Assembly: GCA_002269645.1 (NCBI GenBank)
Contig: NIVC01000838.1
Span: 248,001 to 312,000, forward strand
Source of the DNA: Macrostomum lignano
Lineage: Eukaryota
Reading direction: 5' to 3'
DNA length: 64,000 bases
A program made the translations under genes and the position numbers. Numbering within the stretch: position 1 is the first letter of the stretch; each line of letters starts with the position of its first letter. Positions 1 through 64,000 of this stretch are shown piece by piece. Below the pieces are notes generated by a model. The model did not search any database, was not told where the DNA came from, and saw nothing but the letters and a program-made list of their open reading frames with translations.

Positions 1-130
1 CAAATCCCATCTAGCTATAAAATATCCAAAATCCCAACGGGTTATAAAATATCCCAAATCCCATCGGGTTCTAAAATATCCCAAATCCCATCGGGTTATA
101 AAATATCCCCAATCGGCCAATCCCATCAGG
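1..130. repeat. 27-bp minisatellite (ATCCCAAATCCCATCGGGTTATAAAAT), about 4-5 degenerate copies
   Basis: Direct periodicity, e.g. ATATCCCAAATC recurs at 27-bp spacing. Probably intronic to the ADAM gene. Confidence 0.8.
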
Positions 131-839
131 ATACTACGAGCCTAAATCTTTTTGGAAATTCTTTTTGGTTATAAAATATTTAACAGTCAAAATTTTCCCA
201 TAGACATGCCAAATCCTCACTTCGGTGCTGCACCGCTGATAGATGCGCGAAGGCAGTGGCTGAATAGTTCAATTGCGTCGTTTTTAAGCGTCTGCTTGAC
301 GCAACAGAAAAAAGTGTACGGGGTATTCGCGCCACCTGCGCAAAAGCTGAAGTTCGCTCTGCTGGCTTTCGAGTCCACTCGAGCCCTTTGGGAGGCCAGC
401 CAGTGGGAGACAGATCCCAGCTTATCGCGTCTCCCACTGTCGGCAGATAAAAAGAAGCAGACAAAAAAGTTTTTTTGCAGACAGAAATCGCTTGTTGGAC
501 CCCCCCTCCCATAGGAATGTGCCGGCCGTTAAGTCTCGTCGCCCAGTTATATTCAATCCACGGATCATAAATCATTATGCCTCAGGGTATTTATTTGGCC
601 ATTACACAGATTAGATCTGGCGGAGGGTTTGTTCTGCCAGCCAGATGAAGCAATTATGCATAATTAAAAAATCTTTATCTGCGCGTGTTTCCGGTGACTG
701 GGACTGTGGAAATTTTATTTTATTACAATTTTGTTTGTCTGTTAGTCTACTTCAAGTAGCCTTGTTCGAAAGCGCGAAAAAGTTTCCTGTTTCTTTTAAA
801 ATCAGCCCTGGACTCTCGGCCCTCCCTCTCCGTTCGATC

Positions 840-1120
840 TCTCTGGCGTTCTCACTCTCTCTTTCCCCCTACTCTCCCTCTCCCCCTACACTAATTCCCC
901 TCCCACTGTCCCACTCTCCCACTCTCCATCTCCCCCTACACTCCTCTCCCAGTCTCCCACTCTCCATCTCCCTCTACACTCCCTCTCCCAGTCTCCCACT
1001 CTCCATCATCTCCCCCTACACTCCCTCTTCCATTATTCCAATCCCGCTCTCCCATTCTCTCGCTTTCCCTCTCCCAATCTGCTTCTCCCTCTCCCCCTCT
1101 TCCCTACCCATCTCCCTTCT
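840..1120. repeat. CT-rich low-complexity tract
   Basis: Degenerate CTCCCCCTACACTC / CTCCCACTCTCCATC motifs. The ORF 645..1217 over it is low-complexity only. Confidence 0.7.
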
Positions 1121-1217
1121 TTATGAGCCACGGTGCCGTTCAGTTCGAACTGCAGGGGCGCACTTGCAACTACGAGTAATAAATAATCTCAAACTAAAAA
1201 TTTTGAGTTCTATTTAG

Positions 1218-2967
1218 ACTCACAAACAACAGCAGTTCTCAACCTCTCTGCCCGCTCCCTCCAGCTGCAGCCCGGACCGCCTGCTCACCCGCTCAGACGC
1301 GCAGCGCCTGGAGGCCGCGCTCCAAGCCGGCACAGCCGACTGCCTGCTCAACGGAGCGGCCGCTCCCAGCAGCGACCTGCGCTTGTGCGGCAATGGCCGC
1401 CTGGACCGGTCGGAGGAATGCGACGCCAGCAGCGCCGGCCCCGCCTGCTGCAACGCGACGACCTGCATGCTGCACAGCTGGGCCACCTGCCGCGCCGGCA
1501 GCGGCGCCTGCTGCTCCGGCTGCCGACTGAGGCCGGCCGGCTCGATTTGTCGGGCCTCGACAAACAACTGCGACTTGCCGGAGCTGTGCAACGGCACTGA
1601 CGAGGCCTGTCCTGACGACTCCAAACTGGCCGACTGGCAGCCGTGCGCCGGCCAGTCTGGCGGTGGGGACCAGCTCCGGTGGTGCCTGTCCGGCCAGTGC
1701 GCGCCCACCAGGGAGGCCTCCTGCCAGAAGGTGTGGGGCGCCAGCGCCAGCGCGGGCCCTCTGGAGTGCTACGAGGGCATCAAGCTGGACCCCTGCGCCA
1801 CCCTCATGTGCGTCGGCGGTCAGGGCAAGCCGGTCCACGAGCTGAAGGTCCAGTGGCCGAACAGCACCGAGTTGAAGTGCCGGTACAAGTCGATGGACAT
1901 TGCGCTGCCGGACGGCAGTTCCTGTCCGAGCGGCACCGCCTGCTTGTCCGGCCGGTGTCTGCAGCCGGCCGAATTGGCCGGCCGCGTGGCCGCCTCGGTT
2001 GCCTGTCCGCGAGACAGCCAGACGCATCTCGTCTGCTCCGGCCGCGGTGTCTGCACCACCAGAGCGGCCTGTCTGTGCCGGCCGGGCTGGACGGGGCGCT
2101 CCTGCGAGCGGCGTCTCGGCCCCAATGACCGCGTGAACCTGCTGCAGCAGCTGTACTGGTCCCCCGCCCAGGGCAGCCGGGACTCCAACCCGACGGACAA
2201 GGACAAGGGAAACGGGGATTGGACAATTGTGAGTAGTGCGGTTGGCGTTTTTTAATTTGGGGAATGAGGGATTTTTTAATTTTTTAATTGGGGGAATTGG
2301 AGATTTTTTAATTGGGATCTTTCACAGTAGACAGATGAGAAAAAAGGAATTTTATGTTTTAATGATTCTGGACGAATGCAATCTAGATTTATGAGACATC
2401 TTGAATATAATTTACGAGCGTATTGGGAAGACAATCAAGTTTGCGACCCCCTTCTCTCCATCAGCTGATCTGCGCTTTGGTCGGCTTCTTTCTGCTGCTG
2501 CTGGTGGTAACCTCTGCCTACATTTGCCGTAAAAAGCTTTGCCGGACTGGCCACCAGAACTTTTCAAATTCGTCGCGGGGAGCCGGTGGCGGCGGCGGCA
2601 TCGGCGGCGGCGGCAGCGGCATCGGCGGCGGCAGCGGCAAAGGTCGCCAGAAGAACGACTTGGGCTACGAAGTCAGGGAGTCCCCGCGAGGGACGACCGT
2701 CTCGTTCGCTCCTCCGTCGCACTCAGTCGGAGGCGGCGGCAGCAGCGGCGGCAGCCTGAACTCCGGCTGCCAGATTAACAGGCTGAACTCGGCAGCCAGG
2801 CTGCAGCAGCAGCAGTCGGACACTTGCAGTCAGACACTGCCGGACAAGGGCATTCTAAGAAACAAGGAGGTGGGCGAGCTGCAGGAGATGTCCAACCTGC
2901 TGGACAGCCATCTCGGGCGTCAGTCCGGGTCCGCCTCCAGTATGGAGTACGACGAGTGCGAGACTCG
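1218..2967 (+). CDS. ADAM-family membrane metalloprotease, 3' part (exons 1218-2228 and 2465-2967); 5' exons lie outside the window
   Basis: Acceptor TTTAG at 1213-1217. The exon reads ...SSCSPDRLL...ADCLLN (end of reprolysin domain), then a disintegrin domain (CGNGRLDRSEECD...CCNATTC...CRASTNNCDLPELCNG), a Cys-rich domain and an EGF-like repeat (CSGRGVCTTRAACLCRPGWTGRSC). The GTGAGT donor at 2229 (phase 0) joins in frame to CAG|CTG at 2465, giving a TM helix LICALVGFFLLLLVVTSAYIC and a Gly/Ser-rich tail. The HExxH region is not in the window. Confidence 0.9.
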
Positions 2968-3031
2968 GTGAGACGCGGTTTCTAAGAAATGTATTTCTAG
3001 AAATACGCGTGAATCAGTTTGTAGGAAAAAA

Positions 3032-3482
3032 CACAGATACTAAAATAACTAGATAGGCCACTCAGGCATATATACTTAGTAAAACAGCTTTCTACTTTCA
3101 GTTCAGTAGCAAAGAAGAATACATAAACTATTTTATAAAAATAAAGCCAGCTAAAACGACTTTGATAAGTTTAGTTAGCCCAAGCTTGCAGGCGTAAACT
3201 GAACCATTTGCTAATTGGTTCAGCAATAATGTACATTGGCCAGTCCACTGAAATGTACATGGCAGCTTTAGGCTGGAATTCCGAGAAAGCCAATAAAACT
3301 GGGACGGGACGGAGGAGGGGGTAGTGGTGAAAGGCGCGGTTGGAGGGTATAAGCTGGGGGATTAAATGAGCCTTGACTTTAAAAAATACATTAAAATGCT
3401 TCTGTTTAACTCACTACTGAACTGAAAGTAGCTTACACGTTAATGTGCTGAGTGGCCCATCTTAGTTATTCTAATATCGGTG
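3032..3482 (+). mobile_element. ~450-bp MITE, copy 1 (8-bp TSD; P- or hAT-superfamily non-autonomous element)
   Basis: Imperfect TIRs CACAGATACTAAAATAACTAGATAGGCCACTCAG...; flanks GGAAAAAA (3024-3031) and GGAAAAAC (3483-3490). Reverse complement of 5656-6105. Confidence 0.85.
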
Positions 3483-3794
3483 GGAAAAACTAAAAGAGTA
3501 AAAATCGTTCCAAAGAAATCAATCGATTTTGAATATTTTGAAGTCATTTGATTGGTAAAAATTTTCCAGGAAACCGATTCAGATACTAGCAGTCTCAGGA
3601 AAGATTTCTAGGAAATCAGAGAAATCTAAGAAATCCATAAAATATTTTCTAGGAAACTCAGAAAATCGTTCTAGCCAACAGTGTTTCTGAGAAAAAAGCG
3701 AATAATTATTAGGAAATACACATTTTTCTGGGAATTTCTAGGAAAAATAATTCTAAGAAACAATTGCAACCCCCGCCCGGCACCGGAACTGCAG

Positions 3795-4167
3795 TGGCTC
3801 GAAGCTGTCCCAGCCTGCCAAATTGGTTCCGCCCGTGCTGCTCTGCGATTCGTCAATGCAGACGGACAAAACACCAAAGCACCAGCAGCAGCAGCTGGGC
3901 TCGCAGTCCATCGAATACCTGCCCGAGTCTGACCGCTACAAGAACGGCAGCAACGGCAGCGGCGCCAGCTACTCGAACGCCAACGTCTACTCCAGCCTCT
4001 ACGCACCAGTCAGCGTTGGCAGCAGCGTTGCCGGCGGCAGCGTTGGCGGTAAGCTGGCGGCCAATCCCATCAACTTCCTTGCCGAAACTGCCCACAAGCC
4101 GGACTACACTATTGACGTGCCCGCTGCCGGCAGTTACCGCAGCAGTTCTCGTCGCGCCATTCATTAA
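3795..4167 (+). CDS. Probable terminal exon of the ADAM gene (cytoplasmic tail)
   Basis: Donor CG|GTGAGA at 2968 (phase 2) is compatible with TGCAG|T at 3794/3795, which opens the GC-rich frame GSKLSQPAKLVPPVLLCDSSMQTD...YSNANVYSSLYAPV...RRAIH* to TAA at 4167. Confidence 0.6.
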
Positions 4168-4304
4168 ACTGAACTAGCTGGACTGACTAGAAAGACATTT
4201 AAGGCTAGCACAGCATGACATACTGGACTGAATGACAATCTTCCAAACCTAAACTGCAGCATGCATTCCTTGACCTGAGTGTCTGGCTGAAAATTCACTT
4301 CCTG

Positions 4305-4832
4305 AGACCTCCACCGGCTCTCCCTGAGTCCTCCACCACCGACTCTCCCTGAGTCCTCCACCACCGACTCTCCCTGAGTCCTCCACCACCGACTCTCCCT
4401 GAGTCTCCCTGAGTCCTCCACCACCGACTCTCCATGAGTCTCCCTGAGTCCTCCACCACCGACTCTCCATGAGTCTCCCTGAGTCCTCCACCACCGACTC
4501 TCCATGAGTCTCCCTGAGTCCTTCACCACCGACTCTCCCTGAGTCCTCCACCACCAACTCTCCCTGAGTCCTCCATCACCGACTCTCCCTGAGTCCTCCA
4601 CCACCAACTCTCCCTGAGTCCTCCATCACCGACTCTCCCTGAGTCCTCCACCACCGGCTCTCCCTGAGTCCTCCATCACCGACTCTCCCTGAGTCCTCCA
4701 CCACCGGCTCTCCCTGAGTCCTCCACCACCGGCTCTCCCTGAGTCCTCCACCACCGGCTCTCCCTGAGTCCTCCACCACCGACTCTCCCTGAGTCCTCCA
4801 TCAACGACTCTCCCTGAGTCCTCCACCACCGA
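4305..4832. repeat. 25-bp minisatellite (GACTCTCCCTGAGTCCTCCACCACC)
   Basis: About 20 tandem copies just downstream of the ADAM stop codon. Confidence 0.95.
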
Positions 4833-5174
4833 CTTAGGGCTCCACCCTGAGCGCTCTGGTCTAAGGACACAGCGGGGAGGCAGGAGCCGCCCATTCTGCT
4901 TGGGCTGGAAAGTGGGAGAGAGAGAGAGAGAGCCCTCGGTCTGTCGAGCAGCCCTAGGGTCTGTTGAACACTCGCGGGGCCGAATATCCTTGAAGACGAG
5001 CACCGAGACCCTTAGTTTTTTAGCTTTTTGAATATTTTTTCTCTTTGTGTTTTTCTAATGTAAAAGTATTCAGCTGCTCTACCACCTCAACAATATAATT
5101 ACTAAATGTATTCAAAAACAATTGTTATTTATTACTGTTATTGCGCCTAGTCTGTCAGTTAATATCTCTAATAC

Positions 5175-5474
5175 CTTGGGTCGGCAAACCTTTTTACCTC
5201 AAAGGGTCAGATAGAGAGCCTAGAGCATGACTGCGGGCCAGTGGAGGGGAGAGAGGAGAGGGAATAGAGAAGAGAGAAGGGAGATAAGTGAAAGGAGAGT
5301 CGAGGGAATAAATGAGGATAGATCCTAGAGAGGAGGAAGGAGACGAGAGAGGAGGGATGAGATTAGAGAGAAGAGAGCTGAGCAGAGACAAACATTAGGT
5401 CGCTATTTTCAAATTTCAATGGACCCGAGAGCCAAATAGAGACGCTTCCGTGGGCCAGAGTTTGCCGAGCCCTG
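5175..5474. mobile_element. Charlie-like hAT MITE remnant with internal GA-rich tract
   Basis: Ends CTTGGGTCGGCAAAC...GTTTGCCGAGCCCTG resemble the CAGGGGTCGGCAAAC TIR typical of hAT-Charlie elements. The TSD is only partly conserved (TCTAATAC / ATTTATAC). Confidence 0.6.
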
Positions 5475-5655
5475 ATTTATACAGTCCGATCTAAATCTAG
5501 TTGAATTTTGATGTATATGCTAAAGTCTATCTAATACCTGAATAATGGCGTTTTCTTCTGCTCAATACGGCATTTTTACGGCTGTATATGGCTAATACGG
5601 CTGTCACCTGTTCGCAGGGAACATTAACAGCAATAGTTTTATGCTTACTCCAGAC

Positions 5656-6105
5656 CACAGATATTAGAATAACTAAGATGGGCCACTCAGCACATTAACG
5701 TGTAAGCTACTTTCAGTTCAGTAGCAAGTTAAACTGAAGCATTTTAATGTATTTTTTAAAGTCAAGGCTCATTTAATCCCCCAGCTTAAACCCTCCAACC
5801 AAACGCGCCTTTCCACACCACCCCCGCCCCGCCCCAGTTTTTATTGGCTTTCTCGGAATTCCAGCCTAAAGCTGCCATGTACATTTCAGTGGACTGGCCA
5901 ATGTACATTATTGCTGAACCAATTAGCAAATGGTTCAGTTTACGCCTGCAAGTTTGGGCTAACTAAACTTATCAAAGTCGTTTTAGCTGGGTTTATTTTT
6001 ATAAAATAGTTTATGTATTCTTCTTTGCTACTGAACTGAAAGTAGAAAGCTGTTTTACTAAGTATATATGCCTGAGTGGCCTATCCAGTTATTTTAGTAT
6101 CTGTG
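5656..6105 (-). mobile_element. ~450-bp MITE, copy 2 (inverted relative to copy 1)
   Basis: CACAGATA...TATCTGTG termini with a perfect 8-bp TSD CTCCAGAC at 5648-5655 and 6106-6113. Confidence 0.9.
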
Positions 6106-8010
6106 CTCCAGACTGGCTCCTGCTCAAAGTTCATCCTGCACTGCCCAGCTGTACTCTGTTGCTTTGTGCTTTGCTTTTTCTGTCGTTTTTCTCCTCTGCC
6201 CTTCCATCACTAATAAACTTGTTTTGTAAACAGTTGGCATAACACCAACGCATTTTTTGCTCGTCGAACTACCAAATAGTTTTTGCTGTCACCTGTTAAA
6301 GGTCCAGAAACTGCGCCTGGGTGAGAGCCAGTGACCAACAAAGCCAGAGCTGATGCGGACACATGTGGTCGACGTACTGATGAAATTTGGCGCACAGGGG
6401 TGTATTTGAAAAATCCGACCTTCTGGCAGAATTGTTGAATCGTGTGCTCCGTTCTGGCACAGCAAAAACTGTATCCCCTAATAGCTATCTGTTAGCTATC
6501 TGTTAATGAAACAAAAATAATTGCTAAAAAATTTCAATAGAATTGTTTTTTAATAAAAAAACAGCAGTTCCTTATTCCACACTTGAATAAAAAAAGTTTT
6601 TCTACTACTGATCGTAGAGCTATGTAAGTAGTAAATCGTAGGAATGAATGAGTTTTTTTAAAGGGAATTACCTGCCCGCTAAGGTCTAAAAATGAAATTT
6701 CTTAAACTGGATTTTTACAGAAGTTTCATTTTTATACTTAAATGACAAGTACATGTGTACTTTTTAGAGTTTAAAATTAATAATAATACTAATTCAGTCG
6801 GATTGCCGTTTTAATTTTTGCTATAACTATGATTATTAGCTAGCTCATGAGTGCATTGCATTGCCGTGTATTTATTTTACTGAACTAAAACTAAGTAAAA
6901 AGGATGCCAGAGTTTGTACAAGCGATTAACGCTACTTTAAGTAGCATGCAAAGTTTTTGAAAAAAAATGGTGTCCAAAATTCAGATTGGGACACTTGAAA
7001 GTGCGATATTAAATTAGCTAACAGTGATAAATGAGTTGTGAAATTCAAAATCAACAGATATAAATATGGCATTGTAGCTGTCAAATTGTTGAATAATGGT
7101 ATAAATTCAGCTAACATTTATAAGTAGTACAAGATGAAGATGAAATTGCATGAATTTTAACACAAAGTCGGTTATCAGCAAAAAAATTGTATCGCAATTC
7201 GTAATGAGGTCAAAGTTTTTTTTGATTAATTGCTGCTTGATTCGCTGGAAAATCCAGTGAAGTCCAGCAACTGCATTCAACTTTTGAAGTAGCACAATTA
7301 ATTAGATAATTTTAGCAAAAAAAAATAAGTCATTTTTACCAGCTAAAAGTAAAGTAAAGTGAAGTGAAGTTAGTATAAATATATTATTCTATTATTTTGA
7401 TTATTTAAATTTAAATAAATTTTACTATAATTATCTAAGTTAATTAATTCAAATTTAATTCAATTTTATTCTAAATTTTAACGAACTATTTAAGCTACTA
7501 TTTTAAAATCTTATTGTTTTGCAGGAACAGCCTTCGATACAACAAAAAGATTGAACGATTTCTTAGAAATGGAAAATGGAGTTTAAAAGTCAATTACTCA
7601 TTTTAACTGTACCGATGTTTCAAGACATTTTCAAAAAGTAATCACTCGAAAATGAACAATACTAGATTCTTTGTATTGTTTCATTGATTATTGGTATTGA
7701 TTATCCACTGATCTCAAGGAAATTCACTGGTTCATTAAAGCAACAGACGATTACCATAAAGATGAACCAGTTCTAAGAAACCCGTCGATTTCTATCAAGA
7801 ATTTTCCTCTGTTTCTAAGAAAGAACCTATTTCTGCATAAGTTTCTAAGAAATCAACCGGTTTTCATTAGGTGGGCCAGCTTAAAGCAAACTTTTAAACA
7901 AATAAACTATTTCCTTAAAAAGTCTACCTAATTTTTAATTCAAATAGAAGCTACTTTCTAAGGAAGGACCTCCAGCCTCCAATTATTATTGACTATGAAA
8001 CAGTCGCCAT

Positions 8011-10449
8011 TCAATCGTCCACCTGCAGCAGTCGGCAAGCGGCTGACGCAGCAGGTGCAGCCGTCCCGGTAAGCGGCCGGCCGCAGCCGAACGCCCGCCC
8101 GAACTCGGGCAGAATCGCCATCAGGCGAGCCCGGCTGGCCATGGAGAGGCCCGTGCCGGTATCCGTTGTCTCTAGCCCCGGCGCCGACCGATGGCAGGCC
8201 AGCAGCTGCCCCACCGTCAGCAGGAAGTCGCGGTCGAAGTCGATCTCCTTCTTGCTGTCAGCAGCGGCTGGTGGCCGCAGAGCAGCCAGGGCCAAACTGG
8301 CCGACCGCAGCTGCCGGTCCGCCGCTGTCCGCCTCGCCGACGACTCCGCCGGCAGGCCGAAGCCGCTGCGATTGGTGGCTGCGGCGCAGCGGATTACCGT
8401 CAGCGACTCCAGCTGAGGCTGCCGCGCCAGCAAGTCGTGGGCGGTGAGGAAGGCCAAGGCGGCCGGGCGCAGCGCCAGGGCGTTCACCGCCAGCGGGAAC
8501 CGCAGGCCCGGGGTCGCCAGCTCGGCCAGCAGGGCCGGCGCCGGCCCCAGGCCTCCGTCGACGTCCCCAGTCGAGCTGCCGCCGCGGTAAAAGGCAGACC
8601 CGAGACCAACAATGCGACGGTGCCTCAGGATGTTCAGCACAATGCCCAGGTAGCCGGCCTCCCGTCTGGCCTCCAGGCCACCGTAGGCGTTCGCCATTCG
8701 CAGCTCGGCCGCCTCGTCGGTCTCGCCGAACGCGTAGCCGTACCTGCCGCTGTCCAGAGCGCGCAGGAGGCCGCCCTTTGCCGCCAGCTCGATGTCCGAG
8801 GCGCCGCGGATCGTGTCGGCCAGACGGGCCCGCAGGCCGGCCACAAGTCGGCGACGTCCCCGATGAAAAAGCGGCAACGCCGACGGCGACGGCATCAAGT
8901 CGAAGGCGACGCGCAGGCAGCGGCGTCCGATGGTCTCGGGCTGCGTCGGAGGCGGCGGCGGCCCCAGCGGCAGCGGTTGACGTCGGCTGAGCAGCTCGCG
9001 CTGGCCGGGCTGGTTGAAGAACTCCGCTAGGCCGACGGAGAAACGCTCGAGGCCGGCCAGGGCGTTGACGAAGGCGTAGCCGGCCAGGCTGTCCGGGTCC
9101 AGGTTGGCCGTGAGGCGCAGCACCCGCCGCAGGGTGTCCGGTCGCCGTACCCGCAGCCTGCGGTATCGCCCGCTCGCCCAGCCAGGAAAAGCGGCCGAGC
9201 GGAAGGCCGCCCAGCCGGCCGAGCCAGCCGGAAACAGCCCGGCCACCTCGTCCAGGCTCAGCAGCTGCGGCGGCTCCTCTGGGGCGTCAACGACCGCCAG
9301 CAGCCTCGCCAGGCTGACGTGGTAGCGCCCGACCGCCTCGGCGATGAGCTGCGGCACCCCGCGGCCCAGCAGGTCGGTGAAGGCCGCCTTGACGAGCCCG
9401 GCCACGGAGGCCGCGTCGCTGCCCGGTGCGATGTTTGACAGCCGCGGCTCCAGCAGCCAGTTGAGGACGTCCGCCTCTGCCTCCGCGTTCGCAGTCTGCG
9501 CGGCTGTCGCTGGTTCTGGGCGCAGTTCCACGGCAAAGCCGAGCCCGTTGCCTACCAGGCGGCCCAGCGTGGCCTCCCAGCTGTCGTTGCCGCCGGCCCA
9601 GCCGAGGCTGCGACGGCTGAAGAACGACATCGGCGGCAGCAGGCGTCGGCGAATGTTGTGGTCCCGTTCGGCCAGCAGGTCGAGCAGTTCGTCGCGAGGG
9701 AAATCAGCGCCGGCTCTGGCGCAGGCCCGGGTCAGGTTGGTGACGGCCGACTGCCAGGCCGGCGCGGCCGGGCCCTGCGGCCCGTGGAACAGCCGCTCCA
9801 CCAGCGCGTCTTCGATGGCCTCCTGCGTGTCGGACAGGCGAGTCCTGGACGATTCGAGTCGCCCGGAGGCCGCCTGCCAGCGCAGCGGGTGGCTCGCCGA
9901 GTAGCCAGAGCAGGCCCTGGCGTAGAAGTCGCCGGTGCAGGGATCGTCGGTGTTGTCGCCAAACGATGTCGCCTCGCCGCTGCCGCCGCTACCGTCGGCG
10001 CCGTCGCAGCCGAGAAACTGGGCTCGGTGCGGCAGCCGGAGCCCGGACTGGAACCGCAGGTCCAGGCAATAAAGCAGCCCAAGCACCAGCAGGGCGACTG
10101 CGAAGCCGGCCAGCAGGACGGCCAGAGCGATTGACGTGGCCGAGCAGCCGCTGCTTCGGCTTCCTCGGTGGCCACCACCACCGGCGCCGACGTCGCCATC
10201 GTGATAGTCATCAGCGAGGCGCACCTTCAGAGTTGCTCCGTCAGAAGTTTGAGCATCGGCGTATTCTTCAGAGGCTGTGGAGCCGGCTGTTGTGGGAGTC
10301 ATTGTGGTTGTTGCCGTGGTCGCTGCTGTCTGCGTCTTGTCGGCGGAATGAGCAGCCGCAGCCGCCGCCGCTGTTGAGACCAGAAGTAACGGAGCTTCCG
10401 ATGAAGCAGCGGATGCTGGGTTACTATTGGTGGGCGACGTCTCTTTCAT
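8011..10449 (-). CDS. Neprilysin/ECE-like (peptidase M13) type II membrane protein, intronless, apparently catalytically inactive
   Basis: 812-aa ATG ORF with an N-terminal cytoplasmic tail and TM helix IALAVLLAGFAVALLVLGLLYCL. It has the M13 signature DPCTGDFYARACSGY and C-terminal FLLTVGQLLAC and LPEFGRAFGC...C matching the conserved M13 C-terminus. There is no HExxH (AHDLLA in its place) and no GENIAD (RTAAD). Confidence 0.8.
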   Translation of the reverse strand: MKETSPTNSNPASAASSEAPLLLVSTAAAAAAAHSADKTQTAATTATTTMTPTTAGSTASEEYADAQTSDGATLKVRLADDYHDGDVGAGGGGHRGSRSSGCSATSIALAVLLAGFAVALLVLGLLYCLDLRFQSGLRLPHRAQFLGCDGADGSGGSGEATSFGDNTDDPCTGDFYARACSGYSASHPLRWQAASGRLESSRTRLSDTQEAIEDALVERLFHGPQGPAAPAWQSAVTNLTRACARAGADFPRDELLDLLAERDHNIRRRLLPPMSFFSRRSLGWAGGNDSWEATLGRLVGNGLGFAVELRPEPATAAQTANAEAEADVLNWLLEPRLSNIAPGSDAASVAGLVKAAFTDLLGRGVPQLIAEAVGRYHVSLARLLAVVDAPEEPPQLLSLDEVAGLFPAGSAGWAAFRSAAFPGWASGRYRRLRVRRPDTLRRVLRLTANLDPDSLAGYAFVNALAGLERFSVGLAEFFNQPGQRELLSRRQPLPLGPPPPPTQPETIGRRCLRVAFDLMPSPSALPLFHRGRRRLVAGLRARLADTIRGASDIELAAKGGLLRALDSGRYGYAFGETDEAAELRMANAYGGLEARREAGYLGIVLNILRHRRIVGLGSAFYRGGSSTGDVDGGLGPAPALLAELATPGLRFPLAVNALALRPAALAFLTAHDLLARQPQLESLTVIRCAAATNRSGFGLPAESSARRTAADRQLRSASLALAALRPPAAADSKKEIDFDRDFLLTVGQLLACHRSAPGLETTDTGTGLSMASRARLMAILPEFGRAFGCGRPLTGTAAPAASAACRLLQVDD

Positions 10450-10466
10450 TGTCTCTGTGCCTGCAG

Positions 10467-10752
10467 CAATGTGTCCGGACTGGTCTATGGCAATGTGTCC
10501 GGACTGGTCTATGGCGATGTGTCCGGACTGGTCTATGGCAATGTGTCCGGACTGGTCTATGGCGATGTGTCCGGACTGGTCTATGGCGATGTGTCCGGAC
10601 TGGTCTATGGCGATGTGTCCGGACTGGTCTATGGCGATGTGTCCGGACTGGTCTATGGCGATGTGTCCGGACTGGTCTATGGCAATGTGTCCGGACTGGT
10701 CTATGGCGATGTGTCCGGACTGGTCTATGGCGATGTGTCCGGACTGGTCTAT
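10467..10752. repeat. 24-bp minisatellite (GC[G/A]ATGTGTCCGGACTGGTCTATG), about 12 copies
   Basis: Direct tandem repeat immediately 5' of the M13-like start codon. Confidence 0.95.
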
Positions 10753-11531
10753 AGCTTGATGAGCTATTTACACCTAATGATGACAGCTGTAGCACCAACC
10801 AGAGAGCATTCCAAGAATGAGTTGAGCTGTCTAAAATAAATTGCTTTTTTCCATGGTCTTATTCAGACCCCGGGAGAGAGAGAGACAGAAGAGAGAGAGG
10901 AAAGATAGGAAAGCTGCCTCATGATTGGCCAGATCCGGGGTGTCCAATCCAATCGGTCTAAAATTTGAGAAATTATGGAAAGGGAAATTTTTGCAGGAAA
11001 AAACACAACCCTTTGCTTGCTTGCTTGCCCCGGATGCGGCATCGGCAGCAGCTTTTTCAATGAGCCCCTTGCCTTTTAATTATAACAACACTAATAATAA
11101 TGGCTAATGTCTGCGAGCTTCTTCTACAAGGGATTCACCCCACAGGGATCTGGATGGGAGGCTGGGGCATTATTATTCTTTCTCACAGCTCATCATCATC
11201 TTCATGTAGAAACTCTGCCGCACATCGCGTTATTACATAATCGGCCGGTTTGAGCGAGTGAATGCCTGTCCGCCTGCCTGTCTGCCTGTGTTTTTTCTTC
11301 AGCCAGTCGTCAAGACCTGCTTGCTTCTGCCTTCTAACCTGGGTTTGGCGGGGCTGGCACAATTGCTCCTTGGACTGTCCGTCCGGGCTGTCGGGGAAGG
11401 GCAAGAGGGGTCGGCTGGAGGGAACCGCGCCTCTTGCGTGGATTCTAACTGGGATTAGGGGATGTTTTGCAGAATTGGTACATGTTTTTTTCAAGAACTT
11501 CCCGGTTGAAATCCCGGAGGAAGTCTATGAG

Positions 11532-13054
11532 GGAGCTGATGTGGATTCCATGGGAGCTGATGTGGGTTCCATGGGAGCTGATGTGGATTCCATGGGAGCT
11601 GATGTGGATTCCATGGGAGCTGGTGCGGGTTCCATGGGAGCTGGTGTGGATTCCATGGAAGCTGATGTGGATTCCATGGGAGCTGATGTGGATTCCATGG
11701 GAGCTGATGTGGATTCCATGGGAGCTGGTGCGGGTTCCATGGGAGCTGGTGTGGATTCCATGGAAGCTGATGTGGATTCCATGGGAGCTGATGTGGATTC
11801 CATGGGAGCTGATGCGGGTTCCATGGGAGCTGATGTGGATTCCATGGGAGCTGATGTGGATTCCATGGGAGCTGATGTGGATTCCATGGAAGCTGATGTG
11901 GATTCCATGGAAGCTGATGTGGATTCCATGGGAGCTGATGTGGATTCCATGGAAGCTGATGTGGGTTCCATGGAAGCTGATGTGGGTTCCATGGAGCTGA
12001 TGTGGATTCCATGGGAGCTGATGTGGATTCCATGGGAGCTGATGTGGATTCCATGGAAGCTGATGTGGGTTCCATGGGAGCTGATGTGGATTCCATGGGA
12101 GCTGATGTGGATTCCATGGGAGCTGATGTGGATTCCATGGGAGCTGATGTGGGTTCCATGGGAGCTGATGCGGGTTCCATGGGAGCTGATGTGGATTCCA
12201 TGGAAGCTGATGTGGGTTCCATGGGAGCTGATGTGGATTCCATGGGAGCTGATGTGGATTCCATGGGAGCTGGTGCGGGTTCCATGGGAGCTGGTGTGGA
12301 TTCCATGGGAGCTGATGTGGATTCCATGGGAGCTGATGTGGGTTCCATGGGAGCTGATGTGGATTCCATGGGAGCTGATGTGGATTCCATGGGAGCTGAT
12401 GTGGGTTCCATGGGAGCTGATGCGGGTTCCATGGGAGCTGATGTGGATTCCATGGAAGCTGATGTGGATTCCATGGGAGCTGATGTGGATTCCATGGGAG
12501 CTGGTGCGGGTTCCATGGGAGCTGGTGTGGATTCCATGGGAGCTGATGTGGATTCCATGGGAGCTGATGTGGATTCCATGGGAGCTGATGTGGATTCCAT
12601 GGAAGCTGATGTGGGTTCCATGGGAGCTGATGTGGATTCCATGGGAGCTGATGTGGATTCCATGGGAGCTGATGTGGATTCCATGGAAGCTGATGTGGGT
12701 TCCATGGGAGCTGATGTGGATTCCATGGGAGCTGATGTGGATTCCATGGGAGCTGATGCGGGTTCCATGAGAGCTGGTGTGGATTCCATGGGAGTTGATG
12801 TGGTTGCATGGGAGTTGATGTGGGTTGCAGTGAGCTGATGTGGATTCCATGGGAGCTGATGTGGGTTCCATGGAGTTGATGTGGGTTCCATGGGAGTTGA
12901 TGTGGGTTGCAGTGAGCTGATGTGGATTCCATGGGAGCTGGTGTGGGTTGCAGTGAGCTGATGTGGGTTCCATGGGAGTTGATGTGGGTTGCAGTGAGCT
13001 GATGTGGGTTCCATGGGAGCTGGTGTGGATTCCATGGGAGCTGATGTGGGTTCC
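11532..13054. repeat. 21-bp minisatellite (GGAGCTGATGTGGATTCCATG), copy 1
   Basis: About 70 tandem units with variant types. Source of the ADVDSMG / ELMWIPW / MESTSAP pseudo-ORFs. Confidence 0.95.
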
Positions 13055-13499
13055 AGAGTTCCAGAGTTCCGTGGGCGCTATTATGTATTTAAGGTGAGTT
13101 CATGTGGGTTCCAATGCCTCCTCACACGGCTAAGCGGTAAATGACGCACGCAAGCTCGGCTAGGTGTGCGCACGTGACTAATTGATGCATTTTAAACGAT
13201 GCAGGCCGACGATTCTTTATAGGGCCTAATTAGCAGAACAAATGAGTTTCTTTAAATTTCTTAAACGGCGCCGAAATTTGGGTCAGAAATTTTTTTTACT
13301 GGAAAGTCAAGAATCTGAGACAGAGACCGAAAAGTTTGAGCTGCTTTAAGGTTAGCCAAGAGTTGAAGCAGAAATTCTACTTTGGTCGGGTCCAATTATT
13401 CTGTAAGCCCTGCGAATTTATAGCTTAAATTCTGTGAAAGAATGTTTTGTTACTATGCGAGGGTTAGATTGTACTCGATACTGATTTAGCATAGTGTGT

Positions 13500-13832
13500 A
13501 GAGTGCGCGCTTATACAACTTGTGTGATAGTGCGCGCATTATACAACTTCGCGCTTTCTGTGATAGTGCGCGCTTATACAACTGCCCCATCCTATGATAG
13601 TGCGCGCTTATACAACTTCGCGCTTCTGTGATAGTGCGCGCTTATACAACTGCCCCATCCTATGATAGTGCGCGCTTATACAACTTCGCGCTCTGTTTGA
13701 TAGTGCGCGCTGTATACAACTTGCCGCTTCTGTGATAGTGCGCGCTTATACAACTTCGCGCTTCTGTGATAGTGCGCGCTTATACAACTTCGCGCTTCTG
13801 TGATAGTGCGCGCTTATACAACTTCGCGCTTC
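13500..13832. repeat. 34-bp minisatellite (GATAGTGCGCGCTTATACAACTTCGCGCTTCTGT), copy 1, truncated by gap
   Basis: Tandem units run into the N gap. Confidence 0.9.
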
Positions 13833-14033
13833 NNNNNNNNNNNNNNNNNNNNNNNNNNNNNNNNNNNNNNNNNNNNNNNNNNNNNNNNNNNNNNNNNNNN
13901 NNNNNNNNNNNNNNNNNNNNNNNNNNNNNNNNNNNNNNNNNNNNNNNNNNNNNNNNNNNNNNNNNNNNNNNNNNNNNNNNNNNNNNNNNNNNNNNNNNNN
14001 NNNNNNNNNNNNNCGGATGCGGCATCGGCAGCA
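13833..14033. other. Assembly gap (201 N)
   Basis: Run of N characters. Confidence 1.
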
Positions 14034-16830
14034 GCTTTTTCAATGAGCCCCTTGCCTTTTAATTATAACAACACTAATAATAATGGCTAATGTCTGCGAG
14101 CTTCTTCTACAAGGGATTCACCCACAGGGATCTGGATGGGAGGCTGGGGCATTATTATTCTTTCTCACAGCTCATCATCATCTTCATGTAGAAACTCTGC
14201 GCACATCGCGTTATTACATAATCGGCCGGTTTGAGCGAGTGAATGCCTGTCCGCCTGCCTGTCTGCCTGTGTTTTTTCTTCAGCCAGTCGTCAAGACCTG
14301 CTTGCTTCTGCCTTCTAACCTGGGTTTGGCGGGGCTGCACAATTGCTCCTTGGGACTGTCGTCCGGGCTGTCGGGTAAGGGCAAGAGGGGTGGTGCTGGA
14401 GGGAACCGCGCCTCTTGCGTGGATTCTAACTGGATTAGGGATGTTTTGCAGAATTGGTACATGTTTTTTTCAAGAACTTCCCGGTTGAAATCCCGGAGGA
14501 AGTCTATGAGGGAGCTGATGTGGATTCCATGGGAGCTGATGTGGGTTCCATGGGAGCTGATGTGGATTCCATGGGAGCTGATGTGGATTCCATGGGAGCT
14601 GGTGCGGGTTCCATGGGAGCTGGTGTGGATTCCATGGAAGCTGATGTGGATTCCATGGAGCTGATGTGGATTCCATGGGAGCTGATGTGGATTCCATGGG
14701 AGCTGGTGCGGGTTCCATGGGAGCTGGTGTGGATTCCATGGAAGCTGATGTGGATTCCATGGGAGCTGATGTGGATTCCATGGGAGCTGATGCGGGTTCC
14801 ATGGGAGCTGATGTGGATTCCATGGGAGCTGATGTGGATTCCATGGGAGCTGATGTGGATTCCATGGAAGCTGATGTGGATTCCATGGAAGCTGATGTGG
14901 ATTCCATGGGAGCTGATGTGGATTCCATGGAAGCTGATGTGGGTTCCATGGAAGCTGATGTGGGTTCCATGGGAGCTGATGTGGATTCCATGGGAGCTGA
15001 TGTGGATTCCATGGGAGCTGATGTGGATTCCATGGAAGCTGATGTGGGTTCCATGGGAGCTGATGTGGATTCCATGGGAGCTGATGTGGATTCCATGGGA
15101 GCTGATGTGGATTCCATGGGAGCTGATGTGGGTTCCATGGGAGCTGATGCGGGTTCCATGGGAGCTGATGTGGATTCCATGGAAGCTGATGTGGGTTCCA
15201 TGGGAGCTGATGTGGATTCCATGGGAGCTGATGTGGATTCCATGGGAGCTGGTGCGGGTTCCATGGGAGCTGGTGTGGATTCCATGGGAGCTGATGTGGA
15301 TTCCATGGGAGCTGATGTGGGTTCCATGGGAGCTGATGTGGATTCCATGGGAGCTGATGTGGATTCCATGGGAGCTGATGTGGGTTCCATGGGAGCTGAT
15401 GCGGGTTCCATGGGAGCTGATGTGGATTCCATGGAAGCTGATGTGGATTCCATGGGAGCTGATGTGGATTCCATGGGAGCTGGTGCGGGTTCCATGGGAG
15501 CTGGTGTGGATTCCATGGGAGCTGATGTGGATTCCATGGGAGCTGATGTGGATTCCATGGGAGCTGATGTGGATTCCATGGAAGCTGATGTGGGTTCCAT
15601 GGGAGCTGATGTGGATTCCATGGGAGCTGATGTGGATTCCATGGGAGCTGATGTGGATTCCATGGAAGCTGATGTGGGTTCCATGGGAGCTGATGTGGAT
15701 TCCATGGGAGCTGATGTGGATTCCATGGGAGCTGATGCGGGTTCCATGAGAGCTGGTGTGGATTCCATGGGAGTTGATGTGGGTTGCATGGGAGTTGATG
15801 TGGGTTGCAGTGAGCTGATGTGGATTCCATGGGAGCTGATGTGGGTTCCATGGGAGTTGATGTGGGTTCCATGGGAGTTGATGTGGGTTGCAGTGAGCTG
15901 ATGTGGATTCCATGGGAGCTGGTGTGGGTTGCAGTGAGCTGATGTGGGTTCCATGGGAGTTGATGTGGGTTGCAGTGAGCTGATGTGGGTTCCATGGGAG
16001 CTGGTGTGGATTCCATGGGAGCTGATGTGGGTTCCAGAGTTCCAGAGTTCCGTGGGCGCTATTATGTATTTAAGGTGAGTTCATGTGGGTTCCAATGCCT
16101 CCTCACACGGCTAAGCGGTAAATGACGCACGCAAGCTCGGCTAGGTGTGCGCACGTGACTAATTGATGCATTTTAAACGATGCAGGCCGACGATTCTTTA
16201 TAGGGCCTAATTAGCAGAACAAATGAGTTTCTTTAAATTTCTTAAACGGCCGAAATTTGGGTCAGAAATTTTTTTTACTGGAAAGTCAAGAATCTGAGAC
16301 AGAGACCGAAAAGTTTGAGCTGCTTTAAGGTTAGCCAAGAGTTGAAGCAGAAATTCTACTTTGGTCGGGTCCAATTATTCTGTAAGCCCTGCGAATTTAT
16401 AGCTTAAATTCTGTGAAAGAATGTTTTTGTTACTATGCGAGGGTTAGATTGTACTCGATACTGATTTAGCATAGTGTGTAGAGCCCTTCTGTGTTAGTGC
16501 GCGCTTATACAACTTCGCGCTTCTGTGATAGTGCGCGCTTATACAACTGCCCCATCCTATGATAGTGCGCGCTTATACAACTTCGCGCTTCTGTGATAGT
16601 GCGCGCTTATACAACTGCCCCATCCTATGATAGTGCGCGCTTATACAACTTCGCGCTTCTGTGATAGTGCGCGCTTATACAACTGCCCCATCCTATGATA
16701 GTGCGCGCTTATACAACTTCGCGCTTCTGTGATAGTGCGCGCTTATACAACTTCGCGCTTCTGTGATAGTGCGCGCTTATACAACTTCGCGCTTCTGTGA
16801 TAGTGCGCGCTTGTACAACTGCCTCATCCT
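14034..16830 (+). repeat. Second copy of the block 11031-13832 (tandem duplication across the gap)
   Basis: Sequence after the gap restarts with CGGATGCGGCATCGGCAGCAGC, identical to 11031 onward, and repeats the unique flank, 21-bp array, spacer and 34-bp array. Differences are mostly single-base indels. Confidence 0.9.
14511..16035. repeat. 21-bp minisatellite, copy 2
   Basis: Same unit and variant order as 11532-13054. Confidence 0.95.
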
Positions 16831-16916
16831 ATGATAGTGCGCGCTTATACAACTTCGCGCTTCTGTGATAGTGCGCGCTTATACAACTTCGCGCTTCTGT
16901 GATAGTGCGCGCTTAT
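16487..16916. repeat. 34-bp minisatellite, copy 2, with two alternating unit types
   Basis: GATAGTGCGCGCTTATACAACT followed by TCGCGCTTCTGT or GCCCCATCCTAT. Confidence 0.95.
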
Positions 16917-17636
16917 CTAGACAGTTTTACATGTATTTGCAAGATTTCCCTGGTAGATTTTGTGAGTAGAGCGCTAGCCTGACTCAGAAATCCAGACAAT
17001 GATAATTTATTGCGAGCTGCGCGAAAAACAGTTGATAACTTCATAAATCTCTATCTCCGGGCAAATCCTGCCCCCTAAGATACAAAAAGAATTTGAGAAG
17101 CAGTCGCCGTGTTTATTCCACAGTAGCTAGGAAGTGATATGGAGAGTCTGCCGTTGCTAACTGAAGTCTGAAGCCCCCCCCGCTGTGAGGGATTCGAAGG
17201 AGAGCTCGGCTCTTTGAAGCTACGAAGCTGTTGGTCACGCAATGCAACTCAGCTGGGGGCATCAGTCTGCATTGTCAGGCAATAATTTCCATGCAATTAA
17301 TACAGGGGATTATGATAATTATAATTATAATGGCATTGGTAGCAACACTTGTCTATCAAGCCGTGCGGAATGGGCTGGTGGCAGCTTAGCGCCAGGTATT
17401 TTGCAGCGTCGTTACAGCTGCCGTTGCCACGGGATATCCAGTCTTCCCACATCCCCTCGCCCTTCTTTCTATCCATGCAATTATGGATAGGTTTCCCCGC
17501 ATCCCCCAGGCATTGGCTGAACATTAGTGACTCGGTGGGCGATGAAGGAGGCTGGGGCCAGGCTTTCAAGAGCGGAGGAGAGCCTGCGTGACTGATTGAC
17601 TTTCTCTCTTTTTCTTTCTCTCCCGGCCTGTCTTCA

Positions 17637-18182
17637 GCGCAGCAGAAGCAATAAGAGCTCTCTTCCTTTCCCTCTCTCCCTCTCCCTCTCCTCTCTCCCT
17701 CTCCCTCTCTCCTCTCCCTCTCCCTCTCTTCCTCTCCTCTCTCCCTCTCCCTCTCCCTCTCTTCCTCTCCCTCTCTCCCTCTCCTCTCTCCCTCTCCCTC
17801 TCTCCCTCTCCTCTCCCTCTCCCTCTCTCCCTCTCCCTCTCCCTCTCCCTCTCTCCCTCTCCCTCTCTCCCTCTCCCTCTCTCCCTCTCCCTCTCTCCCT
17901 CTCCCTCTCCTCTCCTCTCTCCCTCTCCCTCTCCCTCTCTCCCTCTCCCTCTCCCTCTCTTCCTCTCCCTCTCTCCCTCTCCCTCTCTCCCTCTCCCTCT
18001 CCCTCTCTTCCTCTCCCTCTCTCCCTCTCCCTCTCTCCTCTCTCCTCTCTCTCCCTCTCTCCCTCTCTCCCTCCCCCTCTCCCTCTCTCCCTCTCTTCTT
18101 CTCTCTCCTTTCCCTCCCTCTCTCCGTCTCTCCCTCTCTCCCTCTCTCCCTCTCTTCCTCTCTCTCCTTTCCCTCCCTCTCT
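17637..18182. repeat. (CTCTCC)n-like polypyrimidine tract
   Basis: Almost purely C/T over about 550 bp. Confidence 0.9.
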
Positions 18183-19145
18183 CCTACTCGCCCTGACGAA
18201 GAATTTACCAGATTTGAAATATCAGCAATATAAAATAATTTACTTATCAGTCCTTTTTCACCGTGTCAACGCCTGAGATTGGAGGTGCCCTACTCTCTCT
18301 CCTCTCCCTCTCTCCCTCTTCCCTTTCTCTTCTCAGTGCAGCAGTGGAACTCTCCCTGCAGCGACCCTCCCTGAAAGCAACGAAGAAAATTCAGTTCCCC
18401 ATCCCGCCAAAAATTGCCGAACAGAGCGGGCATTAATATTATTCGAAGCAGATTTCAGCAATAATGGCGAGGATCTTTTAGTAGAAGAAGAAAGCTGCTG
18501 CTACTGCCCCGTTGATGATGCTGATGATGACGCAATCTTTATAACCCCTCGCCTCCACTCCGGCCTAATACTTCGAAGCATAATGCCTCCCCCGGGGGGG
18601 GGGTCTGTACGCGCCCGAGTTTCTGTACAGTATAGCGAGAAAGGCGGAACTGAATCTTGCAGCATGGCGAACGGCAATGCCAGCCAGCCTGAGCTCGCCA
18701 AGTGCTGCCTTTTGTAAGGGGATTTTTTCGAGACTTTGACAACTAAAATCGGGATTGGGGCTGGTTTGAAGGAGGTGGAGCGAATGGGCGGGTGAATCAG
18801 CCAGAGCGGGGTGGGGGTTGAAGCGCCTGCTGTCAAATTCCCACGACTGGAGGGCCGGGAGGGCCCAGGGAGTAAGTAAGTGGGGAGTTTCAAGGAGCGA
18901 CCACCGGCCCGAAACCGGTGTTTCCTGTCACCGCGCTGGCCTCCTGGATCACCGACACTTTTGCGGCTAATCTCGGCCGATGTGCAGGGATAGGGACTAC
19001 TAAGCAGAGATGTCTAGACCTGAGCCCGAAGAAGTTTGTTTTACAACGGATTTTAGTTCTTTAAGTCTCTAGAGCGTTATGGACATACAAATATTAGATA
19101 TTTAGTATATTTAGATTTAGTTTCTTATCGCCTAACGGAATCCCG

Positions 19146-19720
19146 TGACCTCCCCCATGCCCACTGTGACCTCCACTATGCCCCCTGTGACCTCCACTAT
19201 GCCCCCTGTGACCTCCACTATGCCCCCTGTGACCTCCACTATGCCCCTGTGACCTCCACTATGCCCCCTGTGACTTCCACTATGCCCCTTGTGACCTCCA
19301 CTATGCCCCCCTTTGACCTCCCCTATGCCCCCTGTGACCTCCACTATGTCCCCTGTGACTTCCACTATGCCCCCCTGTGACTTCCACTATGCCCCTTGTG
19401 ACCTCCACTATGCCCCCTTTGACCTCCCCTATGCCCCCTGTGACCTCCACTATGTCCCCTGTGACTTCCACTATGCCCCCTTTGACCTCCCTTGTGCCCC
19501 TGTGCCCTCTTCCAAGACCCCTGTGCCCTCCCTATTAACCCCTGTGCCCTCTCATATTACCCCTGTGCCCTCCCTATAACCCATGTACCTTCTCATATGA
19601 CCCCTGTGCCCTCCCCTAAGACCCATGTACCCTCTCATATGACCCCTGTGCCCTCCCCTAAGACTCCTGTGCCCTCTCCTATGACCCCTGTGCTCTCCCC
19701 AATGCCCCCTGTTCTCTGAC
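19146..19720. repeat. Compound 21-bp minisatellites (TGTGACCTCCACTATGCCCCC, then GACCCCTGTGCCCTC-type)
   Basis: Direct tandem periodicity. Confidence 0.85.
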
Positions 19721-20889
19721 CATGTCCCCCTGATTATATTTATAATCTCCAATCCAGACGGCAGATTAGTTTCGAACTCCACGGAGCATAATTCAAGCCA
19801 AGCAGCGGCATATGTGTGCATTGGGATATTGCAATATAAAAAATCCTTTCTAATCCCTCAATAAATGAGGGAGATTTTCCTCGATATGGATTTCCCCCCC
19901 CCACGCCAATTTAGTTGCTAAAAATCCCCCCAGCCAGCGTCAACCCAAGCCGGAAGCGGCGCCTTTTAATTTTCAAGAAAGAAAGAAAAAAATCTGTCAC
20001 CCCTTCGGTCATCGTCATTGTCGCGGAGATTTTTTTGATCCCGAAAAATCCCCGACAGAAACTGCGACCGTGTCAGCTGGTGCCAGCTGCCCAGGCTTAT
20101 CGCTACGGCTGGAGGGTCAACGGCTGTTCAGTTTCACCCCGTCATCGGCCCTCAGGCCAGCATCAGATTCAATGCATCATCAAAAGCCGACACGAGGCTA
20201 AGCGACGTCAGTGAAAGGATCAGCTGCGCCAATCGCAGTTCACGCCCGGTCGAGCCCGCACAGACGCGGGAACTCCAATCGTGGGAGTTTGGGGATCACG
20301 GGGCTCTTTGTCGCCCACTGCCAGACTTGAAAATATGAAATTGAGAACGCTTTGCTCGGCCACTCGAGTTTCGCTCTCGCCCTCGATTCTTCTCAAACTG
20401 TAGACGATGAGGCACGAGAATTAATTAACTTTCCTTAAAGAAACTCTATACGCCAATAAACAGCCTTTGTCGGTCGGGCTTGGCCCATACTTCATTCGCT
20501 TTTTTCTCTCAATTCTTTTCTCAAACAACCATCGCGTGACTTCGAGCAGGCGCTTCCATTGATTCTGGACCGAGCCGGTCCTCTTCGTGCGCCTCTTAAT
20601 TTCCCCCCTGAGCCCCATTGCCATTGTGGTCGGTCGGGCGGTGTTTGACTAGACCACCGCTTGTAGTTCAGGCGCGCCATGCTGGGGTCTGAAAAGGAGC
20701 CCCGCTGCGAGAGCCGTATGGACTTGACAGCAGGAAGCGGGCAGAAGGCAACGACTGCCTTCAAAGCCCCGCTGTGAGGGCTATAATATTGCTAAGGCAT
20801 CTGAGCCGCTGAGCTCCGTAATGGGAAATTAGCTTTCAGTATGGGACTACCATTTTCAGACATTAGTTCCCTCCCACCTGTCTCCCATG

Positions 20890-21955
20890 ACTCCCTCTCC
20901 ACATCTCCCTCTCCACTTCTCCCTCTCCACATCTCCCTCTCCATGTCTCCCTCTCCACATCTCCCTCTCTACATCTCCCTCTCCACATCTCCCTCTCCAC
21001 ATCTCCCTCTCCACATCTCCCTCTCCACATCTCCCTCTCCATGTCTCCCTCTCCACATCTCCCTCTCCATGTCTCCCTCTCCACATCTCCCTCTCTACAT
21101 CTCCCTCTCCACATCTCCCTCTCCACATCTCCCTCTCCACATCTCCCTCTCCACATCTCCCTCTCCATATCTCCCTCTCCACATCTCCCTCTCCGAATCT
21201 CCCTCTCCACATCCCCCTCTCCAATCTCCCTCTCTGTGTCTCCCTCTCTGTGTCTCCCTTTCCACATCTCCCTCTCCACATCTCCCTCTCCACATCTCCC
21301 TCTCCACATCTCCCTCTCCACATCTCCCTTTTCACATCTCCCTCTCCACATCTCCCTCTCCACATCTCCCTCTCCACATCTCCCTCTCCGAATCTCCCTC
21401 TCCACATCCCCTCTCCAATCTCCCTCTCTGTGTCTCCCTCTCTGTGTCTCCTTTTCCACATCTCCCTCTCCACATCTCCCTCTCCACATCTCCCTCTCCA
21501 CATCTCCCTCTCCACATCTCCCTCTCCACATCTCCCTCTCCGAATCTCCCTCTCCACATCCCCCTCTCCAATCTCCCTCTCTGTGTCTCCCTCTCTGTGT
21601 CTCCCTTTCCACATCTCCCTCTCCACATCTCCCTCTCCACATCTCCCTCTCCACATCTCCCTTTCCACATCTCCCTCTCCACATCTCCCTCTCCACATCT
21701 CCCTCTCCACATCTCCCTCTCCGAATCTCCCTCTCCACATCCCCCTCTCCAATCTCCCTCTCTGTGTCTCCCTCTCTGTGTCTCCTTTTCCACATCTCCC
21801 TCTCCACATCTCCCTCTCCACATCTCCCTCTCCACATCTCCCTCTCCACATCTCCCTCTCCACATCTCCCTCTCCACATCTCCCTCTCCACATCTCCCTC
21901 TCCGAATCTCCCTCTCCACATCTCCCTCTCCGAATCTCCCTCTCCACATCTCCCT
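20890..21955. repeat. 14-bp minisatellite (CCACATCTCCCTCT) with higher-order variants
   Basis: About 75 units. Source of the HLPLHISLSTSPSP / GEGDVEREMWRGRC pseudo-ORFs. Confidence 0.95.
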
Positions 21956-22589
21956 CCCCTCCTTCTCTCCCTTCCTTCCCTGTATCCCCCCTCGAGCTGC
22001 CATATCTACGTGAAGCCGCCCCAAGAGCCATATGGTCATGACTGAGGCAGTGGCTGGACAAGAAAAAAACACAGAGAGCCTTGAAGGCGCCCTGCTGCGC
22101 ATCTGATAAGGCATCTGAGCGGCCCGAACGCGCCAGTGCGTAAAAAGAAAAATTATTTTTGAACAGGGGGGGGGGCAAAAAAGTGTTTCGACAGTTCTTC
22201 GAGGCCGGTGCCGCCCGCCTCGACACCCCGCTGCGCTCGGCACCCCGCAGAGAGGGGGAGGGGGTTGACGGTCGGATTTCCGCAATTACGAAGGCATTCC
22301 AGTCTTATCCGGAGTCTTCATCTGTTCTCGAGCTGAAGCCAATCTCCCAGGCAGCTGAGCTCCACAAGCCGCTTTTGTACCAATTTTATGGACTCTCTCT
22401 GCGTGTGTGCGACTGCTGGCCTGCATTTATTATGCTGGATCACCCATTCTCTCATCCACCATCCGCTTCTCCTGTCCTTTGTCCCTTCGCTCACCGATCT
22501 CTCGCAGTGGCATCGCCGCCTCTCACTGGCTTCACCTTGTCAGTGCCTGTGTCTACTGGGCCTTTCTAATCTCCCCCCCCCCACCTTCC

Positions 22590-22835
22590 AATAATCTCTC
22601 TACTCTCTCCCTCTCTTGTCATCTCTTTCTCTGCTCTCCTTTCCCTCTTTTCCTTTCTTTTCTTTCCCCTCCTCTCCTCTCCTCTCCCCTCTCCTCTCCT
22701 CTCCTCTCCTCTCCTCTCCTCTCCCCTCCTCTCCCTCTCCTCTCTCCTCTCCCCTCCCCTCCTCTCCTCTCCTCTCCCCTCCTCTCCCCTTCTCTCTTCT
22801 CCCCTCCTCTCCTCTCCTCTCCCCACTTCTTCCCT
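22590..22835. repeat. (CTCCT)n polypyrimidine tract
   Basis: Low-complexity C/T. Confidence 0.85.
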
Positions 22836-23629
22836 CTACACCCCTTCTGTCGGTGTCCCTTCAACACGCCCCCGAGTCTGCATCTCCGCAACTGCTCCCT
22901 TAGTTTTCCTGGCATCATACAATGATTAATTTTAACTTAAAGAAAAAAGATCTCTGCTGAGATTCTTGCTTACAAAATCAGATATTGGCGGCTCAGCTTT
23001 CCCGACAGTGTTGCCTGCATAGAGTCTCACAGTTGCCATTTCGCTAGCACTCGCTTCTTCATCTGATTCTCTATCTGTCTCTCCTTACCATGCCTAAGCA
23101 ATTAGCAAGACGGTGCGGCACACCTGCTATTAACCAAGCCATCTCCATCGCTTCTCTACTCGCTTTGGCTGCTCGGGTTTCTTGACGAGTAAATTTCTGA
23201 TTCATGGCTGCTCAGATTCCTCCGAGTTGCTTTGATGGCGCCTGTCACGTGATCAGATTCAGCTGCCAATAATTTCTCCGCTCCGGTGACTTTTAATACC
23301 CCAGTAGGGTTGTGCAAGCCGACTGTGCCACCAGATTGTCTGCCAGATATTTTTCAGATAGCCTGCGAGTTTGAGTCAATCAGTTTGCTTGGCCTTGAGA
23401 GAAATATTTCTTCACTGACTGAATGCCTCATTTCGTTCAAGAAAGTTCGCTTTGGATTCTTTTAAAAATCCCCATGGCCTTGAGGATCCCGTCAGGCTGA
23501 TGGCAGAAGGGAAATCCAGATTTTAATTATTGTAAAAAGTGTCCCCTCGGAAACCATGCCATTGATGAAAAAATTGTTTCAATTAAATTTCATTGGTCAT
23601 TGAATGTCTATCGGTCTAGAAGATAAGGT

Positions 23630-24072
23630 GGTAGAAAAGATGATGGACAAGATGGTGGACAAGGTGGTGGGACAAGATGGTGGACAAGATGGTGGACAAC
23701 ATTGTGGACAACATTGTGGACAAGATGGTAGAAAAGATGATGGACAAGATGGTGGACCAGGTGGTGGACAGGTTTGTGGACAGGATTGTGGACAAGATGG
23801 TGGACAGGATTGTGGACAGAATTGTGGACAACATTGTGGACAAGATGGTAGAAAAGATGGTGGACAAGATTATGGACAAGATTGTGGACAGGATGGTGGA
23901 CAAGATGGTGGACAAGATTGTGGACAGGATGGTGGACAAGATGGTGGACAAGATGGTGGACAAGATGGTGGACAAGATGGTGGACAAGATGGTGGACAAG
24001 ATGGTGAACAAGATGGTGGACAAGATGGTGGACAAGATGGTGGACAAGATGGTGGACAAGATGGTGGACAAC
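23630..24072. repeat. 12-bp minisatellite (GGTGGACAAGAT)
   Basis: Tandem units, homogeneous at the 3' end and degenerate at the 5' end. Confidence 0.95.
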
Positions 24073-24809
24073 ATTAATTTAGAATTCGGGGTGCCTGAAT
24101 TTCTTCTTTCGTATAACAAGAAAAAGCAAAATCCAACTCTTTGAGTCGCGCTCAGTGAGGCACAGAGCGAGAGTCAGGCTTGAAAGATTAACAACCTTTT
24201 TTGAGCATATTTCCGCGAGAGAAAGAGTGCTGTCATGTCAAACAGGCTGCTAGCCTCATCAATTCATCAATGTTGCAGCGGTCAGTCAGTCGCTCACTGC
24301 AGAAGTCGACCAGGCGTGAAATGACAATGAAGTCGTCCTGGTCAAGCCAGCAGTCCCTGACGCTGTCTGTTGCGTCAGGCTGGTAGGATGTCACTGCTGC
24401 AGTTTTTGGAGAACTTTCGCTTTCGTTCTCGGCTTTCACACGCTGTCTCTGCTGGTGGATGGGTGACTCATCCTCCGAGCTCAAGTGCTAATAATGCTCT
24501 GCTCCTGGCTAAAATTGGGCCTATATGGCCACACTCTCAGTCACCTTGCAGGCAATGCTTTGCCAAGAAGCAGCCATTGTTTGCTGTGCTGGCATTGTGT
24601 TTAACATTGCATTATTAACAACATTGGAATTATGCAATCAGACTGACTGTGCGCTGGAGACCCACTTTTGCTTTCATGCCAGCCACTAAGCACTGCCCCC
24701 TGGGGACCGCGTTCTTGACTTTGCCCAAACAACATGGTAAACAAACTGACTCAGGGATGGAAAGATTGAGAGATAAATATATGAAATGAGTATTGAAAGA
24801 AATTTGAGA

Positions 24810-26080
24810 GATCAGAGAGAGATCAGAGAGAGATCAGAGAGAGATCAGAGAGAGATCAGAGAGAGATCAGAGAGAGATCAGAGAGAGATCAGAGAGAGAT
24901 CAGAGAGAGATCAGAGAGAGATCAGAGAGAGATCAGAGATAGATCAGAGATAGATCAGAGATAGATCAGAGAGAGATCAGAGATAGATCAGAGAGAGATC
25001 AGAGAGAGATCAGAGAGAGAGATCAGAGATAGATCAGAGAGAGATCAGAGAGAGAGATCAGACAGAGATCAGAAAGAGATCGGAGAGAGATCAGAGAGAG
25101 ATCAGAGAGATCAGAGAGAGATCAGAGAGAGATCAGAGAGAGATCAAAGAGACCAGAGAGAGATCAGAGAGAGACCAGAGAGAGATCAGAGCGAGATCAG
25201 AGAGAGACCAGAGAGAGATCAGAGAGAGATCAGAGAGAGACCAGGGAGAAATCAGAGAGAGATCAGAGAGAGACCAGAGAGAGATCAGAGAGAGATCAGA
25301 GAGAGACCAGGGAGAAATCAGAGAGAGATCAGAGAGAGATCAGAGAGAGATCAGAGAGAGATCAGAGAGAGACGAGAGAGAGATCAGAGAGAGACCAGAG
25401 AGAGATCAGAGAGAGATCAGAGAGAGACCAGAGAGAGATCAGAGAGAGATCAGAGAGACCAGAGAGAGATCAGAGAGAGATCAGAGAGTGATCAGAGAGA
25501 GATCAGAGAGAGATCAGAGAGAGACGAGAGAGAGATCAGAGAGAGACCAGAGAGAGATCAGAGAGAGATCAGAGAGACCAGAGAGAGATCAGAGAGACAT
25601 CAGGGAGAGATCAGAGAGAGACCAGAGAGAGATCAGAGAGAGATCAGAGAGAGACCAGAGAGAGATCAGAGAGAGATCAGAGAGACATCAGGGAGAGATC
25701 AGAGAGAGACCAGAGAGAGATCAGAGAGAGACCAGAGAGAGACCAGAGAGAGATCAGAGAGAGAGATCAGAGAGACATCAGGGAGAGATCAGAGAGAGAC
25801 CAGAGAGAGATCAGAGAGAGATCAGAGAGAGACCAGAGAGAGATCAGAGAGAGATCAGAGAGAGACCAGGGAGAAATCAGAGAGAGATCAGAGAGAGATC
25901 AGAGAGACCAGAGAGAGATCAGAGAGAGACCAGAGAGAGATCAGAGAGAGATCAGAGAGAGACCAGGGAGAAATCAGAGAGAGATCAGAGAGAGATCAGA
26001 GAGACCAGAGAGAGATCAGAGAGAGACCAGAGAGAGATCAGAGAGAGACCAGAGAGAGACCAGGGAGAAATCAGAGAGAT
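24810..26080. repeat. 11-bp purine-rich minisatellite (ATCAGAGAGAG)
   Basis: About 1.27 kb of tandem units with GACCAG / GACATC variants. Confidence 0.95.
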
Positions 26081-27306
26081 ATCTCTGGGACCAAATAGCG
26101 ATCAGATCTGAACGCAGTTCCAGAGCAAAAGCAGAGCTGGCCAGCAACTCACTGTGGTCAATTCCTCTGTCAATACCGAGAGACAGCAGACATTGATTTG
26201 CTCAAAAAGCTCCGCAATCCAATTCTCTACACAAGAGCAACCCTGCTCAGTCCCCAGCCCGCATTATTTATCATTCTTCAATTCTTCAAGACAGACATCT
26301 TTCTCTGCAGGCTGGATCGAATTTCTGCTTTGAGCTTAGCAGACAATCCAAACTCGAAGCGTCCCCCGAAGGCAGGCGGAGCAGAACTGAACCGAAATTT
26401 CAGTGAAATCGTTGACAGCCTGTCAATTTTGATAACAAGCATCGATTTGATAAAGTTTCTTTTTTGTCTAATTTTCAACACTAGACACCCCGGGTTCGAT
26501 TCCGAAACAATAATTTATGGCTTTTAGATTCACACCTATGACTGCCGATCCCCAAGGCACAGAGACTGTACATTAGAAAGTCAAAGTGCCGCTGTACACC
26601 CAGTGTGAGCGTGTATCATGCGCTGGTAGCGAGACGATGTCAGTGTGGCCACAACGCTGATGCAGCTCAGAATCCCATAAATTTTAACCCCCTGTCTCGA
26701 GTTCTCCATCTTTCAGCTCAGATATTTCTCTTACTAATAGATAGGATGAATTTCCTGTCTCCCTTTCTGCATCTTTTTCTGAACTGGCCCGTGGCTGAGC
26801 TGTCCGTCACGCCCCACCCCGCGGGGCTAACGGGGCGGCCAGGGCGGGCGGCCCAACAAGTGCCCTCAAGGCTACTGGGCTCCATCTCCGATGAAGCTGA
26901 AACTGCATCCCCCAGACCGGCCCCCTTATCCAGTCAGTCTGTTTGACTGACGGATCCCCATCAGTTTTAGCCTCGGAGAATGAGGGAGAGGGGAGCGAGT
27001 AGCGCCACCGGACACAGCCGCTCAGATTATGAATTCCTCTATCAGTTGTTCACTTCTATTCCCACAAGCAATGAGCATCTTTTGGGCTTTTTTCTTTTAA
27101 AAAAGAGAGCTCTATCAAGCAATTGTCCACCAGTGTCTCAAACTGTGAGGATGACGTCATCGAAGCTGGGAAATTTTTGCTATGCGGCTGCCAGCTCATG
27201 CGGAGCCCGCCGCCACTCGAGCACGCGCCACCGTCTGCCTTTGGTAGCGGCGGCTTCTCGGACTGCTTCATCTAAGGGATCCGGGAGACTGGGATGAGCT
27301 GCGTGT

Positions 27307-28148
<842 letters not shown>

Positions 28149-28692
28149 GAGACTGTAAGCCAGCAACAAAATGCTTCAAGCTCCGCAGCCCCAGCCCTGA
28201 GCTGCCCAGCTCACTCACTGGTCATAAATCTTGACCCTCCCGATGGCCCAGCGCCATATGGAACACTTCGGGCGAAACTCTCGAACGCACACGCCGTTAG
28301 CAGGGGATCCAGCGGCAACAGCACATAATCCTGTCATTGCTGCATCGCAGTCCTATGCGCAATCACGCGTGCCTTCTGCTACCCTGTGAAGCCCCACCCT
28401 GCAGCCTCCCCATGGCATAGATGATGAAGGACTGGGATTTATCCTGCTAAGCTCCATAGGGAATTCTGTTTGCCATCTTACTCAGCTCAGCCTCTTAGCG
28501 CTGTTCTTCTCTTACTCTTCATCATAAATACCGGCTACTGATTGATCTCAGAGCATTGCCTGTCTCTCTGTGTGACAGGGTGGTCCGGGTGCCACCAAAT
28601 TTCCTCACTGCCAATTCTGCGTGGCCAGCGGCTCAGCAATTGCAGGAAAAGTTGTCAATTTATCGGTGCGGTATAAACGGTACCACCTCCAG

Positions 28693-29232
28693 CGCCCCCT
28701 CATTCACGGCGCCATCTCATTGACGGCACCCCCTCATTCCCGGCCCCCTCATTCCCGGCCCCCCTCATTCACGGCTCCCCCTCATTCACGGCGCCATCTC
28801 ATTCACGGCACCCCCTCATTCACGGCACACCCTCATTCACGCCTCCCCCTCATTCACGGCACCCCCTCATTCACGGCACCCCCTCATTCCCGGCACACCC
28901 TCATTCACGGCACCCCCTCATTCCCGGCCCCCCTCATTCACGGCACCCCCTCATTCACGACACCCCCTCATTCACGGCACCCCCTCATTCCCGGCCCCCC
29001 TCATTCACGGCACCCCCTCATTCACGGCACCCCCTCATTCACGGCACCCCCTCATTCACGGCACCCCCTCATTCACGGCACACCCTCATTCACGGCACCC
29101 CCTCATTCACGGCACCCCCTCATTCACGGCACACCCTCATTCACGGCACCCCCTCATTCACGGCACCCCCTCATTCACGGCACACCCTCATTCACGGCAC
29201 ACCCTCATTCACGCCTCCCCCTCATTCACGGC
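28693..29232. repeat. 17-bp minisatellite (CCCCTCATTCACGGCAC)
   Basis: About 30 tandem copies. Confidence 0.95.
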
Positions 29233-29986
29233 GCCCGTTGAATGACCCGCGCCAATGCACTGAGTGTATATTTTCAAATATGTTATGATAAAAATCCAAT
29301 CGATTAATATTCTTAGAAATAGAAAATCAACGAGTTTATTTGATTCGTTTTTTGATAATAGAAAGAACCCAGTGGCAAAGCCGAGCTCGGTCCGAGCTCG
29401 GGCCGACGTCGGCCACTCGGCATTCGATCGGCCATACTAAAGTCGGCCAGCCGACGTCGGCCCGAACTCGGTAGAACCTCGGGGTGCCGCGCCGTTAACC
29501 GATTAAAAGTTTTAATCAATTAAGCAGAATTTACCTACGCTAATGAATTCAATATGATTAAAAAAAACCCCGCATAAATATAGATGAATAATTTACACTG
29601 AAAAAGTGACTCTTTTGCAATAAACAAAAACAACGCAATCATACAGCACTTTTGATCCACCAAAGTGGTGTAATGTGCTTTTTACACATACTAATTGTGT
29701 TTTTACTGAATTAGTTTCCTCGTTGAGTAGGTGATTTGACTTTTATGGATTTATTCTCCTTCGAGACGACCATGAAGTGCATGCGTTATAGGTACGGAAA
29801 ATTCGAAGTACTGGATTTTAACAATTATATATATGAGTAATTTACCAGATAAAAGAACATAGCTTCGTTAGTAAAAATATAAATAAATAATTAACTGCTT
29901 TAGAATTTACTTAAGGCGTAATTATTGCTCATTTTTTGCCATTCATTTGAATATATTGCTCCCGTGCAGGTCAAGTCAATTGTAAA

Positions 29987-30256
29987 CAGTGAGGCTCTTC
30001 ACGGCAATCGATTCCAGAACCAGAATCGGTTCGGATTTCCAAGAAAAAAAGCAGTATAACTTTTTAACTTTGTTGAATGTTTGACTGCCTTAACAGCCTC
30101 ACTCTGCACAATTTTTCACTTTCTTCTTGGCTATTGCCATCCAATAATCACAATTTTAAAGCACTAAAATCCCTCTAGTTTAGGAGACAAAAAGTTATAC
30201 TTTACAAATTGGTTCTGGTTCTAGAACCAGAACAAGCAATATGAAGAGCCTCATTG
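29987..30256. mobile_element. ~270-bp nested MITE-like element
   Basis: Termini CAGTGAGGCTCTTCA / TGAAGAGCCTCATTG (14/15 inverted match) with further inverted motifs inside (CCAGAACCAG, AGTATAACTTTTT). No TSD identified. Confidence 0.55.
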
Positions 30257-31345
30257 TCTAGCTCTTTTTAACGTGGCAATTCATTTAGCTTCTTAGTTAT
30301 TATTTTTATTACACGTTCTTTGGAAGCATTTAGATGTTTCGGCAAAAATTCCAGAGACATACTTAGTCTTACAGTTAAGCCGTAACTAATTGAACTATAG
30401 CTACACTGTAATGCAATGTAAACTTGCTTTTTTGGGTTTAATGAAGATTTGCTTACAATTTATGAATAGGCGTATGAAATATGTTTTCATTAATGATAAT
30501 TAGACATATTACGATGGCAATTCACCAGCTATTTTCAGAATGGCCATCAAATAGTTATCTAGTAGTTAAAAGTGAATAAATCCGAGGAGAAGAATTTCTT
30601 GTCGCGTCCCAAATCCTGGACTTAGCTCAAGATTCTTAAATGGAAATTTTACTAAACAATTTATCTACAAAAAGCATATTTTCATGATAAAATGTTGAAA
30701 AGTATAGGATTGCAATAGGAGTTACCATAACTTAACTGTAGGAATGATATCTAGCTTAGGTCATAAATCCTGTGATTTGAAAAGTCTAAAATGGCCTAAA
30801 TAAAGCCAGATTTTTAGGCTCCTATGATATTTTTATCCCTACTATATTAGGTCTAGCTTCTTATTTTTTTATTTGTCTATGGCAATGCCATCATGAATTA
30901 CATACTATCAGTTAATTTAAGACATTGTTTATGTACTATGGGCCAGGATATAATGCCAATTGTGCATTTTATGGCAGGCAATTTAATGTAATTTTGCTGT
31001 ATATGCCAATTTTTTACTCTTTTGAATAGATTCATAGTATTCATATTATACTATATTGTTTTTCTAATGACTTTTTAGTATAACTATAGTATACTTATTT
31101 TACTATTATAGGTTTTTACTTTATTTTTGCACCATAGACTAGATATTGATGCTATTTTTATATACTAGGGCCCTATGCCATATTTGGCATCAGTTTTGCA
31201 CTGCAGGCCAGATTTGGGTATCAGTTTTGTGTTTTCCATTTATGTATTTGATTCCAATTTTTTTACTTTTTCATCATATGGCTTCAATTCTAACTCCCTT
31301 GATGTTCTAGATACAACACTTTGAGAAAATGGGGCGAGATTCTAA

Positions 31346-31713
31346 GGCTACCCACAAGCGATCCAGAAGCAGCAGCACGACACCCATGCCCATGACCACC
31401 ACATTGAGATGGGCAACGCAGTCGTTGCGAGGGACTTTGCTGCTGATGGCAGCTGGAAGCCTGCTGTTCTGACCGACTGCTCCAGGGCTGTGTCTCTTGC
31501 CAGTTTGACGATGGTCGAGAGGTCCATCGGCACACCAATCAAGTGCCTGCGGCGCCTTCCAAAGTTGAGCAACCGCTATGTGCCGAGGTGTCTGACGATC
31601 AACCAGAGGCCCCTGCGGAGACGCCTGGCCAGGCGCCAGAGTTGAGCTCTGCGGCGCCACTTTGACGTTCGACCAGGGCAAGAGCTTAAGCTGACCGGCT
31701 GCGCTACCAGTGA
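31346..31713 (+). pseudogene. Degenerate 3' end of a Ty3/Gypsy pol (integrase C-terminal region)
   Basis: QKQQHDTHAHD...GNAVVARDFAADGSWKPAVLT, a frameshift near 31497, then CQFDDGREVHRHTNQV...PL*RSTRARA*ADRLRY*. This matches the typical KxxHD...GDxVxARNF...W.P.......DGRxxRRHxDQ...LRRSTR...PDRL pattern of K02A2.6-like Gypsy pol tails. Confidence 0.7.
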
Positions 31714-31799
31714 CTATGGACTGTTCCTCTATGGACTGTAAACTGATTTGCGTCTTTTATTCCCGTTTTTATCTAACGCTTAATCTTTGTGGGGAGGAG

Positions 31800-32049
31800 T
31801 GTGGTGACTTGGCTGGGCGAATTGTTGTTTGTTTTGTTAGCTTGTTTTTACTCCGTGTTTTGAGGTGGTTTTTTACCAGTTTCGCTGCGTACTCCCTTCT
31901 GCGATATTTCGCTGTACATTCTTATGTGCGCTCTGCATTCTGGCCGCTCTTGCTCTCCACCCTTAAGCCTCTTACACCCAATGTATCGTGCTCAATATTT
32001 ACAATATAAATTGCAGTCGCTTTCCTCGTATCAAGCGTCTCGTTCTACA
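31800..32049 (+). mobile_element. Putative 3' LTR (~250 bp) preceded by a polypurine tract
   Basis: PPT GGGGAGGAG at 31791-31799 directly followed by TGTGG; candidate end CTACA at 32045-32049. It lies just downstream of the pol remnant. Confidence 0.6.
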
Positions 32050-33107
32050 ATCTAAAGTGAAGTCTTTACAGTTTATAATGTTAATAAATGCTCAACCAAA
32101 TCCGTATCGCAACCCTTAACTCAACCTCTGTTTTCAGCTGTTTAGCTACTTTTTCTCTGTTTTCTTGCTTATTGGTTTGAAAGTTAATCTTGTATCATTA
32201 TTAGCATTTGATAATACACTAGTGTGCTTGTGGTGGATTTACTGTTGCGGTGTTCTTTTAATTCAATTATTTTAACTTCTAAATCGTTGTCTTATTTCAC
32301 AATCATTTAATCCTGAACATGGCTGTTGGTTGTATATTTGTTGGGTCAGAGAACTGAGTCTGGTGGATATGTATCTAATTCCGAGGGGAAATCAATTAAC
32401 TAGTTATACTAAAGGCTCACCATAACTAGGCTCAAATACGAGCGTACATTACCACTGCAATGCACTAACATGCTAGGAATGACATGAGATCTTTAACTCG
32501 ATGGTTTCAATTCGTGTCATGTCGTTTTCCCATTCACCTTTTCTTTTTCATGTAATACCGAATTGTACATGTACAGTACAAGTCTATAGAAAGTGAAAGT
32601 GGCACCCACATGTAGTCAATCTGTAAGAAGCAATATAAGCTTTATAATAAGCTAAATAGAAAGTATAGTGCAAAGCTACTCGGCATTACCGCGGTCAGCC
32701 GACCTCGGCCCGAGGTCGTCGGCCCGAGCTAGAACCGCCGTCAACCCGCCGAGCTCGGCCCGATCTCGGCGGACCGAGCTCGGGCCGAGCTCGGCTTTGC
32801 CACTGGGAATGTTTTAATTAGAGATGCATATTATTTGCTGTGGAGAACAAAAGTATTTGGGCAAACTGGTGCAAGCCCGAAAATTTAAAGAGCTCCATTT
32901 AGAAAGAATCAAGACAGGCTGTCCTCACCGGAATAAAATATTTATTATAGTGTAATCAATTTGTTTCTGGCGTAAAAATTCAATATATACTGCTCACTGT
33001 ATGCTACTGTCACTTATAAGTAGTAGATTAAAGATTTTTTTGAATTTATTTTATCCTTTTTATCCGAAGAAATTCGCGTTTAAAATCGAGTTCAGCATCG
33101 ATTTTCT

Positions 33108-36100
33108 TTATTTCACCTGGGCGCTGGTGCACATCTGGTTCAGACCGCAGGTGCCATCGCCCCGGTACACCAGGTAGTAGCCCTTGTTGCCCCAGCTGGT
33201 GCCCCAGGAGTTCTTGATGATCCAGTACGGCTCGGTGCCCTTCATGCCATATCCAACAATGAGGACTCCGTGGTCCAGGTGGCTCGGGTTGCAGAAGATT
33301 TTCCAAGGATGCGAGATGCCGCTCAGGTAGAACTGCATGGCGTTGGCGTTGATGCCTGTTGGCGGGTTTGGAGAATATCGTTAACTTAAAGCCGGAAGTT
33401 TTGTTATAATGCGACAATAATCGAAAATGAAATTCCACTACGAGTATTTTAACTCAGTTTGATTGAGTTATTCTCAGACTTATTGCTTGGATTTTCTTTG
33501 CTTCAATCAAGTCAAACAGTTATACCAACTAATTGTTATTTTGTCGTTAATTTAAAGCCGGAAATTTTGTCATACTCGTTAAATATAAAAAAATAAAGTT
33601 GAACTGTTGTGCTAATATAGCCTGAATTCATAAAATAAAAGCTTCTTAAGATCTTGCAAGTCGAGCCTATGTTAGACACGTATTGCTATGTCGTTAATCT
33701 AATTACGGAAAATTTGTTTGTTTGAGTTCCCATGATTCTCAAACAATTTGATTTTAATGACTTTTACGTATCGTAACTCACCGATGCTGATCGGCCCGTT
33801 CTGCACCAGCCAGGCGGCCATGGCTTTCTCGTCCTTGGAGATGGCCACGGAGCTGTTGATGTAGACGGCCACCTTGCCCTGGTTGAACTGGCACTTCTGG
33901 TCGCTGCCCCTGTACGGATAGTCAGACTCCTTCATCAGGCCGCCCATCCTCTCGATCTCCTTGTAGGCCTGGCTGGGCAGCCCGCCGTTGCAGCCCTCGT
34001 CGACTTTGTCGCAATCGACGAGCTGCTGCTCGGACAGATCGACCAGCTTCTTCTTGTTAATGAACCACTGGCCCTCGATGTTGCCGGTGGTGCTGAAGGC
34101 CCAGCAGCTGCCTGCGGAGTGGGTGAGATTTATATGTAATAGCCTGTGGCCTGCCTTCTCACAGCTCTGACCTACTAGCCTGCTAGCTTAATGACCCAGT
34201 TCTTTGATTTTTGACCTACTGACCCACTGAACCATTGCCATATCGACTCATTGGACCTACTAACAGACTTACTAACAGACCCACTAACTCACAACGGACT
34301 GAATTATGGACCTACTGATGTACTGAACCACTAACCCGCTGACCCATGGACTCGCTGACCCCGTGCTTTACTGACCCACTGACCCACTAAACCTTTGACC
34401 CACTGACCCCCTGACCCACCAACCCCCTGACCCACCGACCCCCTGACCCACCGACCCCCTGACCCACCGACCCCCTGACCCCTTGACCCACTGACCCACT
34501 TCCGCTCTGACCTCTTGACCCAACGACCCACTGACCCACTTCCGCTCTGACCTCTTGACCCAACGACCCCTGACCCACTGACCCACTGACCCACTAACCC
34601 ATGCACTGACCCTCTGACACATTGACCCACTGACCCCTGACCCTTAGCCCACTGACCCCTGACCCATAGCCCACTGACCCACTGACCCACTGGCTCCCTG
34701 ACCCCCTGACCCACTGACCCACTGACCACTGACCCGCCAACTCACCGCAGGTTCCCTGGTTCTTGACTTCGGTCACGGCGCCCTTCTCGCGCCAGTCGAA
34801 GCTGGTCGGCAGATCGCCCAGGGTGGGCACGGCGGCCTCCTCGGCGGGGCGGCGGCTCAGGTCCCATCTGGGCGACAGGTAGCGGCTGCGGAACTCCTCC
34901 TGGGTGAGGTCGGCGAACACCGACGCGCCGTAGCGAGCATCGCCGCGGTCGAGCATCTGGTAGGCGTAGGCCTTCTTCATGTTGTCGCGAAAGATGGCGA
35001 AGCGGCGCTGCTCCTCGGCTCTGCAATGCAGAAATTCTCGAGGTCTTCGTTACAGAATCTTTGTTCTCTACAGGGTGTACTCCATGAAGGTCTTAGAGGT
35101 CACAACCTAGAGGTCACATATCCTAAAGGTCACAGGTTCCAGAGGTCACATGTCCTAGAGGTCACGTCTTAGAGGTCACATGTCCTAGAGGTCACGTCTT
35201 AGAGGTCACATGTCCTAGAGGTCATACATCCAAGCAATCACATGTCTCAGAGGTCACAAGCCCCAGAGATCACATATCCTAGAGGTCACATGTCCCAGAG
35301 GTCACATGTCTCGGGGGTCACATGTCCTAGAGGTCACATGTCTCAGAGGTCACATGTCTCAGAGGTCACATGTCCCAGAGGTCACATGTCTCAGAGGTCA
35401 CATGTCCCAGAGGTCACAGGTCCCAGAGGTCATTTGTCCAAGAAGTCACATGTCCAAGAAGTCACATGTCCAAGAAGTCACATGTCCAAGAAGTCACATG
35501 TCCAAGAAGTCACATGTCCAAGAAGTCACATGTCCAAGAAGTCACATGTCCAAGAAGTCACATGTCCAAGAAGTCACATGTCCAAGAAGTCACATGTCCA
35601 AGAAGTCACATGTCCAAGAAGTCACATGTCCAAGAAGTCACATGTCCAAGAAGTCACATGTCCAAGAAGTCACATATCCTAGAGGTCATAAACCAGCCGA
35701 AAGCGCTCACCTGGAGGCGTAGACCTTCCCGTGAGCCCTCTTGAACTCGGCAAACTGTCCGTAGTGTCCGATGTCGTGAGAGTCGCCGCCGAGCAGCACC
35801 TGATGCTGCAACGGCTCGCTCCGTTTCAGCCGCCGAGTCTGCTGGCAGCTCTCCAAGCCAGACCGGTCCACTTCGTACTGCCTGGGGCTGCTCCAGGGCC
35901 GGTACACCACCGACACGGGGCAGCGGTACACCTTAGCGTCCGGGCTCAGCTTCTCCTTGCACCAGCGCAGCGGGCTGCCGTAGTGTCTGACGGCCTTGCG
36001 ACACGGCGTCTCGACGAACACGGCGACGAAAGTGTACCGGATGCCCGCCACCACCTGCTTCTTGGCGTCCTCGTATCTGCGGGTGGCGAGAATTTCAAGG

Positions 36101-36116
36101 TGGAGTTGTTGCTGTT

Positions 36117-36150
<34 letters not shown>

Positions 36151-36179
36151 TTGTTTTTGTCAAGGTGCAATTTTTGTAG

Positions 36180-36211
<32 letters not shown>

Positions 36212-36540
36212 GGTAGTGGTTGTGTTGTTGTTGTTGCTGTTTTTTGTTGTTGGTGTTGTTGTTGTTTTTGTTGTTGTTTTTGTTGTTGTTGTTGTTGTTA
36301 AACTCGGGCAAACAAACTTTTTAAAAAGCGACTGACTCACCTGAGCATGGCGTGATGGAACATGCTGTTTGAGTAGGTGTTGTACGCCCTCGTCACCTCC
36401 GTGATGGCATTCTGAAACGACCCGCCCTCTGCGTCTTGCGCCGTGATTGGCGATTTACCGCCGGTCACAACGTTGTGCAAGCAATGCGCGCTGATTGCTA
36501 CTGACAGTAGCAGAGTTAGCCCAAGTAGCAACCTTGTCAT
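33108..36540 (-). CDS. CTSF: Cathepsin F (cystatin domain + I29 propeptide + papain C1A domain), 5 exons, 472 aa
   Basis: Exons 36540-36341, 36076-35711, 35020-34746, 34111-33782 and 33355-33108, all GT-AG with matching phases (2,2,1,1), total 1419 nt. Signal peptide, cystatin QVVAG and PW, ERFNIN-like [26 protein letters not shown], and catalytic QGTCGSCWAF, LDHGV and [14 protein letters not shown] about 60 nt after the stop. Confidence 0.97.
34205..34735. repeat. 8-bp-based minisatellite (CTGACCCA / CTGACCCC) filling cathepsin F intron 3
   Basis: Degenerate tandem motif. Confidence 0.85.
35090..35685. repeat. 16-bp minisatellite (GAGGTCACATGTCCCA grading into GAAGTCACATGTCCAA) in cathepsin F intron 2
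   Basis: Tandem units with a gradient of variant types. Confidence 0.9.
36107..36299. repeat. (GTT)n/(GGT)n microsatellite in cathepsin F intron 1
   Basis: Direct. Confidence 0.9.
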
Positions 36541-36602
36541 ATTGCTCTTCTGGTTTGCTAGCAGAATTTTTCTTATTCTAAAATTTGCATAAACATCAAA
36601 TT

Positions 36603-36609
36603 ATTTATA
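36603..36609 (-). promoter_or_regulatory. Candidate TATA box of cathepsin F
   Basis: TATAAAT on the minus strand about 62 bp upstream of the ATG. Confidence 0.55.
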
Positions 36610-36828
36610 GTCGATTGTACTTTTAACTAAAAACATTGGTGGGCTTCTTTTGAAGACGATCAGATAAAGTGCTCAGGCAGTATAATGACAGCTTTGAACT
36701 GATTCTTGGACCTTGGGGGGGGGCATTGGCTGCAATGAATTGGGCTAAATAACTTTATGGTTTATTTTATTTTACGAAGCAGGTTGGCCTATAAATAGAC
36801 TGGGGGGTTTATGGATTTCTAGATAGCC

Positions 36829-37083
36829 TCCTGAAACAGCTGTCAGGGGGGTATCAAAGGCCTCCTGAAGCAACTGTCAGGGGGGTATCAAAGGGTCCTG
36901 AAGCAACTGTCAGGGGGTATCAAAGGCCTACTGAAGCAACTTTCAGGGGGTATCAAAGGCCTCCTGAAGCAACTGTCAGGGGGTATCAAAGGCCTCCTGA
37001 AGCAACTGTCAGGGGGTATCAAAGGCCTACTGAAGCAACTTTCAGGGGGTATCAAAGGCCTCCTGAAGCAACTGTCAGGGGGT
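36829..37083. repeat. 33-bp minisatellite (GGTATCAAAGGCCTCCTGAAGCAACTGTCAGGG)
   Basis: About 7-8 copies. Confidence 0.9.
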
Positions 37084-39090
37084 AGAAACGATGTAGAAAA
37101 GTTACTGTCCAACTATACTCGTAATCCTTACTTAATTAAAATTCAGACTTACCAATTCAAACTTTTCAACGATATGAATTAAAAGTTGTTTCAGAAGCTT
37201 TACAGAGAATTTAGTAGCAGCACACAGATAAACTAAAGCCTTCCTTCCTATTTAAAACATTTGCAGTTTGTGCTTTAGATTGTGTTGCCAAGATATACCC
37301 AAGCTGAGGCCACTTCAGTCTTTCCCTACCCTCTCTTCGGGCCAACCATGCAGTAAGGGGGGGCATGAAGGTTAAATCGAGTTTTCGTCCTCTCCCTTCG
37401 GTGCTGCTGAGGGCACACTGCACATAGGCTGTATTGCGGTGTGTGCGTACTGTACGTACGTTACTTATCTTAATGGCGTACTCGTTTATTACTTGCCAGA
37501 ATCAGTGAATAAGCGATAAGAGCTATAAGCAATATGCATGGCTGATTTAAACTAATTCGAACAGATTTAGACCTGTTTATCACGTGATTTTTTATTTTAT
37601 TTTAGCAAATCGAAATATTAAAACGACCTGACTTGTTCATTTATTCGATGTGAAGTTTTTCCGTAAACATTGTGTTATACGAGCTAAATCTTTATATGCA
37701 TGCTATTATTCAATACGTACAATAATTTTTTCAAAAAATGAAACGTTTTTTCGCTAGCACAACTGTATGCAGGGGGTGGGACAGCAGCATGGCACATGCA
37801 TGCAGACAGTTCCAACTTCGGCACATTGCATGTACTGTACATATTTTGCTCTAAAATTATATTTTGATCGGACTGCAAAACTGCAGCGTATGCTTTTTCA
37901 TTGTTGCTTCAATCTACAAGATTCTGTTGCGTCTATATATTTAGCCGCATACAAACTATCATAAAACTTGACTTTATTGGAGAATTTTGTTGGAGTTTTT
38001 ATTGGAGAAGAACGGACAAGAAAACTTAGCGCAGTGAAAGTCCTTCGAATAATTTTAGATTGAAATTCCTTTTGCCGCTATATCTGGCTTAATTTGTAGG
38101 GTCAATCGAGCCATGTACCCATTCGACCTTAGCCCATAAAACTTGATCGTACACGAGATTATACTGGAGTACTTGAGTGTATGCATGTAAAGATACTACT
38201 AAAGATACTAAAGAAGCACATCGAAAAGATACGGTCCTAAATCTCATCCATGAAAAGCGGTGAAATGTTATTAAAAAAGAGAATTGGTCCTTAATTGCCA
38301 GCTGAAAGAGGCAGACGGTGTGGGAAGTTCAAAAAGAATAAATTTGTGATAAACTAAAAAAATGAATCTGAAACTGTGATTTTGCTCTTTATTACTGTAG
38401 AGCTATATCAACGATTATTGGAATTTGGGTTAAATAATAAAAAACTTGCGCATGTTGTTATAGTGCCGAATGATAAGCCGATGTCTAAATTCAACATCGG
38501 AAATTGGGTGTAGTATTTAAAAAAGTCTGGCAGTGACAATACGCTTGAAAACTGCGCATTGCTGTAAATTGAGTTTTCAGCTAGTCTGCCTATTCTTTGC
38601 TAGCAATAGAAAGTAATTATCAACCACCAGAATTTCAATTTGGTTACATACATGTCTGTTTAACTGTTCTTAGTCCCTCATGCAAGAACGTCTAATATTC
38701 AAAATTCAAAATGCAGATCATGTTTTGTTGTGTGCCATGAAACTAAAACTAATGTCTTTTTATGGTTTTGTTTTTTAATTTAATTTAATTTTTTCTAGGA
38801 CTGTAATAATTTTACATGGACGAGGGTGACAAAAATAGCTGAAAAGACTATAACTTATAGTTATAATTTTATATCTATTTATTTATTGTGTTCAGCTTAA
38901 TTCAATTTTAATTAACTTAAAATAATGAAACAAAAAACTATTTTACCTATAAAATGAAGTTTTTTTACTTCATAGGAAGCTTTAGCATTTATATAATTAG
39001 CTTTCAAAAAACAATCTTTTTGCCTTTATGACTGGTTTACTAGAGTCATCTTTATATTTTATTGCACAAAAGAATTTTATCTATGCTTAG

Positions 39091-39246
39091 GTGCAACCTT
39101 GGGATTTACTTGGCCATTTCTATTGGCAACACACACATGTAAGTTGCTATTGGACAGAATAGTAGTCACATGACTGCTCTCAGCCAATAGTGACTTACAT
39201 GTGTGTGTTGTCAATAGAAATGGCCAGGTGATTCCCAAGGTTGCGC
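39091..39246 (+). other. 156-nt near-perfect inverted repeat (hairpin)
   Basis: 63-bp outer stem with 56 Watson-Crick pairs, 6 G-U and 1 U-U, plus a short inner stem. Confidence 0.9.
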
Positions 39247-39744
39247 ATGTATGATTATTTCATAGCTTTTGAACTTTTTATTATATAAATAAAGTATTAA
39301 AGAGAGTAAAATGAACTTAAGTTATATAAATGTCATAAAAATGGTTTTATGTTAATTCTTGTCTTCATCAAAACATCTTGCCTTTTCATAAGCTAGACTT
39401 TTTGTTAGAAACTGGTTGTTAATTAGAGTAGAATGCTTTATGCCTTTATTTGGCAAGTTATCAAAAAATTCTATTAGAATAAAAATGTGGACTCTAGGAA
39501 ATTCTTCTAAGACTAGTTGAATAGTTATGATTTTTAATAGAAATATAAATTATCTATATTCTATATAACTAGTATATTGTATATATTTATAGTTTTTACT
39601 ATCATTGTAATTAATTGCAATCACCAATACTATAAAATTGCATTTGTAGGCATTGGTTGTAGCTTAGATAAAAACTTTTATCATTTTTTAGGAGGCAAAA
39701 AGATGCCATAGCTGCTGTAAAGGGTAAAAGGGTACCAAAATAGT

Positions 39745-40551
39745 TAGCTAGGGGCACCGCAACTGCTATAAAAGGACACCAAAACAGCTGGCTAGGGGGC
39801 GCCGCAACTGCTATAAAAGGACACCAAAACAGCTGGCTAGGGGGCGCCGCAACTGCTATAAAAGGGCGCCAAAACAGCTGGCTAGGGGGCGCCGCAACTG
39901 CTATAAAAGGACACCAAAACAGCTGGCTAGGGGGCGCCGCAACTGCTATAAAAGGGCGCCAAAACAGCTGGCTAGGGGCGCCGCAACTGCTATAAAAGGA
40001 CACCAAAACAGCTGGCTAGGGGGCGCCGCAACTGCTATAAAAGGGCGCCAAAACAGCTGGCTAGGGGGCGCCGCAACTGCTATGAAAGGACACCAAAACA
40101 GCTGGCTAGGGGGCGCCGCAACTGCTATGAAAGGGCGCCAAAACAGCTGGCTAGGGGGCGCCGCAACTGCTATGAAAGGGCGCCAAAACAGCTGGCTAGG
40201 GGGCGCCGCAACTGCTATGAAAGGACGCCAAAACAGCTGGCTAGGGGGCGCCACAACTGCTATGAAAGGGCGCCAGAACAGCTGGCTAGGGGGCGCCACA
40301 ACTGCTATAAAAGGACACCAAAACAGCTGGCTAGGGGGCGCCACAACTGCTATAAAAGGACACCAAAACAGCTGGCTAGGAGGCGCCACAACTGCTATGA
40401 AAGGACGCCAAAACAGCTGGCTAGGGGGCGCCGCAACTGCTATGAAAGGACACCAAAACAGCTGGCTAGGGGGCGCCGCAACTGCTATGAAAGGGCGCCA
40501 GAACAGCTGGCTAGGGGGCGCCACAACTGCTATGAAAGGGCGCCAAAACAG
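39745..40551. repeat. 45-bp minisatellite, 18 copies
   Basis: Unit CTGCTAT[A/G]AAAGG[ACA/GCG]CCAAAACAGCTGGCTAGGGGGCGCCGCAA. Confidence 0.95.
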
Positions 40552-40653
40552 CCTCATTTCAGGATAATAAAAAGGATTTCATGATGCCAAATGGCGCCGT
40601 GATTCTGACAAAAAGCACTGGTTGTTAGCGCAGTCTCTGCTCGCCCCCCGCAG

Positions 40654-43099
40654 ATGTCATTCTCCATCTCCAGCTTCGTGGCCAAACGCCGCCGGCTCCA
40701 CCAGGCTCGCACAATCTGCCAGCAGAGTTTCGACAGGAGGCTGCGCTGCGCAATTTGCGGCGATAAAATCCGTCGCTGGTGCCAACGCGAGGAGACGCTG
40801 TGCCATCCGTTGAGCTGCTACGATCACCCGTGCCACTCGCACTGCATGCTGTCGATCTTGGGCGCTGACCAGCCGATGGGCAGCCAGCAGGTGTGCCCGG
40901 GCGCCGGCTGCAGTCGCCAGTTTAGCCAGCTGTGCTTTCACCGGTCCTGGTGGGGCCGATCGTCTGGACAGCGAAGCGTCAACAACTTGCCATCTGGTGA
41001 CAACGACGCCGTCGATGGCGGCGATCAGCTGGTCGACCAAACTACAGACGAGCTCCATGAAGCCGCCGCCGCTGCCGCCGACGGAGACAGCAGCAGCAGC
41101 AGCAGCGGAGGCTTTTCATTTAGAAATTTTCGGCGATTTTTTCCCGTCTTGGTGAGCTCCCGGGGTTGGTGCGGATAGGACGAGAAGATATTGGCAGCAG
41201 TTTAAGGTTATGACCTCGGTCACCACGGCAAATCAAACCGTGGCTGTTTTCATGGTAAATTATGCTCGTATTCCGCTAGCTGAGGTCATCACCCTATATC
41301 TGAACAATGGTAGCTGAGGTCATGACCCTATACCCGAACAATGGTAGCTGAGGTCATGACCCTATACCCGAACAATGGCAGCTGAGGTCATCACCCTACG
41401 AGCGTATACTCGAACAATGGTAGCTGATGTCATGACCCTATGATTAACAATGGCAACTGAGGTTATGACCCTATGATTAACAATGGCAACTGAGGTCATG
41501 ACCCTATGATTAACAATCGCAACTGAGGTTATGACCCTATGATTAACAATCGCAACTGAGGTTATGACCCTATGATTAACAATCGCAACTGAGGTCATGA
41601 CCCTATGATTAACAATCGCAACTGAGGTTATGACCCCATGATTAACAATGGCAACTGAGGTCATGACCCCATGATTAACAATGGCAACTGAGGTTATGAC
41701 CCTATGATTAACAATGGCAACTGAGGTCATGACCCTATGATTAACAATGGCAACTGAGGTCATGACCCTATGATTAACAATCGCAACTGAGGTCATGACC
41801 CTATGATTAACAATCGCAACTGAGGTTATGACCCTATGATTAACAATGGCAACTGAGGTCATGACCCTATGATTAACAATCGCAACTGAGGTTATGACCC
41901 CATGATTAACAATGGCAACTGAGGTTATGACCCTATGATTAACAATGGCAACTGAGGTCATGACCCTATGATTAACAATCGCAACTGAGGTCATGACCCT
42001 ATGATTAACAATCGCAACTGAGGTTATGACCCTATGATTAACAATGGCAACTGAGGTCATGACCCTATGATTAACAATCGCAACTGAGGTCATGACCCTA
42101 TGATTAACAATCGCAACTGAGGTCATGACCCTATGATTAACAATTGCAACTGAGGTCATGACCCTATGATTAACAATCGCAACTGAGGTCATGACCCTAT
42201 GATTAACAATCGCAACTGAGGTCATATATTCAAGCAGAAGAATCTGGGATCTGGAGTTTCCTACATCTTTTTCACAAGATCGAACTGGTTTAACCGCAGC
42301 TGCCGCCATCCCGCTCCCTACAATGCAGATCTCATCAAGCAAGCGCCAGAAGCGGCAGCAACAGGAGCAGGAGCAGCGGGTGTCAGACGAGCAAGCCGCC
42401 GAACAGGAGCCAATGGAACTGTCGCTCAACAGTCTGGAAGCTGAGTGCGCCATCTGCTGTTGCGGCATCGACACTGAAGCCGGCGTGCCAAATGGTTGCT
42501 GTCACAGCTTCTGTTTCGACTGCCTGAAGGAATGGGTGGTCAACAATGCCAGCTGCCCGATGGACCGGCGGCCGGTGAACTTTATCTACAAGCGCCAGCC
42601 AGGCTCGCAGGCCTTCACTGGGCGGCACCGGGTGTTCCTGCGGAACAGTCGCGACGCCTGCCAGGGCGGCTACTGCGGCCCGTTGGAGTCGCCGCCTGGG
42701 GAGCCGCACTTCTCTGAGCCTGGCGGCGGCGGCGGCGGCTGGTTCAGTTCGGCCAGACTCGAACCCAGCGCCCCTCCGGCCTCCAGCTTTGACAATAACG
42801 ACAGAAGCAACAATGCCAACGCGAATGCCTCGGCGGCTAGAAGCGGCGGAGATGTATCAGCGCTGTTCGCGTTCGTAGCAGCCGTACTGTTGGCCATTGT
42901 CATCTTCGCGTTCTTCCGCAGATACGGAGCTTCGCCGAATCCGGTGCCGACTCCTGCTCCGCCACCGGCTGCCGAATCCGGTAGCTCAGTAGCCAATCTG
43001 ATTCAGTTTGTTGTCCTAGTGGTGGTGCTGTACCTCACCGCCCAGCTCTGCCTGACGAGTAGTCAGACTAATACTAGAGCAGTGCCGGGTCGGGCTTGA
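40654..43099 (+). CDS. Putative membrane-anchored tandem-RING E3 ubiquitin ligase-like protein (exons 40654-41151 and 42329-43099, about 422 aa)
   Basis: Exon A begins CAG|ATG and has CAIC-x19-C-x2-H-x2-H-x2-C-x16-CPGAGC (RING-H2-like); its donor TTG|GTGAGC is phase 0. Exon B begins TGCAG|ATC in frame and has CAIC...CCHSFCFDCLKEW...CPMDR (C3HC3D RING) and two hydrophobic helices (ALFAFVAAVLLAIVIFAFF; LIQFVVLVVVLYLTAQLCL). The exon joining is inferred. Confidence 0.75.
41275..42225. repeat. 33-bp intronic minisatellite (CTGAGGTCATGACCCTATGATTAACAATCGCAA)
   Basis: About 28 copies. Confidence 0.95.
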
Positions 43100-43354
43100 G
43101 GGGACGACTGTTGGCTGCGATAATTCCACTTCCGTAATGAATATGGCCCTTGTAGCTAGTTCCTGCTGTTCCTGCTGTCCTGCTGCGTGTTGTCTGGGCG
43201 GGAGTTTTAATTATATAATCTCATTATTCTCTCTGATCTCAAGTAGTAATTGATGACATTCACAAGTTTGAAATTTTTCATTCGTATGTACACGCATCTG
43301 AATTATTGCGTGATTGTGATTTACAATTGTTGAATCCCAGAATTCTAACCCACA

Positions 43355-44785
43355 GTCTGAGAACCCCGAATCCTTAAATCCCAACCCTGATCCTAAATCC
43401 CAGAATGCTGATCCCAAATCCTTGAATCCTGATCCCGAATCCTTGAATCCCAACCCCGATCCCGGAATCCTGATCCCAAATTCCAGAATCCTGATTCCAA
43501 ATCCCGGAATCCTGATTAACTGATTCCCAATCCCAAAATCCTGATCCCAAATCCCAGAATCCTGATTCCAAATCTCGAAATCCTAATTGACTGATTCCCA
43601 ATCCCAGAATCCGGATCCCAAATCCCAGAATCCTGATCCCAAATCCTTGAATCCTGATCCCAAATCCTTGAATCCTGATCCCAAATCCTTGAATCTTGAA
43701 CCCAAATCCCGGAATCCTGATCCCTGATCCCAAATCCTTGAATCTTGAACCAAAATCCCGGAATCCTGATTCCAAATCCCGGAATCCTGAATGACTGATT
43801 CCCAATCCCAGAATCCTGATCCCAAATCCCAGAATCCTGATTAACAAATCCCGGAATCCGGAATGACTGATTCCCAATCCCAGAATCCTGATCCCGGAAT
43901 CCTGATCCCAGAATCCTGATCCCAGAATCCTGATCCCAGAATCCTGATCCCAGAATCCTGATCCCAAATCCCAGAATCCTGATTCCAAATCCCGGAATCC
44001 TGATTGACTGATTCCTAATCCCAGAATCCTGATCCCAAATCCCAGAATCCTGATCCCAAATCCTTGAATCTTGAACCAAAATCCCGGAATCCTGATTCCA
44101 AATCCCGGAATCCTGAATGACTGATTCCCAATCCCAGAATCCTGATCCCAAATCCCAGAATCCTGATTAACAAATCCCGGAATCCGGAATGACTGATTCC
44201 CAATCCCAGAATCCTGATCCCGGAATCCTGATCCCAGAATCCTGATCCCAGAATCCTGATCCCAGAATCCTGATCCCAGAATCCTGATCCCAGAATCCTG
44301 ATCCCAAATCCCAGAATCCTGATTCCAAATCCCGGAATCCTGATTGACTGATTCCTAATCCCAGAATCCTGATCCCAAATCCCAGAATCCTGATCCCAAA
44401 TCCCAGAATCCTGATCCCAAATCCCAGAATCCTGATCCCAAATCCTTGAATCTTGAACCCAAATCCCGGAATCCTAATTCCAAATCCCGGAATCCTGAAT
44501 GACTGATTCCCAATCCCAGAATCCTGATCCCAAATCCCAGAATCCTGATCCCAAATCCCAGAATCCTGATCCTAAATCCTTGAATCTTGAACCCAAATCC
44601 TTAAATATTGATCCCAAATCCTTGAATCTTGATCCCAAATCCTTGAATCCTGATCCCAAATCCCAGAATCCTGATCCCAAATCCCAAAATCATGATCCCT
44701 TATCCCAGAATCCTGATCCCAAATCCCAGAATCCTGATCCAGCATGCATGCCAAAATCTAGACCCCGAACTCGTGAAATTACTTT
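43355..44785. repeat. 7-bp-based complex minisatellite (AATCCCA / GAATCCT / GATCCCA)
   Basis: About 1.4 kb with internal higher-order duplications. Confidence 0.9.
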
Positions 44786-45374
44786 CTCAGACACGTCAGT
44801 CTGTAATGCATATCCCCAATCCGGATCAGAGTATGTTTATTCCGACCAAGAATGTTTATTTTGATAGCCTAGATAATTATTTCGTGAGTTTTTAGAATTT
44901 TACTATTCCATACCATTTGCCTTGTGTTAGCAAGTGGTTTCTCCATTAACAGTATAATTATAGAATGTTAATTGCCTTTCAATTTCCTTTTTTAACGATA
45001 GCGGTACCGTATGCGGCTTAAAAAACGCAACAACATGTGTGCCTACTTTTGCGTTAAAAATTTATGAAACGATTTTAATGCTAGTGTATTTTCGCTATCT
45101 TTATTACTCGTAAAAGTAAAAAATGTAGTTATTGCTTCAAAATACTACTTACGAGTACACAATGATTGTAAACACAGAAGTTGTTTGGAAGGAAAATATA
45201 TTTGACAAGAAAACTGCCTATTTTTTAAGCATTCAAAGAAAACGTCGCCAAAACGCTATTAAGATGGATTTTACGTAGTTTTTGGGAATTGTACTTTCGA
45301 TTTTTGTGGGAGTTACAATTCAACTATTCGCTGAGAATTAGGCTGGCGGCACAAGTCAAAATCGAGGTACATTG

Positions 45375-45930
45375 AGCGAGGCAGAGTGGCTTGAATTAGT
45401 AGGGCAGGAGGCAAAATTGATGTACATTGGGCGAGGTGGGGTGGCTTGAACTGGCGGGGCAGAAAGAGCCAAAATTGATGTACATTGGGCGAGGTGGGGT
45501 GGCTTGAACTGGCGGGACAGAGAGCCAAAATTGATGTACATTGAGCGAGGTGGGTGGCTTGAACTGGAGGGGCAGAGAGCGCCACAATCGATGTACATTG
45601 GGCGAGGTGGGGTGGCTTGGACTGGCGGGGCAGAGAGCCAAAATTGATGTACATTGGGCGAGGTGGGGTGGCTTGAACTGGCTGGGCAGAGAGCCAAAAT
45701 TGATGTACATTGGGCGAGGTGGGGTGGCTTGAACTGGCGGGGCAGAAAGAGCCAAAATTGATGTCCATTGGGCGAGGTGGGGTGGCTTGAACTGGCGGGA
45801 CAGAGAGCCAAAATTGATGTACATTGAGCGAGGTGGGTGGCTTGAACTGGAGGGGCAGAGAGCGCCACAATCGATGTACATTGGGCGAGGTGGGGTGGCT
45901 TGGACTGGCGGGGCAGAGAGCGTCACAATC
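45375..45930. repeat. ~56-bp minisatellite, about 10 copies
   Basis: Unit GCAGAGAGCCAAAATTGATGTACATTGGGCGAGGTGGGGTGGCTTGAACTGGCGGG. Confidence 0.9.
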
Positions 45931-46290
45931 GATGAGCATTCAGCTAAAATAAACAAAAAATATTTTGTTTCGTAATGGTTTCGAGATTGGCAATCAACAG
46001 AATTAATTACGAGCTATTATATTCTTGCCCCCGAAATTTTCCCAGCGAGCGCATAAAAATACATTGCATGCTTTTTCCTCTCCCTCTTAATCTGCTCTAA
46101 GCTCGTAACATTAGATTCGCAGCCTCTTTGGATCTTGGAACCTGGTTTCCCCGATTCTCGTTTCCGCGAGATGCTCCCAAACAGACTATTTGTGCATCCG
46201 CAGTAAGCCAGTCAGTCTCCAAGGAACCAATGGCAAACCGATTTTGGCTTCTTGCGCAGCTGCCCACCCACCCCCTGCCAGTAACGAGCC

Positions 46291-46297
46291 TATAAAA
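46291..46297 (+). promoter_or_regulatory. Candidate TATA box of peptide precursor 1
   Basis: CCTATAAAAT upstream of a putative 5' UTR intron (GTAAGA 46394 to TTGCAG 46469). Confidence 0.6.
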
Positions 46298-46497
46298 TGG
46301 AACGCTTCATCTCTGGCAGCTGGAAGTGCCCGCCTCCACAATCTAACTATATTCCCTGATCGCTGCAGTGAAGCAAGGTACTAAGCAATAAAGGTAAGAG
46401 TAAGCAATGTACTATTGCAGTATGTAAGCAGCACGAGTGAGATGATGCCGATTCCAAACCCCGTTGCAGACTCATCAACTTCGACCAAACACTGGCA

Positions 46498-46791
46498 ATG
46501 TCCCCGATCTTGCTAGCCATCCTGCTGATTGCGGCTGTGTCCTCGGCGTCGGCGATGCCACCGCATAACCGCCGGCGGGAGAACTTGTCGGACGAGCTCA
46601 TGAAGTTTGCGACGGCGGCGGCCGCTGCTGCTGCTGGCCCGCCGGACGCCTTGGACGAGCTGGTGGAGCCGCTGGCCGCCGCTGAAGGTGAACCTCGCCA
46701 TCGTGGCAGCCGGTTGTCACCGTTCTTGAGCAAGAGGCACAGTCTGCAGTCGATTCTGTACAAGCTGGGCCACTTCAAAAGTGGCAAATGA
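46498..46791 (+). CDS. Secreted peptide (neuropeptide-like) precursor 1, 97 aa
   Basis: Signal peptide MSPILLAILLIAAVSSASA, basic sites RRR and KR, and C-terminal HSLQSILYKLGHFKS followed by GK-stop (amidation signal). GC-rich codon usage. Confidence 0.85.
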   Translation: MSPILLAILLIAAVSSASAMPPHNRRRENLSDELMKFATAAAAAAAGPPDALDELVEPLAAAEGEPRHRGSRLSPFLSKRHSLQSILYKLGHFKSGK

Positions 46792-47004
46792 TGGCCCAAT
46801 GGCCTTCAGCAGCTGACTAGACAAGCACAGACTCCATGCGATTGAAACATTCGAAAATATATATTTTTTTTAAATCGAAAGTTTGCTGTGGTACATCTTT
46901 GTGACTTTCGATTTTTAAATTACACTCGTCTTTTATGATGTAATTGTTTGATTTACGAGAGTAATATCAAGAAATGGGTTACTTTATGATAACTACTGAG
47001 TGTG

Positions 47005-47632
47005 GAGGGCTCACTGTAGCTTCAGAAAGTCGCAGTGGGCGTCACTGAAGCATCAGGAAGTCGCAGTGGAGGTCACTGAAGCATCAGAAAGTCGCAGTGG
47101 ATGGATCACTGAAGCATCAGGGAATCAAAATGGGGTCACTGAAGCATCAGAAAGTCGCAGTGGGGGTCACTGAGCACCAGGGAATCAAAATGGGGTCACT
47201 GAAGCACCAGGAAATCAAAATGGGGTCACTGAAGCATCAGAAAGTCGCAGTGGGGGTCACTGAGCACCAGGGAATCAAAATGGGGTCACTGAAGCACCAG
47301 GAAATCAAAATGGGGTCACTGAAGCATCAGGAAATCAAAATGGGGTCACTGAAGCACCAGGAAATCAAAATGGGGTCACTGAAGCATCAGGAAATCAAAA
47401 TGGGGTCACTGAAGCATCAGAAAGTCGCAGTGGGGTCACTGAAGCATCAGAAAGCCGCACTGGGGGTCACTGAAGCATCAGAAAGCCGCACTGGGGGTCA
47501 CTGAAGCATCAGAAAGCCGCACTGGGGGGTCACTGAAGCATCAGAAAGCCGCACTGGGGGTCACTGAAGCATCAGAAAGCCGCACTGGGGGGTCACTGAA
47601 GCATCAGAAAGCCGCAGTAAGAGGTTACTGAA
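47005..47632. repeat. ~30-bp minisatellite (GGGGTCACTGAAGCATCAG + GAAATCAAAAT or AAAG[T/C]CGCA[G/C]T) between the two peptide genes
   Basis: About 20 tandem copies of two variant types. Confidence 0.9.
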
Positions 47633-48664
47633 GCGTTGGAGGCGGTAGCGACAAAATTATTATCCGAGGTAAAATCCATAAATTTTGCTGCCGACGCTGA
47701 ATTTAAAATTATTTTTAGACGCGAGACAATTCCCTCGCGCTGATATGCGATCCCGTGGATCCGCAGAAATTGAGACAGCTACGCCCCAGAACATGACTCT
47801 GCCCCGTGTCTTAATGAAGATTGTTGCCAACCCCCCTGCCAGAAAACAATTAGCAGTCCGATTTAATCAGTGTTGGATTTCAGGCGTCTCAGAATTTTAA
47901 TAATTCGAGTAATTGGAGTTTATCTCACCTGCTGGGAGACACAACAGGTGAGCGCGTGGGAGGACAGCTCCATTCTTATTCGTCCACTGTTCCTTCGGCC
48001 TCCACGAAATCAATTTATTACATGCGAAGCTTTTCTCATCTTTCCTGATTTTTGTTTTAACATTTAACTGTTTCCCTACTGCTGTACTGCATCCAGGAGG
48101 CGATGGCATGGTGATCTGGGTGTGTAGTATCGGCGGCACTGCTGTGGAGACGTTCCTGTGGTTCCTGATGGGGTGAAGATCACGGCGATTACGGTTGCTC
48201 AAATACTAACTTATTTTTTAAATCATTATGCATTCTCATGTGACTCATGTGATGGAAATTCGGAGAGTGATTCCAGTCGACATGGGAATGAAATTCGGAG
48301 AGTGATTCCAGTCGACAATGAAGAATGAAAAGTGAGCCATTAAATTTCTCAGGGCAGTCGAGCTCTATCAGATTGCTATTTCTGTGAGTTCTAAAATTAG
48401 CTGCATAGTTGATGCAGCCAATCATGAGATCTGAGGAGCTGTTCGACATCTCAACTATCAATATTTAAAGCAAACTCACCCAGCTTAAATATTCTCTTAA
48501 GGCCCTCAAAAAATCTCCACACTAAAAACTGGGAGACTTCGAAATCCGGTAAGTTGGCTTCGAGATTCCCCCCCCCCAGAGTTTTTCATACTTTTGAAGC
48601 AGGCTCAAACTCGGATGCACTGATTCCGTTCCAGAGCTTCATCAAGAACCAAGCAACAAGCACA

Positions 48665-48946
48665 ATGGCTGCCTCTCTCTCGTTGAAGCCGACAGCTCTG
48701 CTGCTGCTGGTACTGCTTTCGGTGGCATCGGGAGCCAACTCTGCTGACAACCCTCTGGAGGGGCTGGTGAATTTCTGCCGTCAAATCTGCGAACAGGAGC
48801 GGCTGTCAGCTGACAGCCTTTGGCAGCCTCAGCCTCAGCCGAGGCCAGTGAGCCTCAGCCGGAGAACGCCGAGTCTTCAAGCCATCTTCTACAAGCTGGG
48901 CCATCCGCCGGAATCCAGCAAGGACAAGAAGCAGCAATTCTTCTGA
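48665..48946 (+). CDS. Secreted peptide (neuropeptide-like) precursor 2, 93 aa, paralog of precursor 1
   Basis: ATG at 48665, signal peptide MAASLSLKPTALLLLVLLSVASG, LS-RR cleavage site, then TPSLQAIFYKLGHPPESSKDKKQQFF. Putative 5' UTR intron GTAAGT 48549 to TTCCAG 48634, TATTTAAA at 48462 and AATAAA at 49032. Confidence 0.85.
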   Translation: MAASLSLKPTALLLLVLLSVASGANSADNPLEGLVNFCRQICEQERLSADSLWQPQPQPRPVSLSRRTPSLQAIFYKLGHPPESSKDKKQQFF

Positions 48947-49360
48947 TTTCTGCCTCAGAACTTCGACTTTTGATTTAGATTGTTTTGGCAGTCGAATCGT
49001 AGAACTTGGATTTTTTGAAGAACAAAATTTAAATAAAAGCCCCATCGGCGGGAGAAGGTGGCTGACTGTTACGAATCGCATGGTTCCAACGACTTATATT
49101 CATTTTTATTGACAAAAGTTCCAATTACTCTACTGATCAGTAGTCAGTTAATGCCGCTATTCTTCAAGTAATAATTTTGAATACTTGGAATAATAGATGA
49201 ATGCCAGCATATTTCAGTAAAAGCTGCTACACCGAATAATTTGCAACGCGAAGAAGATTCAATCTGTTCTGCATCGCTCAGCCTCACAAGCAAATATTCT
49301 AATAGAGTATTGCCTACTTTAGGACGCTTGTGTCATAACTGAGAATTATGACAATCATAC

Positions 49361-50578
49361 CGCTTCCGCTCCCGCTTCCGCTCCGCTTCCGCTCCCGCTT
49401 CCGCTCCCGCTTCCGCTCCCGCTTCCGCTCCCGCTTCCGCTCCCGCTTCCGCTCCCGCTTCCGCTCCCGCTTCCGCTCCCGCTTCCGCTCCCGCTTCCGC
49501 TCCCGCTTCCGCTCCCGCTTCCGCTCCCGCTTCCGCTCCCGCTTCCGCTCCCGCTTCCGCTCCCGCTTCCGCTCCCGCTTCCGCTCCCGCTTCCGCTCCC
49601 GCTTCCGCTCCCGCTTCCGCTCCCGCTTCCGCTCCCGCTTCCGCTCCCGCTTCCGCTCCCGCTTCCGCTCCCGCTTCCGCTCCCGCTTCCGCTCCCGCTT
49701 CCGCTCCCGCTTCCGCTCCCGCTTCCGCTCCCGCTTCCGCTCCCGCTTCCGCTCCCGCTTCCGCTCCCGCTTCCGCTCCCGCTTCCGCTCCCGCTTCCGC
49801 TCCCGCTTCCGCTCCCGCTTCCGCTCCCGCTTCCGCTCCCGCTTCCGCTCCCGCTTCCGCTCCCGCTTCCGCTCCGCTTCCGCTCTCGCTTCCGCTCTCG
49901 CTTCCGCTCTCGCTTCCGCTCTCGCTTCCGCTCTCGCTTCCGCTCTCGCTTCCGCTCTCGCTTCCGCTCTCGCTTCCGCTCTCGCTTCCGCTCTCGCTTC
50001 CGCTCTCGCTTCCGCTCTCGCTTCCGCTCTCGCTTCCGCTCTCGCTTCCGCTCTCGCTTCCGCTCTCGCTTCCGCTCTCGCTTCCGCTCTCGCTTCCGCT
50101 CTCGCTTCCGCTCTCGCTTCCGCTCTCGCTTCCGCTCTCGCTTCCGCTCTCGCTTCCGCTCTCGCTTCCGCTCTCGCTTCCGCTCTCGCTTCCGCTCTCG
50201 CTTCCGCTCTCGCTTCCGCTCTCGCTTCCGCTCTCATCTCCCTGTCTCTCATCTCCCTGTCTCTCATCTCCCTGTCTCTCATCTCCCTGTCTCTCATCTC
50301 CCTGTCTCTCATCTCCCTGTCTCTCATCTCCCTGTCTCTCATCTCCCTGTCTCTCATCTCCCTGTCTCTCATCTCCCTGTCTCTCATCTCCCTGTCTCTC
50401 ATCTCCCTGTCTCTCATCTCCCTGTCTCTCATCTCCCTGTCTCTCATCTCCCTGTCTCTCATCTCCCTGTCTCTCATCTCCCTGTCTCTCATCTCCCTGT
50501 CTCTCATCTCCCTGTCTCTCATCTCCCTGTCTCTCATCTCCCTGTCTCTCATCTCCCTGTCTCTCATCTCCCTGTCTC
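49361..50578. repeat. Compound satellite: (GCTTCCGCTCCC)n, then (GCTTCCGCTCTC)n, then (ATCTCCCTGTCTCTC)n
   Basis: Three near-perfect blocks with sharp switches at about 49875 and 50236. Confidence 0.95.
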
Positions 50579-50992
50579 CTTATCTCTTTCTCTCTCTTCT
50601 TGTGCAGCTCTCGAAATAGAATACTGTGTTCCCCTATCCCAGTTGCAAGACACGTGCATATTCAAGCCCTTTTGTGGATAGTTCACAACATCAGAAAATG
50701 GTAAACTATCACTGTTAAACCTAACCGCAGCTCCCTCCAACGAAGTGGCGTCTCCGCTTCACATTTTGAAGCTGTTAATAAACTGGATAAAAGAGAGAAG
50801 CCCAACTATATTGACACCATTTAGCTACCGCTTCCAGGCAGATGCTGATTTCGCGTATGCAAAACGCTGCTTAGGGATTTTGGTACATTAAATAACCGGC
50901 TGTTAACGACTGGCACCCAAATTTAGCTGGGGAAAGAATGAGCTGAGCCATCTGAGCACTTCAATGTTCTGTTACTGTTGACATTGTGCGAA

Positions 50993-52385
<1,393 letters not shown>

Positions 52386-52870
52386 AAAAAGTGCAGCACG
52401 GGGCGCGCACTACAGTAGCTTCGTTCAGGCGTCCCAACTTACGTTTTTCACTTGGTTCGGTTTCAGATTCGGGCAGAGACACATTTGCGAGCTTCGGTGG
52501 AAGCGGCCTCTCAACCCCTCTCCAGCTCCCTTCAGCTGTCTCTCCTGCGTTCAGCTCGCGTCCGTCACATATTTTAATTTGTACGATTTGTTACACAAAA
52601 GTTTGGACTATCCTACTTATTAGTAGTCAGTGCGTAAATGCCATTATTCACCAAAATCATAATATTAAGATCCTGAATGTATTCATTTCAGTAATTCAAT
52701 TAGCAATCCATGCACCGACATTGAGACTCAGAAGAGATGCTGAATCAGTTAGAAAACTTGGAAGGTTCTATCCACATATAGTTCTTCATCACTTAGCCTA
52801 GCGGAGTTTTCCAGCACTCACAGATACCAACCGATTCAGGTGTGTGTGTGTGTGCGTGTGTGTGTGTTTG

Positions 52871-55800
52871 CGCACGGGGCATATGTTGGGCCATACGCAT
52901 ACAACGGGACCCGCGCTGTTGGGCCAAAAAAAATGTTGGGACTGTCCCATCAAGTCCGTCCAACACTTCCAAAAAAGTTACAATAGCAGCTCAAAATAAT
53001 ACTCTATGGATTCAGCTCGACAGCCTCTTTTTGATGGTGCAACTCATTTTTAATAATTTTACTTTCTGAGTCCATAATTAAGCAAAAACTGGCGTCCCAA
53101 TAATGAAAAATGATACAAAATTCGACCAAATCACTATTGGGACACTGAAATGGCTAATCTGCTCCCGTATATTTTTATTGGTTTTTTCTCATATTTTTAC
53201 TAAAAGTAGATTTCAAGCGCATTCATTTGCTGCAGTCTTTGTTTCAAGACTTATATACATAGCATACATTAAATACACACATAGCAAAACATAGCAAAAT
53301 ACTTTTAAGGGTATTTTATTGTCAAAGGATGGTTCTGGATGGAGATAAACCTAAAGAAATGACAAGGGCTTACATGTACTTCTGACTGTGATGGGCATCA
53401 GTACTCTACACGAACTAAATTGTTAGGACAGTGTTGCAGTGTTGAATACAACAGCCCACTCTTGTTAGGACTCATGCTATTGACTGCTGCGCGCATTCGA
53501 TATTCTATAAATTGTTGGGACTGTGTGCTAGAGTGTCGTTTACAAAAGCCCACTCATATTAGGACTTACCCCGTACATGTTAGGACTAAGCCCTACCCCC
53601 TGTGTACATGGCTCCAATTTACCAGAGTCCCCTTGCTAGTTAAGTGTACATTTATTTTGGTCTATTATTGACGCCACCCCGCAAACGTACGGTAAAACTA
53701 AATTGGCATGTACTCGCTATGCTGAAATCAATGGTCAACTCTGCCTCTGCCATGGCACCCGAGTCACCATGGTATGGAAAGAACAGCATGGAATGGCACA
53801 GCGAGAAACATGTAAGTGGTATTAAAAAACTTTGTCGGAAACAAGAAGCATTTATATTTAAATGCTATAAAAATACTGCTCCTGCTAAGCAGTACCTACC
53901 TTTACTTCAGGTATATCACCTTTGATCAACTGCCATGTGGCGCAATTGCCAAAGGATCCGTCGACTTTAACCGGTAGGCTGTAAAAGCTTTGAGTAAAAT
54001 TTGACATTTCGTCTGAAATCCATTGACATTCAATAGCCTACGTGTCCAACCACAAAAATGATAAGTTTTGTACTTTTAACTCTCAGATCGGGTCTTAGCA
54101 GCTTCTATAGCTATGCATGCAAGGGCCCCTCAGAGGAGATGCTTAAACACTGCAGTGCATTTTTCCTAGCAATTATTGGGACACGAAGTGTTGGGCCACT
54201 GTGTGTGTGTGTCTAGTTTTTCCGCATTTGTTAAGTCACCTAAAGAACTCAGTTAATAAAGGGCTCCAGAACAAATTGATGGGCAAACGGATGACACACT
54301 GCACAGAGACTTGTTGGGACACATTAAAAACAGCTTATTTTAGAATGGGTACACTTTACTAAAGTAGAATGCTCCCACAGAAAGCTGCAAGCAAACTAGC
54401 ATCTTCTGGAGCTGACATGCAGAGAAGAATGATTTTGTCGTCCTTGAAATCACTAAACAGATATGCGAAATCGATCTTTTGCTAACCCCACCACAGGTTC
54501 CAGTGAAAAGAAGAAACGAAACCCATTGACTAAATTGGCAGTCGACTCAATCGATGCCGACTTCAACGGACCTGTCAGCTTCGAACTCAGGAGAGCAGCT
54601 AATAGTCTACGAGAGTAATGCTAGATGCCAGAATGCTTCACAGCATCAAAGTCTTTAAAGCAGAAGCTTCAATGAAAGGTTAGTTCATGCTGTGGCTGCA
54701 TTCGTTTTCGTGTCTAGAAGCGTTATAACTTTTTGTACTTTTAACTCTCAGATCGGGTCTTAGCAGATTCTATAGCTATGCATGCAAGGGCCCCTCAGAG
54801 GAGATGCTTAAACACTGCAGTGCATTTTTCCTAGCAATTATTGGGACACGAAGTGTTGGGCCACTGTGTGTGTGTGTCTAGTTTTTTCCGCATTTGTTAA
54901 GTCACCTAAAGAACTCAGTTAATAAAGGGCTCCAGAACAAATTGATGGGCAAATGGATGACACACTGCACAGAGACTTGTTGGGACACATTAAAAACAGC
55001 TTATTTTAGAATGGGTACACTTTACTAAAGTAGAATGCTCCCACAGAAAGCTGCAAGCAAACTAGCATCTTCTGGAGCTGACATGCAGAGAAGAATGATT
55101 TTGTCGTCCTTGAAATCACTAAACAGATATGCGAAATCGATCTTTTGCTAACCCCACCACAGGTTCCAGTGAAAAGAAGAAACGAAACCCATTGACTAAA
55201 TTGGCAGTCGACTCAATCGATGCCGCTGCAACGGACCTGTCAGCTTCGAACTCAGGAGAGCAGCTAATAGTCTACGAGAGTAATGCTAGATGCCAGAATG
55301 CTTCACAGCATCAAAGTTTTTAAAGAAGAAGCTTCAATGAAAGGTTAGTTCATGCTGTGGCTGCATTCGTTTTCGTGTCTAGAAGCGTTATAACTTTTTG
55401 TACTTTTAACTCTCAGATCGGGTCTTAGCAGATTCTATAGCTATGCATGCAAGGGCCCCTCAGAGGAGATGCTTAAACACTGCAGTGCATTTTTCCTAGC
55501 AATTATTGGGACACGAAGTGCTGGGCCACTGTGTGTGTGTGTCTAGTTTTTTCCGCATTTGTTAAGTCACCTAAAGAACTCAATTAATAAAGGGCTCCAG
55601 AACAAATTGATGGGCAAATGGATGACACACTGCACAGAGACTTGTTGGGACACATTAAAAACAGCTTATTTTAGAATGGGTACACTTTACTAAAGTAGAA
55701 TGCTCCACAGAAAGCTGCAAGCAAACTAGCATCTTCTGGAGCTGACATGCAGAGAAGAATGATTTTGTCGTCCTTGAAATCACTAAATAGATATGCGAAA

Positions 55801-57810
55801 TCGATCTTTTGCTAACCCACCACAGGTTCCAGTGAAAAGAAGAAACGAAACCCATTGACTAAATTGGCAGTCGACTCAATCGATGCCGCTGCAACGGACC
55901 TGTCAGCTTCGAACTCAGGAGAGCAGCTAATAGTCTACGAGAGTAATGCTAGATGCCAGAATGCTTCACAGCATCAAAGTCTTAAGCAGAAGCTTCAATG
56001 AAAGGTTAGTTCATGCTGTGGCTGCATTCGTTTTCGTGTCTAGAAGCGTTATAACTTTTTGTACTTTTAACTCTCAGATCGGGTCTTAGCAGATTCTATA
56101 GCTATGCATGCAAGGGCCCCTCAGAGGAGATGCTTAAACACTGCAGTGCATTTTTCCTAGCAATTATTGGGACACGAAGTGTTGGGCCACTGTGTGTGTG
56201 TGTCTAGTTTTTTCCGCATTTGTTAAGTCACCTAAAGAACTCAATTAATAAAGGGCTCCAGAACAAATTGATGGGCAAATGGATGACACACTGCACAGAG
56301 ACTTGTTGGGACACATTAAAAACAGCTTATTTTAGAATGGGTACACTTTACTAAAGTAGAATGCTCCACAGAAAGCTGCAAGCAAACTAGCATCTTCTGG
56401 AGCTGACATGCAGAGAAGAATGATTTTGTCGTCCTTGAAATCACTAAATAGATATGCGAAATCGATCTTTTGCTAACCCCACCACAGGTTCCAGTGAAAA
56501 GAAGAAACGAAACCCATTGACTAAATTGGCAGTCGACTCAATCGATGCCGCTGCAACGGACCTGTCAGCTTCGAACTCAGGAGAGCAGCTAATAGTCTAC
56601 GAGAGTAATGCTAGATGCCAGAATGCTTCACAGCATCAAAGTCTTAAGCAGAAGCTTCAATGAAAGGTTAGTTCATGCTGTGGCTGCATTCGTTTTCGTG
56701 TCTAGAAGCGTTATAACTTTTTGTACTTTTAACTCTCAGATCGGGTCTTAGCAGATTCTATAGCTATGCATGCAAGGGCCCCTCAGAGGAGATGCTTAAA
56801 CATTGCAGTGCATTTTTCCTAGCAATTATTGGGACACGAAGTGTTGGGCCACTGTGTGTGTGTGTAGTTTTTTTCCGCATTTGTTAAGTCACCTAAAGGA
56901 CTCAATTAATAAAGGGCTCCAGAACAAATTGATGGGCAAATGGATGACACACTGCACAGAGACTTGTTGGGACACATTAAAAACAGCTTATTTTAGAATG
57001 GGTACACTTTACTAAAGTAGAATGCTCCCACAGAAAGCTGCAAGCAAACTAGCATCTTCTGGAGCTGACATGCAGAGAAGAATGATTTTGTCGTCCTTGA
57101 AATCACTAAATAGATATGCGAAATCGATCTTTTGCTAATCCCACCACAGGTTCCAGTGAAAAGAAGAAACGAAACCCATTGACTAAATTGGCAGTCGACT
57201 CAATCGATGCCGACTGCAACGGACCTGTCAGCTTCGAACTCAGGAGAGCAGCTAATTTATAATCTGCAAGCGTAATGCTGGATGCCAGAGTGCTCTAAAT
57301 AACGAGACTCCTGTTTTCTTACTCGACCGGAATTTGTTGTTTAATCTGCTTAACTAATCTCTGCGTTTCAGTTTTTCAGTTTCACTGTCAATTTTAGGTT
57401 TTTTCCTAAGCGCAAGTGTAATTGAATTTTTTATTCATATTAGTCAGCCATATTGCGGACAGCATTATAGCGTATTAGTAAAGGTAAAGGTAAATAGACT
57501 GCTTATAACTAGTTTTTCCTTCATGTGGATTGGCTTTAACGAAACCTTTTGTATTTCAAGTAATGCTGAATTCGCTGGACTGAGGACAATATAGTTACAC
57601 GATGATATGCTATTCCTTCACTTTCAATAGAACATACTATTAGTATGGGGCGTGCTTTTTTATTTCAATGTATGCTTTTTTTCATCATTTAAATGCAAAA
57701 AATACTTAATAGGTCATTGCACTGTGTGTATGTGTGTGTTTTCGTGTGTCAAAAAAAATTGCAAAATAAGTGCCCACCATTGTATACCGTACCAACAAGT
57801 GCCCGGTGCG
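52871..57810. mobile_element. ~4.9-kb putative non-autonomous TIR element inserted in a (TG)n tract
   Basis: Left end CGCACGGGGCATATGTTGGGCCATACGCATACAACGGG resembles the reverse complement of the right end CGCACCGGGCACTTGTTGGTACGGTATACAATGGT. (TG)n lies on both sides in the same orientation, and TGTT[G/A]GG[A/C]C motifs recur inside. Confidence 0.55.
54062..57256. repeat. Tandem array of a ~663-bp unit, about 4.8 copies
   Basis: TGTACTTTTAACTCTCAGATCGGG recurs with its first G at 54070, 54735, 55400, 56061 and 56723. Confidence 0.95.
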
Positions 57811-57811
57811 T

Positions 57812-57844
<33 letters not shown>

Positions 57845-57872
57845 GTGTGTGGCACTTCTTTGAATTCATTGA

Positions 57873-58784
<912 letters not shown>

Positions 58785-59771
58785 TAATCACTTAACCATT
58801 GTCTACCATTACCTAATGCTATTCCCTGCATTTGGAGGAAATTTTGGAACAATATAAGGTGACACAAACAGGTTAATACAATAAGTCATTGTCTCTATGC
58901 TCACGCTGACTTATATATTCATACTAGTACGGTAAAAATCAACTCTTATTGTGTTCACTCTGTTTATGTAGCAGAATGCCTACACATCTATTGCGGCATT
59001 GTTGCGGGGCACATGTGCCTACTAGTCTATCATTATATGGATCTCCATTTCTCTTCAAATCAGATTCGTGGGTCAGTCACGTTGGCTATAGAAATTTGCT
59101 TCAAGACTTGCACAATGGGTTGCGATAGCCTTTTGTTCGACTGCCTATGGTCCAGCTTGAAGCTCGAGTGAATAGCTCACAATACAGGTGCCTTGATTGC
59201 GTCATTACAGAGCTGCTCATGGCATAACCATGACTGATATTTTTTTATTCCCAATTCTATCTTAAAGAAATCCTTATTTCAAAACCACTAATTAGTGCTT
59301 CCATTGTGCCGCTCCTGCTGTTGGTTTTGCTTTGCCCCTGAAGGCGAATTTGTGTCCGAATCAACATGCTGAAATTCGGACAGAACCCCGAGTTTGAATG
59401 TGCGAAGGCAGGTGCGATATTGGTTCGCATTCCACGTGCTGCCCTTTTTCGATGTCTACATTAATTCCTTTTTAAAAGAAGACTCTACCAAATTCGATTA
59501 ATTTCAGGAAAGACAAGATAAATGAAAAAAAACTGAAATTAGGCGAAAATTACTCGATGCTTATCTTTTATTGCGGCTTTCTTTGATGTTTTGGCACGAG
59601 TGAAAGAGAGAAAACATGAGAATTTGAGTGACATCCGCGTTTAAATAATGAGTCTCTTTTTTAATGAACACATTGATACTTAATACAATTTGTACCAATC
59701 GGTTCTATTGCATATTTTCAGATTTGAACCGTCTCATTGGAAAGGCCATCCTCAGAACCCATCATTCAGAG

Positions 59772-61580
59772 TGGCCGCTACCCCATTCCCTGTCTTTTAT
59801 TAAGGCCGCTACCCCATCCCCTGTCCTTTATTGAGGCCGCTACCCCATCCCCTGTCTTTTAATGATGCTGCTACCCCATCCCCTGTCTTTTATTAAGGCC
59901 GCTACCCCATCCCCTGTCCTTTATTGAGGCCGCTACCCCATCCCCTGTCTTTTAATGATGCTGCTACCCCGTCCCATGAACTTTAATGAGGCCGCTACCC
60001 CATCCCATGAACTTTAATGAGGCCGCTACCCAATCCCATGAACTTTAATGAGGCCGCTACCCAATCCCATGAACTTTAATGAGGCCGCTACCCCATCCCC
60101 TGTCTTTTAATGAGGCCGCTACCCCATCCCCTGTCCTTTATTGAGGCCGCTACCCCATCCTCTGTCTTTTAATGATGCTGCTACCCCGTCCCATGAACTC
60201 TAATGAGGCCGCTACCCAATCCCATGAACTTTAATGAGGCCGCTACCCAATCCCATGAACTTTAATGAGGCCGCTACCCCATCCCCTGTCTTTTAATGAG
60301 GCCGCTACCCCATCCCCTGTCCTTTATTGAGGCCGCTACCCCATCCTCTGTCTTTTAATGATGCTGCTACCCCGTCCCATGAACTTTAATGAGGCCGCTA
60401 CCCCATCCCCTGTCTTTTAATGAGGCCGCTACCCCATCCCCTGTCCTTTATTGAGGCCGCTACCCCATCCTCTGTCTTTTAATGATGCTGCTACCCCATC
60501 CCCTGTCCTTTATTGAGGCCGCTACCTATACCCTGTCTTTTAATGAGGCCGCTACCCCATCCCCTGTCCTTTATTGAGGCCGCTACCCCATCCTCTGTCT
60601 TTTAATGATGCTGCTACCCCATCCCCTGTCCTTTATTGAGGCCGCTACCTATACCCTGTCTTTTAATGATGCCGCCACCCCATCCCATGTCTTTTAACGA
60701 TGCCGCTACCCCATCCCCTGTCTTTTAATGAGGCCGCTACCTATACCCTGTCTTTTAATGATGCCGCTACCCCATCCCCTGTCTTTTAATGAGGCCGCTA
60801 CCCCATCCCCTGTCCTTTAATGAGGCCGCTACCCCATCCCCTGTCCTTTATTGATTCCGCTACCCCATCCCCTGTCTTTTAATGAGGCCGCTACCCCATC
60901 CCCTGTCCTTTAATGAGGCCGCTACCCCATCCCCTGTCCTTTATTGATTCCGCTACCCCATCCCCTGTCTTTTAATGAGGCCGCTACCCAATCCCCTGAA
61001 CTTAAATGAGGCCGCTACCCCATCCACTGTCCTTTATTGAGGCCGCTACCTATACCCTGTCTTTTAATGATGCCGCTACCCCATCCCCTGTCTTTTAATG
61101 AGGCCGCTACTCCATCCCATGTCTTTTAACGATGCCGCTACCCCATCCCCTGTCTTTTAATGAGGCCGCTACCTATACCCTGTCTTTTAATGATGCCGCT
61201 ACCCCATCCCCTGTCTTTTAATGAGGCCGCTACCCCATCCTCTGTCCTTTATTGAGGCCGCTACCCCATCCCCTGTCTTTTAATGATGCTGCTACCCCGT
61301 CCCATGAACTCTAATGAGGCCGCTACCCAATCCCATGAACTTTAATGGGGGCCGCTACCCTATCCCATGAACTTTAATGGGGCCGCTACCCTATCACCTG
61401 AACTTTAATGAGGCCGCTACCCCATCCTCTGTACTCTAATAAGGCCGCTACCCCATCCCATGAACTTTAATGGGGCCGCTACCCCATCTCCTGAACTTTA
61501 ATGGGGCTGCTACCCCATCCCTGTACTCTAATGAGGCCGCTACCCCATCCCCTGAATTTTAATGGGGCCGCTTCCCCTTT
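59772..61580. repeat. 31-bp minisatellite (GAGGCCGCTACCCCATCCCCTGTCTTTTAAT)
   Basis: About 58 copies with variant patterning. Confidence 0.95.
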
Positions 61581-62056
61581 CCCCTGTTCTTCAGCGAGGC
61601 CACTTGTTTGATTTATCATCTGGTGTTAAGTTGCCAAGACTTGAAACTAATCCTCAAAGTCAACAAACAAAGTTACAAACTCACTTTACAAACAAATAAA
61701 ACAGAGTGTACAAGCAGAAGAACAAACAAAACTAATTAATATCGTGCAACCCAGTTTAACCCAGACACCGAAGTGCTAACAATCTGCCACGCCTGATACC
61801 AACAGACGCGCAGCTATAGTCGGCAAAACTTCAAAGAAGGCTGCCATTGCGCTCCGGCAGTCGCCGACAGACAGATAAGAAAATCCGGCCGCTATCGCAC
61901 CTCCTGATATAGCTAATTAATTAGCTCACCTGCCTATCTCTCTTTAGAGTCAGTTTTTTATTCACTGCCCGCCAGTCCCCCACACCGTGAAGTGGTCTCA
62001 ATTAACCTGCAGTTAATTAACCTGCTTCGTCACACGTGCAGCTCCCGGTGTGCCAG

Positions 62057-62154
62057 CCAATCAGAGAGCTCGGCTTTCTACTGGCCTTTGGTTTGGCGCT
62101 AGCAATGGAGGGCGAGAGGTGCGAACTCGAGAAAGAGGGAAGAAGATTATAAAA
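62057..62154 (+). promoter_or_regulatory. Candidate CCAAT box (62057-62061) and TATA box (62148-62154)
   Basis: AGCCAATCAG and TATAAAAG upstream of ORF 62237. Confidence 0.5.
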
Positions 62155-62236
62155 GGTAAACCCTGCTACCCGTTGATCTACTTGAGATTCGAAAGCCAAA
62201 TAAGATAACTAATTAGTCATATCGCAGGTAATCAGC

Positions 62237-62527
62237 ATGGCTTGCAGAAGAATCAGCTTTGATGGCTTCAGGCCCAGCAGCAGCGTGGCGGTGCTGCGGG
62301 AGCGACTTCAGAGCTTAGCGTCGGGAACTTCAACGAGTGTTGTGATCGAACTTGGTGAGACTGAGGTGAGCTGCCATCTGCCAGAGTTCTACCATAGACA
62401 ACCTCTGCAGCTCAAGAACATCGCGGCTCCTGCTCAGGATTCAACTGGCTGCGTGCTCAGGACCCACTACCCGCTGGCGAAGGAGAACCAGTCAGGTCTG
62501 GCACTGGCTGACTCATCAAATCGATAG
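62237..62527 (+). CDS. Small hypothetical protein, 96 aa
   Basis: ATG in CAGCATGG context, GC3-rich island in AT-rich surroundings, upstream CCAAT/TATA. No recognisable domain. Confidence 0.5.
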   Translation: MACRRISFDGFRPSSSVAVLRERLQSLASGTSTSVVIELGETEVSCHLPEFYHRQPLQLKNIAAPAQDSTGCVLRTHYPLAKENQSGLALADSSNR

Positions 62528-62924
62528 ATCATATGAGCCTCTGAACGTTTTGTATTTACGTTTTGTATTTGCATAGAAACTGTTTCGTATATCTTGTATA
62601 CTGTGCATGCTTTGTGTTCCAGAGCTCATATTGGGCTGTGATAACTCTTGTGAATAGTTTCATGTACTTTCCATGCTGCATGTACTTTTATGCAAATATT
62701 CTTTTAATCTCAAAGTGACAGCAATACAAATTTTATAAATATACTTGCAAAAATGATTTGTCATTTTTAACATAAATTCACATTGACTTAAAAATTTGTT
62801 AAATTTTGCCGGCAGTGGTGGAGAAAGTCAGCAATTCGGAGCACAGTGCATTGTACTAAACGTATCAGAGAGAGCTGAATTATTTTATGTATTTGCGCAG
62901 GTTCAGCTAACATACAAATTTTCC

Positions 62925-63378
62925 CTTGACAGGGAGGCAGGGAGAGACAGGGAGAGACAGGGAGAGACAGGGGGAGATATATAGAGGCAGGGAGCGGAGA
63001 GAGGCAGATTCAAGCACTGAGGGAGAGGCAGATTCAAGCACTGAGGGAGAGGCAGATTCAAGCACTGAGGGAGAGGCAGATTCAAGCACTGAGGGAGGGG
63101 AGAGAGGCAGATTCAAGCACTGAGGGAGCGGAGAGAGGCAGATTCAAGCACTGAGGGAGCGGAGAGAAGCAGATTCTGGCACTGAGGGAGCGGAGAGAGG
63201 CAGATTCAAGCACTGAGGGAGCGGAGAGAGGCAGATTCAAGCACTGAGGGAGCGGAGAGAGGCAGATTCAAGCACTGAGGGAGCGGAGAGAGGCAGATTC
63301 AAGCACTGAGGGAGAGGCAGATTCAAGCACTGAGGGAGAGGCAGATTCAAGCACTGAGGGAGAGGCAGATTCAAGCAC
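62925..63378. repeat. (CAGGGAGAGA)n plus 24/31-bp minisatellite (GAGGGAGCGGAGAGAGGCAGATTCAAGCACT)
   Basis: Direct tandem units. Confidence 0.9.
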
Positions 63379-64000
63379 ACACAAGCCTATTCAATGCCAC
63401 GCATATTTGGATTGTCAAAAAAATGTCTTCGGCTTGCAAATTGTGAGTAGTTATTCTGTAAATTTTGAATTTATTGAATTATCATTAGTACAAAAATGCA
63501 CACGGACCTGCGTAGTGCTACTTAAAGTATGATGAAGTAGATATTTCCCAAACGCGGTTGCAGATAAAGTACAATTACTAAAGATCAAAGGCACAGAGAA
63601 TTTACATTCGTACTTAAAAACTAGAGCTTTGGACAGTAAGTAATTACAAATCTGAATATTTAAAATGAAATGCATAAAAGACATGAGTACGATCTCATTT
63701 ATATAAATTTAAAGTACAAAAGTTATTAATTTAAGTCATGTACTACTTGCACTAATAGTTAGTTAGATAAGCAGAGCTTGTCACTCAGTGCGGGCGTCAA
63801 CAATTTGTTAACTGAGGAATCTCAGCCAGCGCCTACTAACAAGTAGCGCATAAAGAATATGTAGCGAATCTCTTACAGTTTGTGTGGAAACTTTTGCACA
63901 GTGAAAATTAAATAAAAACGTTCAATGAGGAATTTCATAAGCCCTAAACTTTATAAAGACTAAACCTTATCCCTAAGTCTAGACTTCACTGAGCTCACAA

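What the first reader, a model, noticed from the sequence alone, without database searches (positions are those of the whole stretch)
46498..48946. Tandem pair of paralogous secreted peptide precursors sharing an unfamiliar conserved core, SLQxIxYKLGH
Seen: two short ORFs 1.9 kb apart on the same strand, each with a signal peptide, a spacer, LS+dibasic site (LSKR / LSRR) and a C-terminal peptide. The peptides are HSLQSILYKLGHFKS-GK* and TPSLQAIFYKLGHPPESSKDKK. Spacers are unalignable, but the 11-residue core (46741-46773; 48872-48904) is 9/11 identical with four synonymous third-position differences (CTG/CTT, CAG/CAA, ATT/ATC, CAC/CAT), which suggests purifying selection on the peptide. Established: KR/RR are prohormone convertase sites and C-terminal G-K is the PAM amidation signal, predicting HSLQSILYKLGHFKS-amide. 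Inference: this is a neuropeptide, hormone or secreted effector (pheromone, seminal or antimicrobial amphipathic peptide) family that I do not recognise as a named invertebrate family.
Basis: partly seen in the sequence, partly recalled or inferred. Interest (0 to 1): 0.9.

Follow-up and report, generated by a model that had tools for sequence, protein, structure and literature searches.

The report
Orphan flatworm prohormone-like gene pair
Two neighbouring small genes of the flatworm Macrostomum lignano encode secreted precursors that share only a short peptide placed right after a hormone-type cleavage site, so they are probably an undescribed, lineage-restricted signalling-peptide family, but peptide processing, neuronal expression and conservation in other species are all untested.

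Summary
The window is Macrostomum lignano contig NIVC01000838.1. ORF1 (46498-46791, 97 aa) and ORF2 (48665-48946, 93 aa) lie 1.87 kb apart on the + strand. Each has a signal-peptide-like N-terminus, an unalignable spacer, LS-KR or LS-RR, then SLQSILYKLGH or SLQAIFYKLGH.

Both are real coding genes:
- GenBank lists them as hypothetical proteins, from an RNA-seq-derived annotation.
- Their codon usage and GC3 match neighbouring genes, in the annotated frame only.
- Between genome copies, ORF1 shows 5 synonymous and 2 non-synonymous changes.
- In the shared core, synonymous sites are saturated (pS 0.78) while the protein is 9/11 identical.

No relative turned up outside M. lignano in 1.84 billion representative proteins, Pfam, PDB sequences or the searchable literature.

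The best reading (about 0.5) is a taxonomically restricted neuropeptide or peptide-hormone precursor pair cut by a PC2-type convertase. The amidation signal (GK-stop) occurs only in ORF1, so it is not a family feature. A resemblance to spexin and galanin is not statistically supported. Cell type, peptide processing and conservation in other macrostomids could not be tested here. This is a reasonable candidate of a known kind and of moderate interest.

The parts
46498..46791 (+). ORF1 CDS (97 aa plus stop). It is a prohormone-like precursor; the near-identical copy on NIVC01000913.1 is named BOX15_Mlig016515g3.
   Evidence: Codon-usage LLR is +24.5 bits in this frame only and GC3 is 0.76. There are 5 synonymous and 2 non-synonymous changes against copy L003.
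46498..46554 (+). ORF1 predicted signal peptide, MSPILLAILLIAAVSSASA (hydrophobic core, A-S-A before the cut).
   Evidence: Read directly from the sequence, plus a heuristic hydrophobic-core and -3/-1 rule. No SignalP was available.
46732..46737 (+). ORF1 dibasic site Lys79-Arg80, preceded by conserved Leu-Ser.
46738..46782 (+). ORF1 predicted mature peptide HSLQSILYKLGHFKS. The conserved core SLQSILYKLGH is at 46741-46773.
46783..46791 (+). Gly96-Lys97-stop: the predicted amidation donor Gly plus a basic residue. Present in ORF1 only.
   Evidence: Sequence. Its role is inferred from established knowledge of PAM and carboxypeptidase E.
46468..46469 (+). Putative 3' splice (or trans-splice) acceptor AG, 28 nt upstream of the ORF1 ATG. 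Candidate donors are GT at 46378 and 46394.
   Evidence: Sequence. The same boundary is used by the ab initio model P0008. Inferred, with no transcript proof.
48504..48548 (+). ORF2 gene: the annotated part of the 5' exon. It is non-coding if translation starts at ATG 48665.
   Evidence: P0001 begins PQKISTLKTGRLRNP, which is the translation of 48504-48548.
48549..48634 (+). ORF2 gene: 86-nt GT...AG intron, ending 30 nt upstream of the ATG.
   Evidence: The join ...RNP|SFIKNQ in the RNA-seq-derived GenBank CDS P0001.
48665..48946 (+). ORF2 CDS (93 aa plus stop from the first ATG). It is a prohormone-like precursor, named BOX15_Mlig028219g2.
   Evidence: Codon-usage LLR is +18.4 bits in this frame only and GC3 is 0.69.
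48665..48733 (+). ORF2 predicted signal peptide, MAASLSLKPTALLLLVLLSVASG.
   Evidence: Sequence plus the heuristic.
48860..48865 (+). ORF2 dibasic site Arg66-Arg67, preceded by conserved Leu-Ser.
48866..48925 (+). ORF2 predicted peptide TPSLQAIFYKLGHPPESSKD. The conserved core SLQAIFYKLGH is at 48872-48904. It is followed by KK (48926-48931) and QQFF (48932-48943).
49032..49037 (+). AATAAA polyadenylation signal 86 nt after the ORF2 stop. For ORF1 only the variant AATATA is present, at 46856.

Best explanation
The locus carries two old tandem paralogues that encode small secreted precursors of a taxonomically restricted signalling peptide, most likely a neuropeptide or peptide hormone.

Proposed mechanism:
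1. Each preproprotein enters the secretory pathway through its signal peptide.
2. A PC2-type prohormone convertase cuts after the conserved LS-KR or LS-RR.
3. This releases a C-terminal peptide carrying the conserved core SLQ-x-I-x-YKLGH, which is the receptor-binding part.
4. In ORF1, carboxypeptidase removes the terminal Lys, and PHM/PAL converts the Gly to give HSLQSILYKLGHFKS-amide (monoisotopic mass 1755.98 Da).
5. In ORF2, cleavage at KK would give the non-amidated TPSLQAIFYKLGHPPESSKD.

Shown: the genes are real and coding, transcripts exist, and constraint is concentrated on the core. Inferred: signal-peptide cleavage, convertase processing, amidation, receptor signalling and neuronal expression.
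For: - **Organism and annotation.** The window is M. lignano Mlig_3_7, and both ORFs are GenBank CDSs. That annotation was built from RNA-seq (StringTie/TACO/TBONE/TransDecoder; PMC5730564), so transcripts exist. The ORF2 model contains an 86-nt GT-AG intron.
- **Coding signal.** GC3 is 0.76 and 0.69, against 0.71-0.87 in neighbouring genes. Codon log-likelihood is +24.5 and +18.4 bits in the annotated frames; every other frame is negative except one antisense frame of ORF1, at +8.4 bits. GC falls to 0.34-0.37 right after the stops.
- **Selection.** ORF1 against its copy on NIVC01000913.1 gives pS 0.067 and pN 0.009, with binomial p = 0.015. Core against core gives pS 0.78 (saturated) and pN 0.079. 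At the DNA level, the core is the only detectable similarity between the two genes.
- **Architecture.** Each has a signal-peptide-like N-terminus, a spacer, then a conserved LS plus dibasic site immediately before the conserved block near the C-terminus. The P4 residue is Leu, not Arg, so the site is PC1/3- or PC2-like rather than furin-like.
- **Processing enzyme.** M. lignano has a PC2 homologue that is expressed in the nervous system and is essential (PMC4490696).
- **Pattern of conservation.** The mature peptide is conserved while the prepro region has diverged. That pattern is expected for receptor ligands and is the reverse of host-defence peptide families.
Against: - No expression site is known. 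The gene IDs were absent from the text-held supplements of five M. lignano papers.
- There is no peptidomic evidence.
- No homologue was found in any other species.
- The amidation signal is not shared by ORF2.
- The conserved block is short, and its statistical support is moderate once multiple testing is allowed for.
- One genome copy (L001) has a 1-bp deletion inside the ORF2 core. This is either an assembly indel or a disabled copy.
- The AlphaFold model is uninformative (pLDDT 55.6).
Confidence: 0.5

Rival explanations
1. The genes encode secreted peptides or proteins made by non-neuronal gland cells. They would act as seminal-fluid allohormones, adhesive or mucus components, or defence peptides, released to the outside or into a mating partner rather than acting as internal neuro-endocrine signals.
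For: - The same features fit this reading: signal peptide, small size, transcription and coding constraint.
- M. lignano is known for many fast-evolving, lineage-specific secreted reproductive proteins (PMC5977470 and PMC7336406, titles and abstracts).
- No homologue exists outside the species.
- The ORF1 peptide would be cationic (+2 from Lys, plus the N-terminus and the amide).
Against: - Conservation is concentrated on a short peptide just after a dibasic site, with everything else free to diverge. That is typical of receptor ligands, not of structural gland products.
- The hydrophobic moment is not above shuffles (0.30 and 0.25, with 24% and 15% of shuffles at least as high), and the ORF2 peptide has net charge 0. 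This argues against a shared antimicrobial mechanism.
- The IDs are not in the seminal-fluid screen supplement. This is weak evidence, since that study largely uses other transcript IDs.
Confidence: 0.25
2. The peptides are highly divergent members of a known bilaterian family, most plausibly spexin/galanin/allatostatin-A. They would act on a galanin/AstA-type GPCR.
For: This rests on a resemblance recalled from memory. Spexin is NWTPQAMLYLKGAQ-amide and galanin is GWTLNSAGYLLGPH. The ORF2 peptide TPSLQAIFYKLGHP is in the same register after a dibasic site, with matches at Q5, A6, Y9 and G12 to spexin and at L4, Y9, L11 and G12 to galanin. The Y-x-L-G motif also recalls the Y-x-F-G-L of AstA. 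Ungapped scores of 19-20 were reached by 87 of 4000 shuffles for ORF1 and 112 of 4000 for ORF2.
Against: - A p of about 0.02-0.03 per comparison is not significant after mentally scanning dozens of families.
- Pfam, which holds Galanin, Spexin and Allatostatin models to my knowledge, gave no hit at E <= 10.
- PDB sequences, which include galanin chains to my knowledge, gave no galanin hit.
- The hallmark Trp2 is absent (His or Pro instead).
- The peptide sits at the C-terminal end of the precursor, not the N-terminal end.
- Polyclad flatworms are reported to have an allatostatin-A/buccalin-type peptide (PMC13551398). The orthologous slot may therefore already be filled by a conventional peptide.
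Confidence: 0.05
3. The shared core is a chance resemblance between two unrelated small ORFs, at least one of which is not a functional gene.
For: - The match is only 17 residues and 25 bits.
- 2 of 3000 shuffles reached it.
- The window is highly repetitive and full of spurious ORFs.
- No homologues exist elsewhere.
- One copy of ORF2 is frameshifted.
Against: - Both ORFs independently show coding-type codon usage in the right frame.
- ORF1 shows an excess of synonymous change between copies.
- Both are in an RNA-seq-based annotation.
- The match is at the equivalent position after LS plus a dibasic site in two adjacent same-strand ORFs. These are among only 11 signal-peptide-like ORFs in the window.
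Confidence: 0.08
4. The two ORFs are exons of one larger gene, as in the 1007-aa MetaClust model that fuses the upstream RING-finger gene, ORF1 and ORF2.
For: P0008 joins ...VVLVVVL|LINFDQTLAMSPILL...KLGHFK|TGSNSDALIPFQ|SFIKNQ...MAASLS.
Against: - The fused model contains two internal signal-peptide-like starts.
- It also fuses the RING-finger gene and further sequence upstream of it.
- It skips ORF1's in-frame GK-stop through a weak GTGGCA donor.
- The RNA-seq-derived GenBank annotation gives three separate genes with different transcript-cluster names.
Confidence: 0.03

Closest known systems
Flatworm neuropeptide and prohormone precursors discovered by architecture (planarian spp/npp genes of Collins et al. 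2010; npp families of McVeigh 2009 and Koziol 2016)
   Same: Both are small preproproteins with a signal peptide. The bioactive peptide is flanked by dibasic sites. A C-terminal Gly-basic amidation signal is present (ORF1). Conservation is limited to the mature peptide. The host has a PC2-dependent processing pathway.
   Different: The motif SLQxIxYKLGH was not found in the main text of Collins et al. or anywhere in the searchable library. There is one peptide copy per precursor. The second paralogue is not amidated. The McVeigh and Koziol catalogues could not be read, so prior listing under an npp number cannot be excluded.
Spexin / galanin (vertebrate) and allatostatin-A / buccalin (protostome) peptides
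   Same: The peptide starts right after a dibasic site. There is a central aromatic Tyr followed by x-L-G. Length is about 14-20 residues. ORF1 is amidated, as spexin is.
   Different: Trp2 is absent. There is no Pfam hit. Similarity is at chance level once multiple comparisons are counted. YKLGH is internal rather than a C-terminal FGL-amide. There is a single copy rather than the multi-copy AstA or buccalin precursors. The peptide sits at the C-terminus of the precursor.
Amphibian temporin / dermaseptin-type host-defence peptide precursors
   Same: The layout is signal peptide, spacer, KR, then a short peptide ending in GK-stop. This is the same as in ORF1.
   Different: In those families the prepro region is conserved and the mature peptide is hypervariable, whereas here it is the reverse. 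The peptides are not significantly amphipathic, and ORF2's peptide is uncharged. There is no sequence relationship.

Membership tests
Neuropeptide / peptide-hormone precursor (generic class) | N-terminal signal peptide | tested here: met
   There is an 11-residue uncharged hydrophobic core, with small residues at -3/-1 (ASA|M and ASG|A). Only 11 ATG-ORFs in the window pass this heuristic. SignalP was not available.
Neuropeptide / peptide-hormone precursor (generic class) | Conserved peptide bounded by dibasic convertase sites | tested here: met
   LS-KR|H and LS-RR|T lie immediately upstream of the core in both proteins. ORF2 also has KK downstream.
Neuropeptide / peptide-hormone precursor (generic class) | Sequence constraint concentrated on the mature peptide, not on the spacer | tested here: met
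   In the core, pN is 0.079 against a saturated pS of 0.78. There is no other protein or DNA similarity between the two genes.
Neuropeptide / peptide-hormone precursor (generic class) | C-terminal Gly amidation signal | tested here: inconclusive
   Present in ORF1 (…FKS-G-K-stop) and absent in ORF2 (…SSKD-KK-QQFF).
Neuropeptide / peptide-hormone precursor (generic class) | Expression in neurons or endocrine cells, and detection of the processed peptide | not testable with these tools
   The gene IDs are absent from the held supplements of five papers. No expression or peptidomic resource is reachable.
Neuropeptide / peptide-hormone precursor (generic class) | Conservation of the peptide in related species | tested here: inconclusive
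   No hit outside M. lignano in 5.8 billion clusters or 1.84 billion representatives. However, those collections appear to hold no other macrostomid proteomes, and a motif of 11-17 aa cannot reach significance at that database size.
Galanin / spexin | N-terminal x-W-T motif (Trp2) and a match to the family profile | tested here: not met
   Position 2 is Ser (ORF1) or Pro (ORF2); aligned by the Tyr, it is His or Pro. Pfam gave no hit at E <= 10. No galanin chain appeared among PDB hits. Shuffle p is 0.02-0.12.
Allatostatin-A / buccalin | Multiple copies of a peptide ending in Y/F-x-F-G-L-amide (or G-G-L-amide) | tested here: not met
   There is a single core per precursor. Y-K-L-G-H is internal and is not followed by Gly plus a basic residue. 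Pfam gave no hit.
Cationic amphipathic host-defence peptides | Net positive charge and a significant helical hydrophobic moment shared by family members | tested here: not met
   muH is 0.30 and 0.25, reached by 24% and 15% of shuffles. The ORF2 peptide has K+R-D-E = 0.
Described flatworm npp/spp families | Match of the mature-peptide motif to a catalogued family | tested here: inconclusive
   The motif is not in any searchable full text or in Collins et al. 2010. The McVeigh 2009 and Koziol 2016 catalogues are not held.

The most novel reading that the evidence does not exclude
The SLQxIxYKLGH peptides would be the flatworm representatives of the spexin/galanin lineage. They sit in the same register after the cleavage site and share Q/A/Y/L/G positions. 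This would show that a galanin/spexin-like ligand form, rather than only the FGL-amide/buccalin form, exists in a protostome. It would give a direct handle on the unresolved ligand homology between galanin and allatostatin-A systems.
Probability: 0.04. Interest if true: 0.7.

Novelty: new member of a known kind. Interest (0 to 1): 0.35.

Why it matters
If these genes encode a real signalling peptide, they add an uncharacterised, apparently macrostomid-restricted ligand to the peptidergic repertoire of a regeneration and sexual-selection model. M. lignano offers transgenesis and RNAi, so the function and the receptor could be worked out directly. The pair also illustrates how ancient tandem paralogues can be recognised only from an 11-residue core once everything else has diverged. 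That is useful for mining orphan prohormones. On present evidence it is one more candidate prohormone among the many orphan secreted peptides in flatworms, not a new principle.

Tried and rejected
- **Homologue searches.**
  - The word-indexed searches with ORF1 and ORF2 returned only M. lignano's own proteins.
  - The exhaustive HMMER profile search of 1.84 billion representatives did the same.
- **Pfam.** Full precursors and C-terminal pieces gave nothing at E <= 10.
- **PDB sequence searches**. The only 'hits' were tandem protein-A domain constructs. Their score is the sum of repeated matches with per-domain E-values in the hundreds, so I rejected them as an artefact.
- **Literature.**
  - Motif strings gave nothing relevant.
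  - Gene IDs in full text and in the supplements of PMC5816591, PMC7336406, PMC5730564, PMC12896417 and PMC5977470 gave no occurrences.
  - The motif was searched in the supplement of the polyclad larval atlas, with no occurrences.
  - A search for 'Ml-npp' style names gave nothing relevant.
  - The Koziol 2016 and McVeigh 2009 catalogues are not held.
- **Copy-versus-copy dN/dS for ORF2.** The three copies are identical in ORF2 apart from the 1-bp deletion in L001, so this was uninformative.
- **Amphipathic-helix idea.** The hydrophobic moment is not above shuffles.
- **AlphaFold.** pLDDT was 55.6, with only a short, low-confidence helix over LQSILYK. I did not use it.
- **Rfam on the whole window.** No RNA family was found.
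- **Chimeric 1007-aa model P0008.** Rejected as an ab initio fusion.
- **Resemblances recalled from memory.** Spexin, galanin, AstA, PDF and VIP are all at chance level after multiple testing.
Full report
**Where the window comes from.** An exact look-up of the ORF1 protein finds it on two contigs of assembly GCA_002269645.1. The ORF2 protein is 100% identical to GenBank 'hypothetical protein BOX15_Mlig028219g2 [Macrostomum lignano]'. Locus L002/L004, from contig NIVC01000838.1, is base-for-base identical to the window. The window is therefore part of the Mlig_3_7 genome of the free-living flatworm Macrostomum lignano. It is highly repetitive. Its other genes are unrelated to peptide signalling:
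- an ADAM-like disintegrin/EGF exon (1383-2255);
- an 812-aa GC-rich ORF with weak similarity to the M13 peptidase N-terminal domain (8011-10449, minus strand);
- a papain-family protease on the minus strand (around 34.6-36.5 kb);
- a RING-finger gene just upstream (40654-43099).

**The observation.** ORF1 (46498-46791, 97 aa) and ORF2 (ATG at 48665, stop at 48946, 93 aa) lie 1,873 bp apart on the + strand.
- Both start with a typical signal-peptide-like segment: MSPILLAILLIAAVSSASA|M and MAASLSLKPTALLLLVLLSVASG|A.
- Both spacers are unalignable.
- Both carry Leu-Ser plus a dibasic pair (K79-R80, R66-R67), followed after one or two residues by SLQSILYKLGH or SLQAIFYKLGH.
- ORF1 ends in G-K-stop. 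ORF2 continues PPESSKD-KK-QQFF-stop, so the amidation signal is not shared.

**Is the similarity more than chance?**
- BLASTP aligns 17 residues (12 identical), with E = 4e-5 for the single comparison.
- In my shuffle test, 2 of 3000 shuffles reached the observed score, and the Gumbel p was about 2e-4.
- This would not stand out in an all-against-all six-frame comparison of 64 kb. However, only 11 ATG-ORFs of 40 aa or more in the window have a signal-peptide-like start. The relevant number of comparisons is therefore about 55.
- The match is at the equivalent place in both proteins, directly after LS plus a dibasic site and near the C-terminus.
- The genes are neighbours on one strand.
- Each has an AG acceptor 28 nt (ORF1, inferred) or 30 nt (ORF2, annotated) upstream of its ATG.
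- At the DNA level the only similarity between the two genes is the core itself: 78% over 32 nt, E = 0.003.
- No third copy exists in the window or the sister loci.

I take the paralogy as real and old.

**Are they genes?**
- The GenBank annotation of NIVC00000000 was produced from a genome-guided RNA-seq assembly. Transcript boundaries were set by trans-splicing and poly(A) data, and ORFs were called by TransDecoder (PMC5730564). The existence of both CDSs therefore implies transcripts.
- The ORF2 model (P0001) includes a spliced 5' exon. Its join ...GRLRNP|SFIKNQ... corresponds to an 86-nt GT-AG intron at 48549-48634.
- Composition agrees. GC3 is 0.76 and 0.69, against 0.71-0.87 in neighbouring genes.
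- A codon-usage log-likelihood trained on those neighbours is +24.5 and +18.4 bits in the annotated frames. It is negative in every other frame except one antisense frame of ORF1, which scores +8.4 bits.
- GC drops to 0.34-0.37 immediately after each stop.
- AATAAA lies 86 nt after the ORF2 stop.

**Selection.** The assembly holds three copies of the pair: the window, L001 on NIVC01004569.1 and L003 on NIVC01000913.1. This fits the documented redundancy of the DV1 assembly.
- The copies are 0-2.4% divergent.
- ORF1 differs between the window and L003 at 7 sites, 5 synonymous and 2 replacement (L5S in the signal peptide, L52F in the spacer). This gives pS 0.067, pN 0.009 and binomial p = 0.015.
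- Between the two paralogues, the core has pS 0.78 (saturated) and pN 0.079.
- The peptide sequence has therefore been held while everything else, including the synonymous sites inside it, has randomised.
- L001 has lost one C inside the ORF2 core (ATCTTCTAC becomes ATCTTTAC), which shifts the frame. This may be an assembly indel or a disabled redundant copy.

**Relatives elsewhere.** None was found.
- The word-indexed search of 5.8 billion clusters returned nothing for ORF1 and only M. lignano's own entries for ORF2.
- The exhaustive HMMER profile search of 1.84 billion representatives returned only those same two proteins.
- Pfam and PDB sequences gave no meaningful hit.
- Neither the motif nor the gene IDs occur in the searchable literature or in the supplements I could open.

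Two caveats apply. The protein collections appear to hold no other macrostomid proteomes. A motif of 11-17 residues also cannot reach significance against billions of sequences. The result means 'not a recognisable member of any profiled family and not broadly conserved'. It does not mean 'absent from related species'.

**Mechanism.** The layout is the classical prohormone layout. The P4 residue at both sites is Leu rather than Arg, so the sites look like PC1/3- or PC2-type dibasic sites rather than furin sites. M. lignano has a PC2 homologue that is expressed in the nervous system and essential for post-embryonic development (PMC4490696). I therefore propose this sequence of events:
1. Signal-peptide removal.
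2. Cleavage after KR or RR.
3. For ORF1, trimming of the terminal Lys and amidation of Ser95 from Gly96, giving HSLQSILYKLGHFKS-amide (1755.98 Da).
4. For ORF2, cleavage at KK, giving TPSLQAIFYKLGHPPESSKD.

The conserved core would be the receptor-contacting element. All of these steps are inferred.

The direction of conservation separates this reading from host-defence-type precursors with the same layout. Here the mature peptide is conserved and the prepro region is free to vary. The peptides are also not significantly amphipathic, and the ORF2 peptide has no net charge. AlphaFold gives only a low-confidence model (pLDDT 55.6).

**Comparison with known families.** The closest kind is the set of architecture-defined flatworm prohormones (spp/npp genes). 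Membership of any particular one could not be shown, and the two main catalogues were not readable.

From memory, the peptides resemble spexin (NWTPQAMLYLKGAQ-amide) and galanin (GWTLNSAGYLLGPH), in register after the cleavage site. Tested here, that resemblance is at chance level:
- shuffle p is 0.02-0.12 before correction for the many families considered;
- the hallmark Trp2 is missing;
- there is no Pfam or PDB galanin match.

A recent review reports an allatostatin-A/buccalin-type peptide in a polyclad flatworm (PMC13551398). I keep the spexin/galanin idea only as the low-probability novel reading.

**Verdict.** The locus most likely encodes two ancient paralogous precursors of an orphan, lineage-restricted signalling peptide. 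Whether it is neuronal, whether it is processed as predicted and whether it is conserved beyond M. lignano remain to be shown. It is a new member of a known kind and of moderate interest.

Noticed in passing
window 47007-47634: A minisatellite (30-nt unit, higher-order 90-nt period, about 20 copies) fills much of the spacer between the two genes. Its copy number differs among the three genome copies (122-314 gap columns in the alignment).
   Followed up: partly
L001 (NIVC01004569.1), about 7320-7330, equivalent to window 48884-48892: There is a one-base deletion (ATCTTCTAC becomes ATCTTTAC) inside the conserved core of ORF2 in one genome copy. It gives the frameshifted GenBank protein BOX15_Mlig028219g1 (P0002). 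It is either an assembly indel error or a disabled redundant copy.
   Followed up: partly
window 40654-48860 (protein P0008, MetaClust UPI0007A2EB98): A 1007-aa public gene model fuses antisense-looking sequence, the RING-finger gene, ORF1 and part of ORF2 into one protein. Because of it, the 97-aa ORF1 protein is clustered with RING-finger proteins in the 90% clusters, which hides ORF1 from representative-based searches.
   Followed up: yes
window 49360-50578: There are two abutting perfect microsatellite arrays: a 12-mer CCGCTTCCGCTC in 73 copies and a 15-mer CTCTCATCTCCCTGT in 23 copies, directly downstream of ORF2. The L001 copy carries a different repeat composition there.
   Followed up: no
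window 45357-45921: A 56-nt tandem repeat (10 copies, with a 283-nt higher-order unit) lies about 0.6 kb upstream of ORF1.
   Followed up: no
window 8011-10449 (minus strand): An intron-less 812-aa ORF with 70% GC (GC3 0.81) has only a weak, sub-threshold match to the Peptidase_M13_N domain (E = 0.004, 17 bits against a cut-off of 32). It may be a divergent neprilysin/ECE-like protein. Such enzymes degrade or process peptides, but no link to the finding was shown.
   Followed up: partly
window 46347-46799 (minus strand): A 150-codon open frame runs antisense to ORF1. It has a TTG start only and a codon-usage score of +8.4 bits against +24.5 for the sense frame. It looks like the usual by-product of a GC-rich coding region rather than a gene.
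   Followed up: partly
window 13833-14013: A run of 181 N (an assembly gap) sits between two copies of a large repeat-rich segment (about 11.2-13.0 kb and 14.1-16.0 kb) whose ORFs are 74-94% identical.
   Followed up: no
window 54463-54618, 55129-55323, 56454-56663, 57116-57262: Short ORFs that are 98-100% identical recur within 3 kb, which indicates a local segmental or dispersed repeat downstream of the gene pair.
   Followed up: no
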